Assembly (NCBI GenBank): GCA_964425605.1
Contig: CAYRNR010000028.1
Location: forward strand, 2,069-66,068
Direction: 5' to 3'
DNA: 64,000 bases
From: an uncultured Rickettsiales bacterium
GTDB taxonomy: Bacteria > Myxococcota_A > UBA796 > UBA9615 > CAYRNR01
The notes under the pieces are model-generated. The model did no database searches. It was not told the origin of the DNA and was given only the letters and a program-made list of their open reading frames with translations. Numbering within the stretch: position 1 is the first letter of the stretch; each line of letters starts with the position of its first letter. This document shows positions 1-64,000 of this stretch, piece after piece. The position numbers were made by a program, and so were the translations under genes.

Positions 1-1240
1 ACCGGGACGCCAGGTCGACGATGGCCTCGGCGTCGGCGGCGGTCTCCCACGGCAGCCCCACCTGCAGATAGAGACGCACGCGGGCGACGCCCGCCTCGCC
101 GCACGCGCGGACCGCCGCGAGGATCTGTTCGTCGCTCAGCGGCTTGTTGATCCGGCGCCGCAGGGCTTCCGCGCCGGCCTCGGGCGCCAGGGTGGCCGTC
201 CGCCCCATCACCGGACGGCCCGTGCGCAGCAGCGCGCGGATATCCGTGGAGCTGGTGGAGACCTCACCCCCGGCCCCCGTGACCTGCTCGGCCAGGGCGC
301 TCAGGTCCGGATGGTCGGCGACGGCCGGCCCCATGAGGCCGATCCTCGGCGTGGCCGCGAGCCCCGCGTCCACGACGGCAGCCAGCGTCTCGAGGGGAAA
401 CGCGCGCGGCGGCCGGCGAGCGAAGCCAGCGGCGCAGAACCGGCAGGCGTGGGGGCACCCCTCCCCCACCGAGACCAGGAACCGTCGCGCGAACTCGGTG
501 TGATCGGTGAGCACCAGGGATCGCGGCGGCGCCTCGACCGCGCCCGCGTCGGTGTGCAGCGGTCCGTCGCCCCCGCCCTCGAACCGGGGCGCGCCCGTCG
601 CCACGCGGAGCGGTCCGGAGGGCGGCTCCACGCCCGGGGCATACCAGCCCGGGATGTCGGCACATACCTCGGCCAGCGCGGCTCGCGTCCCGGCCGGGCC
701 CCTGCGGTCCAGGCTGGCGTCGAGGCGGTCCAGCAACGGCGCCAGCGTGGCCTCGGCAGGTCCCAGCAGGAACCCGTCCACCAGGGGTGCGAGGGGCTCG
801 GGGTTCAGCGTGGGCGCGAACCCGCCCGCGATCACCAGCGGGTGTTCGCGCTGACGACGGGAGGCGCGCAGGGGGATCCGGGCGAGCCGCAGCAACCGGG
901 CGAGGTTGTCGTAGTCCTCCTCGTAGGAGAGCGTCACGAGCCAGAGGTCCACGTCGGACAGGGGAATCCCGAGGTCGAACGTGGAGAGCCCTCGGCGGCG
1001 ATCGTCCTTCGCCGGTCGCCCCTCGGCCGGCGGCACGAAGGCGCGCAGTGGCGTCCAGCGGGGGTGCAAGCCGGTGATCTCCACCAGGCGGTGCAGCCCC
1101 AGGTTGCTCATGCCGAGGTGGTAGGTGTTGGGGTAGACGATGGCCGCGGCCCGGCCCTGGACGCCGTCGGCGAACGGCGGCTCGGACAGCCAGCGCTCGT
1201 CCGCTCTCAGCCGATCGTCGTCGGGTGTCCTGGCGCGCAT
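1..1240 (-). CDS. B12-binding-domain-type radical SAM protein (TIGR03960-like); C-terminus runs off the left edge
   Basis: Not in the ORF track because there is no stop in the window. My translation of the minus strand from ATG 1240-1238 gives MRARTPDDDRLRADERWLSEPPFADGVQGRAAAIVYPNTYHLGMSNLGLH... The radical-SAM CxxxCxxC motif GCPHACRFC is encoded at 433-456. The start overlaps the stop of the upstream gene (TGATG). Confidence 0.75.
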   Translation of the reverse strand, partial: MRARTPDDDRLRADERWLSEPPFADGVQGRAAAIVYPNTYHLGMSNLGLHRLVEITGLHPRWTPLRAFVPPAEGRPAKDDRRRGLSTFDLGIPLSDVDLWLVTLSYEEDYDNLARLLRLARIPLRASRRQREHPLVIAGGFAPTLNPEPLAPLVDGFLLGPAEATLAPLLDRLDASLDRRGPAGTRAALAEVCADIPGWYAPGVEPPSGPLRVATGAPRFEGGGDGPLHTDAGAVEAPPRSLVLTDHTEFARRFLVSVGEGCPHACRFCAAGFARRPPRAFPLETLAAVVDAGLAATPRIGLMGPAVADHPDLSALAEQVTGAGGEVSTSSTDIRALLRTGRPVMGRTATLAPEAGAEALRRRINKPLSDEQILAAVRACGEAGVARVRLYLQVGLPWETAADAEAIVDLASR

Positions 1241-1863
1241 CAGAACAGCCTGTCGAACTCGAGGGCGGCGGCCCAGTCCAGCCCGGGGACCGCGCCCACC
1301 ATGGAGGCCATCCCGATCCGCCCGCGCACGGCCAGGGCGACCTCGGGCCCCAGCCAGGCGACGAGCCCGGTCTGCGCGCGGAGGCGGAGCACGGGGCGGG
1401 GCTCGGCGATGCCAGGTCCGAACTGGAACGAGGGCACCAACCCCACCTCGTAGGTCACGCGCCTCGATCGCCCGAGCCCGACCCCCAGGCTGAGGCCCGA
1501 CTGCCCCTCGCCGCCCAGCCGCGCGCCGGTATCCGGGACCTGGAGCAACGCCCCGCCCCCGAAGTGGAAGAACAGGCTCGTGCGCGAGCGGTGGGCGAAG
1601 GGGCGGCAGAAGGCCATGCCCAGCGCCCACGTCTGGGCCGGGGCGCGGATGTCCAGGGCCCCGTAGACGCTGTTGTTCCAGCCCTGGGCCGTACCCCAGC
1701 TCACCCCCGCGGACTGCACCGGCCACCCGCCGGCCAGGGAGAGGCGGCGCTCCCCCCACTCCAGGGTGGGCGCCGTGCCGAGGTTCAGCGGCACCTCGGC
1801 GCGGGCCGGGGCCGCGGCGGCCGAGGCGGCGATCAACGCCAGCAGGATCAGGACTCGGGGCAT
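1240..1863 (-). CDS. Putative outer-membrane beta-barrel protein
   Basis: Track ORF 1240..1881. The likely start is MPRVLILLALIAASAAAAPARA (signal peptide) at 1863. It has Gly/aromatic-rich alternating strands and a C-terminal ...LEFDRLF (terminal Phe). Confidence 0.55.
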   Translation of the reverse strand: MPRVLILLALIAASAAAAPARAEVPLNLGTAPTLEWGERRLSLAGGWPVQSAGVSWGTAQGWNNSVYGALDIRAPAQTWALGMAFCRPFAHRSRTSLFFHFGGGALLQVPDTGARLGGEGQSGLSLGVGLGRSRRVTYEVGLVPSFQFGPGIAEPRPVLRLRAQTGLVAWLGPEVALAVRGRIGMASMVGAVPGLDWAAALEFDRLF

Positions 1864-1885
1864 GGGACGGTCATAACACAACGGC

Positions 1886-3526
1886 TCACGGGAGCATGAC
1901 CTCGAAAGCGGTCAGGTCGAGCACAGCGCCGTCGTCCCAGCCGAGGACGCCGGTCACGCGGACCGGACCGCTGCACACGTCCAGGGTGCGGCCTCCAGTG
2001 CGCACGAGGATGCGCTCGCCCTTGCGCGGCGCCCGGTAGCAGAACGGGCAGGTGGGCAGCCAGGGGTTGATCGCCACCAGCTGGAAGTCCTCGACGGTGA
2101 ACGGATCGCCCAGGGCGTACATGTACCCCTCGATGGAGCGCTCTGCTCCGTCGGAGAACGCGGGCAGCTCCGGATCGCCCGAGGCGATCTCGGCGAACAG
2201 GGCGACGGACTCGGGGTCCAGCGGCAGCGAGCGGATCTCCTCGTCGTGCTGCGAGAAGGCCCACAGCGCCCACGCGACGACCACCAGCGGGAAAGCCACC
2301 CTGGGCACCCAGGCCAGCGCCTGGCGGGCCGAACCCCCGGCGCCGGGCACCTCGGCCAGCGCCTCGGCCGCCTCCACGCTGTACGCCGCCAGCGCCGGCT
2401 GCAGGCCCGCGGTCCCCAGCAACGTCACCATGGCCGCCAGCGCCGCGGCGACCCCAGGGGTGAGCACGGTCACCTGCGCGTCGAGGCCCAGCTGGCCGCA
2501 CAGCAGCCCCTCGGCCGCCTGCCCCAGGGCAGCCCCCACGACGACGCCGCCCACGGTCCCCGCGATCACCACCGCGGCCACCATGGCCAGGGCGATGCCC
2601 AGGACCTGCGCGCGCCGCGCGCCGAGCACCCGCATCACCGCCACCTCCCGCACCCCGGTCAGGGAGGTGCCGTAGATCGACAGCAGCAGCGCGCCGAAGG
2701 TCAGCAGCACCACGCCGGCCACCAGGGCCTGCAGCAGCCGGCCGCCCCAGGACAGCCGGTCGACGATCCGTCGCAACGTCTGGCCGGTCAGCGCCACCTC
2801 GACGCCCGGGCGGCGGCCCATCTCCTCCTGGAGTTCCAGCAGCGCCTCCTCCGAGATCGGCCGGACGAGCACGGCCGACACGAGCCGTGCGACGTCGTGG
2901 TCGTGCCCCGCGTGCCCCCCGTGGCTCTCGAAAACTGCCTCGGTGGGGCAGTACAACCCGTGATCCGCGTCGGTGCCCGTGGGCGCGAGCACCCCCACCA
3001 CCCGCAACGAGCCGCCCATGTCGTCCCCGCCGGCGTGGGGATGGGTGATGGAGACGTGGTCCCCGAGGCCCACGCCGAGGCCCACGGCGGCCGCGCTCCC
3101 CGCCACCACCTCCATCCCGGACTCGAAGGTGCGACCCCCGGCCAGGGGGTAACGGTCGCGCGGCTGCAGGTACTCGGGCGAGGTGGCCAGCAGCGGGAAT
3201 CCCTGGACCGTGTGCCCACCGAGCAGCGGTACGGCGACCTCGACCCGAGGATCGGTCCGGAGCTCGTCCACCACCCCCGCGGGCAGGCGCGCCGGAGGAT
3301 CCTGGAGCCGCGTCATCGTGCCCAGGACCAGGGGCACCGCCCCCACGTCGCCGCCCACCACCAGCGGGAACTGCGCGGCGGCGGCGCTGAGCGCTTGCCG
3401 GGCGGCGCCCGCGGCAGCCACGGACGCCAGCATCAAGCCGGTACCCACGGCGATCATCGCGGCAGTGATCAGGTACTTGGCGCCCCGCGCCCGCAGCAGC
3501 CGCCACGCCAGGCCGAAGGAGGTCAA
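1886..3526 (-). CDS. FtsX/MacB-type ABC transporter permease fused to a C-terminal DUF3299-like domain
   Basis: Distal 546 codons of track ORF 1886..4510. TTG 3526 overlaps the ATPase stop. Layout: TM1 (YLITAAMIAVGTGLMLASV), a large periplasmic loop with His-rich patches (ITHPHAGGDD, SHGGHAGHDHD), and three FtsX-type TMs. An extra TM and a ~130-aa tail follow (GYMYALGDPFTVEDFQLVAINPWLPTCPFCYRAP). Confidence 0.75.
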   Translation of the reverse strand: MTSFGLAWRLLRARGAKYLITAAMIAVGTGLMLASVAAAGAARQALSAAAAQFPLVVGGDVGAVPLVLGTMTRLQDPPARLPAGVVDELRTDPRVEVAVPLLGGHTVQGFPLLATSPEYLQPRDRYPLAGGRTFESGMEVVAGSAAAVGLGVGLGDHVSITHPHAGGDDMGGSLRVVGVLAPTGTDADHGLYCPTEAVFESHGGHAGHDHDVARLVSAVLVRPISEEALLELQEEMGRRPGVEVALTGQTLRRIVDRLSWGGRLLQALVAGVVLLTFGALLLSIYGTSLTGVREVAVMRVLGARRAQVLGIALAMVAAVVIAGTVGGVVVGAALGQAAEGLLCGQLGLDAQVTVLTPGVAAALAAMVTLLGTAGLQPALAAYSVEAAEALAEVPGAGGSARQALAWVPRVAFPLVVVAWALWAFSQHDEEIRSLPLDPESVALFAEIASGDPELPAFSDGAERSIEGYMYALGDPFTVEDFQLVAINPWLPTCPFCYRAPRKGERILVRTGGRTLDVCSGPVRVTGVLGWDDGAVLDLTAFEVMLP

Positions 3527-4221
3527 GGTGTGTCCTCCTCGGCCACGGCCGCCGGGCTCAGATCCAGGCGCGACACACCGTCCCACGCCCGCTCGGGCTG
3601 GTGGGTGACCATCACCAGGGTTCGCCCCTCCTCCATCACGAGCGCGCGCAGGGACCGCGTCAGGTCGGCGGCGGACGGCCCGTCGAGGCTGGCGAAGGGC
3701 TCGTCGGCGAGCAGCAGCGGAGGATCGTTGGCCAGGGCCCGCGCCAGGGCGAGCTTCTGGCGTTCGCCCCCCGACAGGGTGGCCGGGGCGTGGCGGGCCC
3801 GGTGGCCCAGCCCGAAGCGCTCGAGCAGCTCCGAGGCGCGGCTGCGCTGGCGGGCCGGGGGCACGCCGGCGAACAGCATGGCCGCGTGCAGGTTCTCCTG
3901 GGCCGTGAGGCCGTCGAGGAGGCTCGATCCCTGGAGCAGCACCCCCACGGTCCGCGCGCGGAAGCGGTCCAGCTGCGCCTCGCGGAGCTCGGCCAGGTCC
4001 TGGCCGGCCACCGTCACCGTGCCCGAGTCGGGGCGGAGCAGCCCCGCCAGGAGGTGCAGCAGGGTGGACTTGCCGGCGCCGTTGGGGCCCGTCACCACCA
4101 GGCACGTGCCCCGGTCCACCGTGAGGTCGGGGACGTCCAGGGCCACGAACCGGTCCCGCGTCCCGGGCCGGGCAAAGGTCCGGAGGACGTCGGTCAGCTC
4201 GATCATGGTTTCGGGGGCCAT
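3523..4221 (-). CDS. ABC transporter ATP-binding protein (LolD/MacB-like)
   Basis: Walker A GPNGAGKST, signature LSGGERQK, Walker B LLLADEP. The stop overlaps the permease start. Confidence 0.9.
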   Translation of the reverse strand: MAPETMIELTDVLRTFARPGTRDRFVALDVPDLTVDRGTCLVVTGPNGAGKSTLLHLLAGLLRPDSGTVTVAGQDLAELREAQLDRFRARTVGVLLQGSSLLDGLTAQENLHAAMLFAGVPPARQRSRASELLERFGLGHRARHAPATLSGGERQKLALARALANDPPLLLADEPFASLDGPSAADLTRSLRALVMEEGRTLVMVTHQPERAWDGVSRLDLSPAAVAEEDTP

Positions 4222-4241
4222 GGTGTGTCCGGGCGGGCGCC

Positions 4242-5267
4242 TCAGCGTCGCCGCGCCACCACCCGGTCCACCGGGATGCGGGTCTCCGTGACCTTCTCAC
4301 CCTCGATGGTCCGGCAGCGGATGTCCACGAGCTTGCCGTCGTCGAACTCGTAGACGTTGTAGGTGGGGTGCTCGCCGCCGCCGTCGGGGACGAGGGTCGA
4401 GGTGCCGGCGCAGAGGAAGCCCGGGCCGTGGTAGTTCCAGTGCTGGTGGCCGTGCAGCACCAGGTCCACGCCGGCGGGCAGGCCCAGGTTGCGCAGCACG
4501 AAGTCCGCACCCTTGACCGGCCCCATGTAGATGCGCTTGACCAGGCCGCCGACCCCCTCGGGGGTGGGGCGCACGTGGTGGTGCATCGCCAGCAGCCGGA
4601 TGCCGGCGTCGGGGACGCGCCTTCGCACGCCGGCCAGCTGCTTGGTGCTGACCCGGCCGCGGGCGTTGGACAGCAGCGCCCAGGGGTCCTGGATCAGGCC
4701 GCGCACCGTGGAGTCCACGCCGATCAGGGCGACCCCCTCGCCCAGATCCCGCACGTAGGGGAACGGCTCGAGGCGGGAGTCGAAGGTCTCGTGGAAGTCC
4801 CCGGACGATCCCTCGATGAACGGCACGTCGTGGTTGCCCGGCACGATGTGCAGGTGGTCCCAGTAGGGTCTGAGGAACTCGGCGGCGCCCTCGAACTCGT
4901 TGGTGGACGGAGTCAACGCCACGTCGCCGGTGACCAGCATGTGGTCGAACGACATGGACTGCAGGTCCGCCTCGAGCACCCGCCGCGCCGCCTGGCTGTC
5001 CAGGGCGCGATAGGCGCGGTGGTGGCCCTTGTCGATGAGCTTGCGCACGAGGTACGTGGAGAGCCCGGCCACCATCAGCCCCTGGGCGAGCAGGAACAGC
5101 CTGGGGTTGCGCTGCCGGACCTCGTTGGCCATGCCCAGGGAGCCCGCGCGCATCACGCCGGCCACGCAGGCCGCGGCGATGGCGATCTTCCCCCACTCCT
5201 TGGCGCGCTGGAGCGCCCGGGTGGAGGGGTCGTACACGTGGATGTCCGACAGGTGGACCAGTTTCAT
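4242..5267 (-). CDS. Calcineurin-like metallophosphoesterase with an inserted hydrophobic segment
   Basis: Track ORF 4242..5432. The probable start is MKLVHLSDIHV at 5267. Motifs present: DIH, VTGDVA, VPGNHD, LAMHHH, LHGHQH. Two hydrophobic helices sit between motifs I and II. Confidence 0.7.
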   Translation of the reverse strand: MKLVHLSDIHVYDPSTRALQRAKEWGKIAIAAACVAGVMRAGSLGMANEVRQRNPRLFLLAQGLMVAGLSTYLVRKLIDKGHHRAYRALDSQAARRVLEADLQSMSFDHMLVTGDVALTPSTNEFEGAAEFLRPYWDHLHIVPGNHDVPFIEGSSGDFHETFDSRLEPFPYVRDLGEGVALIGVDSTVRGLIQDPWALLSNARGRVSTKQLAGVRRRVPDAGIRLLAMHHHVRPTPEGVGGLVKRIYMGPVKGADFVLRNLGLPAGVDLVLHGHQHWNYHGPGFLCAGTSTLVPDGGGEHPTYNVYEFDDGKLVDIRCRTIEGEKVTETRIPVDRVVARRR

Positions 5268-5379
5268 CGCGGCTTGCGTCCCGTTCTTCCTTCCGAGAAT
5301 GCCAGGCCAACGTACCACATGCGCAAGCGCCCTCGCGGGCGCCTGCACGACCTTGCCTACGCACGATCCATCAGAGAGA

Positions 5380-5408
5380 TTTCCATCGCGCGCCGACATC
5401 GGTACAAT
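5380..5408 (+). promoter_or_regulatory. Candidate sigma70-type promoter for the OPT transporter gene
   Basis: TTTCCA (5380-5385), 17-bp spacer, TACAAT (5403-5408). GGGAGA lies 8 nt before ATG 5454. By-eye match only. Confidence 0.3.
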
Positions 5409-5453
5409 CCGGCAGCTTCGGGGGAAGACCATACCCAGTTGGGAGACGACGCG

Positions 5454-7580
5454 ATGGAAGCCAAGCCCGGCAAGAGCAAGGTCCTACCGGCCAACGCATT
5501 CAAGGAGCTGGCGCCCGGTGAAACCTACGAACCCGTGGTGTCGCCGCAGGAGACGCCGCCGGAGGTCACGATCCGGTCGGTGCTGCTGGGCGTGGCCATG
5601 GTGGTGATCTTCACGTTCGCCGCGGCCTACATCGGGCTGAAGACCGGCAACGTCATCGAGACGTCCATCCCCATCGCCATCCTCGCGGTGTTCTTCGGCA
5701 ACACGCTGCTGCAGAAGTTCGCGGGGCGGCGCAACCACCTGCTCGAGAACGTGATCATCCAGTCCATCGGCCAGGCCTCGGGCGTGGTCGTGGCCGGGGC
5801 GATCTTCACGATCCCGGCGCTGTACATCCTCGATCTGCAGCCGTCGTTCCTGCACATCTTCATGGCGTGCATGCTCGGCGGGTTCCTCGGCGTGGTCCTG
5901 CTGATCCCGCTTCGGCGCTACTTCTGCAAGGACCTGCACGGCCAGCTGCCGTTCCCCGAGGCCACGGCGATCACCAACGTGCTGGCCGCGGGCGAGAAGG
6001 CCAAGGGCGCGTCCGGCAAGGTGCTGCTCGCCGCGTTCGGCGTGGGCTTCGTGTTCGACCTGATCGTGGAGTTCCTGCACCTGTGGAACCACAAGCTCAA
6101 CACCAAGATCCTGTTCGGCGGCATGGGTGAGCGGCTCTCCGAGGCCCGCTTCGAGCTGAGGCTCAACGCCACGGCGGTGTACTTCGGCCTGGGCTACATC
6201 ATCGGCCCCAAGTACGCCGGCATCATCGCCGCCGGCTCGATCCTGTCCACGCTGGTCATGGTGCCGCTGATCTTCTTCGCCGGCTCCGGACTGGACCAGC
6301 CGTTGACGCCGCCGATGGTGGACATCCTGATGCGCAACATGGAGGCCGCCGAGGTCTGGGGCACCTACATCCGCCCCATCGGCATCGGCTGCATCGCGGT
6401 CGCCGGCTTCATCGGCATCATCAAGATGGGCAAGATCATCCTCTCGTCGCTGTCCCTGGCCTTCAAGGGGCTCACCGGCGGCAAGGACGCGGCGAAGACC
6501 GAGCGCAACGACACGGACATGACCCCGCGCAACACCCTGCTGATCCAGGTCGGTTGCATCGTGGGCATGATCGGCCTGTTCGGCTACATCAGCGGCAGCA
6601 TCGTCACCGCCGTCGTCGGCACCATCATCACCTACATCCTGGCCTTCCTGTTCACCCCGGTGGCCGCGCGCGCCATCGCCATCGTCGGCGTCAACCCCGT
6701 GTCCGGCATGACCATGATCACCCTGATCATCGCCTGCCTGGCCCTGGTAGCCACCGGACTGCGCGGCGACGCCGTGGGCATGACCGTCGCGCTCATCGTC
6801 GGCTGCGCGGTCTGCACCGCCCTGTCCACGTCGGGCGCGTTCGTGTCCGACCTCAAGATCGGGTACTGGCTCGGCTCCAGCCCCAACCAGCAGCAGCGCT
6901 GGAAGTACCTGGGCATCTTCGTGGCGTCGCTGAGCGTCGGCGCGGTCATCTGGGTCCTCGCCACCTCGTACGGTTTCATGATCGAGGACAAGACCGGCGC
7001 CATCATCCCCAACCCGAACCTGCCCGCGCCCCAGGGGCACGTCATGGGCACCATCGTGTCCGGCGTCATGGGCGGCGAGCAGCAGGCCATCTTGCTGTTC
7101 GCCCTCGGCGGTGTGGTCGCCATCCTGCTGGAGATGGCCTCGGTCCCGGCCCTGGCCTTCGGCCTCGGCATGTACCTGCCCATCGAGATCAACATGGCCG
7201 TGTTCGCCGGCGCCGCCGCCGGTCACTTCATCGGAAAGTCCGGCAAGGACGCCGAGGAGCGGGCCGCCCGCCAGGAGCAGGGCACCCTCATCGCGTCGGG
7301 TCTCATGGCCGGCGCCGCCATCGTCGGCACCGTGGGCGCCATCCTGTTGCTCCCCCAGATCGGCTCGCCGATGCAGTACATCGACGTGCACGCCTGGTCG
7401 GAGAAGGCCATCGAGGCGGGCGCCGGCGGCTTCGCCGAGACCTTCCACCACTACTACACCGGCTTCGCCGGCCAGATCGTCTCGGTGGTGGGCTTCCTGA
7501 CGCTGATCACCGTGTGCTACCTGCTGGCCAGCTGGGGCGGCAAGATGCAGATGGCGGAGGAGAAGGAAGCCGAGGAGTGA
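5454..7580 (+). CDS. OPT-family oligopeptide transporter
   Basis: Distal part of track ORF 4368..7580. The start is MEAKPGKSKVLPANAFKEL at ATG 5454. The protein is polytopic with many TM helices and has OPT-like segments (IGLKTGNVIETSIP, KIGYWLGSSP). Confidence 0.8.
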   Translation: MEAKPGKSKVLPANAFKELAPGETYEPVVSPQETPPEVTIRSVLLGVAMVVIFTFAAAYIGLKTGNVIETSIPIAILAVFFGNTLLQKFAGRRNHLLENVIIQSIGQASGVVVAGAIFTIPALYILDLQPSFLHIFMACMLGGFLGVVLLIPLRRYFCKDLHGQLPFPEATAITNVLAAGEKAKGASGKVLLAAFGVGFVFDLIVEFLHLWNHKLNTKILFGGMGERLSEARFELRLNATAVYFGLGYIIGPKYAGIIAAGSILSTLVMVPLIFFAGSGLDQPLTPPMVDILMRNMEAAEVWGTYIRPIGIGCIAVAGFIGIIKMGKIILSSLSLAFKGLTGGKDAAKTERNDTDMTPRNTLLIQVGCIVGMIGLFGYISGSIVTAVVGTIITYILAFLFTPVAARAIAIVGVNPVSGMTMITLIIACLALVATGLRGDAVGMTVALIVGCAVCTALSTSGAFVSDLKIGYWLGSSPNQQQRWKYLGIFVASLSVGAVIWVLATSYGFMIEDKTGAIIPNPNLPAPQGHVMGTIVSGVMGGEQQAILLFALGGVVAILLEMASVPALAFGLGMYLPIEINMAVFAGAAAGHFIGKSGKDAEERAARQEQGTLIASGLMAGAAIVGTVGAILLLPQIGSPMQYIDVHAWSEKAIEAGAGGFAETFHHYYTGFAGQIVSVVGFLTLITVCYLLASWGGKMQMAEEKEAEE

Positions 7581-7633
7581 CGCCCGGCCGATAGCACTGG
7601 TCGGGCCGGGACGTAGACGCTAAAAGAAGAATC

Positions 7634-9916
7634 ATGCGTACATGCGTCCTCTGTCTGCTGCTGCCCGTCGTCCTGTTCGCCTGCCATACGCCCCCCGATC
7701 CCCCTGAACACCACACGCGGCTCGCGCCGGTCACCCTCCCCGCCATCGATCCGTCCGGCGGAGAGGGCAGCCTGATCCTGGGCGGGACCACGCCGTTCAC
7801 CGTGCAGGCCACCGAGACCTACCAGTTCGACTTCACCGTCGGCCCCTCGGGCATGGAGTCCGGGGGCGGCCTGCTGCTGCTCGATCCCATCCTGCACGGG
7901 GTGGCGATCATCAAGTACATGGACTGGGCCCTGGATCCCGCCGACTGCAACGACCAGTACCAGGAGGGCGCCGACTCCATGCGCTACCAGGGGCTGGCCT
8001 GGGCCGAGACCGACGTGCCCGGCGTGGCCGCGATCCTCGACCGCCCCGAGCACACCGAGGACATGCACCAGGAGATGTACACCGAGATCACCGTGGACGG
8101 CCCCCTGCCCGCCGGCAGCGTGATCACCCTGTACCTCGGCATCGCGGACGAGACGCCGCTGGGTCCGGCCAACGCCCTGTGCGCCAGCCGCGCCCCGTAC
8201 AAGGCCTACGAGCGCATCCCCTGGATGGCGGCCAGCCGCCCCGACAGCGTCACCACCTGGGCCATGCTCGACGAGGAGCCGCCGGTGATGCGCGTCTACG
8301 GGGGCCAGACCGTGCACACGTCGCGGGTGTACATCCCCTCCTTCGCCCAGGTGGGGGAGACCATCCCGGTGACCGTCGCCCTGCTCGACGAGTTCGGCAA
8401 CGCCATCGAGGGGGTGGCCAACTCCGTGGTGTTCCAGCCCAGCCTGGCCTTGACCGACCTGGCCCCTGCCGTGGACTTCTCCGTGGACTCGCCGTCCTTC
8501 GCGCGGCTGGAGGCCACCCCGAGCGTCGACGGCGTACTGCGCATCACGATCCAGGGCACCGGCGGCATCTCCGCCGTCTCCAACCCGTGCGTCGTCTCCA
8601 CCGATCCCCCCGAGACCCGCGTCTACTGGGGCGACATCCACAGCCACCACGGCAGCCACTACTTCGACGAGTTCGGCGACATGGTGGACGAGAACCTGCG
8701 CTACGCCCGCGACGTGGCCGGCCTGGACTTCGCCGGCGAGAGCATGAAGCTGCCCCCGCTGGAGGTGTACGGCGAGGAGCTGTGGCAGGACCTCCAGGTG
8801 GGCTGCAGCACCTACGAGGGCGACGACTTCGTGCCGTTTTTGGGCTTCGAGTGGATGGGCCCCGGCGGCAGCGGCCACCACAACGTGTACTTCGACGGCT
8901 GCTTCGGCGAGGTCACCCAGAGCGCGTTCCTGTCCGGCCTCGACGGCGCCGGCGGCCTGTACGAGTTCATGGACACGATGGTCTCCGAGAACCCCGGCCT
9001 CCGCGTCATCGCCGTGCCCCACGCCTCCAAGTACACCGGCTTCGGCTGGGAGGACATCGACGACGAGGCCCGGCCCTCCGCCGAGGTCTTCAGCGAGTGG
9101 GGCGAGTCCATGGAGCCCGACGGCCTGCGCTCGGTGCCCGACGGCCTCCTCGCCGGCAACACCCTGGGCTTCATCGCCTCGTCGGACAACCACGACGGGT
9201 TCATGGGCAACCCCCTCGCCCTCAAGAACGACAAAGGCGGCCTCGTCGCCGCGCTGGCCACCGACCGCACCCGCGACGCGATCTTCGACGCCATCACCGA
9301 GCGCGCGACCTACGCCACCGCCGTCGAACGCATCATCGCCCTGAGCTGGACCGAGGAGGACGGCTACCGCTCGCGCATGGGTCAGGTCCTGGTGGGGTTC
9401 GAGCCCACCTTCACCCTCGAGATCCACGGCACCCAGGAGCTCGTATCGGCCAGCCTCCACCGCATCTACCTCGAAGGCGACGCCGACGAGGTGGTGTACG
9501 AGACCACCCTCGCCGGCCTCGAGGACTCCGTCCTCACCTTCGCGCCGGGCGACGACGGCTACGAGCTCGACGAGCCCGCCCTGTTCTACTGGTACGTGGA
9601 TCAGCAGGGCGACGGCCAGGCCTGGACCAGCCCCGTCTACCTGTACCCGGACTGCAACGCGGGCGTGGACGATCCGGCCGGCCTGTGTGGAACCGGCGAT
9701 GACGACGACGACGACGACGACAGCACCGGCGACGACGACGTGACCGACGACGACGACAGCGACGATGACGACGACGACGTCACACCGGACGACGACGACG
9801 ACAGCGGCGACGAGGGGGACGACGACTGCTCGTGTGATGTGGAGGGTGGGACCCGGGGATCGTCGGTGGTCGCGCTGCTGGTGCTGGGAATCCTGGGACT
9901 GCGCCGGAGGTCCTGA
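7634..9916 (+). CDS. Exported lipoprotein, DUF3604/PHP-like metal-hydrolase domain, poly-Asp spacer and MYXO-CTERM-like C-terminal anchor
   Basis: Lipobox LFAC. The PHP-like motif is YWGDIHSHHGSHYFDEFGD...SSDNHDG. The C-terminus is ...DDDDDSGDEGDDDCSCDVEGGTRGSSVVALLVLGILGLRRRS. Confidence 0.6.
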   Translation: MRTCVLCLLLPVVLFACHTPPDPPEHHTRLAPVTLPAIDPSGGEGSLILGGTTPFTVQATETYQFDFTVGPSGMESGGGLLLLDPILHGVAIIKYMDWALDPADCNDQYQEGADSMRYQGLAWAETDVPGVAAILDRPEHTEDMHQEMYTEITVDGPLPAGSVITLYLGIADETPLGPANALCASRAPYKAYERIPWMAASRPDSVTTWAMLDEEPPVMRVYGGQTVHTSRVYIPSFAQVGETIPVTVALLDEFGNAIEGVANSVVFQPSLALTDLAPAVDFSVDSPSFARLEATPSVDGVLRITIQGTGGISAVSNPCVVSTDPPETRVYWGDIHSHHGSHYFDEFGDMVDENLRYARDVAGLDFAGESMKLPPLEVYGEELWQDLQVGCSTYEGDDFVPFLGFEWMGPGGSGHHNVYFDGCFGEVTQSAFLSGLDGAGGLYEFMDTMVSENPGLRVIAVPHASKYTGFGWEDIDDEARPSAEVFSEWGESMEPDGLRSVPDGLLAGNTLGFIASSDNHDGFMGNPLALKNDKGGLVAALATDRTRDAIFDAITERATYATAVERIIALSWTEEDGYRSRMGQVLVGFEPTFTLEIHGTQELVSASLHRIYLEGDADEVVYETTLAGLEDSVLTFAPGDDGYELDEPALFYWYVDQQGDGQAWTSPVYLYPDCNAGVDDPAGLCGTGDDDDDDDDSTGDDDVTDDDDSDDDDDDVTPDDDDDSGDEGDDDCSCDVEGGTRGSSVVALLVLGILGLRRRS
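9698..9826 (+). repeat. GAC/GAT-rich (poly-Asp) coding tract
   Basis: Encodes GDDDDDDDDSTGDDDVTDDDDSDDDDDDVTPDDDDDSGDEGDDD directly before the Cys motif of the C-terminal anchor. Confidence 0.9.
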
Positions 9917-11407
9917 ATGTCCCGATCGCGCGCGCTGCGCTCCCTGCCCCTGGTGGTAGCGCTCTCGACCGCCCTCCCCTCCTCCGCCGATCCCTCGAAC
10001 CACGCCGGCCACGACTACTACTTCGGCGATCTCCACGCCCACACCGGCCACTCCATGGACGGCTACTCCGCCGATCTCTACGGCTGCCCCGACGGCTACG
10101 ACTGCGGAGACGCGAGTTCGGTGCTACAGGATGCTCGCGACGTGTTCGACCTGGACTTCCTGGCGCTCACGGAGCACGGCAACGGCATGCACGCCGTCCA
10201 GGCGCCGTGGGTCTGGGAGGACCAGCTGGCCGAGGTCCGGGCGGCCAACGATCCCGAGGGGGGGTTCGTGACCGTGCCCGGCGTCGAGCTGTGGCTGTGG
10301 GAGGGTGACGGCTCGATCCGGGATCACCGCAACTTGTACCTGTTCGGAACCGATGATCAGCTGGATGGCGTCGGCCTCGAGGAGATCCGCGGGGAGGCCG
10401 ACGCGCCCCCGTTCACCACCGACGACTGCTCCGCGGTGTTCGACCACCTGGAGACCCTGCAGGAGTCCCACGGCGACCTCTTGCTGATACCGCACCACCC
10501 CGCGATCCAGCCCCCGGCGGCCACGGACTGGTCGTGCGTGGATCCGCGATTCAACCCCGTGGTCGAGAACTACTCCGAGCACGGCAACTCCCAGTGGCCG
10601 TCCTACCCCGACAGCTACGATCCCGTGGACCCCGACGCCGAGCAGCCCGCGTCCACCGTGGATCGCGCCCTGTCGCCCGACGGCCACGACCTGCGCCTCG
10701 GCATCGTCGGAGGCACCGACTCCCACGACACCCGCCCCGGCTCGGTGTGCGACCTCGATCCGCGTTTCCGCAACAACGCCGTGAACTACGGCGGCGGACT
10801 CAGCGTGGTGGCCCTCCCCGAGGGTGACCTCCTCGACCGCGCCGCCATCCTCGAGGCCCTGCGCGACCGCCGCACCCTCGCCACGTCCGGGCCGCGCATC
10901 CCGGTCCACTTCGAGATACGCATCGACGGCACGGCCGTGGCCTCCATGGGCGAGCAGTTCGACCACGTGACGTCCGGACCCATCGAGTTCCTCGTCAGCG
11001 TCCCGACCGCGGACACGGGCGTCGTGACAGGTGTCACACTGATACAGCCCGACACGGCGTGGACCCCCATGCTGGAGGACGCGCCAGGGACGTACATCGG
11101 CGGCGTCGATCTCGGCGCGAATCCCGTGGTCTATGCCCTCGTGGAGATCGACGGCGACGCGTACTGGGACGGCCTCGGGGTGGAGTGCGAGGACGGCGGC
11201 GAGGACGACCGGGAGTTCATCTGGACCAGCCCGATCTGGGTGGACGAGATCGCGGGCATGGACGACGACGACGACGACATCGAAGACGATGACGACTCCT
11301 CGGGGGACGACGACGGGTGTGAGTGCAACGGGGCCCGGGTGGAACGACGGAGCGCGCCGGCGCTGGTAGGTCTGCTACTGGCTGCGCTGTTCCTGCGACG
11401 CCGATGA
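9917..11407 (+). CDS. Secreted DUF3604/PHP-like protein (paralog of 7634..9916) with poly-Asp spacer and MYXO-CTERM-like anchor
   Basis: The start abuts the previous stop. Signal peptide LPLVVALSTALPSSA. PHP motif YYFGDLHAHTGHSMDG, then LTEHGN, IPHHP, GGTDSHD. C-terminus MDDDDDDIEDDDDSSGDDDGCECNGARVERRSAPALVGLLLAALFLRRR. Confidence 0.65.
   Translation: MSRSRALRSLPLVVALSTALPSSADPSNHAGHDYYFGDLHAHTGHSMDGYSADLYGCPDGYDCGDASSVLQDARDVFDLDFLALTEHGNGMHAVQAPWVWEDQLAEVRAANDPEGGFVTVPGVELWLWEGDGSIRDHRNLYLFGTDDQLDGVGLEEIRGEADAPPFTTDDCSAVFDHLETLQESHGDLLLIPHHPAIQPPAATDWSCVDPRFNPVVENYSEHGNSQWPSYPDSYDPVDPDAEQPASTVDRALSPDGHDLRLGIVGGTDSHDTRPGSVCDLDPRFRNNAVNYGGGLSVVALPEGDLLDRAAILEALRDRRTLATSGPRIPVHFEIRIDGTAVASMGEQFDHVTSGPIEFLVSVPTADTGVVTGVTLIQPDTAWTPMLEDAPGTYIGGVDLGANPVVYALVEIDGDAYWDGLGVECEDGGEDDREFIWTSPIWVDEIAGMDDDDDDIEDDDDSSGDDDGCECNGARVERRSAPALVGLLLAALFLRRR
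11261..11314 (+). repeat. GAC-rich (poly-Asp) coding tract
   Basis: Encodes DDDDDDIEDDDDSSGDDD immediately before GCEC of the anchor. Confidence 0.9.
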
Positions 11408-12769
11408 CGATTCCTGCGACGGTACGAACGATTCGAACCACTCCATGTAGCCGAACCCCGATCCCACGCTCGCGTTGAGCTGCCACAGGATCTCTCCCCC
11501 GGGCGTGACCTCGTCGATCTGGCCCTGGGCGCTCCAGTCCACCAGGGTGTTCCCGCCGGGTAGCCGTTCCACGTCTCCGAAGCCCAGGGAGAACAGCGGC
11601 GGATCGGTCATGTACTCCCAGAGCACCTCTGCCGAGCCATCCCCACCGTCCAGCGCGTACTCGACCGCGCGGGAGCCCTCCTCGGGCACGCGGTTGTCGA
11701 AGATCAGGATTCCCTCCTCGAGAACGCGGAACCGATGCTGTCGTTCGAACAGCTTCGTCTCACCATCCGCCAGCGCGAAATCGCTCTCGTCCCCACCCGC
11801 GATCCAGAGGACGTCTCCACTGCCGCGGTCGATCTTGTAGACAGCGTCGAAGTTGCGCAGCGATACATAGTAGGCGCCCTCGTGGTACTGGATGGCGTTG
11901 GCGTGGGACCAGCCCGTGTCGGGATCGTACTCGTCCCCCTGCTCGAACTCGGCGTGGTCCCAGATCGACCAGACGGTGGTCTGCTCCCCTCCCTCGTCGA
12001 CCTCGACGATCCGATCGCCCTCGATCATCTGCTCGCCCACCGGCCGCGAGTCCTCCATGAGCACGGCGATGGCGCCGTCCGCCAGCTCCACGAAGTCGTG
12101 GTGGGCCTGCTGGATGGGGAGCGTCTCGACGTCAGCGCCGTCCATGGACACCTTCACGAGTATCCGTTCCCGGTTGGCGTTCTCCACCCCGGTGGCGGCC
12201 TCGTAGATCACCGCGCTCCCGTCGAGAGTCCGCGCGACCTTGGGTATGTAGAACGTCTCCCAGTCCCCCCCCTCCGGTGGGGTCAGCTGGTGCCACCAGA
12301 CGCACTCGCCATCCCGGTCCAGGATCACGGCGAGGGAGGGAAACGACACGGTGCTCGTGACCAGAAAGCCCGTGGCCCCGTCGGACCCCGCGGCCACGCT
12401 GAGACTGGGCAGGGTCGTCGGCGCGCTCCCGGTCTGCACCGCGACACCGGGGCTCGTCATCGCCGCGCCGCCGGACACCTCCACCGCGTGCAGTCGATAC
12501 CCTCGATCCGGTTTCAGCCCCACGACGGTGGTCTCGAACCGCGACCCCTCCAGAGACGCTGGGATCCATGCGGAGTCCGTCCCCTGGGGACCGTCCACGA
12601 GCACGTAGGCTGATTCGCAGGCGGGATCGTTCGCCTCCCAGGAGGCGGCCACGACCGTGGAGATGTGCGGGCTGACCACGACGTCCAATCCGCCCGCGAA
12701 CTGCGGTCCAGAGCTGCAGCCGACCACAGCCACGAAGGACAGCAGGGCCATCGGGCAGCCCCTGATCAT
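11375..12769 (-). CDS. Arylsulfotransferase (ASST)-like beta-propeller lipoprotein
   Basis: Track ORF 11375..12787. ATG 12769 is preceded by GGAGAGGA. Lipobox VVGC|SSG. The N-terminal part is FN3-like. ASST-like motifs: AHHDFVELADG, HANAIQY...SLRNFDAVYKIDRGSGDVLWIAGG, RLPGGNTLV. The 3' end overlaps the convergent gene by 33 bp. Confidence 0.6.
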   Translation of the reverse strand: MIRGCPMALLSFVAVVGCSSGPQFAGGLDVVVSPHISTVVAASWEANDPACESAYVLVDGPQGTDSAWIPASLEGSRFETTVVGLKPDRGYRLHAVEVSGGAAMTSPGVAVQTGSAPTTLPSLSVAAGSDGATGFLVTSTVSFPSLAVILDRDGECVWWHQLTPPEGGDWETFYIPKVARTLDGSAVIYEAATGVENANRERILVKVSMDGADVETLPIQQAHHDFVELADGAIAVLMEDSRPVGEQMIEGDRIVEVDEGGEQTTVWSIWDHAEFEQGDEYDPDTGWSHANAIQYHEGAYYVSLRNFDAVYKIDRGSGDVLWIAGGDESDFALADGETKLFERQHRFRVLEEGILIFDNRVPEEGSRAVEYALDGGDGSAEVLWEYMTDPPLFSLGFGDVERLPGGNTLVDWSAQGQIDEVTPGGEILWQLNASVGSGFGYMEWFESFVPSQESSSASQEQRSQ

Positions 12770-12879
12770 CACGAGTCCTCTCCGCACCGGGACGAGACAC
12801 GGCGTTGTCGAGCCGATTGTACAGGTTCCCCGGGGGCTCCGATGCGTCCCGGTGGACCTCTCCGGCGGCGTGGCGCAGG

Positions 12880-15423
12880 ATGGTGCCCATGATGCGTGCT
12901 GGAGCCCCCTCGTTCGTCGTGTTCCTGGGAGTGTTCCTCCTCCCGAACGAGGCCGGCGCCCATTCCCCGCACGACGTCATCGCCGAGGTCGCCATCGACG
13001 ATTCCGGAGCGCACATCGTCGCGCAGTACATGAACCCGGACCGCGGCCTCCTGCTCCTCAGCGAGGACGGCGGCCGGAGCTGGGCATTCACGGCCCCCGC
13101 GCTGGCGCGTGATCCGCTGAAGAGCCTGCATTTCGCCACCGAGGACCACCTCTGGGCCGCTGATGGTTCGACCCCGACGCCGTACCGCAGCACGGACGGA
13201 GGTTGGAAGTGGCACACCGCGAGCGACCTGGATGGAACGCCCGTCCAGTGCGTCCAGCCGACGCAGAGCTACGCGAGCCAACCCACGGTCTTCGCCGGGA
13301 CCGGTGACGGGCTGTTCCGCAGCGACGACGGAGGAGATTTCTGGGAACGGCTCGGCGGGATGCCGAAGGGCCCCGTGCTGGACGTCGCTCCAGCTCCCGG
13401 CTTCCCGTGGGATCCCTTTGTCGCCGCCATTGCTGGAGAGGTGGGATTCTGGCGATCCGACGATGCGGGGGAGAGCTGGGAGATGACCCTGGGCTACGAG
13501 GAGGGGATCGAGCCGACGGCGATGGCGCTCTCTCCCGGATTCGAGAGTGACTCTCGACTCTGGGTGGGTTGCCGCGGCGGAGCGGTCCATCGCAGTGACG
13601 ACGGAGGCGTGACCTGGACCGAGACCATCATCGACGTCGACGGCCCCATCGAACAGGAGATCCAGGGCCTGCTCGCCCTCTCCGGCACCGAGGTGCTGGC
13701 CATGACCGCGGAACACGGAGTGCTGTGTTCTTTCGATGGTGGCACGTCGTGGGACCTGTGCGACGACGGTGTCCCCGAGCAGACGCTCCAGCATTCGAGC
13801 ACCTGGGGACACTACCGGCGCCTCGCGAAGCCGGCTGGAGCCAGCTCACCGGTGGCTCTGGCTTCCTGGCAGGGCCTGGTCCTCAGCGACGACGGAGTCC
13901 AGTGGGAGGAGTCGTGCACGCTGCTGCCGAGCTACGTCAGGGCGCTCGCCGTGTCGCCGTCGTGGCCCGACGACGCCACGGTCTGGATCGGTTCGTACGG
14001 TGGTGGTCTCTACCGTTCGCAGGACCTCGGTGAGAGCTGGACGGTGATCGCGGACGAGATACCCTGGCTCTTCGAGATCGATCTGGTGGTCGCGCCCGGC
14101 TATCCCGACCTCCCGCTGCTTCTCCTGGTGGCTTCTCGGCGCATCCACCGCTCCACGGACGCTGGAGGAAGCTGGGAGAGACCCGAGGTCCCCTGCGTCG
14201 AAGCCGTTCATCGAATCTTCCTCTCGCCGGACTTCACCGACGACGGCGTGTGCGTCGCGGTGGGGACCACCGAGAACGAAGGGACCTGGGGGATGGTGCG
14301 CTCCGAGGATCACGGAGCCACGTGGGGGTGTGTCTGGCAAGCCGACTCCGTGGATGCGCCGCAGATCCGGTCCGTGGCGTTCTCCAATCACGAGGACGGG
14401 GCGGATGTCCTGTTCGCGCGGCAATCGAACCCACCGGGCATCCTCGAGTCCAGCGACGGTGGGCGGACATGGGACCTCGTCGAGGAGACGCCTGACGATC
14501 TCGCCGCGCTCTTCGCGTTGCGCGGAGAATCCCAGGACTCGCTGCTCGCCGTCACGGTCACCGGAGAGCTGTGGCGCGGCGACGCCTCGGGCATGGCATT
14601 CTCCGACTCCCTGGGACAGGAGATCTCGCAAGGATGGGACATGGGGGACGGCGAAGATGGCGCCGTCCTCGCCCTCTCCCTGGAATCCAGTGGACTGATG
14701 CGCTCGAAGGACGCGGGCGAGACATGGGATCTCGTGCCCACTCGATTCAGCTCCCCCGTCCTGGACGTGGCCTCTCCTCCCGACGATCCAGCGGGCCCCG
14801 TGGCCTTGGTCTCGACTCACTACGGGACCTTCCTCACCTGCGACGACGGCGACAACTGGACCCTGTTCGATCGGCTGCTCCGCCTCGAAGAGCAGGCCTG
14901 TCCGCTTCGTTACCGGGGGAGCGGCTGGCGGCTCGTCCCGGGCGATTTCACGGGGACGACGGCCATGGTGTCCGGCGTCGCGGGCGATGGTGTCTCCTTC
15001 GAGTTCTTCGGGCGCAGCGTTCGCTGGCTGGCCCCCCGTCGCGACCACTACGGGACCGCGTCGGTCTCCGTGGACGGCGTTCCCGTCGACTCGGTCTCCC
15101 TCTCGCAAGCTCCGGACGAGAAGGGGATCGTCTTCAGCCACTCCTTCGACACGGATGGCTGGCACACCCTCGAACTCGAGGTCGCCGGGGACGGCGACGT
15201 GGCCGTCGACGCGATCGAGACGATCCGGCACGAACTCGAGAACGGGCCCGCGGAGCGATACGAGCACTCCCCCTGGTGCGAGCATTCCCCCTCGGGCGGG
15301 GACCCCGATCCCCTCGATTGCAGCTGTGAGGGTGGCTGCGGCACAACGGGCAGCGCGCGCGCCTCGAACATGGCGGTTGTGGTGTTACTCTGGCTCCTGA
15401 CACGGATTCGGCGACGCAAATAA
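12880..15423 (+). CDS. BNR/sortilin (Ycf48-like) repeat protein with C-terminal lectin-like domain and MYXO-CTERM-like anchor
   Basis: Track ORF 12805..15423, with start chosen at MVPMMRAGAPSFVVFLGVFLL. There are many S/T-x-D-G-G-x-S/T-W repeats (SEDGGRSW, STDGGWKW, SDDGGDFW, SDDAGESW, SDDGGVTW, ...). The tail is DCSCEGGCGTTGSARASNMAVVVLLWLLTRIRRRK. Confidence 0.7.
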   Translation: MVPMMRAGAPSFVVFLGVFLLPNEAGAHSPHDVIAEVAIDDSGAHIVAQYMNPDRGLLLLSEDGGRSWAFTAPALARDPLKSLHFATEDHLWAADGSTPTPYRSTDGGWKWHTASDLDGTPVQCVQPTQSYASQPTVFAGTGDGLFRSDDGGDFWERLGGMPKGPVLDVAPAPGFPWDPFVAAIAGEVGFWRSDDAGESWEMTLGYEEGIEPTAMALSPGFESDSRLWVGCRGGAVHRSDDGGVTWTETIIDVDGPIEQEIQGLLALSGTEVLAMTAEHGVLCSFDGGTSWDLCDDGVPEQTLQHSSTWGHYRRLAKPAGASSPVALASWQGLVLSDDGVQWEESCTLLPSYVRALAVSPSWPDDATVWIGSYGGGLYRSQDLGESWTVIADEIPWLFEIDLVVAPGYPDLPLLLLVASRRIHRSTDAGGSWERPEVPCVEAVHRIFLSPDFTDDGVCVAVGTTENEGTWGMVRSEDHGATWGCVWQADSVDAPQIRSVAFSNHEDGADVLFARQSNPPGILESSDGGRTWDLVEETPDDLAALFALRGESQDSLLAVTVTGELWRGDASGMAFSDSLGQEISQGWDMGDGEDGAVLALSLESSGLMRSKDAGETWDLVPTRFSSPVLDVASPPDDPAGPVALVSTHYGTFLTCDDGDNWTLFDRLLRLEEQACPLRYRGSGWRLVPGDFTGTTAMVSGVAGDGVSFEFFGRSVRWLAPRRDHYGTASVSVDGVPVDSVSLSQAPDEKGIVFSHSFDTDGWHTLELEVAGDGDVAVDAIETIRHELENGPAERYEHSPWCEHSPSGGDPDPLDCSCEGGCGTTGSARASNMAVVVLLWLLTRIRRRK

Positions 15424-15458
15424 ATGTGACGGGCGCCGTGGCCCGCTCGAACGATGCG

Positions 15459-16871
15459 TCAAGGCGTCTCGTAGAGGGACTCTCGCCACACGGCGTAGCC
15501 GAACCCGGCTCCGAGATCGAGGTTCAGCCTCCAGACCACCTCCCCCTGGGGTGTGACCTCGTCCATCTGTCCAGCCGAGGACCAGGTGATCAGGGTGTTG
15601 CCGTTGGGTAGCCGCGAGGCGTCCCCGTACGCGTAGATTCCCAGCCGTGGGTCCGGGTAGTAGTCCCAGATCCGCTCGACGGTGAATGTGTCGTAGTCCA
15701 CGGCGAACTCGCTGGCGCAGGTCTCGAAGCCACCGTAGGGGCCGTTGTTGAACACCACCATCCCACCGTCGAAGAACTGGAACTGATGCTGGCCCCAGAA
15801 CCACTCCTCCTCACCGCCGACGATCTCGAAGTCGCTGTCCGCACCCCCCATCGTCCACACCACGGCCCCGGTCGCCCGATCGACCTTGAAGATACAGTTG
15901 AAGTGCAGGCACCCGACCAGGTAGGCGTCGTCGGAGGGATCGTAGTCGATGGCGTTGCAGTGGCCCCAGCGAGCCCCCCCGTCGTGGTCGTGATCCGGAT
16001 CGTACTCCGTGTGGTCCCAGATGTTCCAGATCTCGGTTCTGGCGCCGTCCACATCCAGCTCCACCAGTCGATCGCCGTCCACTTCGACTCCGTACATCTC
16101 CCGCCGATCGAACTCGAGCAATGCGAGGGTTCCGTCCGGCAGTTCGAGAAAATCATGGTGTGCGTAAGGGACCGGGACGCGCTGGGCATACTCCCCGTCG
16201 AGGCCGGCCCGGATCACCTCTCGTACCTCGCTGTACTCGCCTGCCGTCGTCCAGCCCTGCAGCGTCTCGTACAGCACGTGCCGGCTGCCCTCGCCGGGAT
16301 GCGTACGCGCGATCACGTGCCCGTCGCCCTGGCTCACGGAGTGCCACCACACGGTGTCACCATCGGCATCGAGAATGATCGACGGACCGGGAATCAGCGT
16401 CGTATACACAAACCCGCCTGAGGCCCGCTGCGGATCGTAGACGTCCTCGTCCATCGATGCCGTGGGGATGTCCGTTCGTCCACCTCCTGTGGTCACCGTG
16501 TACAGCTCACTGACGAACTCGACGCCCCGCAGCACCACGACAGCCTGAAACCCGTACTCGGTCGACGGTTTCATTCCGATGAGGGTCGCCTCGAAAGCCC
16601 CGTCCGCCGCGACCTGGCCAGGCGCGCGAAACCGTGTCACATCGTCTCGCCCGAACTGGATCCAGGCGTCCTCGACGTCCTCCTTGTCGATGGTCCAGCT
16701 CACCGTGACGACCGACGCGATCCGGTCGCTCGGGATCACCTCGACGTCGAAATCCACGGACAGAGCGTTCACGGTCTCGTCCGGGGAACAACCGAGGATC
16801 GCCGTACACACCGCAGCTGCCCATACACAGTGGTGCATCGGATACACGAACCCGTGGGTACTGGTTCTCAT
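15459..16871 (-). CDS. Arylsulfotransferase (ASST)-like lipoprotein, paralog of 11375..12769
   Basis: Track ORF 15459..16958. ATG 16871 follows GGGAGGG. Lipobox ILGC|SPD. Motifs: AHHDFLELPDG, HCNAIDY...FNCIFKVDRATGAVVWTMGG, RLPNGNTLI. Collinear with the other paralog. Confidence 0.6.
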   Translation of the reverse strand: MRTSTHGFVYPMHHCVWAAAVCTAILGCSPDETVNALSVDFDVEVIPSDRIASVVTVSWTIDKEDVEDAWIQFGRDDVTRFRAPGQVAADGAFEATLIGMKPSTEYGFQAVVVLRGVEFVSELYTVTTGGGRTDIPTASMDEDVYDPQRASGGFVYTTLIPGPSIILDADGDTVWWHSVSQGDGHVIARTHPGEGSRHVLYETLQGWTTAGEYSEVREVIRAGLDGEYAQRVPVPYAHHDFLELPDGTLALLEFDRREMYGVEVDGDRLVELDVDGARTEIWNIWDHTEYDPDHDHDGGARWGHCNAIDYDPSDDAYLVGCLHFNCIFKVDRATGAVVWTMGGADSDFEIVGGEEEWFWGQHQFQFFDGGMVVFNNGPYGGFETCASEFAVDYDTFTVERIWDYYPDPRLGIYAYGDASRLPNGNTLITWSSAGQMDEVTPQGEVVWRLNLDLGAGFGYAVWRESLYETP

Positions 16872-16941
16872 GCGCGCCCTCCCGTACACCTCGTAGGGGA
16901 GAACGCTCGTGTTCAGGGGATATTGCGAGACGAGCGGACCT

Positions 16942-18366
16942 TCACTTGTTGAAGACACCCACCAGCGTCGGTCCGCGCTGCCAGCAGGTCAACAGGACGC
17001 CAGCGCCGCCGTCCGCGTCCGTCAGGAGGTCCTCCTGGCACCAGGTGCTCCCGCCCTCGGTGTCGTGTACGTCGATGCGCAGGTTCTCCACCGTGGCGAG
17101 CACTCCGGGAGGATCGCCGGCCAGGAGGCCCGTGAGGTCCTCGGGCTGGATCGCGGCGATCATCTCGGGGCTCATGCGCGCGCCGATGGCCTCGATGTCG
17201 CAGTCGCGCTCGGCCGCCCGGCACAGCAATGCGTCACGCGCAGGTGTGATGGGATCGCCCCAGCCTCCCAGCGTTCCGTCTTCAGCGACCAGCGCGTGCG
17301 CCTCCGACGCCAGGTCCGTTCCATTGGCGCTGGCGATCACCCAGCTGGACAGCAGTTCGAGGAATCCGCTGTGGACGACCAGCTCGAAGGTCGAGGGATC
17401 GAGGCCCACCAGAGCGTGGGAGGTACGGGGTACGGTGGCGTAGAGGTCACCTTTTCGTGCGCCGCGCCAGGTTCGGATGTTCTCCAGGTGGGGATCTGCG
17501 GGGAGGTTGCGGTCGAACCCTCCCGTGAACGCCGCCACCGGGATATCCAGAGCCTTGAGTCGCTCTCGCAGGGCGATCTTGTGGCCGAACCACGAGGTCC
17601 AGAATGTCGCGGAGATACCCTCGTGGGGTTCGGTTCTCGTTCCAGCGGCCATGGAGGCAGCGAATTCCGCCTGTTCGTCCACGGTGGCGCGTAACTCGGC
17701 GATCTTGGCCTCGTCTCTCTTTTCCAGTGACAACTGGTAGCGGAGCAGCCGCTCGTGTTGCGAGGAGTGGTCGAGGTGGGGATCCTCGGCCGCCGGGCAG
17801 CCGAGCAACACGACACCTGCGACGCCGGGTTCCAGCTGGGCGACGACCGGAGCGAGCACGGCCCCCTGGCTGTGGCCGAGGACGACGATCGCGTCCGGGC
17901 GTATCTCGGGGCGTTCCCGGAGCCAGGCCACTGCCGCCTTCGCGTCCTCGGCGAAGAGGTCGAGGGTGGCGGTGTCCACGTCCCAGTCGAATTCTTTTTT
18001 GCTACAGGTCCCTCCGCTATTCGAACCGATACATGTTCGCTTGTCGTATCGCATGGATGCGACACCTGTCCCCGCCAGCGTCTCTGCGATCCTTGCGAAG
18101 AGTGGAACAGGATGAGCCGCGTGGTAGTACAGCAGACTTCCCGACGAGTTCTCGTCCCGGCTCTGTGGGCCCGAACCGTGGATCATGAGGACCACCGGGA
18201 AAGGACCGTCGCCCAGCGGCAGGGTCAAGGTCCCGTGAAGCGCCGCCCCATCGGTGGGATTCGAGAACGTGACATCGAGATCCCTGGATTCGGGCGTTTG
18301 TTCCGCCACGGCAACCGTGGCGATCGCGAGCGCGAACACAGCCAGGACGAAGCGGTTGGTTCCCAT
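16942..18366 (-). CDS. Secreted alpha/beta hydrolase
   Basis: Signal peptide MGTNRFVLAVFALAIATVAVA. Also HGSGPQSRD and the nucleophile elbow GHSQG. Confidence 0.7.
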   Translation of the reverse strand: MGTNRFVLAVFALAIATVAVAEQTPESRDLDVTFSNPTDGAALHGTLTLPLGDGPFPVVLMIHGSGPQSRDENSSGSLLYYHAAHPVPLFARIAETLAGTGVASMRYDKRTCIGSNSGGTCSKKEFDWDVDTATLDLFAEDAKAAVAWLRERPEIRPDAIVVLGHSQGAVLAPVVAQLEPGVAGVVLLGCPAAEDPHLDHSSQHERLLRYQLSLEKRDEAKIAELRATVDEQAEFAASMAAGTRTEPHEGISATFWTSWFGHKIALRERLKALDIPVAAFTGGFDRNLPADPHLENIRTWRGARKGDLYATVPRTSHALVGLDPSTFELVVHSGFLELLSSWVIASANGTDLASEAHALVAEDGTLGGWGDPITPARDALLCRAAERDCDIEAIGARMSPEMIAAIQPEDLTGLLAGDPPGVLATVENLRIDVHDTEGGSTWCQEDLLTDADGGAGVLLTCWQRGPTLVGVFNK

Positions 18367-18391
18367 GCGGACAGGCTACATCAGCCGACGC

Positions 18392-18430
18392 AAAAAAAAA
18401 GGGGAAGGCGCCCGGCGCAGCGCCTTCCCC
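18392..18430 (-). terminator. Rho-independent terminator downstream of ftsZ
   Basis: The minus strand reads GGGGAAGGCG-(10 nt loop)-CGCCTTCCCC followed by T9. On the plus strand this is A9 at 18392-18400 and the hairpin at 18401-18430. Confidence 0.75.
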
Positions 18431-18588
18431 CTGGTCGGGGAACAACCTCAGCTTCAGCTCAGCTTCTACGTCAACTTTGCGCCCGGCTGCTTCTACCTCC
18501 GTGTCTGCCTGCTCCCCGGGGTCTCCCCTGGCCACCGCACGCCCCGGTCATCTTCTCGGTCCTCTCGTGTTCCCGACTCCGCGCGGAC

Positions 18589-19851
18589 TCAGTCCGCGAT
18601 CTTCCTCATGTAGGCAGGACGATCGAGCTCGTCCATGTCCAGGTCCATCTGGTTGTCCAGGACGGCCTGCTTGTCCCGTTCGAGGACCCGTGTCTCCTCG
18701 ACGGGGGGGGCCGCGTACTCGCGGGTGATGCGCTGCTCTCGCACGGCCGTGGGGAGGTCCAGGGGATCCCTGGCGCCTGCCCACGGGGTGACGGGCTGGG
18801 TGCGCGGCGGTACGGGCTTGAACACGCCGCTGATGGGCGGCGCGCTGGGGTTGACGACCTGCTCCTCCTGGGCGAAGCCGGTGGCGATGACGGTGACCTG
18901 CACCTCGTCGCCCATGGAGTCGTCGATGACCCAGCCGAAGATGATCTCGGCGTCCTCGTGGGCCTCTTCCTGGATCAGCGTCGCGGCCTCGTTGACCTCG
19001 TAGAGCTTGAGGTCGCTGTTGCCGGTGATGTTGATCAGGATGCCGGTGGCGCCGGTGATGCTGATCTCGTCCAGCAGGGGGCTGGAGATGGCGCGCTGGG
19101 CAGCCTCGACGGCCTTGAGCTTGCCGCTCGCGGCGCCAAAGCCCATCAGCGCGAGGCCCTGGTTGCTCATCACGGTGCGGACGTCGGCGAAGTCCACGTT
19201 GATGATGCCCTTGACCTGGATGAGCTCGACGATGCCCTTGACGGCATGTAGCAGGACCTCGTCGGCCTTGCGGAAGGCGTCCATCATGGAGGTCTGCTCG
19301 CCCGCGATGCTGAGCAGGCGCTGGTTGGGGATCACGATGAGCGTGTCCACGACCTCGCGCAGCTCCCGGATGCCGGCCTCGGCCTGGCGGCGGCGCTTCT
19401 TGCCCTCGAAATTGAAGGGCTTGGTGACGACGCCGACGGTCAGCGCGCCGATCTCCTTGGCGGCTGCGGCGATGACTGGAGCCGCGCCGGTGCCCGTGCC
19501 ACCACCCATACCGGCGGTGACGAAGACCATGTTGGCGCCGTCCAGCTGCTCCTTGACGGTCTCGATGCTCTCGATGGCCGACTCGCGACCCACCTCGGGG
19601 CGAGCACCGGCGCCGAGGCCGCCGGTGATGTCGGTGCCGATCTGAATCTTCTCGGTGACCTTCAGCTCCCGGAGCGCCTGAGCATCGGTGTTCGTGGCGA
19701 TGAACTGGCATCCGCGGAGGCCGGAGTCCACCATGGTGTTGACTGCGTTGCCGCCCCCGCCACCCACGCCGACCACCTTGAGGTTGACGAGGTCGTCACC
19801 CTGGGGCGTCGGGGACCGGACCTCCGGCATGTCTGCAAAAGAAATCGTCAT
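18589..19851 (-). CDS. ftsZ: Cell division protein FtsZ
   Basis: Distal 420 codons of track ORF 18589..20622. Start [11 protein letters not shown]. Motifs: [25 protein letters not shown]-terminal peptide [14 protein letters not shown]. Confidence 0.95.
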
Positions 19852-19901
19852 CAGCTTCCCCTGTCTCTTTATGTGCGTCTGCTTTCCGCCAGCTTCTCCG
19901 C

Positions 19902-21128
19902 CTAGAAGAATGCCTCGGTCCACTTCTTCATCCGGTCCTTGACTCCCTCGAAGAAGGAGGGGGATCGACCCCGGACCCGTTGTTCCTCTTGATCGTGGGC
20001 CTGACCGTACTTCACCAGCCCTGTCCCTGTAGCAAAGATGGGACTGGAGATGACCTCGGTCAGACCGGCTACACCTCTGGGTATCCCGCGCCGCGCCGGC
20101 ATCCCGAAGACCCGCTCGGCGAGCTCGGGCATGCCCGGCAGGATCACGGAGCCGCCGGTCAGGACCACCCCCGCGGGCAGGTGGTCTTCCCAGCCCGTGC
20201 GCGAGAGGTCCTGCTGGACCAGCGAGAAGATCTCGTTGACCCGTGGCTCGATGATCTCTGCCAGCGTCGTGCGGTTCGTCGTGCGGGTTCGAGACCCGCC
20301 GACCGACTCCACCTCGAAGCCCGAGTCGTCGTCGATGAGCGATGTCATCGCGCAACCGTGCTTCTGCTTGACCGTCTCGGCCTCGGTGGTGGGCGTCCGG
20401 AGGCCGTAGGCGATGTCGTGGGTGATGTGGTCGCCGCCCAGCGCCAGGACGCTGGTGTGCACGACCGCGCCGTCCACGAAGATCGCGATGTCCGTGGTGC
20501 CGCCGCCGATGTCCACGAGCATGACGCCGAGGTCTCGCTCGTCCGCGGTCAGCGCGGCCTCGCTGCTGGCCAACTGCTCGAGGACGATGTCCCTGACGTT
20601 CAGATTCGCCTTGTTGCAGCAATTGACGATGTTCTGCGCCGATGTGACAGCACCTGTGACGATGTGGACCTTGGCCGAGAGACGCACGCCGCGCATGCCG
20701 CGGGGGTCCTTGATGCCCTCCAGATCGTCGACTATGTACTCCTGCGGGATGATGTGGATGAGTTCCCGGTCCATGGGGATGGCCACGGCCTGGGCCGTGT
20801 CCAGGACGCGACCCACGTCGAGGTCCGTGACCTCGCGGTCCTTGATCGCCACCGTACCCTGGGAGTTCAGCGAGCGGATGTGACCGCCGGCGATGCCCAC
20901 GAACACCGAGGTGATCTCGGCGCCCGCCATCAGCTCGGCCTCCTCGACCGCCTTCTTGATGGACTCCACCGTGGCCTCGATGTTGATGACCACACCCTTG
21001 CGCAGGCCCTTGCTCGGGTGCGTGCCGATCCCCACGACCTCGAGGCCCTTGTCGGTCTCCTCACCCACGATACAGGCGATTTTCGTGGTACCGATGTCGA
21101 GGCCCACGATGAGGTTCTGCTTGCTCAC
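19902..21128 (-). CDS. ftsA: Cell division protein FtsA
   Basis: Actin-like ATPase: [31 protein letters not shown]. Position in the dcw cluster supports the call. Confidence 0.93.
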
Positions 21129-22540
21129 AGCTCGGCCCTCCAGGTGGCCACCACCTGGTTTCGCAGCGCCAGGTCCAACCGGGAGACGTCGTCCAGCGCG
21201 ACCATCTCCCGGTCCAGCAATTCGTCCAGCCGCTGCAGTCCCATCTCGTAACTGCTCTCGTCCAGGTGCAACGTCGCGCCGCTGTCGGCCAGCACCACGT
21301 CGAAGCCGCCGTGGTCGAGCACCCTGAGTTCTCCGATGTCGGCCTCGTCCAGGTGGCTGCTCTCGCCCACCGCGTCGACGACCTCGAGGGCCTTGCGGAG
21401 GCGCTCGCGGCTACCCACGGGATCCACGCCGCGGTCGTCCACGCTCACCCCGCTGACCACGGGCATGTCCATCCACTCACCCGCGACGACCGGCTTGAAC
21501 ACCTCGGCGTTGCGGTCCACGAACCACAGCTGGCCGTCGGCCAGCAAGGACACCGGCTCGCGTTCCGTGACGTTGATGGCCAGCCGGTCGGGGTAGGCGC
21601 GGCGAAGGGACACCGACTCCACCCACTCGATCTTCTGGATCTCGTCTGCGGCCGTCGCCAGATCCACGGTGACCAGGTTGTCGCCCAGCTCCACTCCGCT
21701 GGCCGCGAGCAACTCCTGGCGATCCACCCGCTCGTTGCCGCGCACGTCCATCTCGGTCAGGCTCAGCATCGAACTCTCGCGCACGGCCTGGGGTCCGAAC
21801 ATGGCGCCCGCGGCCACGGTCGCCCAGGTGCCGCTGATGACCACCCCCTTGGCGCCGGCGCTCGCCACGTCTCGCCAGCTCGGACGGGACAGGAAACCAC
21901 CGTCGCGCTGGCGATCGATCCCCTGGGTGATACCGCCGAGGAAGCGGATCCAGGCCCGCTTGCCCGCGGCCATCCCCTGCTCCAGGTCCGGGAACCCGTC
22001 GCGCATGTCCTCGGCCTGGTTGCGCAATCCGACCCGGGTGCGGACCGCCACGCGGCGCCCCACGCGGGCGGACGTCACGGCGCCGTTCACGCCCAGCCTG
22101 GCCGAGGTCCGGACGCCCCAGCGGACACGGGGCGACAGCACCACTGCGGCCTTTCGCAGGCCCAGGGCTGTCGCACGGATGCCCCGCCAGAGCAGCCCTG
22201 CGGTCGCCACGACCACCACTGCGACCAGGCCCGCTGCGCGGGTCGTGACGGTGGCCAGGGTGGATCCGAACCACCCGGTGCTCTTGACCAGGTGCCGCCC
22301 GAGGTCCACCAGCAGCTCGAGCCCGGCCTCGGCGAACTCCCCGAGGCGCTGGCTGCCGAGGCCGCCCGCCTGCCGGAAGCTGTCCGACGGCTGGTTCCGG
22401 GCCAGGGGCGGATTGAGCTTCTCGGCGCGCGCGCGGCGCGTTCGCGCAGGCTTGCGCTCCCGCCGGCCGCCCACCGGCGCCTTCTGCCGCAGCTTGCGGT
22501 TGGAGTTCCGCCGAACGGTCTGGCTGTCCAGGACGCTCAT
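21125..22540 (-). CDS. ftsQ: Cell division protein FtsQ with a long Arg-rich N-terminal extension
   Basis: ATG 22540 overlaps the ddl stop. POTRA/FtsQ region: LTEMDVRGNERVDRQELLAASGVELGDNLVTVDL...IEWVESVSLRRAYPDRLAINVTEREP. About 225 residues precede the TM helix that abuts POTRA. Confidence 0.85.
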   Translation of the reverse strand: MSVLDSQTVRRNSNRKLRQKAPVGGRRERKPARTRRARAEKLNPPLARNQPSDSFRQAGGLGSQRLGEFAEAGLELLVDLGRHLVKSTGWFGSTLATVTTRAAGLVAVVVVATAGLLWRGIRATALGLRKAAVVLSPRVRWGVRTSARLGVNGAVTSARVGRRVAVRTRVGLRNQAEDMRDGFPDLEQGMAAGKRAWIRFLGGITQGIDRQRDGGFLSRPSWRDVASAGAKGVVISGTWATVAAGAMFGPQAVRESSMLSLTEMDVRGNERVDRQELLAASGVELGDNLVTVDLATAADEIQKIEWVESVSLRRAYPDRLAINVTEREPVSLLADGQLWFVDRNAEVFKPVVAGEWMDMPVVSGVSVDDRGVDPVGSRERLRKALEVVDAVGESSHLDEADIGELRVLDHGGFDVVLADSGATLHLDESSYEMGLQRLDELLDREMVALDDVSRLDLALRNQVVATWRAEL

Positions 22541-23472
22541 GCCTCCCTCCCCGCGGTCTCGAGACGAGCCGTCGAGAGGATCCGCTCCGCCAGATCCTCG
22601 AAGGTGAGCCCGGCCTCCCTGGCCGCCATGGGGACCAGGGACAGCTCGGTCATGCCGGGCACGGTGTTGACCTCGAGCAGCACGGGATCCGCGCCGCCGC
22701 CGAGCAGGAAGTCCACCCGCGCCACCCCTTCCACGCCGAGCAGGTCACAGGCCTGGCTCGCCATGGTCCGGAGGTGGGCGGACATCTCCTCGTCGATCTC
22801 GGCCGGACAGATGTAGGAGGTCCGGCCGGACGTGTACTTGTTGGTGTAGTCGTAAAAACCCTGATGGGGCCGGATCTCCACCGGCGGCAAGGCCTCGCCG
22901 TCGAGGAAGCTGACCGTGACCTCGGGGCCGGCCACGAACGTCTCCACCAGCACCTGCCCCAGGGGGGCGGCGGCGCGCAGGGCCTCGACGAGTTCGTCCG
23001 CGTCGCGAGCGATGGAGATGCCCACGCTCGAACCCTGGGCAGCGGGCTTGACCACCACCGGCAGGTCCAGCGGCAGCTCGGTGGCGCTCAGGGCCTCTTC
23101 CGGCGACAGCACCACGTCTGCGGCGACAGGCATCCCGGCCGACGCCAGGATGCGCTTGGTCAACACCTTGTCCATGGCCACGGCCGAGGCCCGAACAGAG
23201 GAACCGGTGTAGGGGATCCCCATCACCTCGAGCAGTCCCTGGACGCAGCCGTCCTCGCCAAAGGTACCGTGGAGCATGATCACGGCCACGTCAGCGCCAG
23301 CATCCAGGAGCTGCTGGGCCAGGTTCCGGCCCGCGTCGATCTCCACCACCTGGTGACCGCGAGAACGCAGCGCCTCGGCCACGGCGCTGCCGCTGGCCAG
23401 GGACACCTCACGCTCGCTGCTCATCCCTCCCAGGAGCACAGCGACCGTCTTGTCTCGCGTTCTTGTTTTCAT
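22537..23472 (-). CDS. ddl: D-alanine--D-alanine ligase
   Basis: Track ORF 22537..23493. ATG 23472 gives MKTRTRDKTVAVLLGGMSSEREVSLASG. ATP-grasp motifs are present (LHGTFGEDG, EVNTVPGMT). Confidence 0.92.
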   Translation of the reverse strand: MKTRTRDKTVAVLLGGMSSEREVSLASGSAVAEALRSRGHQVVEIDAGRNLAQQLLDAGADVAVIMLHGTFGEDGCVQGLLEVMGIPYTGSSVRASAVAMDKVLTKRILASAGMPVAADVVLSPEEALSATELPLDLPVVVKPAAQGSSVGISIARDADELVEALRAAAPLGQVLVETFVAGPEVTVSFLDGEALPPVEIRPHQGFYDYTNKYTSGRTSYICPAEIDEEMSAHLRTMASQACDLLGVEGVARVDFLLGGGADPVLLEVNTVPGMTELSLVPMAAREAGLTFEDLAERILSTARLETAGREA

Positions 23473-23506
23473 GGACCCGCCACCAGCTTCCACCGCAATT
23501 CGATCA

Positions 23507-23599
23507 TGGTAAAAAACGTCGATATTGTCAAACTATCCCGCGCCTGACCGCGGCGTTTTTTACCACTGGCTCTGCGCCTACCCCTGGCGTTTTTTACCA
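23507..23599. repeat. Three copies of an AT-rich 12-mer (TGGTAAAAAACG / CGTTTTTTACCA) at the murB-ddl junction
   Basis: Plus-strand TGGTAAAAAACG at 23507-23518. Its reverse complement is at 23554-23565 and again at 23588-23599 (inside the murB 3' end). The first two form a perfect 12-bp inverted repeat with a 35-nt spacer. The spacer contains TTGACA (minus strand) and a CCGCG/CGCGG mini-hairpin. Confidence 0.85.
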
Positions 23600-24549
23600 T
23601 TGACTCGGTAAGCCTGTCCGAGCTCGATTCCTGCCCCTTTGATCGCACGCTTGACCACGTACCGGGTGAGCACTTGAAGGTCGTTGACCGTGCCCTCCCC
23701 GAGGTTGATCGCCATGTTCGGATCCGCCTCGTCGATGGCCACGTCCCGCAGGCGAATGCCGCGCGTCGCCACAGAATCCAGGACCTCGGTCGCCGTGGTC
23801 TCCTCGGGATCCTCGAACAGGCGGATTTTCCCCACAGCGCCTTCCGGCAGCTCCCCGGTGTCGTCCATGGGAAGACCCGCGAACAGATCGCCGGTCCGCG
23901 GAAAGCCAAAGCGCGCGCCAGAGATGGCCCAGCGCCGCTTGAGGGGGAACGCGCCCTCGACGTCGCCGAGCTCTGCGATCCCCTTCTCCACGCACTTCCC
24001 CCGGTCCGTGACCAGGAGCACCGTGGTCAGGCTCTCGGCCAGGCGGTCGAACCGCCGCCGGATCGCCCCGCCCACGGTGCCGCGGCTGGCCGCGAAGCTC
24101 TGGGGCGCGCTGGCGCCCGTCTGTGCTGCAGCGGCCGCCAGCTGCGCGAGGGACACGCCCGCGCCAGCGAGGAACGTCGCCCTGTCCGCAGGACCCGGAG
24201 CCCCGTCCTCCAGCTCGACGATCTCGTCCACGTCGGCGGAGACCACGGTCACACCGTCGAGACCACCACCACGGATCGCGAGGCCCCGACCGCGCCCAAG
24301 CACGGTGACCTTCACCTTTTCGCTGCGACACCAGCTCATCAGCCGCGCCAGGCCTTCGGCGTCGCGGGCTCGCACCAGCGCCTCGGCCGGCCCCCCGCAC
24401 CCGAAGGAGGTCCACCGCGCCAGGGGCTCGTCGAAGATCACGTCGCCCACGTCGAGCTGCACCAGGGCGGACCTCCGCGCCTCGTCCATGGGGGACGGGA
24501 GCTTGCGCCGGAGGGGCCGGCGGGATCTCCTGGCGGGCTCAGGCGTCAT
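23578..24549 (-). CDS. murB: MurB-like protein (UDP-N-acetylenolpyruvoylglucosamine reductase homolog, divergent)
   Basis: Sits in the murB slot of the dcw cluster. Recognisable MurB-like blocks: DEPLARWTSFGCGGPAEALV, ASRGTVGGA, IELGQAYRV. Several canonical motifs look substituted (see findings). Confidence 0.7.
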   Translation of the reverse strand: MTPEPARRSRRPLRRKLPSPMDEARRSALVQLDVGDVIFDEPLARWTSFGCGGPAEALVRARDAEGLARLMSWCRSEKVKVTVLGRGRGLAIRGGGLDGVTVVSADVDEIVELEDGAPGPADRATFLAGAGVSLAQLAAAAAQTGASAPQSFAASRGTVGGAIRRRFDRLAESLTTVLLVTDRGKCVEKGIAELGDVEGAFPLKRRWAISGARFGFPRTGDLFAGLPMDDTGELPEGAVGKIRLFEDPEETTATEVLDSVATRGIRLRDVAIDEADPNMAINLGEGTVNDLQVLTRYVVKRAIKGAGIELGQAYRVNGKKRQG

Positions 24550-25942
24550 CGTCCTCCTCGCTCCTGAGCTTCAGCCCCTCGAGCAGCTCCACCCCCACCT
24601 GGTTCACGTCGCCGGCGCCGAGGGTGATCACGATGTCGCCCTTCTTCACCATGCCCAGCAGGTGCTTCACGATCTCCTCGCGATCGGGCAGATAGAGGGA
24701 ATTCTTGTGACCGTGATCCCTCAGCCCGCGGTACAGCCCCTCCCCCGTGACCCCTTCGATGGGCCGCTCGCCCGCAGCGTAGATGTCGGTGACCACCAGC
24801 ATGTCGGTGTCGTTGAACGCGCTCATGAACTCGTCGTGGAGATCCTGCACGCGGGAGAACCTGTGGGGCTGGAACACGGTGATCACGCGCCGGCCGTACC
24901 CCTCGCGCGCCGCCTGCAACGTGGATCGGATCTCCACGGGGTGATGCCCGTAGTCGTCGATGACGGTCACGCCGCCCTCGGAGCCCAGGGAGGTGAACCG
25001 CCTCGACACGCCGTCGAAGTCGTTGATGGAGCGGCGGATCACCTTGAACGGGATGTCCACCTCCAGGCTGGCGGCCACCGCAGCCAGGGCGTTGAGCACG
25101 TTGTGCCGCCCCGGCATCTTCAGCTCGACCTTGCCCAGCCAGCGATCGTGGTGCATCACCGTGAACTGGCTCACACCGCCGCTGAAGTGCAGGTCCACCG
25201 CGTGCACCTCGGCCTGGCTCGACAGGCCGTAGGTGATGTACCGCTTGTGGATGTCCGGGATGATTTTCTGGATCACCGGATGATCCAGGCAGATCACGGC
25301 TGCGCCGTAGAACGGCACCTTGTTGATGAAGTCGAGGAACGCCTGGATCAGGGAATCGAAGTCCCCGTAGTGATCCATGTGCTCCCGGTCGATGTTCGTG
25401 ACCACGGCCACGGTGGGCGAGAGCTTGAGGAAGGACCCGTCGCTCTCGTCGGCCTCCGCCACCAGGTAGTCGCCGTCGCCGAGCTTGGCGTTGGTGCCGA
25501 TGGAGTTGAGCCGCCCGCCGACGACCACGGTGGGGTCCAGGTTGGCCGCGGCCAGACAGTGCGCCAGCATCGAGGTCGTGGTGGTCTTGCCGTGGCTGCC
25601 GGCCACGGCGAGGCCGTGCTTCATCCGCATGAGCTCGGCGAGCATCTCGGCGCGCGGGATCACCGGGATGCCCCTGTCCTGGGCGGCCAGGACCTCCGGG
25701 TTGCTCGACTGGACCGCGGTGCTGGTCACGACCACGTGGGCGGTGGCCACGTGGTCGGCGCTGTGACCGATCTGGACGATCGCGCCGAGGCCCTCCAGCC
25801 GCTCGGTGACCGCGCTTCGACGCAGGTCGGAGCCGGACACGTCGTATCCCAGGTTCAACAGCACCTCGGCGATACCGCTCATGCCGATGCCGCCGATGCC
25901 CACGAAGTGCACGCGCCGCGTACGGCGGAACAGGGCCTTCAT
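24539..25942 (-). CDS. murC: UDP-N-acetylmuramate--L-alanine ligase
   Basis: Track ORF 24539..26023. Start MKALFRRTRRVHFVGIGGIGMSGIAEVL at 25942. Contains GSHGKTTTTSM. Confidence 0.93.
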   Translation of the reverse strand: MKALFRRTRRVHFVGIGGIGMSGIAEVLLNLGYDVSGSDLRRSAVTERLEGLGAIVQIGHSADHVATAHVVVTSTAVQSSNPEVLAAQDRGIPVIPRAEMLAELMRMKHGLAVAGSHGKTTTTSMLAHCLAAANLDPTVVVGGRLNSIGTNAKLGDGDYLVAEADESDGSFLKLSPTVAVVTNIDREHMDHYGDFDSLIQAFLDFINKVPFYGAAVICLDHPVIQKIIPDIHKRYITYGLSSQAEVHAVDLHFSGGVSQFTVMHHDRWLGKVELKMPGRHNVLNALAAVAASLEVDIPFKVIRRSINDFDGVSRRFTSLGSEGGVTVIDDYGHHPVEIRSTLQAAREGYGRRVITVFQPHRFSRVQDLHDEFMSAFNDTDMLVVTDIYAAGERPIEGVTGEGLYRGLRDHGHKNSLYLPDREEIVKHLLGMVKKGDIVITLGAGDVNQVGVELLEGLKLRSEEDDDA

Positions 25943-27048
25943 CGGTTTCTCCGCTCTGCCAGGGCCTCGCACTGGCTGGCCACGTCGTCCCCGGCGGCCG
26001 GGCGGCCGATCTCGGCGGCACACGCGGCCATCCGCGCCAGCGCCTCGGGGTCGTCGGCCAGGGTCTGGATCTCCCTGGCCAGCTTGGATCCGTCCATCTC
26101 ACCGTCGAGGAGCAGCGCGGCTGCCCCCCGGTCGGAGAGGGTGCGGGCGTTGAGTTCCTGGTGGTTGTAGATGGCGTAGGGGAACGGCACGAGGATCGAG
26201 GGCAGGCGGCACACGGTCAGCTCTGCCACGGTCATCGCGCCGGCCCGGCAGACCACCAGATCCGCCCTGGCATACGCCGACGCCATGTCCTCGATGAACG
26301 GCACCACCTGGACGCGGGCCCCGTGCCCGCCGTCCTGGTACGCCTGCCGCACGTCGTCGAGGTCGGCCTCGCCGGTCTGGTGCACCACGGTCATCCGCTC
26401 GACCAACCCCGCGTCCAGGCGCGGCAGGGCCTCGGGCATGGCCGTGTTGATGTGATGCGCCCCCTGGGAGCCCCCGAACACCAGCAGGTGGAAGCCGTCG
26501 CCCCCCGGCGATCGGCGCGCGCTGGCCAGCCGCTCGGCCACGGCGGGTCGGATCGGGTTTCCGGTGTACACGGCCTTGCCCGCGGGGAAATGCTCCTCGG
26601 TCCCCGGAAAGCCCACGAAGACCCGATCCACGAACCGCGCCAGCACCGAGTTGGTGTAGCCGGGCACGCTGTTCTGCTCCATCACCGCCGAAGGGATGCC
26701 CATCATCCAGGCCGCGAGCAGCAACGGCCCCGACGCGTACCCACCCACGCCCACGACCACGTCCGGCTTGACGCGTCCGAGCACGCCCATGCTCTGCATC
26801 AGCGCCATTGGCAGTCGCGCCATGGTGCTCACGCGGGTGACCAGGGACTTGCCCTTGATGCCCGAAACGCTGATGTAGCGGACGTCCAGCTGCTCTCGCT
26901 CCTGGACGCGCGCCTCGATCCCCGCCCGGGTACCGACGAAGACCACCTCGGCGCCCGGGTCACGGGCGAGCACGGCCTCGGAGATGGCCACTCCGCTGAA
27001 GAAGTGGCCCCCCGTGCCGCCGCCGGCGATGACCCAGGTCCTGCTCAC
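25939..27048 (-). CDS. murG: UDP-GlcNAc:lipid I GlcNAc transferase MurG
   Basis: GTG 27048 overlaps the ftsW stop. Starts VSRTWVIAGGGTGGHFFSGVAI. Confidence 0.92.
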   Translation of the reverse strand: MSRTWVIAGGGTGGHFFSGVAISEAVLARDPGAEVVFVGTRAGIEARVQEREQLDVRYISVSGIKGKSLVTRVSTMARLPMALMQSMGVLGRVKPDVVVGVGGYASGPLLLAAWMMGIPSAVMEQNSVPGYTNSVLARFVDRVFVGFPGTEEHFPAGKAVYTGNPIRPAVAERLASARRSPGGDGFHLLVFGGSQGAHHINTAMPEALPRLDAGLVERMTVVHQTGEADLDDVRQAYQDGGHGARVQVVPFIEDMASAYARADLVVCRAGAMTVAELTVCRLPSILVPFPYAIYNHQELNARTLSDRGAAALLLDGEMDGSKLAREIQTLADDPEALARMAACAAEIGRPAAGDDVASQCEALAERRNR

Positions 27049-28232
27049 GAGCGCTCCTCCCGGGATCCACCGACGAGGCCGAACCAGCGCCGCCGGGTGT
27101 CTGCGCGGCTGTTGCCGCGGACGCGCCGGTTCTCCACCAACGCCTGGGACGAGATGTTCAGCAGCACGCCGACCATGAAGAGGTAGGCGACCAGGGACGA
27201 GCCGCCGTAGCTGACGAACGGCAACGTCAGCCCCTTGGTGGGCAGCAGCCCGGTGACGACCATCATGTTGATCACCGCCTGCAGGCCGATGATGAAGGTG
27301 ATGCCCGTGCCCAGCAGCTGTCCGAACAGGTCCGGGGCGCGCCGCGCCACCGACGTGCCGCGGGCGATGAACAGGCCGAAGGCCCCGATGGTCAGGAGCA
27401 CCCCGACCAGGCCGAGCTCCTCGCCGACCACGCTGAAGATGAAGTCCGTGTGCGCGGCGGGCAGGTAGAACAGCTTCTGCGTCCCCGCGCCCAGGCCCAC
27501 GCCGAACAGGCCGCCGCGATGGAACGCGAGCCAGCTCTGGATGATGTGGAACCCCGTGTCCGCCTGATCGGCCCACGGATCCAGGAACGCCAGGAGCCGA
27601 CGGCGCCGGTACTCCGCGCCGATGAGCACCACGAAGGCCAGGGGTGCGGCCACGGCGAAGATCGCCGACAGGTGCAGGATGCGCGTCCCGGCCACGAACA
27701 TCATCGCGAACAGGATGGAGGCCAGCACCGCCGTGGTGCCGAAGTCGGGCTCGAGCAGGATCAGCGCCAGCGCCACCCCCGAGACCATCAGGTGCGGCAG
27801 GATGCCGATGGAGAAGGAGCTGATGTGGTCCTGCTTCTTGGTCAGGGAGTACGCCAGGTAGAGCACCAGGGCGAACTTCGCCACCTCGGAAGGCTGCAGG
27901 TAGAAGTAGCCCAGGTCGATCCAGCGGGTGGCCCCACCCATGGTGCTGCCGATGCCGGGGATGAACACGCCGATCAGCAGCAGCATCACCACGCCCAGCA
28001 GCGGGTAGGTCCAGCGCTTGTACGCCTGGTACGGGATCCTCGCGGCCACGAGCATCACGCCCAGGCCCACGGCCGCGAACAGGATCTGCCGCGTGACGTA
28101 GTAGTGCTCCTGGCCGAAGACGTCTGCGGCGCGGATGCCCGCCGCCGAGTACACCATGACGATGCCCAGGGCCAGCAGGGCCAGCACGCAGCTGAGCAGC
28201 ACGTGATCGACGCGGCGTTGTACCGGCCTCAT
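27045..28232 (-). CDS. ftsW: SEDS-family peptidoglycan polymerase FtsW
   Basis: ATG 28232 overlaps the murD stop (ATGA). Starts MRPVQRRVDHVLLSCVLALLALGIVMVYSA. Polytopic, with FtsW/RodA-like blocks (QPSEVAKF, LPTKGLTLPFVSYGGSS). Confidence 0.92.
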   Translation of the reverse strand: MRPVQRRVDHVLLSCVLALLALGIVMVYSAAGIRAADVFGQEHYYVTRQILFAAVGLGVMLVAARIPYQAYKRWTYPLLGVVMLLLIGVFIPGIGSTMGGATRWIDLGYFYLQPSEVAKFALVLYLAYSLTKKQDHISSFSIGILPHLMVSGVALALILLEPDFGTTAVLASILFAMMFVAGTRILHLSAIFAVAAPLAFVVLIGAEYRRRRLLAFLDPWADQADTGFHIIQSWLAFHRGGLFGVGLGAGTQKLFYLPAAHTDFIFSVVGEELGLVGVLLTIGAFGLFIARGTSVARRAPDLFGQLLGTGITFIIGLQAVINMMVVTGLLPTKGLTLPFVSYGGSSLVAYLFMVGVLLNISSQALVENRRVRGNSRADTRRRWFGLVGGSREERS

Positions 28233-29569
28233 GTCAGGGCCTCCACCAGATCGCGAAAGGTGTCGCCGCGCTGCTCGTAGTCGCGGAACTGGTCGTAGCT
28301 CGAGCAGGCGGGGCTCAGCAGGACCGCGTCGCCGTCGAGGGCCCACTGCCGGGCCACGGACACGGCCGCGGCGAGGTCGTCGACCACGTCGAAGCGGATG
28401 CCCGTGCCGTTCAGAGCCCGGCGGATGATGGACGCGGCCTGGCCGTAGACCACGGCGCCGCGGGCGCCCGCGGCGAGCGCGTCCACCAGGGGGCCGTAGT
28501 CGCCGCCCTTGTCCTTGCCCCCCAGCAGGACCACGGCCGGCCGGCCGATCCCCTCGAGGGTCTTGGCGGCGGACGCCACGTTGGTGGCCTTGCTGTCGTT
28601 GTAGAAGTCCACACCGTCGAGGCTGCGCACCCACTCCATGCGATGGGGCAGCCCGCGCAGCCGCGGCACGGTGGCCTCCATCTCCTCCAGGGAGGCGCCC
28701 ACGGCGCGCGCGCAGAGCATCGCGGCCATGAGGTTCTCGACGTTGTGCGCCCCGGGGACCACGAACCCGTCCAGGGAGACGCGGCCCTCGGCGTCGCGGA
28801 AGACCACGGCGCCGTCCCGCAGGTACGCGCCTGCGCGCCCGTGATCGGAGAGGGAGAACGCTCGCGCGCGCGCGGGACAGCTGGCCGCCATCTCCACGAC
28901 GATGGGATCCGCGGCGTTGTACACCAACGTGTCCGCAGCGGTGAGGTTGGCGAGGATCTGCTCCTTGGCGCGCCGGTACGCGTCGAAGGACGGGTAGCGA
29001 TCCAGGTGGTCCTCGGTGCAGTTGAGCATGGCCGCCACGGTGGGGTGGAACGTGGGCGCCGTCTCCAGCTGGAACGAGCTGACCTCCACCACGGCGACGC
29101 CGGGGGAGCCCTCCATCACGCCCTCGCTGACGGGGAGGCCCAGGTTGCCGCCGACAAAGGGCGCGGCGGCCGCGAGCAACTCACCGGCGAAGGTGGTGGT
29201 CGTGGACTTGCCGTTGGTGCCGGTGATGCCGATGACGGGACACGCCAGCTGGGACACGGCCAGCTCCAGCTCCCCCACGACCGATACGCCCGCGGCCACG
29301 GCCCGCGCCACGTTGGCCTGCTCCAGCGGGATTCCGGGGCTGATCACGATCTGATCGGCGCCGAGGAAGTCGGCGTCTCGATGCTCCCCCAGCACCAGCT
29401 CCACGCCCAGGTCCCGCAGCTCGCCGGCCACGGCCCCGAGCTGCTCGGGGCTGCGCAGATCCGTCGCGATCACCGACGCCCCGAGGTGGGTGCACAGGCG
29501 CACGGCTCCGAGGCCGCTACGGCCCAGACCCATCACCAGTACTCGTCGTCCGCGCAGCTCCACGGTCAC
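28229..29569 (-). CDS. murD: UDP-N-acetylmuramoylalanine--D-glutamate ligase
   Basis: GTG 29569 overlaps the mraY stop (GTGA). Contains VLVMGLGRSGLGAVRL and GITGTNGKSTTTT. Confidence 0.92.
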   Translation of the reverse strand: MTVELRGRRVLVMGLGRSGLGAVRLCTHLGASVIATDLRSPEQLGAVAGELRDLGVELVLGEHRDADFLGADQIVISPGIPLEQANVARAVAAGVSVVGELELAVSQLACPVIGITGTNGKSTTTTFAGELLAAAAPFVGGNLGLPVSEGVMEGSPGVAVVEVSSFQLETAPTFHPTVAAMLNCTEDHLDRYPSFDAYRRAKEQILANLTAADTLVYNAADPIVVEMAASCPARARAFSLSDHGRAGAYLRDGAVVFRDAEGRVSLDGFVVPGAHNVENLMAAMLCARAVGASLEEMEATVPRLRGLPHRMEWVRSLDGVDFYNDSKATNVASAAKTLEGIGRPAVVLLGGKDKGGDYGPLVDALAAGARGAVVYGQAASIIRRALNGTGIRFDVVDDLAAAVSVARQWALDGDAVLLSPACSSYDQFRDYEQRGDTFRDLVEALT

Positions 29570-30639
29570 CTCAGCTTCAGCGTCAGCAGCGACATCAGCG
29601 CCAGCAGGATGGAGATGATCCAGAACCGAACGATGATCTTCGGCTCCTCCCAGCCCGACAGCTCCAGGTGGTGGTGGAACGGCGCCATCTTGAACACCCG
29701 CTTGCGGGTCAGCTTGAAGCTCCCCACCTGGATGATCACCGACAGGCACTCCCACACGAAGATGCCGCCCAGCAGCACCAGCAACAGCTCGTTGCGGGTG
29801 ACCACGGCCACCACCCCGAGGACCCCGCCCAGGGGCAACGATCCCGTGTCCCCCATGAAGACGGACGCCGGGAACGTGTTGAACCACAAGAAGGCCAGCC
29901 CCGCGCCCACCACGGCCACCGCGATGATGCCCAGTTCGCCCGCGCCCTCCACGAACGGCACGTTGAGGTAGGCGGTGTACGTGGCGTTGCCGGCGATGTA
30001 GGCCAGCACGCCCATGGTCAACATGGAGGTCATCACCGGCCCGATGGCCAGGCCGTCCAGCCCGTCGGTGAGGTTGACCGCGTTGGCGGTCCCCACGATG
30101 ACGATGGCCCCGAAGGCCAGGTAGCCGTACCCGAGCTCGATGCTGGCGTCCTTGAAGAAGGGGATCGGCACCGAGGTCTCGAGCAGCCCCATGTTCCACA
30201 GGTAGGCCAGCACGCCCGTGGCGACGACGAACTCGATCATCAGCCGGGTCTTGCCCGACAGCCCGGCCGTGTTGCGCTGCCGGACCTTCTGGAAGTCGTC
30301 CAGGAACCCCACGGCGCCGAAGCCCACCGCCACCGCCAGCACACACCAGACCAGCGGCTGCTCGGGCCGGGCCCACAGCACGGTCGACAGGACGATGGCC
30401 AGGATGATCAGCAGGCCACCCATGGTGGGCGTGCCCGCCTTCTGCAGGTGGGACTGGGGGCCGTCCTCGCGGATCGTCTGCCCGGCGCGCAGCCGCTGCA
30501 GCCACGAGATGAAGCTGGGATAGGCGAACCAGCAGATCACCAGCGAGGTGATCATCGCCGAGGCGTACCTGAACGACAGGTACTGGAACACGTTGAACAC
30601 GATGTGCGTGTCCGAGAACTGTACCAACCAGGTCAGCAC
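29566..30639 (-). CDS. mraY: Phospho-N-acetylmuramoyl-pentapeptide transferase
   Basis: Full-length 357-aa ORF. MraY blocks: KAGTPTMGG, NAVNLTDGLDGLA, MGDTGSL, APFHHH. Confidence 0.95.
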   Translation of the reverse strand: MLTWLVQFSDTHIVFNVFQYLSFRYASAMITSLVICWFAYPSFISWLQRLRAGQTIREDGPQSHLQKAGTPTMGGLLIILAIVLSTVLWARPEQPLVWCVLAVAVGFGAVGFLDDFQKVRQRNTAGLSGKTRLMIEFVVATGVLAYLWNMGLLETSVPIPFFKDASIELGYGYLAFGAIVIVGTANAVNLTDGLDGLAIGPVMTSMLTMGVLAYIAGNATYTAYLNVPFVEGAGELGIIAVAVVGAGLAFLWFNTFPASVFMGDTGSLPLGGVLGVVAVVTRNELLLVLLGGIFVWECLSVIIQVGSFKLTRKRVFKMAPFHHHLELSGWEEPKIIVRFWIISILLALMSLLTLKLR

Positions 30640-32045
30640 GCGATGGTCTCCTTCAAGCCGTTCACGATCCGCTCCATGCGCATGCCCCGTGATCCCTTGA
30701 CCAGCACCCTGTCGCCGGAGCTCAGTTCACTCGAGAGCAGATCCACCACTGCGTCCGCGTCGGCCAGATGCCGCGCGTCCTTCATGCCGCCTTCCACGGC
30801 GCCCTCGACCGTGTGCCGGCTCAGCGGCCCCACCGCCAGCAGCTGGTCCACGCCGAGGCTCGCCGCGGTCTCCCCCACCTGCCGGTGCAGTTCGGGCGAG
30901 GTGATCCCGAGCTCCAGCATGTCCCCGAGCACGGCCCGGCACGCGCCCTCGGCGTCACCGCTCACCAGGGTCTCGAGGGCTGCGGTCACCGAGCGAGGGT
31001 TGGCGTTGTACGAATCGTCGATGACCTGGATCGAGCCCATGCGCACCACGCGCATGCGCCCGCCCGTGGGCCGGATCTCCGACAGCGCCGCGACGGCCTC
31101 GTCCATGGGCACGCCCGCGGACCAGGCCGCTGCCAGGGCCGCGCAGGCGTTGAGCACGTTGTGCCGCCCGGGCAGCGGGACGTGGACCTGGACCTCGGTG
31201 CCGTGCACGTCGATTCGAGCTCGGCTCCCGGCCAGATCCAGGGGCTCCACGTTCAGCACGCGGACGTCGGCCCCCGGGCTCGCGCCGAAGCGGACCTCGC
31301 GGGTGTCCTCGGGGCGGGGGAAGAGGCTTGAGCGAGGGTCGTCCGCGTTGGTGATCAGGAGATCGCCGGGGCGGGCGTCCTCGAACATCTCCCCCTTGGC
31401 CCGGGCCACCGCGTCCAGGTCACCGAAGGACTCCAGGTGCGCCGCGGCCACGTTGGTGATCACCCGGACGGTCGGCTCGCCGATACCGGCCAGGGATCGG
31501 ATCTCCCCCGAGGCGCTCATGCCCATCTCCAGGACCATCCAGCGATGCTCCGGCTTCAGCCGCAGCAGGGTCAGCGGGAGGCCCACCAGGTTGTTGAGGT
31601 TGCCCTCGGTGGCCAGGCCGGGACCGGTCCGCGACAACATCGCCGCCACCATCTCCTTGGTGGTGGTCTTTCCGCTCGATCCCGTCAGCCCCACCACCGG
31701 CACCTCGACGGAGCGCCGGACCCAGCGCGCGAGCTCGCCCAGGGCGGTCAGGGTGTCGGAGACCACGACGCGCATCGCGCCGGCGGGCAGGGGTGTCCGG
31801 GCGACGGGGTGATCCGCGGCCACGAGCACGCCCGCGCCAGGGCGCTCGAGGAGGCCTGGCACGAAGTCGTGGCCGTCGAACCTGTCCCCCTTCAACGCGA
31901 CGAACAGGATCCCGGCGCCGGCCTGGCGGGAGTCGGTGGTGATGCGCCACGGCGACGCACCGACCTCGCCCTCGAAGCTGCCGCTGATGGCCTCGTGCAG
32001 CGCGGACGGTTCGAACCCGTAGGGTGGGGCGAAGGGGTCGCTCAT
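30633..32045 (-). CDS. murF: UDP-MurNAc-tripeptide--D-Ala-D-Ala ligase
   Basis: ATG 32045 overlaps the murE stop (ATGA). Starts MSDPFAPPYGFE. Contains GLTGSSGKTTTKEM. Confidence 0.92.
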   Translation of the reverse strand: MSDPFAPPYGFEPSALHEAISGSFEGEVGASPWRITTDSRQAGAGILFVALKGDRFDGHDFVPGLLERPGAGVLVAADHPVARTPLPAGAMRVVVSDTLTALGELARWVRRSVEVPVVGLTGSSGKTTTKEMVAAMLSRTGPGLATEGNLNNLVGLPLTLLRLKPEHRWMVLEMGMSASGEIRSLAGIGEPTVRVITNVAAAHLESFGDLDAVARAKGEMFEDARPGDLLITNADDPRSSLFPRPEDTREVRFGASPGADVRVLNVEPLDLAGSRARIDVHGTEVQVHVPLPGRHNVLNACAALAAAWSAGVPMDEAVAALSEIRPTGGRMRVVRMGSIQVIDDSYNANPRSVTAALETLVSGDAEGACRAVLGDMLELGITSPELHRQVGETAASLGVDQLLAVGPLSRHTVEGAVEGGMKDARHLADADAVVDLLSSELSSGDRVLVKGSRGMRMERIVNGLKETIAC

Positions 32046-33562
32046 GATCGCCCCCACTGGGCGAGGGCGTCCATCACGACCTGCTGGTCCTCGAACGCCA
32101 CCTCCCTGTCCCCCACGACCTGCACGCGCTCGTGTCCCTTGCCCGCCACCACCACCAGATCCTTCGGTCCTGCCCCCAGGATCGCCGCGTGGATGGCGGC
32201 GCGCCGGTCGGGCTGTACCTCGAAGGCCGTGTCCGTGCGGCGGACGCCGGGCAGGATCTCCTCGATGATCGCGACGGGGTCCTCGCTGCGCGGGTTGTCG
32301 GACGTGACCACGACGCGGTCCGAGCCGCCCGCGGCGGCCTCCCCCATCATGGGTCGTTTGCCCCGATCGCGGTCCCCACCGCAGCCGAACACGGTGACGA
32401 GTTCGCCCTCGACCAGGGGCCGCAGCGCCACGAGCACCCGCTCGAGGGCGTCCGAGGTGTGGGCGTAGTCCACCAGCACCCGCGGCATCGCCGTGTCCCC
32501 GCGCTCCTCCGCGGGCAGCTTCACCGGCTCGAGCCGGCCCGGGATACGCCGCAACGCCCGCACCCCCTTCTCGATGGCCTGCTGGGGGAGCTCGATGGCC
32601 TCCGCGATGCCGATCGCCAGGGCCAGGTTGGCCGCGTTGAAGGAACCGACCAGGGCCGAGTCCACCTCGATCAGCCCCCTCGGGGTGACCATCTCGCCCT
32701 GGATACCGTCCAGATCGAACCGCAGCGACGTGGGATGGATGTCGGTGTCCGCCTCCACCTGGGCCGACACGGTCAGGACGTCGTTCCACAGGCCGGCGAA
32801 GCGGTCGGCCCAGGGATCCTCGGCGTTGACCACGAGGCGCTTGCGCGGCTTGGCGCTGGCGTCGAGCAGCTCCGTGACGATGCGGGACTTGGCCTCGAAG
32901 TAGGCCTCCATGTCCCCGTGGTAGTCCAGGTGATCGCGGGTCAGGTTCGTGAACGCGGCCACGTCCAGGTGGCATCCCACCGCGCGCCCCTGCTCCAGGG
33001 CGTGGGAGCTGACCTCCATGACCACCGACTCCACCCCGGCGTTGCGCATCTCCGCCAGGGACTGCTGGAGCTCGGGCCCGTCCGGGGTCGTGTGGGCAGT
33101 GGGGCGAACCCGGCCGCCGATGCGCACGCCCGTGGTCCCGACGGCGCCGGCCGCGATCCCGGCGCGGCGGAGCATGGACTCCACCAGGTACGTGACGGTG
33201 GTCTTGCCGTTGGTGCCGGTGATCCCCGCCAGGGTCATCCCCAGGGACGGCTCGCCTTGGAACGCCGAGGCGAGGCGAGCGAGGGCGCGGCGCGAGTCCG
33301 GGACGACCAGGTAGGTCACGCCGGCCGGCACCTCGTCCGGGGGGCGCTGGGTCAGGACGGCCGCGGCGCCCGCGGCCACGGCGGCGTCGATGAAGCGGTG
33401 GCCGTCGGTCACCGTGCCCTCGATGGCCGCGAACAGGCTCCCGGGCACCACGTCCCGCGAATCGCAGGTGAGCGACGCGAGGGAGCCCTGGGCGGCGCCG
33501 TGCACCTGCACCCCGTCGAGCAACGCGGCGGCCGCCTCCACGGTCAGGCGCGGCCCGTTCAC
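32042..33562 (-). CDS. murE: UDP-MurNAc-L-Ala-D-Glu--2,6-diaminopimelate ligase
   Basis: 506-aa ORF. Contains GITGTNGKTTVTY and a DNPRSEDP-type motif (TSDNPRSEDP). Confidence 0.93.
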   Translation of the reverse strand: MNGPRLTVEAAAALLDGVQVHGAAQGSLASLTCDSRDVVPGSLFAAIEGTVTDGHRFIDAAVAAGAAAVLTQRPPDEVPAGVTYLVVPDSRRALARLASAFQGEPSLGMTLAGITGTNGKTTVTYLVESMLRRAGIAAGAVGTTGVRIGGRVRPTAHTTPDGPELQQSLAEMRNAGVESVVMEVSSHALEQGRAVGCHLDVAAFTNLTRDHLDYHGDMEAYFEAKSRIVTELLDASAKPRKRLVVNAEDPWADRFAGLWNDVLTVSAQVEADTDIHPTSLRFDLDGIQGEMVTPRGLIEVDSALVGSFNAANLALAIGIAEAIELPQQAIEKGVRALRRIPGRLEPVKLPAEERGDTAMPRVLVDYAHTSDALERVLVALRPLVEGELVTVFGCGGDRDRGKRPMMGEAAAGGSDRVVVTSDNPRSEDPVAIIEEILPGVRRTDTAFEVQPDRRAAIHAAILGAGPKDLVVVAGKGHERVQVVGDREVAFEDQQVVMDALAQWGRS

Positions 33563-35670
33563 GGCGTACCCCCGAACGTCAGCAGGACCCGGTCGCCCTC
33601 CATCAGCGGCGCGCCGGCCAGCGGCGTCTGCTCCACCAGGAATCCGCTGCCCTCGATCTGGAAGGCCACCTCGTGCTCCGCCAGGACGGCGAACGCCGCG
33701 CGCATGGTCAGGCCGCTGAGGTCAGGCATGGCCGCCTGGCCATCCAGATCGTCGGTCAGTTCGTCCACGGAGAGGGCCAGATCGGCCCCCTCGTCCGCCA
33801 TGGCATCCTCCATGACGTCATCCTCCGCGGCCCCGTCCAGCACCTGCGACGCCTCGCCGGCGCCATCGGACTCCTCGGCGAGGGCGTCACCCTCGTCCAC
33901 GGGCTCGATGGGCTCCGGCAGGGGGGGCACCCCCATGTACTGCAGTGTCCTCGAGGCCACCTCCTTGAACACCGGACCGGCCACTGTTCCGCCGTAGTGT
34001 TTGCCCTGGGGCTCGTCCACGACCACCACGACCACCACGTCCGGGTCCTCCAGGGGCGCGAACCCCACGAAGGAGCTGACCCACATGGTCCTGTCGTAGC
34101 GGCCGGTCTGCGAGTTGACCTTCTGGGCGGTCCCCGTCTTGCCGCCACACGAGTACCGCTCCAGCCTCGCGCGCGTCCCCGTGCCCCCCTCTTCCACCAC
34201 CAGGCCCATCATCCGGCGCACCTCGGCGGCCACGTCCTCGTCGAAGCAGCGGTCCACCATCACCGGCTCGCGGGCGTCCACCAGCTGGCCGCCCCGGTCG
34301 CGGACCTCGGCGATGATCCGGGGCTGGTGCAGGGTCCCGCCGTTGGCCACGGCGCTGAGGGCCGCGGCGATCTGGATCCCGGTCACCGAGACCCCCTGGC
34401 CGAAGGCGTGGGTGGCGAGGCCGATGCGCTTCCACGAGCGCCAGCCCCGCAGGATCCCCGAGCCCTCGCCGGCCAGGTCGACGCCCGTGGACCGGCCGAA
34501 CCCGTAGCGGACGTACGCCTCGTGTAGCCGCTCCGCGCCCACCTCCTCGGCGATCTTGGCCGAGCCGATGTTGGACGAGACCTTGATGATCTCGTCCACG
34601 GTCAGGTTCTCGTAGTCGTGGGTGTCGTGGATGGTGTTGCGGCCGATGCGGAAGGCGCCGCGCTCGCAGTCGAACTCGGTCTCGGGCGTGATCAGCCCCA
34701 GGTCGAGCGCCGCGGCGACCAGGAACGGCTTCATGGTCGAGCCGGGCTCGAAGGTGTCGCTGATCCCCCGGTTGCGGTAGCAGCTGCGGTCCACGCTGGC
34801 GAAGTGGTTGGGGTCGAACGACGGGGCGTTGGCGATGGCGAGGAGGTCCCCGCTCTGGGGCTCCATGACCAGCACGAAGGCCCCGGCAGGCCGGTACAGC
34901 TCCACGCAGCGGGCCAGCGCCTCCTCGGCGATGTACTGGATCTGCCGGTCGATGGTCAGCCGGATGGAATGCCCCTCCGTGGACCTGCGGACCACGACGC
35001 CCTGGGGTGTGATGTTTCGCCGCAAGCCGTCGCGCAGCGAGACGTAGGTCTCCTTCTCCCCCATGAGGATCTCGTCGTACCGGGCCTCGAGCCCCTCGAG
35101 GCCGTTTCCGTCGAGGCCCACGAACCCGAGGAGCTGGCCGGCGAACTCGCCGTTGGGGTACCGGCGCTTGGCCTCCGGGGTGGCGCGGACGCCGTCGAGG
35201 TCCAGGTCCTGGACCTGCTGGCTCACCGCGGGGTCCACCTGACGCTGCAACCACACGAAGCGGCGGTCCTTGCCCAGCAGCGCCTCCAGATCGGCGCGAT
35301 CCATGCCGAGCACCGGCGCCAGCGCCTCGGCCGTCGCAGCGGGATCGTCCACCAGGGCGGGATCGGCGAAGATGGAGTCCAGGGTCACGGACACGGCCAG
35401 CTCGCGGCCGTTGCGATCCTGGACCGTGCCCCGCTTGGGGTGCAGCACCACCTGGCTCTCGTACTGGCAGGCGATCCGCTTCTCGAGCTTGGGATCCGGG
35501 ATCACCATGAGCGAGACGGTGCGGTAGCACAGCAGCCCGATGGCCAGGGAGAACAGCACCACCACCGCGGAGGTGCGCCAGTGGACCACCCGGCGTCCGG
35601 CAGCTTTCTGGTGAGGCCCCTTGAGCGTTCGTTGGGGGCGCGCGTGCGTCGAGCGTATGCCCCCGATCAT
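33559..35670 (-). CDS. ftsI: Class B penicillin-binding protein (division transpeptidase)
   Basis: Distal 703 codons of track ORF 33559..35940. Start MIGGIRSTHARPQ at 35670. It has a TM helix, a PBP dimerisation domain, and the motifs STMKP, SSN and KTGTA. Confidence 0.9.
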   Translation of the reverse strand: MIGGIRSTHARPQRTLKGPHQKAAGRRVVHWRTSAVVVLFSLAIGLLCYRTVSLMVIPDPKLEKRIACQYESQVVLHPKRGTVQDRNGRELAVSVTLDSIFADPALVDDPAATAEALAPVLGMDRADLEALLGKDRRFVWLQRQVDPAVSQQVQDLDLDGVRATPEAKRRYPNGEFAGQLLGFVGLDGNGLEGLEARYDEILMGEKETYVSLRDGLRRNITPQGVVVRRSTEGHSIRLTIDRQIQYIAEEALARCVELYRPAGAFVLVMEPQSGDLLAIANAPSFDPNHFASVDRSCYRNRGISDTFEPGSTMKPFLVAAALDLGLITPETEFDCERGAFRIGRNTIHDTHDYENLTVDEIIKVSSNIGSAKIAEEVGAERLHEAYVRYGFGRSTGVDLAGEGSGILRGWRSWKRIGLATHAFGQGVSVTGIQIAAALSAVANGGTLHQPRIIAEVRDRGGQLVDAREPVMVDRCFDEDVAAEVRRMMGLVVEEGGTGTRARLERYSCGGKTGTAQKVNSQTGRYDRTMWVSSFVGFAPLEDPDVVVVVVVDEPQGKHYGGTVAGPVFKEVASRTLQYMGVPPLPEPIEPVDEGDALAEESDGAGEASQVLDGAAEDDVMEDAMADEGADLALSVDELTDDLDGQAAMPDLSGLTMRAAFAVLAEHEVAFQIEGSGFLVEQTPLAGAPLMEGDRVLLTFGGTP

Positions 35671-35677
35671 GACGCCC

Positions 35678-36028
35678 TCACTCGACCCGGCGGACGACGC
35701 CCGGAGCGGGCTCCTGGAGGTGAAGCTCGGCGGCCTTGCCGCTGAGATAGGCGGGCGAACGGAGCTCGGCCAGCTCGGCGCTGAGCAGCCGCTGGGATCG
35801 CTGCAGCTCGGCGCGCTGGCTGCGCAGCTGGTGGACCTCGTAGTTGAGCTGGGTGGTCTCCATCTTGGCCCAGGCCACGAACAGGCCGGCGGCCAGGAGG
35901 TACACCAGCGCGATCCAGGGCAACCATCGGGTCCAGCCACCCCGGGCGGGGCGGTTCGTGGAGCGTGCTACCGCCCCTGATCTCGGGTCTGCTTGTCTGC
36001 GATTCGACCTCTGCGTCATCTCTTCCAT
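35678..36028 (-). CDS. ftsL: FtsL-like cell division protein
   Basis: 116 aa with a single TM helix (WLPWIALVYLLAAGLFVAWA) followed by a coiled coil. Lies between rsmH and ftsI. Confidence 0.75.
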   Translation of the reverse strand: MEEMTQRSNRRQADPRSGAVARSTNRPARGGWTRWLPWIALVYLLAAGLFVAWAKMETTQLNYEVHQLRSQRAELQRSQRLLSAELAELRSPAYLSGKAAELHLQEPAPGVVRRVE

Positions 36029-36031
36029 CCG

Positions 36032-36994
36032 CTACAGCGAGGCCTCGTCACGAGCATGCTCCGTCCGGACAGCAACCCGGAGCCGGGCGGAGCGCGCCCG
36101 TGGATTTCGGCCAACTTCCTCTGCCGAGGGCATCACGGCCCTCTTCTGCTTCCGCTTCAACAACGGCTTCTGCCCGCAGACACACAGCCCGAGATCAGGG
36201 GGGCAGGTACACGGATCCTCCTGCTTTTGCAGGAATCTCTTCACTTCACGGTCTTCCAACGAGTGGAAGGAAATCACCACCAGGCGTCCGCCCGGCTCGA
36301 GGAGGTCCACGGCCTGGGGGAGCGCGGCGCGGAGCTGATCCAGCTCCGCGTTCACGTAAAGTCTCAGCGCCTGGAACACCTTCGTGGCCGGGTGGCGACG
36401 CTTGCCCCTGCGGCCTCCGAGCGCCTTCGCCACCACCTCCGCCAGATCGGCGGTGCGGGCGAACGGCTCCTCGTCGCGCCGGCGGACGATGGCGCGCGCC
36501 ACCCGCCTGGACCCTCTCTCCTCGCCCAGCCTCCACAGGAGGTCGGCCAGCTCCCCCTCGGGGAGCGTGTTGACCAGATCCGCGGCCGTGGGGCCGCGGT
36601 CGGTCTCGTATCTCATGTCCAGGGGACCGTCTCGCAGGAAGGAGAAACCACGCCGAGGGTCGTCCAGCTGGTGGGAGCCCACGCCCAGGTCCATGTAGAT
36701 CCCCGCCAGAGATCCTCGACCCAGTCCATGTTCTCGCGCCTGCTCTGTCATCGCCCCGTACTCACTCCTCAGCACCCGCACCCGCTCTGCATACTTCGAA
36801 AGCCGCTTCTGCACTGCCTCCACTGCAACCGGGTCGCGATCCAGAGCCAGGAGAAGTCCCTTGTCTCCCAGCCCACTGGCCACCGCCTCTGCGTGGCCTC
36901 CCCAACCTGCGGTGGCGTCCAGGTAGAATCCGCCAGGCCTCACCTGGAGCGCCGCCAACGTCTCTTCGAGCAATACCGGGAGGTGTCCGACCAC
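36032..36994 (-). CDS. rsmH: 16S rRNA (cytosine1402-N4)-methyltransferase
   Basis: Contains HLPVLLEETL, YLDATAGWGGHAEA, ISFHSLEDR. Confidence 0.93.
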   Translation of the reverse strand: MVGHLPVLLEETLAALQVRPGGFYLDATAGWGGHAEAVASGLGDKGLLLALDRDPVAVEAVQKRLSKYAERVRVLRSEYGAMTEQAREHGLGRGSLAGIYMDLGVGSHQLDDPRRGFSFLRDGPLDMRYETDRGPTAADLVNTLPEGELADLLWRLGEERGSRRVARAIVRRRDEEPFARTADLAEVVAKALGGRRGKRRHPATKVFQALRLYVNAELDQLRAALPQAVDLLEPGGRLVVISFHSLEDREVKRFLQKQEDPCTCPPDLGLCVCGQKPLLKRKQKRAVMPSAEEVGRNPRARSARLRVAVRTEHARDEASL

Positions 36995-37001
36995 CCCCGC
37001 G

Positions 37002-37475
37002 TCAGTCCCCGTCTTCCATCGGGAAGACGAGGTCGTCCACGAAGTCGCCGACGTCCAGGTTCTCGGCCTCGGCCTGCTGACGCTTCTTCAGCCGGTCCGG
37101 ATCCCAGATCTCGAGGGTGTCCATGTAGGAGAGGACCACGGCCTTGTCGTCCAGCCCCGCCTTCTCGCGAAGGTGCTGGGGAATCAGGACGCGGCCCTGG
37201 CGGTCCACCTGGACCTCGGCGGCGATGCCGAGGAAGACCAGGGCGAAGGACCTCGCGCTGCGACTGAAACGGGGTTGCAGGGCCACTTTCTGCTCCAACT
37301 TGCGCCACTGCTTCTGCGTGTAGCCCTGCAACCCGCCGTCCCAGTACGTCACGACGATCGTGGGTTTCTCACCGTCCTTCGCCAGCCGCCTCAGGGACTT
37401 CCCCAGCCGCGAACCGAGGGCGATCCGCCCCCTGTCGTCGAAAACGCTGGTGTGTTGTCCCTGGACCCCGAGCAT
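37002..37475 (-). CDS. mraZ: Transcriptional regulator MraZ
   Basis: 157 aa with two DxxGR repeats (DDRGRIAL, DRQGRVLIP). First gene of the dcw cluster. Confidence 0.92.
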   Translation of the reverse strand: MLGVQGQHTSVFDDRGRIALGSRLGKSLRRLAKDGEKPTIVVTYWDGGLQGYTQKQWRKLEQKVALQPRFSRSARSFALVFLGIAAEVQVDRQGRVLIPQHLREKAGLDDKAVVLSYMDTLEIWDPDRLKKRQQAEAENLDVGDFVDDLVFPMEDGD

Positions 37476-37520
37476 GACCGCGTGCCTTCCCCACCAAACC
37501 CGCCAACTTCCGCCGCAACT

Positions 37521-37566
37521 CCCTACCTACAACCACTTCCAACCACGTGCACCCACACTACCCCAC
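37521..37566 (-). promoter_or_regulatory. Phased MraZ-box array (GTGG[GT][GT] every 10 bp)
   Basis: Minus strand: GTGGGG (37566-37561), GTGGGT (37556-37551), GTGGTT (37546-37541), GTGGTT (37536-37531), and a degenerate GTAGGG (37526-37521). Spacing is exactly 10 bp. The array lies 56-91 nt upstream of the mraZ ATG. Confidence 0.7.
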
Positions 37567-37788
37567 TTTCCCCCCGAAGGGGGAAAAACTTTGGGTTTTC
37601 TGGACGATTTAACCCTGCGGAATGGCTTGGTTTTTCGGCCCCCGAGCAGACTACCAGATCTTGGGGTCTCCGACCCTCGGCACCACTACATCTTGTGGTG
37701 CCTCGCCAGACCTGGCGGATTCCCTCCGAGGTACCCTCGCCAGGGCCCCCGAAAGGGGTAGAATCCCGGCCGTGAGCGAGACACGACC

Positions 37789-38244
37789 GTGACCAGTATC
37801 CGCCCCATCTGCACCAACCGCAAGGCTCGTCGCGAGTACGAGATCGGCGAGGTCATCGAGGCAGGGCTCGTCCTGCGTGGATCGGAGGTCAAGAGCCTCC
37901 GCGACGGCGGCGCCCACCTCAACGACGCGTACGTCCAGTTCCGCGATGGGGAGGCCTTCCTGGTGAGCGCGCACATCGCGCCGTACCGCCACGCGAACCG
38001 CCTCAACCACGAACCCCTGCGCGAGCGCAAGCTGCTGCTCCACGCCCGGGAGCTGCGCCGCCTGCAGAGCAAGGTGGCCGAGCGGGGGCTCACGCTGATC
38101 CCCCTGCGGATGTACTTCTGCGGGGCCCGCGCCAAGGTCGAGCTGGGCCTGGCGCGCGGCAAGAAGCTGCACGACAAGCGCGCCGACATCCGCAAGCGCG
38201 AGGCCGATCGGGACATGGAGCGCGCCATCCGGAGGCGCGAGTGA
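37789..38244 (+). CDS. smpB: SsrA-binding protein SmpB
   Basis: GTG start. Contains NRKARREYEIGEVIEAGLVLRGSEVKSLR...LLLHARELRRL...GLTLIPLRMYF. Confidence 0.92.
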   Translation: MTSIRPICTNRKARREYEIGEVIEAGLVLRGSEVKSLRDGGAHLNDAYVQFRDGEAFLVSAHIAPYRHANRLNHEPLRERKLLLHARELRRLQSKVAERGLTLIPLRMYFCGARAKVELGLARGKKLHDKRADIRKREADRDMERAIRRRE

Positions 38245-39089
38245 GGCGGGCCGCCCGGGTGGGGCTGGCGGCGGGGCTCCTCCTCGCGGCCACGGCGTCC
38301 GGCGCCCCCGACGTGCCGGGCGACGCGCCGGGTGACGTCCAGCGCGCCTGGGACGACGCGGCCGAGCGCGACCACCCCGGCTGGGAACCCGCCGACGGCG
38401 CCGGGGACGAGGCCCACGTCATCGCCGAGGCCGCCGCCCTCGAGCAGGCGTTCGACCTCGAGGGGGCCGCGACCCGCTTCCTGGCCGTCTGCGAGGACCT
38501 CCCCCACGACTGGAGCCGCTGGGTGTCCGCCTGCGAGGGCGCCGCCCGCACCGCGTTCGGGCTCGGCGACACGGACCGGGTGGACCGGGCGCTGCGCTCG
38601 CTGCTGATCCACCGCCCCGGCCACCCCATGGCGGCGGGCCGCTTCCCCCCGGACGTGCGGTCGCGGGCCGACGAGCTGCGCGACGCGATGCCCCTGGCGA
38701 CCCTCGAGGTGGCCGACACCGTGGCCGCGGTGATCCTGGACGGCGCCCCCCTCGGCGTCGCTCCGCTGCTCCTCGCCAACCTGCCCGCGGGGGCACACCG
38801 CGTGAGCTGCAACGGCTGGGACCACACCTTCGACGCGGCCAGCGGCGACGTCATCGCCCTGGTCTGCCCCCCGCCCGCCGTCCTCGACGATCCCCTCCCC
38901 TACATGCTCGCCAGCCCGGGCTCGGAGGTGACCCTCGCGGACGTCACATCCGGCGCCCATGGGATGGAATCCGGGACCTGGGTGTTCTACGGAGCCGATG
39001 GGGGTTGCGCGGTGCTCGTGCACGAGCCCACCACGGGCCCCGGGCCGTGGCTGCAGGCCGTCCGCCGCGTGCGCACGCCCGCGGATTGA
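38241..39089 (+). CDS. Secreted PEGA-domain protein
   Basis: The GTG start overlaps the smpB stop. Signal peptide MRRAARVGLAAGLLLAATASG. PEGA-like segment VILDGAPLGVAPLLLANLPAGAHRVSC. Confidence 0.55.
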   Translation: MRRAARVGLAAGLLLAATASGAPDVPGDAPGDVQRAWDDAAERDHPGWEPADGAGDEAHVIAEAAALEQAFDLEGAATRFLAVCEDLPHDWSRWVSACEGAARTAFGLGDTDRVDRALRSLLIHRPGHPMAAGRFPPDVRSRADELRDAMPLATLEVADTVAAVILDGAPLGVAPLLLANLPAGAHRVSCNGWDHTFDAASGDVIALVCPPPAVLDDPLPYMLASPGSEVTLADVTSGAHGMESGTWVFYGADGGCAVLVHEPTTGPGPWLQAVRRVRTPAD

Positions 39090-39121
39090 CACAACCCCTC
39101 GGAGGATGGAGTATCCCCCGG

Positions 39122-39655
39122 ATGCACGGGAATCGACGAACGTGGATCGCCTCGCTGCTCGCCCTGGGGCTGGGCGTGAGCGCGTGTTGTGGAGCGTCGG
39201 CGCCGGCGGGCACCGGCCTCGCCATCGGCGACCAGGCGCCCCCCTTCGACCTCCCCGACGTGTACGGCGTGCGCAGCCGCTCCCTCGAGGCGTTCGAGGG
39301 GCACGTGGTGCTGGTGAACTTCTGGGCCAGCTGGTGCATGCCGTGCCAGATGGAGATGCCCGAGCTCGAGGCCCTGTGGACCCGCTACCAGGACCAGGGC
39401 TTCACCATCGTCGGCATCAGCGTCGACGAGGATCAGCGAGACGCCGCGGCCTTCCTCGACGCCATGCCCGTGAGCTTCCCCGTGGCCTGGGACGACGAGG
39501 GCGAGGTGGGCCAGATCTACCGCGTGCACTCCCTGCCGCGGTCCATCCTCATCGACCGCCAGGGCCGCGTCCGCGGCCGGTACGACGGCTTCGACACCGA
39601 CACGTTCGACTCGCTGACCCGCGAGGTCGCCGGCCTCCTGGAGGAGACCCCATGA
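39122..39655 (+). CDS. TlpA-like thiol:disulfide oxidoreductase lipoprotein
   Basis: Track ORF 39005..39655, with start at MHGNRRTWIASLLALGLGVSAC. Thioredoxin fold with the redox motif WASWCMPC. Confidence 0.8.
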   Translation: MHGNRRTWIASLLALGLGVSACCGASAPAGTGLAIGDQAPPFDLPDVYGVRSRSLEAFEGHVVLVNFWASWCMPCQMEMPELEALWTRYQDQGFTIVGISVDEDQRDAAAFLDAMPVSFPVAWDDEGEVGQIYRVHSLPRSILIDRQGRVRGRYDGFDTDTFDSLTREVAGLLEETP

Positions 39656-39668
39656 GCGGGGAGCCCTC

Positions 39669-40943
39669 ATGAGACGTCACGTCATCGCCGGGACGCTGCT
39701 CGCGCTGGCCTGCGTCGGCATCTGGGGCGGCATCGACCTGACCGCCGAGCACCTCGCGGTGCTCACCAACCCAGACCACCACAGCTGGTGCACGGTCGAG
39801 GGCACGAAGTTCGACTGCGCCAAGGTGAGCCAGTCCCGCTGGGCCGAGCACCAGATCTTCCTCTTCACCTTCCCCCTGCCCACCTCGGTGCCCCCCATCG
39901 GCTTCTTCGTCGCCTTCGGCGCGCTGGTGCTCCTGGGCTGGTTCCGCCGCGGGGACGACAGCTACCGGGCCGCCCAGGCCCGGGACGACACCCTGGCCTT
40001 CGCCTGGCTGATGTTGCTGCCGGCCGCGGTGGTGGACCTGCTGCTCATCTACGTGATGCACCACGTCTTGCAGACCTGGTGCATCGTCTGCCTGACCCTG
40101 GACGTGGCCACGGCCCTGCTGCTGATCCTCACCCCGTTCGCCCGCTCCGTGGGGTGGAAGGGACTGTTCCGATCCGGCCTCGCCGGCGCCATGCGTCACT
40201 ACAACTGGGCCGTGATGGCCGTGCTGTTCTGCGTGACGGTCGTGACCGCCCAGTCCCTGTACGCCGGCGGGCTCCGCGAGGCCATCGCCGAGGAGCAGCG
40301 CACCTTCGTCGCCGAGTTCTTCACCCACGAGCCGACGCTGGGGGAGCTCCCCGCCGACGTGCCCCGCCTCGGCACGGCCGACGCCCCGTTCCACGTGGTG
40401 GAGTACGCCGACTTCGAGTGCCCGTACTGCGCGGTGTGCTCGGCGCGCATCCACGCCCTGCTCGAGGCCTACCCCGGGCAGATCGACTTCGTGTTCCGCC
40501 ACTTCCCGCTGGGCACCGACTGCAACCCGTACAACCGCAACAACATGCACCCGGACGCCTGCGCAGCCGCGTACGCGGCCGAGTGCGCCGGGCGCGAGGG
40601 CCAGTTCTGGCCCATGTACAACGGCCTGTTCACCCTGTTCGAGTCCAAGGGGCCCCGCGACAGCGTCGAGATCGAACAGATCCGCGAGCTGGCCCACGGG
40701 CTGGAGCTGCCCGCCACGGACTTCTTCTACTGCCTCGAGGACGACGCCATCCGCCAGGGCGTGATCGCGCAGGTGGAGGAGGGGCGCGCAGCGGGTGTCC
40801 GCGGGACCCCGGCCGTGTTCGTCAACGGCATCCTCCTGGGCGGGGGCGCGGCCGCGGCCCAGCGCCTGGAGCTCATCATCCGCGACCACCTGCGCGAGCA
40901 AGGAGTCGAGCTGGATGCCCCCGTCACGTACCCCGAATACTGA
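39669..40943 (+). CDS. VKOR-domain / DsbA-like thioredoxin fusion protein
   Basis: The N-terminal membrane domain has a loop Cys pair (SWCTVEGTKFDC) and an in-membrane CIVC. The C-terminal DsbA-like domain has ECPYC. Confidence 0.8.
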   Translation: MRRHVIAGTLLALACVGIWGGIDLTAEHLAVLTNPDHHSWCTVEGTKFDCAKVSQSRWAEHQIFLFTFPLPTSVPPIGFFVAFGALVLLGWFRRGDDSYRAAQARDDTLAFAWLMLLPAAVVDLLLIYVMHHVLQTWCIVCLTLDVATALLLILTPFARSVGWKGLFRSGLAGAMRHYNWAVMAVLFCVTVVTAQSLYAGGLREAIAEEQRTFVAEFFTHEPTLGELPADVPRLGTADAPFHVVEYADFECPYCAVCSARIHALLEAYPGQIDFVFRHFPLGTDCNPYNRNNMHPDACAAAYAAECAGREGQFWPMYNGLFTLFESKGPRDSVEIEQIRELAHGLELPATDFFYCLEDDAIRQGVIAQVEEGRAAGVRGTPAVFVNGILLGGGAAAAQRLELIIRDHLREQGVELDAPVTYPEY

Positions 40944-41886
40944 TTCCCCGCGCCGCTGGACGCGGATCTCCGCGGACGTCCCCGCCGCCGCATCCGACGC
41001 CGTCTCCGACGCCCTGCTCGACCTCGGCGCCACCGGCATCGCCGAGGAGTATCCGGAGCTGACCCAGGGCGGCCCCGCCGTCTCCACCAGCGCGTGGGCG
41101 CCGCCGCCCCCCGCGGCGAGGGAGACCGTCACCCTGCTGGCCTACCTCCCCGGCGACGTGCCCGCGGCGTCCCTGCTCGAACCCCTGCTGATGCGCCTAC
41201 GCGCCCTCGACGGGGTCTTCGCCGGGCTCGCCAACGTCGAGGTCCACGTGGAGGCCATCGAGGAGGAGGACTGGGGCAAGACCTGGCGCGCCCACTACGA
41301 GGCCGTGGAGGTGGGCCGGAGGCTGCTCGTGCGCCCCTCGTGGAAGCCCGCGGACCGTGGTCACGGCCGGCTCGAGGTCATCATCGATCCCTCCATGGCC
41401 TTCGGTACCGGCACCCACTTCACCACCGCGGGCTGCCTCGAGGCCCTCGAGGACGCCCTGGACGGCCGGCCCGGCGCCTCGGTCCTCGATCTGGGCACCG
41501 GCACCGGCATCCTCGCCATCGCCGCGGCCCGCCTCGGCGCGGGCCCGATCCTCGGCGTGGACACCGACGCCGAGGCCGTGGCCGTGGCGCAGCGCAACCT
41601 CGAGATCAACGGCGTCCAGCCCAGCGTCACCGTGCGCCACGGCGGCCTGGCCGGCGTGGATGGGACCTTCGACGTGGTCCTCGCCAACATCCTCGCCCCG
41701 GTCCTGTGCGACCTCGCCGGTGAGCTCGCCGCGCACATGAACCCGGGCGCGGCCCTCGTGGTGTCCGGTCTGCTCGTGGATCAGGAACGGGAGGTGCGCG
41801 CGGCGTTGACGGCCGCCGGCGTGGAGGTCACGCATCGCCGCAGCGATGGGGAGTGGGTCGCGCTGGAGGCTACTCTTTCTTCCTGA
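40915..41886 (+). CDS. prmA: Ribosomal protein L11 methyltransferase
   Basis: Distal part of track ORF 40795..41886. ATG 40915 is the only in-frame start before RRWTRISADVP. SAM motif VLDLGTGTGILAIAA, and also ANIL. Confidence 0.85.
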   Translation: MPPSRTPNTDSPRRWTRISADVPAAASDAVSDALLDLGATGIAEEYPELTQGGPAVSTSAWAPPPPAARETVTLLAYLPGDVPAASLLEPLLMRLRALDGVFAGLANVEVHVEAIEEEDWGKTWRAHYEAVEVGRRLLVRPSWKPADRGHGRLEVIIDPSMAFGTGTHFTTAGCLEALEDALDGRPGASVLDLGTGTGILAIAAARLGAGPILGVDTDAEAVAVAQRNLEINGVQPSVTVRHGGLAGVDGTFDVVLANILAPVLCDLAGELAAHMNPGAALVVSGLLVDQEREVRAALTAAGVEVTHRRSDGEWVALEATLSS

Positions 41887-43282
41887 CGCGGATCCCCTGC
41901 GGCGTGTCCTCGAGGATCCAGCCCGCCTCCCCCAGCTCGTCCCGCATCGCGTCCGCCGCGGCCCAGTCCTTGTCGGTCCGGGCCTGCTCCCGGCGCGCCA
42001 CCTTCTCCTTGACGTCCGCGGGCACGTCGAGCACCTCGGCCCGCACCTCGGCGAGGCGGAGCCCGAGGACGCGGTCCATGTCGTACAGGGTCTGCAGCAC
42101 CCGGGGCTCGCCGCGGCGGTTGGCCTCGCGCACCATCTCCAGCACCGTGGCCCAGGCCACCGGCATGTTCAGGTCGTCGTGGACCGCGCTGAGGAACTTC
42201 TCCACGTACTCGCCGGTCCACGCCTCGGCGCCCTGTTCGGCCTCCTCGGGCGCGTACCGCACGAACCCGTACAGCCCCTGCAGCGCCTTTTGCGCCGCGC
42301 GCACGGCCTTGATGTCGAAGGTCAGCGGCTGGCGGTAGCGGGCGCCGTAGCAGAACACCCGGTAGGCCATGGGGTTGATGCGCTGCTCCTTGAGCCCCGA
42401 CAGGGTCGAGATGTTGCCCAGCGACTTGCTCATCTTCCCCTCCTCGCCCGACCTGCTGGGCAGGGTGAGGAAGTTGGCGTGGACCCAGTAGCGCACGAAC
42501 TCGACGCCCGTGGCGCCCTCGCTCTGGGCGATCTCGTTGGTGTGGTGCACCGGGATGTGGTCGATGCCGCCGGAGTGGATGTCCAGGGTCTCGCCCAGGT
42601 AGTGCATGGACATGGCCGAGCACTCCAGGTGCCACCCCGGGTAGCCCCGGCCCCACGGCGAGTCCCACTGCATGATGTGGTTGGGCTGGTTGACCTTCCA
42701 CAGGGCGAAGTCGCTGGGGTTGCGCTTGTCCGGGTTGACGTCGACGCGGGCGCCCGCCTCCTGGCCGCCGATGTTGAGGCCGGCCATGTTGCCGTAGGCG
42801 CTGAACCGGGCGGTGTCGAAGTACACGGCCGAGTCGGTGGCGTAGGCGTAGCCGTTCTCCTCGAGACGCCGCACCAGATCGATCTGCTGGTCGATGTGAT
42901 CGGTGGCCTTCGGCATCACGTGCGGCTGCAGCAGGTTCAGGTCGTCCATGTCGGCGAGGAAGGCGTCGGTGTAGAACTGGGCGATCTCCCACGGCGTCTG
43001 GCCCCGCTCGCGGGCCGCCGCCTCCATCTTGTCCTCGCCCTCGTCCTCGTCCGTGGTCATGTGGCCCACGTCGGTGATGTTCATCACGTGGTTCACGTCG
43101 TAGCCGTCGTACTCCAGCAGCCGCCGCAGCACGTCGGTGAACACGTAGGTGCGCAGGTTCCCCAGGTGGGCGTACCCGTAGACGGTGGGGCCGCACGAGT
43201 AGTAGGTGACCTTCCCCGCTTCCAGCGGCTCGAAGGGGACGACGCGTCGTTGGTCGGTGTTGTAGATCCTCAGCTCGCGCAT
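41870..43282 (-). CDS. cysS: Cysteine--tRNA ligase
   Basis: Distal 470 codons of track ORF 41870..43519. Start MRELRIYNTDQRRVVPF. Contains the HIGH-type motif YAHLGNLR and KMSKS. Confidence 0.93.
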   Translation of the reverse strand: MRELRIYNTDQRRVVPFEPLEAGKVTYYSCGPTVYGYAHLGNLRTYVFTDVLRRLLEYDGYDVNHVMNITDVGHMTTDEDEGEDKMEAAARERGQTPWEIAQFYTDAFLADMDDLNLLQPHVMPKATDHIDQQIDLVRRLEENGYAYATDSAVYFDTARFSAYGNMAGLNIGGQEAGARVDVNPDKRNPSDFALWKVNQPNHIMQWDSPWGRGYPGWHLECSAMSMHYLGETLDIHSGGIDHIPVHHTNEIAQSEGATGVEFVRYWVHANFLTLPSRSGEEGKMSKSLGNISTLSGLKEQRINPMAYRVFCYGARYRQPLTFDIKAVRAAQKALQGLYGFVRYAPEEAEQGAEAWTGEYVEKFLSAVHDDLNMPVAWATVLEMVREANRRGEPRVLQTLYDMDRVLGLRLAEVRAEVLDVPADVKEKVARREQARTDKDWAAADAMRDELGEAGWILEDTPQGIRVRKKE

Positions 43283-43460
43283 GCCACACTCGCTCCTCGT
43301 GGGGCTCCATGATGGGGCCACCGTGGCGGCTACATTACCTCGCAGGACAGGGGCGTCAACCTCCCGCTGGTCCCAATTGAGCTTGCGTCGCGCGTGGGCG
43401 CCCGGATACATTGACGCTGGTCGAACAGGCCAGGGGCCCCATTCGGAAGGGATCGACGTG

Positions 43461-44537
43461 ATGAAGCGCTTTGCCTCAATCACCGTGTTCGTGGCGCTCG
43501 CAGCGAGCGTCGCCATCAACAGCGGCTGCCAGGACTACAACATGATCGGTCCGGGCGACTGGTCGCCCGAGGATCAGCCGGAGCAGCTCGGGGAGACCCA
43601 CCTCGAGGACATCTTCATCCAGCGCACCGCCGAGGCCAGCGACATCCTCTTCGTCGTGGACAACTCCTGCTCCATGCAAGAGGAGCAGCAGGCGCTGATG
43701 ACGAACTTCTGGAACTTCATCCAGTTCTTCGTCGATTCGGGCCTCGACTACCACATCGGCGTCACCGTCCTCGACGACTGGGCCACCCAGCCCCCCATCG
43801 GCCAGCTCTTCGGCACCACGCGGTACATCGAGCCCGCCACCCCCGACCCCATCGGCGCCTTCACCGCCAACATGACCATGGGCTCCGACGGCATGGGCTC
43901 GTGCGAGGTCGGCCTCGAGGCCAGCTACCGCGCCCTCACGCCGCCGCTGGTGGACGGCTACAACGCCGGCTTCTATCGCGACGACGCCCTGCTCTCCATC
44001 GTCGTCGTCTCCGACGAGATCGACGGCAGCATCTACGGCTGCGACGCCATCTCCTACATGGAGTACATCCCCTGGCTCACCACCTTGAAGGGCTCCCACT
44101 CCATCGACATGATCCACTTCGCCGCCATCGTCGGAGATCACCCCAACGGCTGCTCCAGCAGCTGGGGCGAGGCCGACCCCGGGCGGGGCTACTACGAGGT
44201 CTACACCGCCCTGGGTGACGACCACGCCACCTTCTTCAGCATCTGCAACCAGGACTGGGGCGACGTCATGACCCGCCTCGGCCTCGAGGCCGCCGGTCTC
44301 CGCACCTCCTTCCACCTCTCCCTCGTTCCCGTCGAGGGCACCCTCGAGGTCTTCCTCGACCTCGACGGCGACGACGGCCCCGACGAGGAGATCGAGATCT
44401 TCGAGGACGCCGACTACCTCACCGACTGGGCCTTCGTCTACAACCGCACCTCCAACAGCCTCGACTTCGTCTTCGAGACCATGCCGCCGGAGAGCGCCAA
44501 GCTCCGCGTGGTCTACCAGGTCGCCGAGGACGCATAG
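43461..44537 (+). CDS. vWA-like lipoprotein
   Basis: Track ORF 43281..44537, with start at MKRFASITVFVALAASVAINSGC (lipobox). MIDAS-type DxSxS motif in ILFVVDNSCSMQEEQ. Confidence 0.6.
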   Translation: MKRFASITVFVALAASVAINSGCQDYNMIGPGDWSPEDQPEQLGETHLEDIFIQRTAEASDILFVVDNSCSMQEEQQALMTNFWNFIQFFVDSGLDYHIGVTVLDDWATQPPIGQLFGTTRYIEPATPDPIGAFTANMTMGSDGMGSCEVGLEASYRALTPPLVDGYNAGFYRDDALLSIVVVSDEIDGSIYGCDAISYMEYIPWLTTLKGSHSIDMIHFAAIVGDHPNGCSSSWGEADPGRGYYEVYTALGDDHATFFSICNQDWGDVMTRLGLEAAGLRTSFHLSLVPVEGTLEVFLDLDGDDGPDEEIEIFEDADYLTDWAFVYNRTSNSLDFVFETMPPESAKLRVVYQVAEDA

Positions 44538-44657
44538 CTCTCAGCGCGCAGCGCTCCCCACCCGTTCCCGTTCCCGCACCCGTTCGGATTCCCCCTTCGC
44601 CCCTCTCCCCTCCCTTGTGAGACAATGCGCAGTCGAACCCGTGCATAGGACCGCCCC

Positions 44658-47432
44658 ATGAGACACCTCCTCGCCCTGCTCGCCCTCTTCTGCGCCCTCT
44701 CCCTGGTGGCGTGCCCGTCCGGAGACGACGACGATTCGACCGTTGGCGACGACGACGACGCCACCGCGGACGACGACGACGACGACACCACGGCGAACAC
44801 GACGCCCATCGTCCTGGAGGTCGCGCACGAGCCCCTGGACCTGACCGAGCTGGCGGTGGAGGCCATCGAGCTGGCGCCGGACTGGCTGCAGGACGACCTG
44901 GCGGTGGCGTTCGACGCGCACGGGACGACGGACCAGGACGATCTGGCGATGCTGATCGTGGACGAGGAGGACCTGTACCTCATCGACGAGATCGCATTCG
45001 CCATCGCCCACACGAGCCCGGAGGTGCTGTCGTACGGCGCGTTCTACCCGGAGCTGCTGACGATCAACGCGGAGCTGATCTACGCGTACGACCCGCTGCT
45101 GGAGTTCGTGCAGCTCGAGGACGTGGGGGAGCCGGGCGTGGACGCGGACTACTACACGACCACCACGTATCGCATCGAGGACGAGTCGGGGAACGTGGTG
45201 GAGAAGACGGTGGATCGGGACATCTACTACTGGTACGTGGTGCACCCGCGGCTGGAGGACGAGTGGCCCCTGTTCATCGACGGGTGGGCCAGCGCGAACG
45301 CCTCGAGCCCGGAGAACGGCTGGTTCTGGCGGGAGTTCCTGTGGGACGCGGCCGCCGAGGAGTGCCCCGAGGACAAGACGTGCTACCTGCTGCAGGATTA
45401 CTTCGAGGGCATCGACGTGGTCTGGAAGTCCAAGGCGGAGACGCGCACGGACAACGGGGCCATCGGCGAGCTCATCCAGTTCGTGTGGGACACCATCGAC
45501 TTCGGCGCGGGCGACGAGCGGCCGGTGCAGCCGGTGCGCATCTACACGGTGGAGCGGGGCAACTGCGGCGAGCACGCGGACCTGAGCTCCGCGGCGGCGC
45601 GCACGGTGCTGATCCCGTGCCGCAACGTGGGCGCGCGATCCAATGATCACACCTGGGACGAGTTCTGGGACGACCGCTGGATCGCCTGGGAGCCCATCGG
45701 CACCCACGTGGACTACTTCGGCTACTACAAGGGCGGCGTGGGCCGCGACGGCGAGGACGACAACTGCGACGGGCTGGCCGACGACGGGCTGAGCACCGAC
45801 GACGCGGACGGCGACGGCTTCTCCCCCGCCGCGTTCGACTGCGACGACAACGACGCGGACGTGTTCCCCGGCGCCACGGAGGTCCACAACGGCTACGACG
45901 ACGACTGCGACGGTGTGGCCGATCCGGGCATGTCCGAGGCCGACCTGGACGCGGACGGCGACGGCTTCTCCATCAGCACCGGCGACTGCGACGACATGGA
46001 CGCCGACGCCTACCCCGGCGCCGAGGAGGTGGTCGACGGTGTGGACGACGACTGCGACGGCATCGCCGACGACGGGCTGGACGAGACCGACGCGGACGCG
46101 GACGGGTTCACCATCGCGGCCGGCGACTGCGACGACAACGACGCGTCGCGCTACCCGGGCGCCGCGGAGAGCTCCAACGCGGTGGACGACAACTGCGACG
46201 GCGTGGCCGACGACGGGTTCCTGGATCCCCACCTCGACCGCGACGGCGACGGCTTCACCGTGGCCGACGGCGACTGCAACGACTGGGTGGAGACCAGCTA
46301 CCCGGGTGCCGCCGAGATCGAGAACCGGATCGACGACGACTGCGACGGGACCGCCGACTCGGGCGTGGACCTCGACGACCTCGACGGGGACGGGTACGAG
46401 ATCATCTTCGGCGACTGCGACGACACCAACGCCGACGTGTACCCCGGCGCGCCGGAGCTCTCCAACGGCTACGACGACAACTGCGACGGGGCCGCCGACG
46501 AGGGGCTGCAGGGCCACGACCACGACGGGGACGGCTGGACCATCGAGGACGGCGACTGCGACGACCTCGACGCGGGCCGCCACCCGGACGCCCAGGACCC
46601 GTCGCTGTCGTCCAACCGGCTGTACGCGATGACCGGAGCGCGCGGCGACACCTACATCACCACCGACATGACCGACAACTACGTCACCAACCCTTCGTAT
46701 CTCGAGTTCGAGGTCACCGACTCCCAGGGCCGGCCCGTGGACGGCGCCGTGGTGGTGATCTACGGCACCTGGGCCGTGTACGGCTACCCCGACAGCTGGG
46801 CGTGGGCCGCAGAGCTGATCACCGACCTGGACGGGTACGCGTTCAGCACCGTGGGCGAGTTCAACCCCTACGGCTACGCCGTGTACTCGGAGATCGGCGA
46901 CGATCCCGGGGGCGATTCGCTGTACGTGGGCGTGGAGCAGACCGAGGCATTCGAGACCTACTCGATCCCCACGGCCCTGAACCAGTCCATGCCCGCCGAG
47001 CCCGCCGCCAGCGAGGTGAGCCCGGGCGACGCGGAGATGACGGTGGAGTTCACCTTTGCCGTGGAGAGCCACCGCATCGGCGTGGACGGCTCGTACCTGG
47101 GCACCATGTCCCTGGAGGGCGACGGCGGGCACGTCGCGGCCTACGTCATGGACGCGGCCAACTACAACCTGTACCGCGACGGCGAGGACTTCGAGGCGGT
47201 GGTCATCGAGACGGGCTCCGACGGCGGCACGTTCAGCGCCGATCTGCCCCGCGACAAGACCTGGGCGGTGGTGCTGTCCAACAAGTCCGTGACCTCGACC
47301 ACCATGATCGGCTCGGTGGAGGTGTCGGTGACGCCCGCCGGGGGCGTGGTGTGGGACGAAGAGGTCGCGCCCCTGGCGATGCGCTTCCAGATCCCGCCGG
47401 ACGAGTTCCTGGCCTTCTCCCTGGACGACTGA
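44658..47432 (+). CDS. Lipoprotein: poly-Asp tether, transglutaminase-like core, six MopE-type putative metal-binding repeats, C-terminal beta-rich domains
   Basis: Lipobox LVAC|PSGDDDD. The transglutaminase-like Cys/His/Asp triad is in ERGNCGEHADLSSAAARTVLIPCRNVG...NDHTWDEFWDD. Repeats have the form D.DGDG[FWY]....DCDD.......PGA.E..N..DD[DN]CDG. Confidence 0.7.
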   Translation: MRHLLALLALFCALSLVACPSGDDDDSTVGDDDDATADDDDDDTTANTTPIVLEVAHEPLDLTELAVEAIELAPDWLQDDLAVAFDAHGTTDQDDLAMLIVDEEDLYLIDEIAFAIAHTSPEVLSYGAFYPELLTINAELIYAYDPLLEFVQLEDVGEPGVDADYYTTTTYRIEDESGNVVEKTVDRDIYYWYVVHPRLEDEWPLFIDGWASANASSPENGWFWREFLWDAAAEECPEDKTCYLLQDYFEGIDVVWKSKAETRTDNGAIGELIQFVWDTIDFGAGDERPVQPVRIYTVERGNCGEHADLSSAAARTVLIPCRNVGARSNDHTWDEFWDDRWIAWEPIGTHVDYFGYYKGGVGRDGEDDNCDGLADDGLSTDDADGDGFSPAAFDCDDNDADVFPGATEVHNGYDDDCDGVADPGMSEADLDADGDGFSISTGDCDDMDADAYPGAEEVVDGVDDDCDGIADDGLDETDADADGFTIAAGDCDDNDASRYPGAAESSNAVDDNCDGVADDGFLDPHLDRDGDGFTVADGDCNDWVETSYPGAAEIENRIDDDCDGTADSGVDLDDLDGDGYEIIFGDCDDTNADVYPGAPELSNGYDDNCDGAADEGLQGHDHDGDGWTIEDGDCDDLDAGRHPDAQDPSLSSNRLYAMTGARGDTYITTDMTDNYVTNPSYLEFEVTDSQGRPVDGAVVVIYGTWAVYGYPDSWAWAAELITDLDGYAFSTVGEFNPYGYAVYSEIGDDPGGDSLYVGVEQTEAFETYSIPTALNQSMPAEPAASEVSPGDAEMTVEFTFAVESHRIGVDGSYLGTMSLEGDGGHVAAYVMDAANYNLYRDGEDFEAVVIETGSDGGTFSADLPRDKTWAVVLSNKSVTSTTMIGSVEVSVTPAGGVVWDEEVAPLAMRFQIPPDEFLAFSLDD
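44724..44786 (+). repeat. GAC-rich (poly-Asp) coding tract after the lipobox
   Basis: Encodes DDDDSTVGDDDDATADDDDDD. Confidence 0.9.
45748..46601 (+). repeat. Six tandem ~47-49-codon coding repeats (putative metal-binding motif family)
   Basis: Repeat cores in order: DDNCDG...DGDGFSPAAFDCDDNDADVFPGA; DDDCDG...DGDGFSISTGDCDDMDADAYPGA; DDDCDG...DADGFTIAAGDCDDNDASRYPGA; DDNCDG...DGDGFTVADGDCNDWVETSYPGA; DDDCDG...DGDGYEIIFGDCDDTNADVYPGA; DDNCDG...DGDGWTIEDGDCDDLDAGRHPDA. Confidence 0.85.
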
Positions 47433-47501
47433 GGCCGTCCACCCGACCGCAGCACCCCACTTCCTCACACGTGTACGCGCGTGCTCTTACACCGCGCGTG
47501 C

Positions 47502-47529
47502 TTGACACCGGGCGCTGCGCGGCTATGGT
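47502..47529 (+). promoter_or_regulatory. Candidate sigma70-type promoter for the radical SAM gene
   Basis: TTGACA (47502-47507), 16-bp spacer, TATGGT (47524-47529), ending 39 nt before ATG 47568. A 10-mer CGCGCGTGCT is directly repeated at 47476-47485 and 47493-47502. Confidence 0.4.
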
Positions 47530-47567
47530 GAGCACCACCGCGTGACGCGGTTCGGAGCACACCCGCG

Positions 47568-49016
47568 ATGAACGTACTGCTGGTCTACCCGATCACCCCT
47601 GCGAACTTCGACATCTTCGGAATCCAGCAGGGGATCGCCTCGGTCTCTGCCGTCCTCAAGCAGGACGGCCACGACACCCGTCTGTACGCCCACTACGAGT
47701 ACCACGAGGATGAGCTGGACGCGGCCGTGGCCGAGTTCAAGCCCGATCTGGTCGGGTTCTACGTCACCTACCCGCAGTCCGACCTGTCCATGCGCATGGC
47801 CGCCCGCTTCCACCGCACCCACGGCCTGCGGGTGATCTTCGGCGGCGTGTGGCCCACCACCCGCGGTGACGACGCCATCGCGTGCCCCGACATCATCGGC
47901 ATCTGCCGCGGCGAGGCCGAGGCGTCGTTCCGCAAGCTGGTCAACAAGATGGCCGCGGGCGAGGACTACACCCGGCTGCGCGGCTTCTGGTTCCGCAAGG
48001 GCGACAAGATCGTGCGCAACCAGGCGGCGAGCTACGTCCACAACCTGGACAAGCTGCCCAAGCCCGACCGCACCATCTTCGTGGGTCAGCCCCACATGGC
48101 CCAGCTGCCGTACTGGGAGTTCATCGGCCAGCGCGGCTGCCCCGTGGGCTGCACCAACTGCTTCCACCACGCGTGGATGCGCAACCTCAAGGGCGACACG
48201 AACTACGTTCGGTTCAAGAGCCCCGAGTACCTCGAGGACGAGATCCGCCACACCATCGCGAACTTCCCGCTGAAGGTGGATCCCTGCATCGGCTTCCACG
48301 ATCCCACCTTCACCCTGGATCGCGAGTGGGCGCTGCAGGTCTGCGCCATCCTCAAGGACATCGGCGTGCCGTGGTGGTGCAACACCCGCGCCTCGCACAT
48401 GGATCAGGAGCTGGCCTTCATCATGAAGGACGCCGGCTGCTTCGAGATCCACATCGGCATCGAGTCGGGCGACCCCTGGATCCGCAACAACGTGCTCAAG
48501 AAGGACGTGCAGGACCAGGAGATCATCGACGCGTTCCGCCAGTGCAAGGAAGCCGGCATGCTCACCTTCGGCTTCAACATGCTGGGCATCCCGTACGAGA
48601 CCGAGGAGTCCATGCGCAAGACCGTCGAGCTGAATCGCAAGATCCTGCCCGACACGGTCTTCTGCTCGGTGTTCAACCCCTTCCCCGGCACCGACCTGTA
48701 CGACCTGGTGATGGAGAAGGGCTGGATGTCGGACCGCAAGGTCAGATCCTACTTCGAGCACACCACGGTGCTGGACCAGCCCTCGGTGGACGCGAAGACC
48801 GTGGCCCACTACCACAAGTTCTTCCGGCTGATGGTCCGCCACCCCAAGGTCGCGGCCGCCCTGAGACCGCTAGACAAGGTCTCCATCAACGGCTCGTCGA
48901 CCCTCTACGACGGGCTCGACGGTGTCTTCGGGCAGTCGTCGCTGTGGCGCAAGCAGATCATCAAGAAGATGCCGCAGTCCACCAAGGACCGGATCAAGCA
49001 GGTGCTGCGCTGGTAG
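47568..49016 (+). CDS. B12-binding-domain radical SAM protein
   Basis: The N-terminal part is a B12-binding-like Rossmann region (MNVLLVYPITP...DLVGFYV). The radical-SAM cluster motif is GCPVGCTNC. Also IGIESGD. Confidence 0.8.
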   Translation: MNVLLVYPITPANFDIFGIQQGIASVSAVLKQDGHDTRLYAHYEYHEDELDAAVAEFKPDLVGFYVTYPQSDLSMRMAARFHRTHGLRVIFGGVWPTTRGDDAIACPDIIGICRGEAEASFRKLVNKMAAGEDYTRLRGFWFRKGDKIVRNQAASYVHNLDKLPKPDRTIFVGQPHMAQLPYWEFIGQRGCPVGCTNCFHHAWMRNLKGDTNYVRFKSPEYLEDEIRHTIANFPLKVDPCIGFHDPTFTLDREWALQVCAILKDIGVPWWCNTRASHMDQELAFIMKDAGCFEIHIGIESGDPWIRNNVLKKDVQDQEIIDAFRQCKEAGMLTFGFNMLGIPYETEESMRKTVELNRKILPDTVFCSVFNPFPGTDLYDLVMEKGWMSDRKVRSYFEHTTVLDQPSVDAKTVAHYHKFFRLMVRHPKVAAALRPLDKVSINGSSTLYDGLDGVFGQSSLWRKQIIKKMPQSTKDRIKQVLRW

Positions 49017-49023
49017 GTGCGGG

Positions 49024-51273
49024 CTAGAACGTCACCTGCAGGGTGAACGGCCCGAACCCCCCGCCGAAGGCATCCACGACGATGTAGTAGGTCGCGTCCG
49101 CTGGAGCGGTGAACACCAGCAGCTCGTGCTCGTAGTTCTCCGCGTCGGCGCCGGCGAGGCAGTTGTCGTCGGGGAACTCGGCGTCGTCGCTGACGTAGAT
49201 CACGGCGTCCGGGCCCGAGTCGTACTCGAGATCCAGCTCGAGCTCCTGGCCGGTGGTCAGCTCGACGGCATAGACGCCGTCGTAGCCCGACGCCGAGAAC
49301 CCGGTGCAGCTGGCCGGGTCCTGGTAGTCGTCGTCCAGCAGCGCGGTGTCTCCCTGCAGCGTGATCGACTCGGGGAGCAGCGGCGCGTCCACGGCGAGAT
49401 CGGCGGCCTGGACGCCCACGACGAAGGGGATGGACAGGGCGCGCTGGTGCCCATCCGCGTCCACCGCCAGATCCAGGATGTACCGGCCGTTGGCGGGCGC
49501 GGCGACGTCCACCTCGACACTGAACGGAGGATTGCCCAGGGCGTTCTCCCCCACGGCCACGGCGCCGAAGTCCCCGGCGTCCTGGGTCACGACCACGTCG
49601 GCGTCGGCGCTGGAGAGCACGCCGGTGACCGCAGCAGCGTCGACGTTGCCGGCGTTGGCCAGGTCGATGACCATTCGCCAGCGCTCGTCGGGATCGACGA
49701 ACTCGTCGCCGTTGCCCTCTTGCTCGAGCAGGGTGGACACCAGCACCACCATGTACGGGGCCTGGGACGCCTCCAGCAGGCCCAGGTCCTCGGTGATCTC
49801 GGGATCGTCGGGCACCTGGTCGGCGTACCAGCCCGACGCGTCGTAGCACACGAGGTAGAGGTGGGCCACGACTAGGTCGCCCAGGTCCTGCAGGGGCACG
49901 CGGAACAGCACGTGGCTGTCCCCGGCCTCGTACTCGAACTCCGTGGGGCTGCCGGTCTGGGTCCAGCTGCCGCTGGCGAAGGTGTAGGTCCCACCGGAGA
50001 AGGCGCCCGCATCCTCGTCCACGGTGGACACGGCGTGGTCGTAGGCGCCGTCGCGGTCCACGTCCAGGAAGGCGTACAGGGACTGGTCCGCGTCGTGGGG
50101 CGTGTGGCTGGTCACCACCATCAGGAGATCGTCGCCGGCCACGGTCACGTACACGCGCGCAGGATCGAAGGTCGCGGCCAGATCCGCGGGATCCGTCAGC
50201 ACCTCGTCCATGGCCACCGCGTAGGGGCCGAAATCCAGCGACCAGCTGTTGCCGTCGTCGTCGCCCACCGCCAGGTCGAAGGCGAGCAGCTGCCCGGCTT
50301 CGGCGGCCGCGTCCACGGTGATCTGGAAGGTGGCGTCGCCGTCCGCGGACGTGTCGCGCTCGATGGGATCGCCGCCGTTGAAGGTGACGGTGTCCACGGT
50401 GACGACCGCGGCCGCGGTGGCGGCGGACGAAGGCGTCAGCACCGCGGTCACGCCAGCGCCGCTGGCCGTGTAGCCCGTGTTGGCCAGCGCCACGGTCACG
50501 TCCACGGTCTCGCCGGGATCGATCACCCCGTCCCCGTTCCCCGACACCGCGTCGTCCACGGTCACCGTGGCCAGCTCGAGCTCGGGCACCTCCTGAAGGA
50601 CGATCAGCGCGTGGATGTCGTACTCGAACGCCCCGTCCGGGGCCTCGTCGAGGTACCCCTCGTACAGGTCCACGCCGGTCCAGGTCTCCAGGGACAGCTC
50701 CGCCTCGAACCCCAGGTCCACGAGATCGATGCCCATCACGATGGCGTCGGCGCCGTCGCCGGAGAGACACATGGAGGCCGGGCGAGCCACGGGCTCGGCC
50801 CAGTCGTTGGAGCTGGACCACAGCTGCAGCGGCCCCGGGTTGGGGATCTGGTTGTCGTAGGTGAGGGTGTAGTGGGTCGCGCCGTCGCTGAGGTACATGT
50901 CCACCATCAGCAGCGGATCGGCCAGATCGAAGTCGGTCCAGCTCGACGAGCGGAGGTAGAGCTGGTCCCCGTCCACCTGGACCTGGTACGCCTCGATGTC
51001 CAGCGGGTAGTCGCCCGCGTCCCCTTCCGGATCCGGCTCCTCGAGCAGATCCGTCCAGTCACCAGCGGCCTCGCACGGGGGGAGGACGGTGTCGTCGTCG
51101 TCGCCCGGCGTGGTGTCGTCGTCGTCGTCCGCTGGGGTGTCGTCGTCGCCGGCCGGCGTGGAGTCGTCGTCGCTGCCGTCGTCGGGGCAACCGAGCAGCA
51201 GCCCGGTCATCGCCCACAGCGTCAGGGCGAGCAGTGGGCCGGCCAGGGTTCCGATCTCGTGGGTTCCGCGCAT
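49024..51273 (-). CDS. Acidic lipoprotein with poly-Asp tether and C-terminal pre-peptidase (PPC)-like domain
   Basis: Track ORF 49024..51345, with start at MRGTHEIGTLAGPLLALTLWAMTGLLLGC|PDDGSDDD. The C-terminus is ...ATYYIVVDAFGGGFGPFTLQVTF. Confidence 0.6.
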   Translation of the reverse strand: MRGTHEIGTLAGPLLALTLWAMTGLLLGCPDDGSDDDSTPAGDDDTPADDDDDTTPGDDDDTVLPPCEAAGDWTDLLEEPDPEGDAGDYPLDIEAYQVQVDGDQLYLRSSSWTDFDLADPLLMVDMYLSDGATHYTLTYDNQIPNPGPLQLWSSSNDWAEPVARPASMCLSGDGADAIVMGIDLVDLGFEAELSLETWTGVDLYEGYLDEAPDGAFEYDIHALIVLQEVPELELATVTVDDAVSGNGDGVIDPGETVDVTVALANTGYTASGAGVTAVLTPSSAATAAAVVTVDTVTFNGGDPIERDTSADGDATFQITVDAAAEAGQLLAFDLAVGDDDGNSWSLDFGPYAVAMDEVLTDPADLAATFDPARVYVTVAGDDLLMVVTSHTPHDADQSLYAFLDVDRDGAYDHAVSTVDEDAGAFSGGTYTFASGSWTQTGSPTEFEYEAGDSHVLFRVPLQDLGDLVVAHLYLVCYDASGWYADQVPDDPEITEDLGLLEASQAPYMVVLVSTLLEQEGNGDEFVDPDERWRMVIDLANAGNVDAAAVTGVLSSADADVVVTQDAGDFGAVAVGENALGNPPFSVEVDVAAPANGRYILDLAVDADGHQRALSIPFVVGVQAADLAVDAPLLPESITLQGDTALLDDDYQDPASCTGFSASGYDGVYAVELTTGQELELDLEYDSGPDAVIYVSDDAEFPDDNCLAGADAENYEHELLVFTAPADATYYIVVDAFGGGFGPFTLQVTF
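51091..51183 (-). repeat. GTC-rich (poly-Asp on minus strand) coding tract after the lipobox
   Basis: Encodes DDGSDDDSTPAGDDDTPADDDDDTTPGDDDD. Confidence 0.9.
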
Positions 51274-51350
51274 GTGCTCCCTCGCTCCCGGCAGCATAAC
51301 ACTCGTTCCGGCCCCATGGGCTGGACCGCGCCGCTGTGCTAGCATGTCCC

Positions 51351-51370
51351 GACCACGCGCGCGCGTGGTC
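51351..51370. promoter_or_regulatory. Perfect 20-bp palindrome in a divergent intergenic region (candidate operator)
   Basis: GACCACGCGCGCGCGTGGTC. The central 14 nt alternate pyrimidine/purine. It lies about 10 nt downstream of TGcTAGCAT (an extended -10-like element at 51337-51345) and 57 nt upstream of ATG 51427. Confidence 0.4.
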
Positions 51371-51426
51371 TTTCAACCCAAGTACTCAGGTCGCTCACCG
51401 CGACGTCAGCAAGCGAGGGCAGGGCA

Positions 51427-52446
51427 GTGGCAGGAATGGACTTCGGCAAAGAAACCCGGCTGGCGATGAAACCCATCAAGCAGAAGAAGCGGCGGTACTA
51501 CGCCATCGTCTTCTTCCTGGTGATCGCCATCGTCGGCGGCATGGTCGGGTACGTGAAGTACAACCAGTACAAGCGGGACAAGGGCTTCAACGACGCCATG
51601 GCGCTCATGGAGGCCGGCCTCGACAAGGGCGACTACGCCAGCTTGAGCGCGGCGGAGAAGGCCATCGCCGTGGAGGCCGCGCGCAACAACCCGCGCGTGG
51701 AGGCCGTGGCCCACACCGTGCTGCTGCGCGCGCTGCTGTGGAAGATGTTCACCGGCGAGGCCGTGCTGCTGAGCGAGTGCCGCAAGTTCGTGGCGTTCCT
51801 CAAGGAGCCGCTGGTGGACGACACGGGCAAGGAGTTCGACAGCCCCTACAAGGACGAGCCCATGACCGCGGTGGCCGACGCCGTGGTCAAGGCGATCAAT
51901 CCCGAACAGGACGGCGACATCGAGGCCGCCCGCGCGTTCCTCAACGGCATGGACGCGTCCATGCTGCCGCCGGGTGAGAAGGAGTACTGGCTCGCCATCA
52001 CCCACTGGTCCGCCGGTGAGTGGGTGCCCGCCGAGGCGATGATGAAGCGCGCCGTGGGCGCCGCCGACACGCCGCACCACCGCTTCGGGCTCGCCCGCGT
52101 GCTGCAGATGGGCGGCAAGCAGGCCGAGGCCATCGAGGAGTACAACAAGGTGCTCGGGGCCAACCCGGACCACCTGGCCGCGCAGGCCTACCTGCTGCTG
52201 CTGCAGCTGGACCCCTCCCAGGACATGGCCGCCCCCATCGAGGCGTTCTTCACCAGCCACGCCGGCACCGTGCCGGCGCGCATCGCGTCGGACCTCACCC
52301 TCGTGATGGCCCACGCGTACTGCGTCAAGGGTGAAGAGGACCGCGCGCGGCGCGTGATCCAGCAGGCCAAGGTCAACGACCCCGGCTACAAGCTATTGCT
52401 GGACTGGCAGCCGCCGGCGCCGCCCGAGCCCGAAGAAGAGAAGTAG
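51427..52446 (+). CDS. Membrane-anchored TPR-like protein
   Basis: Basic N-terminus, then TM helix YYAIVFFLVIAIVGGMVGYV, then helical repeat-like segments (AEAIEEYNKVLGANPDHLAAQAYLLLL). Confidence 0.5.
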   Translation: MAGMDFGKETRLAMKPIKQKKRRYYAIVFFLVIAIVGGMVGYVKYNQYKRDKGFNDAMALMEAGLDKGDYASLSAAEKAIAVEAARNNPRVEAVAHTVLLRALLWKMFTGEAVLLSECRKFVAFLKEPLVDDTGKEFDSPYKDEPMTAVADAVVKAINPEQDGDIEAARAFLNGMDASMLPPGEKEYWLAITHWSAGEWVPAEAMMKRAVGAADTPHHRFGLARVLQMGGKQAEAIEEYNKVLGANPDHLAAQAYLLLLQLDPSQDMAAPIEAFFTSHAGTVPARIASDLTLVMAHAYCVKGEEDRARRVIQQAKVNDPGYKLLLDWQPPAPPEPEEEK

Positions 52447-54891
52447 TAGCGGCACGACGCTCACCTCGATCACGCCCCCCGATCCGCCGCAGCTCCCGCC
52501 GCAACACCCCCCCGCCTCCGCCAGAGCCAGGTCCTCGCACCACAGCGCAGCCTCGTGGACCTCGTCCGGGCCGTTGATCACCGTGTGGCGCACCACCTCG
52601 ACGGCGTCCACGATCGCCCCCTCGCCCGGATCGACGACCTCGAGGCGCAGGGTGTGGAGGCCGTCCTCGGCGAACGACCGGGTGAACACGGCCAGGGGGC
52701 CGGCGCGGTCGCCGTCCAGGTCCACGCGCGTGACCAGCTCGTCGTCCACGAAGACGTCGGCCGAGCCGTAGCCCGGCCCCAGCGAGGCGATCCAGCGCAC
52801 CTCCCGGCCGAAGAACTCCACGCTCACGGCGTCCCCGGCTCCCCGGGTCTGGTACGAGCCGCCGCCCGTGCCGCCCCCCTCCACGCGGTGCCAGCCCTGG
52901 CCGGAGTACCTCAGCGGGCAGGCCTGCTCCTCGTACCGCACCAGGCGGTCCAGCAGGTGCCAGTTCTCCCCCTCGTCGCAGGTGAAGAACGCGCCGTAGT
53001 GGGTGGTGGCCACCAGGGCAGCGGGCAGCCCCGGCGGCGCGGTCACGTCCACCACGGGCGAGGCAAACGGCGTGGGCACGCGGACCCAGTCGAGGCCGCC
53101 GTCGGCCGAGCGGAGGAGGCCCGTCGGATCCAGGGTGAGCATCAGGTCGCCGCCGGGCAGCTGGCGACCCTCGAGCACGCGGGTGTCCAGGGGGGCGATC
53201 TCCTCGCCGCCGATCCAGATCCTGCCCGACCGGCCGACCGCCACGAGACCGCCGCCATCCTCCCCGGCCGTGGCAAAGGCCGCCGCGAGGATCTCCCCCT
53301 CGGGCAGCTCCAGCAGGGTAGCCCAGCTGTCCCCGAGATCGGTGGACAGCAGCACCGCGGCCGGGTCCGCCTGGACCGCGTACACGGCGTGCCCCGTCGG
53401 ATCGAAGAACACGTCGCGGATCTGGGGAGCCGGCGCCGGCTCCCCCGTCCAGATCGATTCCCAGGTCTCGCCCGCGTCGAAGCTGCGGGCCACGACCCAC
53501 TGCCCCTCGTCGTCGGTGGTGCCCACGGCAAAGGCGAGGCGATCATGGTCGAACGCCGGGGAGAAGACCACGTGGTGGAGGAGCTCGATGCCGGGCAGGA
53601 GGACGTGCTCGAACCGCGTCCCCCCGTCCGCGGTGCGCATGAGGCGGCGGCTGGACACCACCATGGCCACGGGATCGTCGGGGAAGCCCGGCGCCGTGGC
53701 GATGCGCTCCACGTAGAGGTGATCGTCGAGCCCCTCGAGCACGGACCAGGTGTCCCCGCCGTCGTCGGTGGAGCGTACTCCGCTGCCGTACGCACCCACC
53801 CACAGGGTGGGGTCGTCCGGGTACGCCGGCGAGAACGCGGCGCTGCGGGCGAACGCCGGCGACACGATGCAGCTCTCCACCCAGGTCTCTCCCTCGTCGG
53901 CGCTGATCATCAGCCCCTCCCACGAGGAGAGCAGCGCGGCGGACGGGTCGTCCTGGACGCGGTCCACGCGGCGGAAGTGCCCCCACTGGCTGCTGGACTG
54001 CTCGGCGCGGGCCGGGAGGCCGTCGGAGCACATGTCCCAGGCCGCGCCGCCGTCGTCGCTGCACAGGGCGCCGTAGCTCGCGGTGACGGCCAGGACCCGC
54101 TGGTCGTCCAGCGAGACCAGGTCCTGGACCCCCTCCTCCACCTGCCCCGTGACCGCCGTCGCCAGGTCGACCTCGGCCCAGGTCTCCCCTCGATCGTCGC
54201 TGTACAGGACCGTGCCGTGGCGCGTGCCCGCCCAGATCCGGTCGTCGGCGGCGAACCCCGGCGACAGGTTCACCACCGCCGGCGCGCTGCCGTCCCCGCA
54301 GCCCACCGAGGGGTTCCAGGTCGCGCCGTCGTCGTGGGAGAGCCACAGGCACGCGTCGCCGGCCAGCGCGGCGATGAAGGGATCGTCGGGGTGGCCCGGC
54401 GAGGCCACCACCTGCTGCACCGGAGCCGCTCCCAGCCCGTCCAGGGGCGTCCACGTGGCGCCCTGGTCGGCGCTGACGTGGAGTCCGAGCTCGGTCCCGG
54501 CCAGCAGCTCCCCTGCGGGCGTGGGCGCCACAGTGCGCACGGCGCCGCCGTCCGGTTCCGCCGTCCGGGCCCACGAGAAGCCGCCGTCGAGGCTGACGAA
54601 CACCTCGGCGTCCACGCCGTTGGCGGCGTACAGGAGCCCGTCCGGGCCCGCCTCCAGTGACGTGAGCACCTCGGCGGAGGCCTCGGCGGCCACGAAGGAC
54701 CACGTCCGACCCCCGTCGCCGGACACCACCATCAGGCGCCGCTCGGGGTACAGGTACTGGGCGACCACGTGGTCTCCGAGGCCCGCGGCCTCGGCCATGA
54801 CGTCGTGGGGGAAGTGTGCGGCCGCAGGGAGCGGGCCGCAGACCCCCAGCAGGATCACCAGCGCGGGGAGGGTTCGGTTCATCCTCCACAC
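52393..54891 (-). CDS. BNR/Ycf48-like repeat protein with MYXO-CTERM-like anchor (paralog of 12880..15423)
   Basis: The start is GTG 54891 or ATG 54882 (MNRTLPALVILLGVCGPLPAAA). Repeats include SGDGGRTW, SLDGGFSW, SADQGATW, SHDDGATW, SDDRGETW and others. The tail is GGCCGGSCGGSGGVIEVSVVPLLLLFFGLGRRRRLPVQQ. Confidence 0.7.
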   Translation of the reverse strand: MWRMNRTLPALVILLGVCGPLPAAAHFPHDVMAEAAGLGDHVVAQYLYPERRLMVVSGDGGRTWSFVAAEASAEVLTSLEAGPDGLLYAANGVDAEVFVSLDGGFSWARTAEPDGGAVRTVAPTPAGELLAGTELGLHVSADQGATWTPLDGLGAAPVQQVVASPGHPDDPFIAALAGDACLWLSHDDGATWNPSVGCGDGSAPAVVNLSPGFAADDRIWAGTRHGTVLYSDDRGETWAEVDLATAVTGQVEEGVQDLVSLDDQRVLAVTASYGALCSDDGGAAWDMCSDGLPARAEQSSSQWGHFRRVDRVQDDPSAALLSSWEGLMISADEGETWVESCIVSPAFARSAAFSPAYPDDPTLWVGAYGSGVRSTDDGGDTWSVLEGLDDHLYVERIATAPGFPDDPVAMVVSSRRLMRTADGGTRFEHVLLPGIELLHHVVFSPAFDHDRLAFAVGTTDDEGQWVVARSFDAGETWESIWTGEPAPAPQIRDVFFDPTGHAVYAVQADPAAVLLSTDLGDSWATLLELPEGEILAAAFATAGEDGGGLVAVGRSGRIWIGGEEIAPLDTRVLEGRQLPGGDLMLTLDPTGLLRSADGGLDWVRVPTPFASPVVDVTAPPGLPAALVATTHYGAFFTCDEGENWHLLDRLVRYEEQACPLRYSGQGWHRVEGGGTGGGSYQTRGAGDAVSVEFFGREVRWIASLGPGYGSADVFVDDELVTRVDLDGDRAGPLAVFTRSFAEDGLHTLRLEVVDPGEGAIVDAVEVVRHTVINGPDEVHEAALWCEDLALAEAGGCCGGSCGGSGGVIEVSVVPLLLLFFGLGRRRRLPVQQ

Positions 54892-54910
54892 CAGGGTAGC
54901 GGCTTGGGCA

Positions 54911-55648
54911 TCAGCCGGAAAGCAGGCCAGCGATCCAGTCGACCGCCATGTGGAACCAGCGGCCGCCCGGCTTGTACTGGGACGGCGTCACCGACGTCAG
55001 GGCGAGCTCGCACACCACCAGCAGCGCCAGCGCCCAGGCTGGGAAGGGACCCACCGCAGGTGTTGAGGGCGAGACGCGCCCCACCGCCCAGCGGACAAGC
55101 CGCAGCGCAGTGGCCGAGCCCGCCATGCACAGGGCGGCCAGCCCGGTCACAGCCAGCACGTCCATGGGCAGGGGTTGCCCCAGCGCCAGGGCCACCGCGG
55201 CGACGGCGGGCAGCCCCACGGCCCAGGCCCAGTCGAACCGGCCCAGCGCGGCCAGGGGCCTCGGCCACTGGACGTGGGTCAGCCCACGCGCGCCCAGGAA
55301 CAGACCGCTGCCGATCCCAGCGAGGGTGCCGTTGAGGCCGCGGAACCACACCACGTCCATGGGGGAGCCGCGGCCCAGGATCAGCCCGTCGATCCCCATG
55401 GGGGCCAGCAGCAGCACGCAGATCGCCACCTGGACGCCGAGGCCGAAGGACCGCCCCATCCGCGGCCCCAGCCACAGCCCGGTCAATCCGCCCGCGTACA
55501 GTCCGGTGCATCGCAGGCACAGCCAGGCCCCCTCCAGGGTGCGTGCCGGGTCCCGGTGGCAGACGCCGTAGCCGACGAGGTCGTGCAGGTCCATCGCGAT
55601 GGCATTGTCGTCGAGGGGCGGGACCCTTGACAAGCAGGGGCCATTCAT
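54911..55648 (-). CDS. DUF2085-like integral membrane protein
   Basis: Distal part of track ORF 54911..55981, with an uncertain start at MNGPCLSRV (55648). Signature GVCHRDPARTLEGAWLCLRCTGLYAGG followed by several TM helices. It ends 19 nt upstream of the BNR paralog. Confidence 0.55.
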   Translation of the reverse strand: MNGPCLSRVPPLDDNAIAMDLHDLVGYGVCHRDPARTLEGAWLCLRCTGLYAGGLTGLWLGPRMGRSFGLGVQVAICVLLLAPMGIDGLILGRGSPMDVVWFRGLNGTLAGIGSGLFLGARGLTHVQWPRPLAALGRFDWAWAVGLPAVAAVALALGQPLPMDVLAVTGLAALCMAGSATALRLVRWAVGRVSPSTPAVGPFPAWALALLVVCELALTSVTPSQYKPGGRWFHMAVDWIAGLLSG

Positions 55649-55711
55649 CGATTCTCCGGCCAGCGCGAGCGGCGGCCAGATGCGGCGACCGGATCGCGCG
55701 CAGGAGGGTCC

Positions 55712-56170
55712 ATGAGGTACTTGCTGATCCTGGCGCTGGCCGCCTTCGTCATCCCTGGCTGTGGCGGCTCCGGCTCCACCGACGCCAACGCCCTGTCCGT
55801 GCAGGGCGAGCTGGCCAAGACCAACTACGACCAGATCAAGGCCGAGCTGGACGCCGGCAACGGCGCCGACCAGAACCTCGCGTGCGCCTTCCTCATGGGC
55901 ATGATCGAGGAGGACGCCGCCACCGAGGCCGACAAGACCCTGCTCGCGGACTCCAAGAGCCTGTGCTTCGGCGAGGTCCACAAGGCCATGTTCGACAAGA
56001 CCGTCGCCGACATCGAGGCGCGCGGCGAGGACGCCACCTTGCCCCCGTTCATGGAGTGCGTGCCCGCGCAGACCGCCCTGGACGAGGCGGCCAAGGAGGT
56101 CGACGTCCCCGGCCTGGCCGAGTCCAAGGCCAAGGCCCAGGAGCTGTGCGCGGCGGCGTGGGCCGAGTAA
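55712..56170 (+). CDS. Small lipoprotein, unknown function
   Basis: MRYLLILALAAFVIPGC|GGSGS lipobox. The mature part is helical with four Cys. GGAGGG lies upstream. Confidence 0.55.
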   Translation: MRYLLILALAAFVIPGCGGSGSTDANALSVQGELAKTNYDQIKAELDAGNGADQNLACAFLMGMIEEDAATEADKTLLADSKSLCFGEVHKAMFDKTVADIEARGEDATLPPFMECVPAQTALDEAAKEVDVPGLAESKAKAQELCAAAWAE

Positions 56171-57186
56171 CCGCGCAGACGGCGCTCGCCCGCTACACGC
56201 GGGACCCCCGGGCCACCCTCGAACCCCTGGGGGGTGGCCTGATCAACGAGACCTGGCGATTCACCGCCAACGGCGAGTTCGGCGTTCTGCAGCGCCTCAA
56301 TCCCCTGTTCCCCCCCGAGATCAACCGCGACATCGACATCGTCACGGCCCACCTCGCGGACGCGGGTCTGCAGACGCCCCGCGTGCTGCGCACCCTCGAC
56401 GACACGCTCTGGTGCGATCTCGGCGACGACGGCGCCTGGCGCGGCCTGACCTACGTGGAGGGCACCACCATCGCCCGCGCCGGAGATCCGCAGACCGCCC
56501 GCGAGGCCGCCTCCCTCCTCGGCCGCTTCCACGGCTGCCTTGCCACCCTGGACCACGAGTTCACCTTCGTCCGCCCCGGGGTCCACGACACCGACCACCA
56601 CCTGACCCGGCTGGCCGAGGTCGCGGCGGACCACAGCGAGGCCACCGTCGATCCCCTCGCCCGCGACATCCTCGCCGCCGCCGCCGACCTCCCTGCCCTG
56701 CCGGCAACGCCCCAGAGGGTCCTCCACGGCGATCCCAAGCTCGACAACCTGCGCTTCGATGCCGCCGGAACCCACGCCCTGTGCCTCATCGACCTCGACA
56801 CCGTCCGCCGCGGGCCCCTCGCCCACGACCTCGGCGACGCCTGGCGCTCCTGGTGCAACCGCAACGGCGAGGACGATCCAGAGGCTGCCCTCGAACTCCC
56901 CTACCTCGATGCCGCCGCCCGCGGCTATGCCGACGGCGCTGGCGACACCCTCACGCCCGACGAGATCGCCAGCTTGCCCATCGGCCTGGAACGCATCGCG
57001 CTGGAGCTCGCCGCGCGGTTCTGCACCGACGCGTACGAGGATCGGTACTTCGGCTGGAATCCCGACAAGTTCGTGTCGAGGCAGGAGCACAACCTGGTGC
57101 GGGCGAGGGGGCAGTACTCGCTGTGGCGAGCGGTGGCGAAGCGGCGAGGAGATATCCGCGGAATCGTCGCCGCGGCCTTCGGCTAG
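56158..57186 (+). CDS. Aminoglycoside-phosphotransferase (APH)/choline-kinase-fold protein
   Basis: Distal part of track ORF 55543..57186, with a tentative GTG 56158 start. Contains the catalytic loop LHGDPKLDNL and metal-binding IDLD. Confidence 0.65.
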   Translation: MGRVTAQTALARYTRDPRATLEPLGGGLINETWRFTANGEFGVLQRLNPLFPPEINRDIDIVTAHLADAGLQTPRVLRTLDDTLWCDLGDDGAWRGLTYVEGTTIARAGDPQTAREAASLLGRFHGCLATLDHEFTFVRPGVHDTDHHLTRLAEVAADHSEATVDPLARDILAAAADLPALPATPQRVLHGDPKLDNLRFDAAGTHALCLIDLDTVRRGPLAHDLGDAWRSWCNRNGEDDPEAALELPYLDAAARGYADGAGDTLTPDEIASLPIGLERIALELAARFCTDAYEDRYFGWNPDKFVSRQEHNLVRARGQYSLWRAVAKRRGDIRGIVAAAFG

Positions 57187-57494
57187 TCGAACAACGTCTC
57201 CAGGATCTTCTGTATCCGCTCGCAGTACTTCTTCTCGAAGTCCCGGAACGGAATCTTCAGCTCGAACGTCACGGTCTCGCCGACGACGCGGATGTCGGCG
57301 CTGGACTTGACGAGCATGACCCGTTTGGAGCCGCCGGCGCGGAGTCTGCGGTCGTCCCATTCCACCGCGGAGAGGATCTTGTCGATGATGTCGTGGTGGC
57401 TGATCTCGCGACGGCGGTCCCATAGCCCGTTCTTGACGGCCGCGAAGATCTCGTCGGAGGAACGACCGGGATAGGACTGGGTGATTCTCTGCAC
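57183..57494 (-). CDS. Small hypothetical protein (103 aa)
   Basis: GTG 57494 is preceded by a perfect AGGAGG (plus strand CCTCCT at 57499-57504). The region looks locally lower in GC. I cannot place it in a family with confidence. Confidence 0.45.
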   Translation of the reverse strand: MQRITQSYPGRSSDEIFAAVKNGLWDRRREISHHDIIDKILSAVEWDDRRLRAGGSKRVMLVKSSADIRVVGETVTFELKIPFRDFEKKYCERIQKILETLFD

Positions 57495-57510
57495 AAAACC
57501 TCCTGATTAC

Positions 57511-57533
57511 AAAAAGGTCGTTACATTGCGACC
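57511..57533 (-). terminator. Possible weak intrinsic terminator after the lipoprotein gene 57543..58547
   Basis: The minus strand reads GGTCG-(8 nt)-CGACC followed by TTTTT. The stem is only 5 bp. Confidence 0.3.
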
Positions 57534-57542
57534 GAATGACGA

Positions 57543-58547
57543 CTAAGGGGTGGACACCCAGTCGAACACGTAGATATTGCTGCCGTAGGTCTCGAGCACC
57601 GTGCCGTCGGGCAGCTCGTAGTAGAGCTTGTGGATGCGCTCGAGGCTGCCGGTACGGATGTAGCCGCTGGTGCCGAGGTTGGCCAGCACGGCCTCGGGGA
57701 TGGTGTGCTCGCCATCGTCGATGAGGCGGCACAGGATCTCGTGGGCGCCGGTCAGGCCCTCGTTGTACATCAGGTTGAGGCGGATCTCGCCGTCGGAAGT
57801 GCCGCTCCAGGTGAAGGGCCAGTCACCGCCGGTCCAGGTCCAGCCGTCGAGCAGCGGCGGAGTCACGGGCTGGGCGTCGGGCGGGGTGTGGATGGCTGCG
57901 GGCAGGGAGAAGGCGGGCACGTCCGCGCCGGTGGCCTCGATGCCGTACCAGGCGTCGAACTGGAAGGTGGAGCCCACGACGAGGCCGCCGTTTTGATAGA
58001 TGGGCTCTCCGTCCTCGCCCGTGCCGGGCAACAGGCTGATGTTCGTGCCGTCGAGATCGAGGCTGACGTTGCCCGCGGTGCGGCCGGTGAAGGTCAGGTC
58101 GCCGAACGTGCTGTTGTCGCCGGGGCCCCGGTACTCGCAGGTGTCGATCTCCATGGTCTCGAAGGTGCCGGGATCGTTGCCCATGGCGTAGGTGTAGAAG
58201 CGGCCGCCCGCGTCCGTCAGCTCCTGGTCCATGATCGGCAGCACCATGTGGGTGTACAGCACGGCGAGGTAGCCGCCGAGGTCCTCGAACGGCGGCGGGT
58301 CCACGGGGGTCGAACCGCCGGTGTCGTCGTCGTCGCCCACGGCGTCGTCGTCGTCGTCGCCCATGGCGTCGTCGTCGTCGCCCGCTGTCGCGTCATCGTC
58401 GTCGCCCGGGATCGCGTCGTCGTCGTCCGCCACGTCGTCGTCCGCTGCGCCGGAATCGTCGTCGCCGCCTTCCGGGCAACCGCCGGCGTATCCCAGGACG
58501 AGCGCCAGGCCGACGAGCCATCCCCAACCACCGATCCGCGTGAGCAT
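57543..58547 (-). CDS. Lipoprotein with long periodic poly-Asp tether, unknown function
   Basis: Distal 334 codons of track ORF 57543..60089. Starts MLTRIGGWGWLVGLALVLGYAGGC|PEGGDDDSGAADDDVADDDDAIPGDDDDATAGDDDDAMGDDDDDAVGDDDDTGG. Confidence 0.6.
   Translation of the reverse strand: MLTRIGGWGWLVGLALVLGYAGGCPEGGDDDSGAADDDVADDDDAIPGDDDDATAGDDDDAMGDDDDDAVGDDDDTGGSTPVDPPPFEDLGGYLAVLYTHMVLPIMDQELTDAGGRFYTYAMGNDPGTFETMEIDTCEYRGPGDNSTFGDLTFTGRTAGNVSLDLDGTNISLLPGTGEDGEPIYQNGGLVVGSTFQFDAWYGIEATGADVPAFSLPAAIHTPPDAQPVTPPLLDGWTWTGGDWPFTWSGTSDGEIRLNLMYNEGLTGAHEILCRLIDDGEHTIPEAVLANLGTSGYIRTGSLERIHKLYYELPDGTVLETYGSNIYVFDWVSTP
58323..58466 (-). repeat. Periodic GTC-rich (poly-Asp on minus strand) coding tract
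   Basis: Roughly 24-27-bp units of ggcgtcgtcgtcgtcgccca-type sequence, encoding the repeated GDDDD(A/D)xx. Confidence 0.9.
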
Positions 58548-58725
58548 CCGTCGTTCCCTTCTCGGACCCCGTGGGGAGGTCCCGCCGCTCCAAGCTATCT
58601 CGAACGCACCGGTCCCCGCAATTGGACTTGCGCGCAGGGTCGGCTGCGGCGACCATTTGCAGACCCGGCGATCGAATGAGATGCTCCCGAGCTGCGTCGG
58701 AACGACTGTATCGGAGAGGACGACG

Positions 58726-59091
58726 ATGAGGACACGAGACTCGGTCCTGGTGCTGGTGGCCACGCTCTCGGTGCTGTTCGCAGCCACCACCAGCCGTGGT
58801 GAGGAGGGCGAGGAGGAGGAGAAGGTCTTCGACGCCGACTCGGGCGCGGCCACCCTCGACGTCTCCGAGTACCCCGAGGAGATGCAGGAGCTGTACACCC
58901 TGTACGCCCGCAAGTGCAGCAAGTGCCACACCCTGGCGCGTTCCATCAACTCCGAGTACCGCGGCGAGGACTGGGACCGGTACGTGGCGCGGATGTCGCG
59001 CAAGCCCAACTCCGGGATCTCGCCGAAGACCGGCGACAAGATCCTGTCGTTCCTCAAGTTCCACTTCGAGCAGCTCGACTCCGAGGAGTAG
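58726..59091 (+). CDS. Small secreted monoheme c-type cytochrome-like protein
   Basis: Distal part of track ORF 58321..59091. ATG 58726 follows GGAGAGGA. It has a signal peptide MRTRDSVLVLVATLSVLFAA and a single CxxCH (CSKCH). Confidence 0.6.
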   Translation: MRTRDSVLVLVATLSVLFAATTSRGEEGEEEEKVFDADSGAATLDVSEYPEEMQELYTLYARKCSKCHTLARSINSEYRGEDWDRYVARMSRKPNSGISPKTGDKILSFLKFHFEQLDSEE

Positions 59092-59130
59092 CCCGCACGC
59101 CCCCACACACGCGGGCGCGCGTGTGGTTCA

Positions 59131-60684
59131 ATGGGGGACGTGACGCCGTCCACCCCCGCCGAGGACCTCGCCAGCGCGCTCGAAGCCATCGGTTGCCGAC
59201 GGGCGTGCCCGGTCCACACGGACGCCGGACGGTACGCCCAGGCCCTGGCGCGCCGGGACGCGCGCGAGGCCGTGCGAATCGCGCGCCACACCAACCCCCT
59301 GGTCAGCGTCTGCGCCCACATCTGCACCCACCCCTGCGAGAGCGCCTGCATCCGGTCCGGGTATGACGCGCCGCTGGCCCTGCGCCGCCTGAAACGGCAG
59401 GCGCTGGAGGAGGTGGACCCCCGGGAGGTGGCTCCCCGTCCCCACGACACCCGGGGCGAGGGACACCGCGTCGCCGTGGTGGGCGCGGGCCCGGCGGGCC
59501 TGTCCGCCGCCCACGACCTGGCGCTGGCGGGATACCCGGTGACCGTGTTCGAGGCGGGGCCGGTGCCCGGCGGGCTGCCAGCCCAGGCGATCCCCGAGTT
59601 CCGCCTGCCCCGCGCCGCCCTCGAGCGCGATATCGAGGGCATCGTGGCGCTGGGCGTGGAGATCCGCACCCACGTCGAGGTCCCCCTGGGCGCAGATCTG
59701 CGCGGCGAGGGGTTCGAGCGGACCCTGCTCGCGCCCGGGCTCCCGGACGGCGCGCGGCTGCCCGTGCCCGGCGCGGAACATCCACGCGTCGTCGACGGCC
59801 TGGACCTGCTGAGGGAGCTCGTGGCCGGCCAGCCCGGGGAGATCGGGCCGAGGGTCGTGGTCATCGGCGGCGGTGACACGGCCGTGGACGTGGCGCGCGC
59901 AGCGATCCGGCTGCCGTCGGTGGACGAGGTGGAGCTGATCTTCCGGCGCCCCCGGCTCGACGGGCGATCCCGCCGCGAGGAGGCCGCCGCCGCCGAGGCC
60001 GAGGGGGTCCAGCTCCGGCCGCTGTCCATCCCCACGTCCATCGAGGCCCTCGATGGCGGCCTCGGCGTGGTGGTCGCCGAGGTGGCCACCTACCACGACG
60101 TCCACGCCCGCTACCGCCCGCGCGCGCGCCCCGGAACCCGCTGCCGGATCGACGCGGATCACGTGCTGGTGGCCGTGGGGCGCGGGGGGCCTCCCCTTCC
60201 CGATGGAGGCGGGGCCCTGCGCACGCGCGACGGATCGCAGCTCGTGGTCGCGCCCACCTGGGCCGCGGGCGGAGATCGGACCGGGGCAGGCACCGTGATC
60301 CGCGCCGTGGCCGACGGCCAGGCCCTGGCCCGGCGGGTGGATCGTGAGCTCACCGGCAGCGAGCCCGTGTCGTCCCGATGCCGCAGCCGGGTGTCGGGCC
60401 CACCACCCCACGCGTGGCCCCGAGCGAGCCGGCGGATGGCGGCGGCCGCCGAGGAGGGCTCGCGCTGCCTCAACTGCTACGCTGCGGTCCGCTCCCACGA
60501 CGAGGCGGTCTGCGTGGCCTGCGGTCGTTGCGTGGACGGATGCCCGGCGGGGGCCCTGTCCCTGGGAGGAGACGAACGGGAGACCGTGCTGGCCCGTGAG
60601 GACCTGTGTCTCCGCTGCGGGCTCTGCGTCGAGCGTTGTCCTGTAGGATGTCTGCTGTGGCTGGAACACACCGATGACGGATGA
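59131..60684 (+). CDS. GltD-like (glutamate synthase small-subunit family) NAD(P)H:FAD oxidoreductase with C-terminal 2x[4Fe-4S] ferredoxin domain
   Basis: N-terminal Cys clusters: CRRACPVHTD and VCAHICTHPCESAC. Dinucleotide folds: VAVVGAGPAGLSAA and VVVIGGGDTAVDVA. C-terminal ferredoxin motifs: CVACGRCVDGCP and CLRCGLCVERCP. Confidence 0.8.
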   Translation: MGDVTPSTPAEDLASALEAIGCRRACPVHTDAGRYAQALARRDAREAVRIARHTNPLVSVCAHICTHPCESACIRSGYDAPLALRRLKRQALEEVDPREVAPRPHDTRGEGHRVAVVGAGPAGLSAAHDLALAGYPVTVFEAGPVPGGLPAQAIPEFRLPRAALERDIEGIVALGVEIRTHVEVPLGADLRGEGFERTLLAPGLPDGARLPVPGAEHPRVVDGLDLLRELVAGQPGEIGPRVVVIGGGDTAVDVARAAIRLPSVDEVELIFRRPRLDGRSRREEAAAAEAEGVQLRPLSIPTSIEALDGGLGVVVAEVATYHDVHARYRPRARPGTRCRIDADHVLVAVGRGGPPLPDGGGALRTRDGSQLVVAPTWAAGGDRTGAGTVIRAVADGQALARRVDRELTGSEPVSSRCRSRVSGPPPHAWPRASRRMAAAAEEGSRCLNCYAAVRSHDEAVCVACGRCVDGCPAGALSLGGDERETVLAREDLCLRCGLCVERCPVGCLLWLEHTDDG

Positions 60685-61111
60685 AGCCGAGGTCCGGACG
60701 CGCCGCAACGTCCTGATGTACGGCGCCGCTGCCCTGGCCGCTGCCGCCGGGCTCGGCAGCTACGTCTCGCTGGAGTTCGTCACGCCGTGGGCGCGAGATC
60801 GCTCGCGCGGCGCCGTGATCGTGGGATACCCCGAGGAGATCCCGGTGGGCTCGGTGATGGTGGTCGGCGCTGCGCGCGCATTCGTGGGCCGCACCGAGGA
60901 CGGGTTCTTCGCCCTGTCCACCGTCTGTCCGCACCTGGGGTGCGTGCTGCGCTGGCTACCCGACGAGCGGCGGTTCCACTGCCCGTGCCACGGCAGCCAG
61001 TTCGAGCTGGACGGCCGGGTGCTCAACGGCCCCGCGCGGACCGATCTCCGCGCCCTGGAGCTGGGCACCGACGACCAGGGGCGGCTGCTGGTGGACGGGG
61101 GAGAGTCTTGA
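60674..61111 (+). CDS. Rieske [2Fe-2S] subunit of a cytochrome bc-type complex
   Basis: Twin-arginine signal/anchor ([21 protein letters not shown]). Cluster ligands CPHLGC and CPCHGS. The start overlaps the upstream gene by 11 bp. Confidence 0.88.
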
Positions 61112-61113
61112 CC

Positions 61114-61848
61114 GTGCAGCCGAGCGAACCCCGGGGCCTCGTCGACCGGATACGGGCGAGCCGTCTGTGGCGTTCCTTCGCCCGCACGCCTGTCCCGGAC
61201 ACGGACACGGGGCGCATCCGGTTCGTGCTCTCCAGCGTGCTGCTGCACATCCGGCCCGTCCGCGTGTCCCCCCTCGACTACCGCTTCACCGCCACGTTCT
61301 GCCTCGGCGGCCTCACGGCGTTGATGTTCGTCCTGCTCACGGTGACCGGCGTCTACCTGATGGTCTACTTCCGTCCCGCCGTGCCCGAGGCGTACCACGA
61401 CATCGAGGACCTGATGTACGCGGTGCCCGCCGGCGCGTTCATGCGCAACCTGCACCGCTGGGCTGCCCACGGCATGGTGATCACGGTGGTGCTGCACATG
61501 GTGCGCGTGTTCGTCGCCCGCGCCTACGCGCCACCGCGGGAGTTCAACTGGCTGGTGGGTGTGGGGCTGCTGCTGCTCACCCTGGCGCTGAGCTACACCG
61601 GCTACCTGCTTCCCTGGGACCAGCTGGCGTTCTGGGCCGTCTCCGTGGGTACGAAGATGGCCGAATCGGTGCCCCTGGTGGGGGAGCCCGCACGCAGGTT
61701 GCTGCTGGGGGACGACCAGGTCGGCGCCTCGGCCCTGCTGCGTTTCTACGTTCTGCACTGCATCGTGTTGCCCGCGGCTGCGGTCGTGCTGATGGCCGTC
61801 CACTTCTGGCGCGTGAGAAAGGATGGGGGGCTGGCGCGGCCCCTGTGA
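61114..61848 (+). CDS. Cytochrome b6-type (N-terminal four-helix) subunit
   Basis: Distal part of track ORF 60787..61848. The start is GTG 61114, or TTG 61108 overlapping the Rieske stop. Heme-ligand His pairs: [17 protein letters not shown] and [18 protein letters not shown]. Confidence 0.85.
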
Positions 61849-61850
61849 CG

Positions 61851-62501
61851 ATGACCTCGACGACCCCCAGGGAGAACCCACGCGAGGGCCGCCGGTCCAC
61901 GGACCGGGGCGCGATGGTGCCGTGGTTCCCGGACTACCTGCTGCTCGAGGGTGCGGCGGCGCTGGTCGCCGTGGCCGTGCTCGGCCTCGTGGCGTTGCTG
62001 GTGGACGCGCCCCTGCTGGACATCGCGGACCCGGGCGTGACACCGGATCCGTCCAAGGCCCCGTGGTACTTCGTCGGCCTGCAGGAGCTGCTGCACTACT
62101 ACCCACCCGCGGTGGCCGGTGCGCTGGTTCCCGCCCTCACGGTGGTCCTGCTCGTGGTCGCGCCGTTCACGTCACGGGCCGCCCTGTGGCCGCCGGGGGC
62201 TCCTCGATCGCGGCGCCTCGGGGCCGTGTGCCTCGGCGTGGGGCTGCTGCTGGCGGCCGAGGCGCTCCCCGCCCAGCACGTTCCGTGGCTCCTCGTGGTC
62301 CCCACCGCAGCCATAGGCGCCGCGATGATCGCTCCGGCGATCCTCTCCGGCGGGATCGCGATCCACCTGGGGAGGCTGTCCCTGGCCTCGTGGATCGCCC
62401 TGTGGCTGGGCCTGTGCGCGGTGGGCCTCACCGCGGCCGGAGCCCTGTTCCGGGGTCCCGGGTGGGCCTGGTGCTGGCCGTGGGCCGGGGGGGGGGGCTA
62501 G
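61851..62501 (+). CDS. Cytochrome b C-terminal / subunit IV-like protein
   Basis: Distal part of track ORF 61167..62501. ATG 61851 is 2 nt after the cytochrome b stop. The Qo-loop segment is DPSKAPWYFVGLQELL. Extra TM helices follow, and the protein ends WPWAGGGG, encoded by a G11 run. Confidence 0.75.
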   Translation: MTSTTPRENPREGRRSTDRGAMVPWFPDYLLLEGAAALVAVAVLGLVALLVDAPLLDIADPGVTPDPSKAPWYFVGLQELLHYYPPAVAGALVPALTVVLLVVAPFTSRAALWPPGAPRSRRLGAVCLGVGLLLAAEALPAQHVPWLLVVPTAAIGAAMIAPAILSGGIAIHLGRLSLASWIALWLGLCAVGLTAAGALFRGPGWAWCWPWAGGGG

Positions 62502-62504
62502 ACC

Positions 62505-63989
62505 GTGCGCAGTCTCTCCACGCGCCTGTTCGCCATGGCCGCGACCGCCGTCCTCCTCGCCACGGCGATGCTGGCGTTGCGGGTCCTCGATCCGCCGTGG
62601 AAGGGAATCCAGCGCGAGCGCATCGACGAGCAGATCACCCTGGCACGGCGGTCGGTGGAGGCCCAGCAAGAGGCATTCGAGCGCTCCAGGGTGTCCCTGG
62701 ACCACGTCCGGGCGGAGGAGACCGCGGCCACGGCGCGCGCGGACCTGCCCAGCGCGGAGCTGGACTCCCTCGAGATCGAGCTGACACTGCTCGACGAGCG
62801 CCGCGCGGACCTGCTCGTGCTGCTGGAGGAGGACGCGGATCCCGCCGCGGCGGAGGCCGCCCACGAGGCCTATGTCCGGCTCACGGGTACCCCGGACGCG
62901 GATCCGGAGGAGATCGAGCGCCTCCGGCTGCGCGAGAGAGCCGCCAGCGGAGCCGAGCGCCTCGAGGAGCTGGACACCCTGGGCGACCAGCGGCGCCGCG
63001 TCGAGGCGCGGATACGCGAGCTGCGCGCGTCCGTGGCCGAGGCCGAGGAGGCGCTGGCCGCCTTCCGCGCCGACCTGGACCGCGCGGAGGCCCGCCTGGA
63101 GCGCTTGCAGCAATGGGACATCGAGGTCCACGAGATCCACACACCGGCTGGCGGCGTGGACCGATGCACCACGTGCCACCCCGGGATGGACGACCTCGGC
63201 GCGACCCACGCCACCCTGGGCCCGGACAGCCCCTTCGCCGGCTGGGGGTGCACGCCGTGCCACGGCGGCAACGGCCGCGCCCTGGACGTTCAGGCGGCCC
63301 ACCGCCACCTGACCCTGCGTCCGTGGACCGAGGGGCCCAGGTACAGCCTCGAGCCGGTGATCGCCGAGCTGCAGAGTCCGGATCGGCACCAGCGCGCCGA
63401 GGCCGCGGCGTTCCTGCGACGCGAGACGGGGCGTTCCTTCGGCTATCAGTACCACGCACCGGAGGCGGAACGTGCCGACGCCGTGGCCGCGTGGCGGGCG
63501 TGGTGGGCCGCGGCCGAGGCGTACTACCGCCCCGACCACCCCTCCGGACTCCAGGATCACGGGTACGACGCCTCTGGGCGGCCCCGGCGGCACGTGGGTT
63601 CGGGCGCGTGCTTGCGCTGTCACGAGGCGCGGCAGCGGCAGCACGTGCAGCGCTGGCGGGCCACCAAGTTCACCACCTTCGACCGCCTCGAGGAGATCGA
63701 GGACACGCAGCCCTGTCTCCCCTGCCACACCACGGGGTACGATGAGACGACCGACACCTTCGTGCAGCACGGTGTGACCTGCGAGGCCTGCCACGGCCCG
63801 GGCGCCGGATACTCGGCGGCCATGCAGGCCGCGGTGGTGCTGCAGTCACAGGGATCGTTGGGGGAGGGAGAGCGGTTGCTGGACGACGTGTCCACGCAGC
63901 TGCGCGAGCAGATGGCGCACGGAAACATCTGCGTGGACTGCCACGATCCGTTCGCGGTCAAGGAGCTGGCGTACGAGCACAAGCAGTAG
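62505..63989 (+). CDS. Membrane-anchored hexaheme c-type cytochrome with coiled-coil stalk
   Basis: GTG 62505. TM helix LFAMAATAVLLATAMLAL, then ~190 aa rich in charged heptad-like residues. Six CxxCH motifs: CTTCH, CTPCH, CLRCH, CLPCH, CEACH, CVDCH. Confidence 0.85.
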   Translation: MRSLSTRLFAMAATAVLLATAMLALRVLDPPWKGIQRERIDEQITLARRSVEAQQEAFERSRVSLDHVRAEETAATARADLPSAELDSLEIELTLLDERRADLLVLLEEDADPAAAEAAHEAYVRLTGTPDADPEEIERLRLRERAASGAERLEELDTLGDQRRRVEARIRELRASVAEAEEALAAFRADLDRAEARLERLQQWDIEVHEIHTPAGGVDRCTTCHPGMDDLGATHATLGPDSPFAGWGCTPCHGGNGRALDVQAAHRHLTLRPWTEGPRYSLEPVIAELQSPDRHQRAEAAAFLRRETGRSFGYQYHAPEAERADAVAAWRAWWAAAEAYYRPDHPSGLQDHGYDASGRPRRHVGSGACLRCHEARQRQHVQRWRATKFTTFDRLEEIEDTQPCLPCHTTGYDETTDTFVQHGVTCEACHGPGAGYSAAMQAAVVLQSQGSLGEGERLLDDVSTQLREQMAHGNICVDCHDPFAVKELAYEHKQ

Positions 63990-64000
63990 CGGGACCGCGC

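Follow-up and report, generated by a model that had tools for sequence, protein, structure and literature searches.

A Rieske/cytochrome b operon with an NfnB/GltD-type flavoprotein gene encodes an unusual membrane "complex III"

The closest described counterparts of the locus analyzed here are the NAD(P)-oxidoreductase-linked complexes Kustd1480-1485 and Kuste4569-4574 of the anammox bacterium Kuenenia (Kartal 2013; de Almeida 2016; Hauser 2025, PMC12954380). They contain a Rieske protein, a short b6-type cytochrome b with a CxGG cysteine and a five-helix subunit IV, carry the gene for an NfnB-like FeS flavoprotein inside the operon and use a hexa- or octahaem cytochrome c in place of cytochrome f, all features that recur in the 64,000-nucleotide stretch of DNA investigated in this study (hereafter the window). 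Based on redox potentials and AlphaFold3 models, the anammox complexes have been proposed to reduce NAD(P)+ (PMC12954380), a reaction for which we found no experimental demonstration in the literature on complexes of this kind.

Several other systems share parts of this architecture. The cytochrome b of the window belongs to the "APWY clade" (Kao & Hunte 2014), also described as "subfamily G" (Dibrova 2013, 2017). These names denote phylogenetic groupings rather than characterised enzymes. Their members, patchily distributed over many phyla and reported alongside large NAD(P)-binding FeS oxidoreductases, resemble the window in having an APWY motif in the Qo site, the CxGG sequence, a cytochrome b split from subunit IV and, as its partner, a Rieske protein classed as Mid+ to high-potential. 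In Nitrospina, 'Ca. Methylomirabilis' and Poribacteria, operons for a Rieske protein, b6 and subunit IV include a cytochrome b of the same clade, the APWY motif and a multihaem cytochrome c for cytochrome f, but they have no flavoprotein and an octahaem protein instead of the hexahaem and heptahaem cytochromes associated with the window. The ExtOPQ/Cbc6 cluster of Geobacter (GSU2930-2935) likewise sets several multihaem cytochromes c beside a Rieske protein, a short cytochrome b and a membrane subunit, and its cytb_ExtP and memb_ExtQ families are the best NCBIfam matches of the window's cytochrome b and subunit IV, both below the cut-offs. This cluster, which is tied to an outer-membrane conduit (ExtHIJKL), encodes neither a flavoprotein nor a molybdoprotein, unlike the window operon. 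Cytochrome b6f (PetABCD), finally, provides the best solved match of the window's cytochrome b (spinach b6, 6rqf; 8e-46), with the same split cytochrome b, four histidine ligands and haem ci cysteine, whereas the window lacks cytochrome f and the small Pet subunits, replaces PEWY with APWY, has a subunit IV of five rather than three helices and adds a flavoprotein and multihaem cytochromes.

The initial annotation of the window had described six co-directional, tightly coupled genes, and an open reading frame check recovered all of them on the + strand, at positions 58726-63989. The junctions also agree with those reported: the monohaem cytochrome c and flavoprotein genes are separated by 39 nt, the flavoprotein and Rieske genes overlap by 11 nt, the cytochrome b gene either overlaps the Rieske gene by 4 nt (TTG start) or follows it at +2 (GTG start), the subunit IV gene relates to the cytochrome b gene in the same manner (4-nt overlap with a GTG start or +2 with an ATG start; originally given as 2 bp), and the hexahaem cytochrome c gene begins after a gap of 3 nt. 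A consensus scan of the + strand found no terminator-like site within the cluster. The spacer behind the first gene (59092..59130, + strand; 39 nt), in which no T-tract terminator was found, corresponds to 420 nt in the related locus L001. Together with the first flavoprotein codons, it is predicted to form a GC-rich hairpin across the start region of the flavoprotein gene (-32.9 kcal/mol and a z-score of -2.3 for 59080-59145) and may serve as an expression-tuning or processing element. The gene order and the start/stop overlaps of the flavoprotein and Rieske genes recur in relatives whose flavoproteins share 33-92% identity, so that the arrangement goes far beyond what chance can account for. 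The six-gene set is a genuine operon encoding an unusual membrane "complex III". However, it is not complete within the window, as two further genes lie past the window end.

The Rieske [2Fe-2S] protein (60674..61111, + strand; 145 aa; PF00355, 5e-13) possesses a twin-arginine N-terminal anchor (RTRRNVL) and the cluster boxes CPHLGC and CPCHGSQF. Its top two relatives in the PDB are the Kuenenia proteins Kuste4569 (9rk4, 4.5e-20) and Kustd1480 (9rk3, 1.3e-15), with PetC of cytochrome b6f ranking below both. The serine of the second box is common to the window protein and the Kuenenia proteins measured at +303 and +335 mV, and the complete Ser/Phe pair is also present in Kustd1480, the protein with the potential of +335 mV (PMC12954380). 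The short b6-type cytochrome b (61108 (TTG) or 61114 (GTG)..61848, + strand; ~244 aa; PF00033, 1.4e-43) reaches 277.5 bits with cytb_ExtP, slightly below the cut-off of 290. Its four haem-ligand histidines align with those of spinach b6, as does the cysteine of its FCLGG motif, the equivalent of b6 Cys35 at the haem ci/cn position, and it also has the conserved N-terminal His45. The subunit IV-like protein (61845 (GTG) or 61851 (ATG)..62501, + strand) shows five hydrophobic segments, predicted from hydropathy to span the membrane, and a KAPWYF Qo motif; its matches to PF00032 (E = 0.0028) and memb_ExtQ (7e-11) are both under the family cut-offs (150 for memb_ExtQ). The APWY motif was found in all 83 related loci with a readable motif.

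The second gene (59131..60684, + strand) encodes a cytoplasmic FeS flavoprotein of the NfnB/GltD type (517 aa), as identified by Pfam and NCBIfam. It comprises an N-terminal 2x[4Fe-4S] Fer4_20 domain (1.4e-12), dinucleotide folds for FAD and NAD(P) (Pyr_redox_2, 3.5e-20) and a C-terminal 2x[4Fe-4S] ferredoxin (Fer4_7, 1e-8), and sequence analysis detected neither a signal peptide nor a transmembrane segment. The cluster-binding cysteines are invariant across 43 homologues. The relatives identified in the PDB by sequence are 9bov, NfnA (9n5u), StnC (8oh5) and NfnI (5jca), and a Foldseek search with its AlphaFold2 model (pLDDT 84.9) returned NfnABC, StnABC and NfnI at the top, led by NfnABC (9bov/9bp5), the homologue also given for Kuste4570 (PMC12954380). 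The profile searches (PF00355, PF00033 and the flavoprotein domains), the haem histidines, the KAPWYF motif and the modeled fold uphold the initial calls: the Rieske protein is Tat-anchored, cytochrome b is of the split b6 type and is joined by a subunit IV-like protein, and the flavoprotein is of the GltD type with FeS cysteine clusters, two dinucleotide folds and a ferredoxin tail. NfnB, StnC, NfnABC and GltD have the fold and cofactor motifs of the window protein in common (a pair of [4Fe-4S] clusters at the N-terminus and binding sites for FAD and NAD(P)H). However, they are soluble enzymes that pair with NfnA, with large subunits of glutamate synthase or with hydrogenase-like modules, whereas the window protein has an added C-terminal 2x[4Fe-4S] domain and its gene is tied to a membrane bc-type core.

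The periplasmic side of the system is rich in haem. The first gene encodes a secreted monohaem cytochrome c (58726..59091, + strand; 121 aa) with a hydrophobic N-terminus, a single CxxCH motif (CSKCH, residue 64) and a weak match to the Pfam family Cytochrome_CBB3 (E = 0.002). The sixth gene specifies a membrane-anchored hexahaem cytochrome c (62505..63989, + strand; 494 aa), in which one N-terminal transmembrane segment is followed by ~180 charged, apparently helical residues, similar to the long helical region described for Kustd1485, and then by six CxxCH motifs. Its Pfam matches are to TMF_DNA_bd (a coiled-coil type) and, weakly, to multihaem families, and its first dihaem module shows a weak likeness to an octahaem protein of Acidobacteriota. 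Both cytochromes have orthologues in loci L001, L004, L008 and L009, where the monohaem gene occupies the same position. The contig of L089, which belongs to the same organism and whose sequence is identical to the window over the final 41 nt, continues the operon with two genes. One encodes a heptahaem lipoprotein, the other a Nas/Nap-like molybdoprotein exported by the Tat pathway. Molybdoproteins of this kind are rare. The Tat signal places the protein in the periplasm; it is most closely related to Nas/Nap reductases and to formate dehydrogenases, and a residue comparison found it to lack the Cys/Sec-His and Arg characteristic of the latter. The Mo-ligand cysteine is replaced by Asp, the residue found at this position in Nar-type enzymes. 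We found no description of the eight-gene cluster with the molybdoprotein in the literature on the APWY clade/subfamily G.

With its Rieske matches, shared flavoprotein homologue and five-segment subunit IV, the locus is of the same kind as the Kuenenia complexes, a likeness to the atypical anammox clusters that the initial annotation had already recognized. It differs from them in its gene order, with the flavoprotein gene placed first, in the lack of an HAO-like octahaem protein, in its periplasmic branch of hexahaem cytochrome c, heptahaem lipoprotein and Tat Nas/Nap-like molybdoprotein, and in its high-GC host lineage. Across its whole length, the flavoprotein shares only 30% identity (E = 3e-58) with its counterpart in L047, a cluster from a Planctomycetota MAG with a Rieske protein nearest to Kustd1480, a value that describes the distance to this MAG cluster rather than to Kuenenia's own sequences. 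The host is not an anammox planctomycete according to CysS, the single marker checked, whose matches at 57-58% identity are all labelled only 'bacterium', with Chloroflexota/Armatimonadota at ~52%. MYXO-CTERM-like tags, previously put forward as a clue to the lineage, were not confirmed, and the annotated part of the window (ten larger ORFs for Pfam, six near the operon for NCBIfam) showed no evident anammox genes.

The anammox clusters had been considered the only precedent for this gene combination. This view does not hold, given that Dibrova et al. (2013/2017) noted NAD(P)-binding FeS oxidoreductases beside subfamily-G cytochromes b "in many other cases" and that, in 45 of 80 related GTDB loci gathered by a cytochrome b query alone, the flavoprotein gene lies directly upstream of, and co-directional with, the cytochrome b gene. 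The loci concerned come from MAGs labelled Acidobacteriota, Chloroflexota and Planctomycetota and from one labelled Steroidobacteraceae; the module is widespread among uncultured soil and freshwater bacteria, beyond anammox. Neighbor-joining trees of cytochrome b and the flavoprotein both divide into the same four groups, with matching sub-clades. This congruence argues for a single inherited module that has co-diversified, so that, of the two origins initially envisaged, an extension of the known module is retained and an independent assembly is not.

The name 'formate dehydrogenase (NADP+) beta subunit', given to many homologues by JGI, and the molybdopterin protein encoded in the same operon point to another reading, in which the flavoprotein would be a soluble protein outside the membrane complex that is merely co-transcribed, for instance paired, as beta subunit, with the molybdoprotein in an NADP-dependent formate dehydrogenase. 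We consider this highly improbable. The two proteins reside on opposite sides of the membrane, and the molybdoprotein lacks the formate dehydrogenase residues mentioned above. Moreover, the flavoprotein travels with Rieske/cytochrome b in clades devoid of the molybdoprotein and co-diversifies with cytochrome b, whereas L009, the closest GTDB relative, has the full cluster including the molybdoprotein but no flavoprotein. In addition, complexes in which cytochrome b occurs together with the large oxidoreductase subunit have been described from Kuenenia (de Almeida 2016, as summarized by Dibrova).

The analysis establishes what each part is, that the genes are linked in a conserved manner and that they have diversified together. 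As to function, the likeliest reading, to which we give about even chances, is that the complex splits quinol oxidation between a high-potential periplasmic branch and the reduction of NAD(P)+. Its membrane core would consist of the Rieske protein, the short cytochrome b with haems bL, bH and probably ci, and the five-helix subunit IV. The flavoprotein, with FAD and four FeS clusters, may dock on the cytoplasmic face, and the membrane-anchored hexahaem cytochrome c would stand in for cytochrome f/c1 on the periplasmic face. In the direction of flow that we infer, the Qo site would oxidize a quinol, presumably menaquinol. One electron would follow the downhill path from the Rieske cluster, which is of high potential, via 13 c-type haems to the molybdoprotein in the periplasm, and this protein might reduce a high-potential acceptor. 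The second, strongly reducing electron would pass from the b haems through the FeS chain to FAD and NAD(P)+. In terms of energetics, the window Rieske box fits the CPCHGS-x-F sequence of Kustd1480, and menaquinol together with such a high-potential Rieske protein has been argued to deliver an electron of sufficiently low potential to reduce NAD(P)+ (PMC12954380).

Some observations speak against this scheme. The absence of the flavoprotein from L009 indicates that it is dispensable for the core, the Acidobacteriota versions with a flavoprotein lack the haem-ci cysteine, so that the haem b-to-FeS route is not uniform, and the conserved histidine, proposed as a ligand of an extra haem b in anammox, is kept with or without an encoded flavoprotein. 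The loss seen in L009, with the cluster kept, would be expected of an optional input module, in which electrons from NAD(P)H pass via FAD and FeS clusters to haem bH/ci and from there either reduce quinone at the Qi site or enter the Q cycle. Such a complex would act as an NAD(P)H:quinone or NAD(P)H:cytochrome c oxidoreductase on a bc-type core, similar to FNR on b6f, whose co-purification sets a precedent. Characterised GltD-, DPD- and NfnB-type modules indeed accept hydride from NAD(P)H, and Hauser et al. (PMC12954380) discussed this option. However, they argued that, relative to a coupled NADH dehydrogenase, it would waste ~250 mV, and the unusually high potential of the anammox Rieske protein that shares the Ser/Phe box is in better agreement with bifurcation. 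While the sequence does not settle the direction, we view electron input through the flavoprotein as a tentative and rather unlikely possibility.

The suggestion of Kao & Hunte that APWY complexes may run in reverse, made with reference to the p-cresol methylhydroxylase cluster of Geobacter metallireducens, also counts against a split of quinol electrons. Applied to the window, the molybdoprotein would oxidize a fairly high-potential substrate, and electrons entering via the multihaem cytochromes c and the Rieske protein would be driven uphill by the pmf through a reversed Q cycle to reduce menaquinone and perhaps also NAD(P)+. The nitrite oxidiser Nitrospina, which needs reverse flow, has the Rieske/b6/octahaem operon of this clade, and the Acidobacteriota versions adjoin a gene for a blue-copper protein. 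Nevertheless, we regard this mode as clearly unlikely, given that the closest relatives of the molybdoprotein are reductases and formate dehydrogenases, with the Asp at the Mo-ligand position leaving the direction unfixed, and that a reversed Qo site needs a low-potential electron, so that the flavoprotein would use up NAD(P)H instead of producing it. If, on the other hand, the electrons from quinol are indeed split between the Rieske protein and the flavoprotein, bacteria with this complex would obtain NAD(P)H straight from the quinol pool, with no need for a reverse-operating complex I.

The cluster comprises six open reading frames on the + strand (58726-63989), whose order in the ORF listing and the family searches agrees with that of the initial annotation. 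The first gene (58726-59091, +) encodes a monohaem cytochrome c with a hydrophobic leader and a single CSKCH motif. It is followed by the genes for the flavoprotein (59131-60684, +; Fer4_20, Pyr_redox_2 and a C-terminal 4Fe-4S dicluster domain), the Rieske protein (60674-61111, +; Rieske family match), cytochrome b/b6 (61108 or 61114 to 61848, +; PF00033, 1.4e-43) and subunit IV (61845 or 61851 to 62501, +; weak PetD-type match). The last gene (62505-63989, +) specifies a hexahaem cytochrome c, with six CxxCH motifs after one N-terminal transmembrane segment. The junctions, too, are those listed originally: a 39-nt gap, an 11-nt overlap between the flavoprotein and Rieske genes, a 4-nt overlap or +2 at each of the next two boundaries, and a 3-nt gap. 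No terminator-like site was found on the + strand inside the cluster by a consensus scan, and the GC content of the operon region (~72%) resembles that of the remaining window. The 39-nt spacer between the monohaem cytochrome and flavoprotein genes contributes to a GC-rich hairpin (59080-59145) that covers the flavoprotein start region, with a predicted free energy of -32.9 kcal/mol and a z-score of -2.3; the counterpart spacer in a related locus, L001, measures 420 nt. An Rfam scan across the window gave no matches.

Pfam matches and motifs bear out the domain assignments made initially for the Rieske protein, the split b6-type cytochrome b, subunit IV and the flavoprotein. When aligned with spinach b6, the cytochrome b retains all four haem-ligating His residues as well as the haem ci Cys. 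The latter lies in the sequence FCLGG, corresponding to the CxGG motif of a short cytochrome b whose subunit IV is encoded by a separate gene. Subunit IV carries the Qo motif KAPWYF, and the APWY signature is shared by the window and all related loci in which the motif is readable (83/83). The Rieske protein starts with a twin-arginine sequence (RTRRNVL) and contains the cluster-binding boxes CPHLGC and CPCHGSQF. For the flavoprotein, neither a signal peptide nor a transmembrane segment is predicted. Its Pfam matches (Fer4_20, FAD and NAD(P) dinucleotide folds) exceed the cut-offs, and the Cys residues that bind its clusters, like its dinucleotide motifs, do not vary among 43 homologues. The AlphaFold2 model of this protein is confident (pLDDT 84.9), and its best structural matches are the NfnB-type subunits of the electron-bifurcating complexes NfnABC, StnABC and NfnI (Foldseek probability 1.00 against NfnABC, StnC and NfnI), followed by GltD and DPD. 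Judged by its domains and predicted fold, it is an NfnB/GltD-type FeS flavoprotein.

Its APWY motif and CxGG Cys place the window cytochrome b, at the level of sequence, in the APWY clade (Kao and Hunte, 2014), or subfamily G (Dibrova et al., 2013, 2017). Unlike the cytochrome b6f complex, the window cluster lacks cytochrome f (PetA), encoding a multihaem cytochrome c instead, and has an APWY rather than a PEWY motif. The best NCBIfam models were those of the Geobacter proteins ExtP (cytochrome b) and ExtQ (membrane subunit), yet both scores fall below the respective cut-offs (277.5 vs 290 and 42.4 vs 150); moreover, the Geobacter cluster differs in gene content and has no flavoprotein.

The cluster shares a set of features with the two atypical Rieske/cytochrome b complexes of the anammox bacterium Kuenenia stuttgartiensis (Kustd1480-1485 and Kuste4569-4574). 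These combine b6-like four-helix cytochromes b with subunit IV-like proteins of five helices, and cytochrome f is replaced by hexa- or octahaem cytochromes, one of which has long helices (Hauser, 2025). In the window, a Rieske protein, a split b6-type cytochrome b and subunit IV are likewise encoded together, and the hexahaem protein similarly stands in for cytochrome f/c1. A long helical region is suggested for the hexahaem protein by a coiled-coil-type Pfam match and charged sequence alone, and hydropathy alone likewise predicts five rather than three segments for subunit IV. The two best solved relatives of the window Rieske protein are 9rk4 (Kuste4569) and 9rk3 (Kustd1480), and its Ser/Phe-type box CPCHGSQF matches that of Kustd1480, whose measured potential is +335 mV. 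As in the anammox-type complexes, an NfnB/GltD-like flavoprotein is part of the operon, and it has its best structural homologue in common with the putative NAD(P) oxidoreductase Kuste4570, for which this is NfnABC from Caldicellulosiruptor. A conserved His near the N-terminus of cytochrome b, His45, is a candidate counterpart of the Kuenenia His proposed to ligate an extra haem b. As a marker of flavoprotein-bearing complexes it was rejected, because every clade member has it, whether or not a flavoprotein is encoded.

The operon continues beyond the window. Exact-match queries with the hexahaem cytochrome and flavoprotein sequences retrieved no record of the window's own contig. Using the molybdoprotein cluster P0242, we reached a 3.4-kb public contig (L089, 1-3356) whose first 41 bases are identical to window positions 63960-64000. 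A gene for a heptahaem lipoprotein (seven CxxCH motifs, LAGC lipobox) begins 23 nt past the window end; the next gene encodes a 703-aa Nas/Nap-like molybdoprotein with the Tat signal RRDLLK. Thereafter come a hairpin and, on the opposite strand, a 5S rRNA gene and the 3' end of a 23S rRNA gene; the presence of an rRNA operon at this position explains why the contigs of the relatives end right past the molybdoprotein gene. Relatives with flavoproteins 92%, 83%, 50% and 48% identical to that of the window show the same arrangement, the hexahaem gene being followed by one for a multihaem cytochrome c (~290 aa) and another for a molybdopterin protein (700-760 aa).

The molybdoprotein, whose counterparts include P0242 and proteins encoded in the related loci L001 (15751-17859), L004 (16063-18342), L008 (15424-17670) and L009 (11720-13960), belongs to a very small family, with 19 clusters of at least 48% identity among 5.8 billion proteins. 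The next matches outside this family are assimilatory nitrate reductases, at no more than 31% identity, and every NCBIfam score is far under the cut-off. In Nas, Nap and Fdh, molybdenum is ligated by Cys/Sec; this family has a nearly invariant Asp at that position, a hydrophobic residue (Leu, Ile or Met) in place of the active-site Arg, and Asp instead of the third FS0 Cys. Because these defining residues are altered, assignments as Nap, Nas or Fdh were ruled out. The protein may represent either a novel kind of enzyme, of the Asp type, or a scaffold that holds no cofactor, like QrcB/ActB. We also considered that the flavoprotein could serve as an FdhB-like partner of the molybdoprotein, with the two forming an NADP-dependent formate dehydrogenase (FdhA/FdhB) pair, but rejected this reading, since the two proteins are assigned to different compartments, the catalytic residues of formate dehydrogenase are missing, and each protein occurs without the other in relatives.

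The distribution of the module was assessed by scanning one genome per GTDB species with the cytochrome b alignment as query, which yielded 80 loci (48-75% identity) that were then searched with HMMs built from the clusters already collected. A flavoprotein of the same family lies directly upstream of, and co-directional with, cytochrome b in 45 of the 80. These 45 loci derive from MAGs labelled Acidobacteriota, Chloroflexota including Limnocylindria, Planctomycetota and, in one case, Steroidobacteraceae, and all six flavoprotein homologues whose contigs were inspected adjoin Rieske and cytochrome b genes. The gene order varies by lineage, being flavoprotein, Rieske, cytochrome b, subunit IV and octahaem cytochrome in Acidobacteriota, and flavoprotein, cytochrome b, subunit IV, Rieske and a mono- or dihaem cytochrome c in Chloroflexota including Limnocylindria. 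In a Planctomycetota MAG (L047), whose Rieske protein has Kustd1480 as its nearest match, the order is Rieske, flavoprotein, cytochrome b, subunit IV and multihaem cytochrome; the L047 flavoprotein aligns with that of the window along its full length at 30% identity (E 3e-58). The neighbour-joining trees built for cytochrome b and for the flavoprotein, which are distance trees without support values, agree both in the four groups they recover and in the sub-clades, and this congruence argues that the two genes have travelled together.

Sequence analysis establishes which parts of the complex bind cofactors, the conserved linkage of the genes and their co-diversification, and it predicts the sidedness of the subunits from Tat or signal sequences and from the presence or lack of transmembrane segments. 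By analogy with the proposal in the literature that the anammox complexes drive NAD(P)+ reduction with quinol, the most likely function of the window complex is a split of quinol oxidation in the anammox style. One electron released from quinol at the Qo site would pass to a presumably high-potential Rieske cluster and then through 13 c-type haems to the molybdoprotein, along a putative periplasmic chain of hexahaem protein, heptahaem protein and molybdoprotein. The other would take the route of the b haems and a chain of four FeS clusters, reaching FAD and finally NAD(P)+, with the flavoprotein probably docking on the cytoplasmic face, as synteny and co-diversification suggest. According to a published argument, a Rieske cluster with the potential measured for the Ser/Phe box of Kustd1480 would leave the Qo semiquinone with sufficient reducing power for NAD(P)+, provided that menaquinone is the quinone used.

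Natural variants are compatible with more than one direction of this electron flow. Among GTDB loci, L009 is closest to the window cluster (cytochrome b 75% identical). It encodes the monohaem cytochrome, Rieske protein, cytochrome b, subunit IV, hexahaem and heptahaem cytochromes and molybdoprotein (6987-13960) but no flavoprotein, with the stop of the monohaem gene overlapping the Rieske start. Members from Poribacteria, Nitrospina, Ktedonobacteria, Thermomicrobiales and Bacillota lack the flavoprotein as well; together with the congruent trees, this identifies the flavoprotein as a stable yet removable module. The loss seen in L009 would fit the quinol-splitting reading, but equally a flow in the opposite direction, in which NAD(P)H feeds the Qi side through the flavoprotein, and a reversed Q cycle supplied by the periplasmic enzyme. 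We regard the former of these alternatives as rather unlikely and the latter as improbable. The Acidobacteriota variants in which the haem ci Cys is missing likewise fit all three directions; in two of them, L006 (9289-18219) and L007 (9299-17794), cytochrome b has YYLG in place of FCLGG, with the flavoprotein retained, and the cluster is flanked by a blue-copper protein gene upstream and genes for octahaem and cbb3-type monohaem cytochromes downstream. In L004 (6229-8397, -), L008 (7257-9377, -) and L009 (4717-6954, -), a divergent gene just upstream of the cluster encodes a DsrMK/HdrD-like membrane protein of 706-745 aa with NarI-like haem b, FeS and CCG domains; this gene is absent in the window and L001.

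The window also contains part of the dcw cell-wall cluster (Mur ligase, MraY, FtsI-type PBP) and cysS (24539-35940, -; 41870-43519, -). The best named matches of CysS are labelled 'bacterium' (57-58%; clusters P0133 and P0137), followed by Chloroflexota/Armatimonadota (~52%), which sets the host well apart from every named lineage; close unnamed relatives exist as well. By this single marker, the lineage differs from the anammox planctomycetes, as surmised initially. The label 'uncultured Rickettsiales' on the L009 record is not credible, being at odds with its 70% GC DNA. The MYXO-CTERM-like tags reported for neighbouring proteins were not confirmed, as the C-terminally tagged proteins had no NCBIfam match. 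One of them, an 832-aa BNR/Ycf48-like beta-propeller protein (52393-54891, -), is encoded by a gene whose synteny is kept in relatives. Its C-terminus resembles a sorting tag, with a stretch rich in Cys and Gly before a hydrophobic helix and a final RRRR, but matched neither MYXO-CTERM nor any other NCBIfam tag model. Further genes encode a 924-aa protein with five MopE-type putative metal-binding repeats and a transglutaminase-like core (44658-47432, +) and a VKOR-DsbA/thioredoxin fusion, representing a VKOR-type disulfide-bond formation system (39669-40943, +); two neighbouring genes (7634-11407, +) show weak DUF3604 matches.

The flavoprotein-linked kind of complex is already known from anammox bacteria and from the remark of Dibrova et al. 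that similar oxidoreductase genes adjoin subfamily-G cytochromes b 'in many other cases'. Our sequence comparisons add its quantified and phylogenetically congruent distribution, a natural cluster variant that lacks the flavoprotein, and a variant with a periplasmic hexahaem cytochrome, a heptahaem cytochrome and a rare Asp-type Tat molybdoprotein; a literature search found no explicit description of this eight-gene cluster. The idea that a bc-type complex may send its low-potential electron to NAD(P)+ rather than recycling it is a bioenergetic proposal that has so far been argued for anammox bacteria only. These are hard to grow, and the module's presence in other lineages provides more candidate organisms for study. 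Taken with the 45 related loci, the window locus indicates that flavoprotein, Rieske protein and cytochrome b are passed on together in several lineages that are abundant in soil and freshwater, with informative natural variants that differ in the haem ci Cys, the flavoprotein (L009) and the periplasmic partners. The window variant, in turn, points to a rare family of molybdoproteins that carry a Tat export signal and have Asp in the position of the metal ligand. It is tempting to speculate, if on balance doubtful, that flavoprotein-bearing Rieske/cytochrome b complexes constitute a general, modular system that bifurcates electrons from quinone to NAD(P)H and extends well beyond anammox to MAGs labelled Acidobacteriota, Chloroflexota and Planctomycetota and to the window lineage, where its partner would be a periplasmic molybdoenzyme of an Asp type not described before. 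If so, the respiration of a high-potential oxyanion would directly pay for the generation of NAD(P)H from menaquinol in the window lineage.
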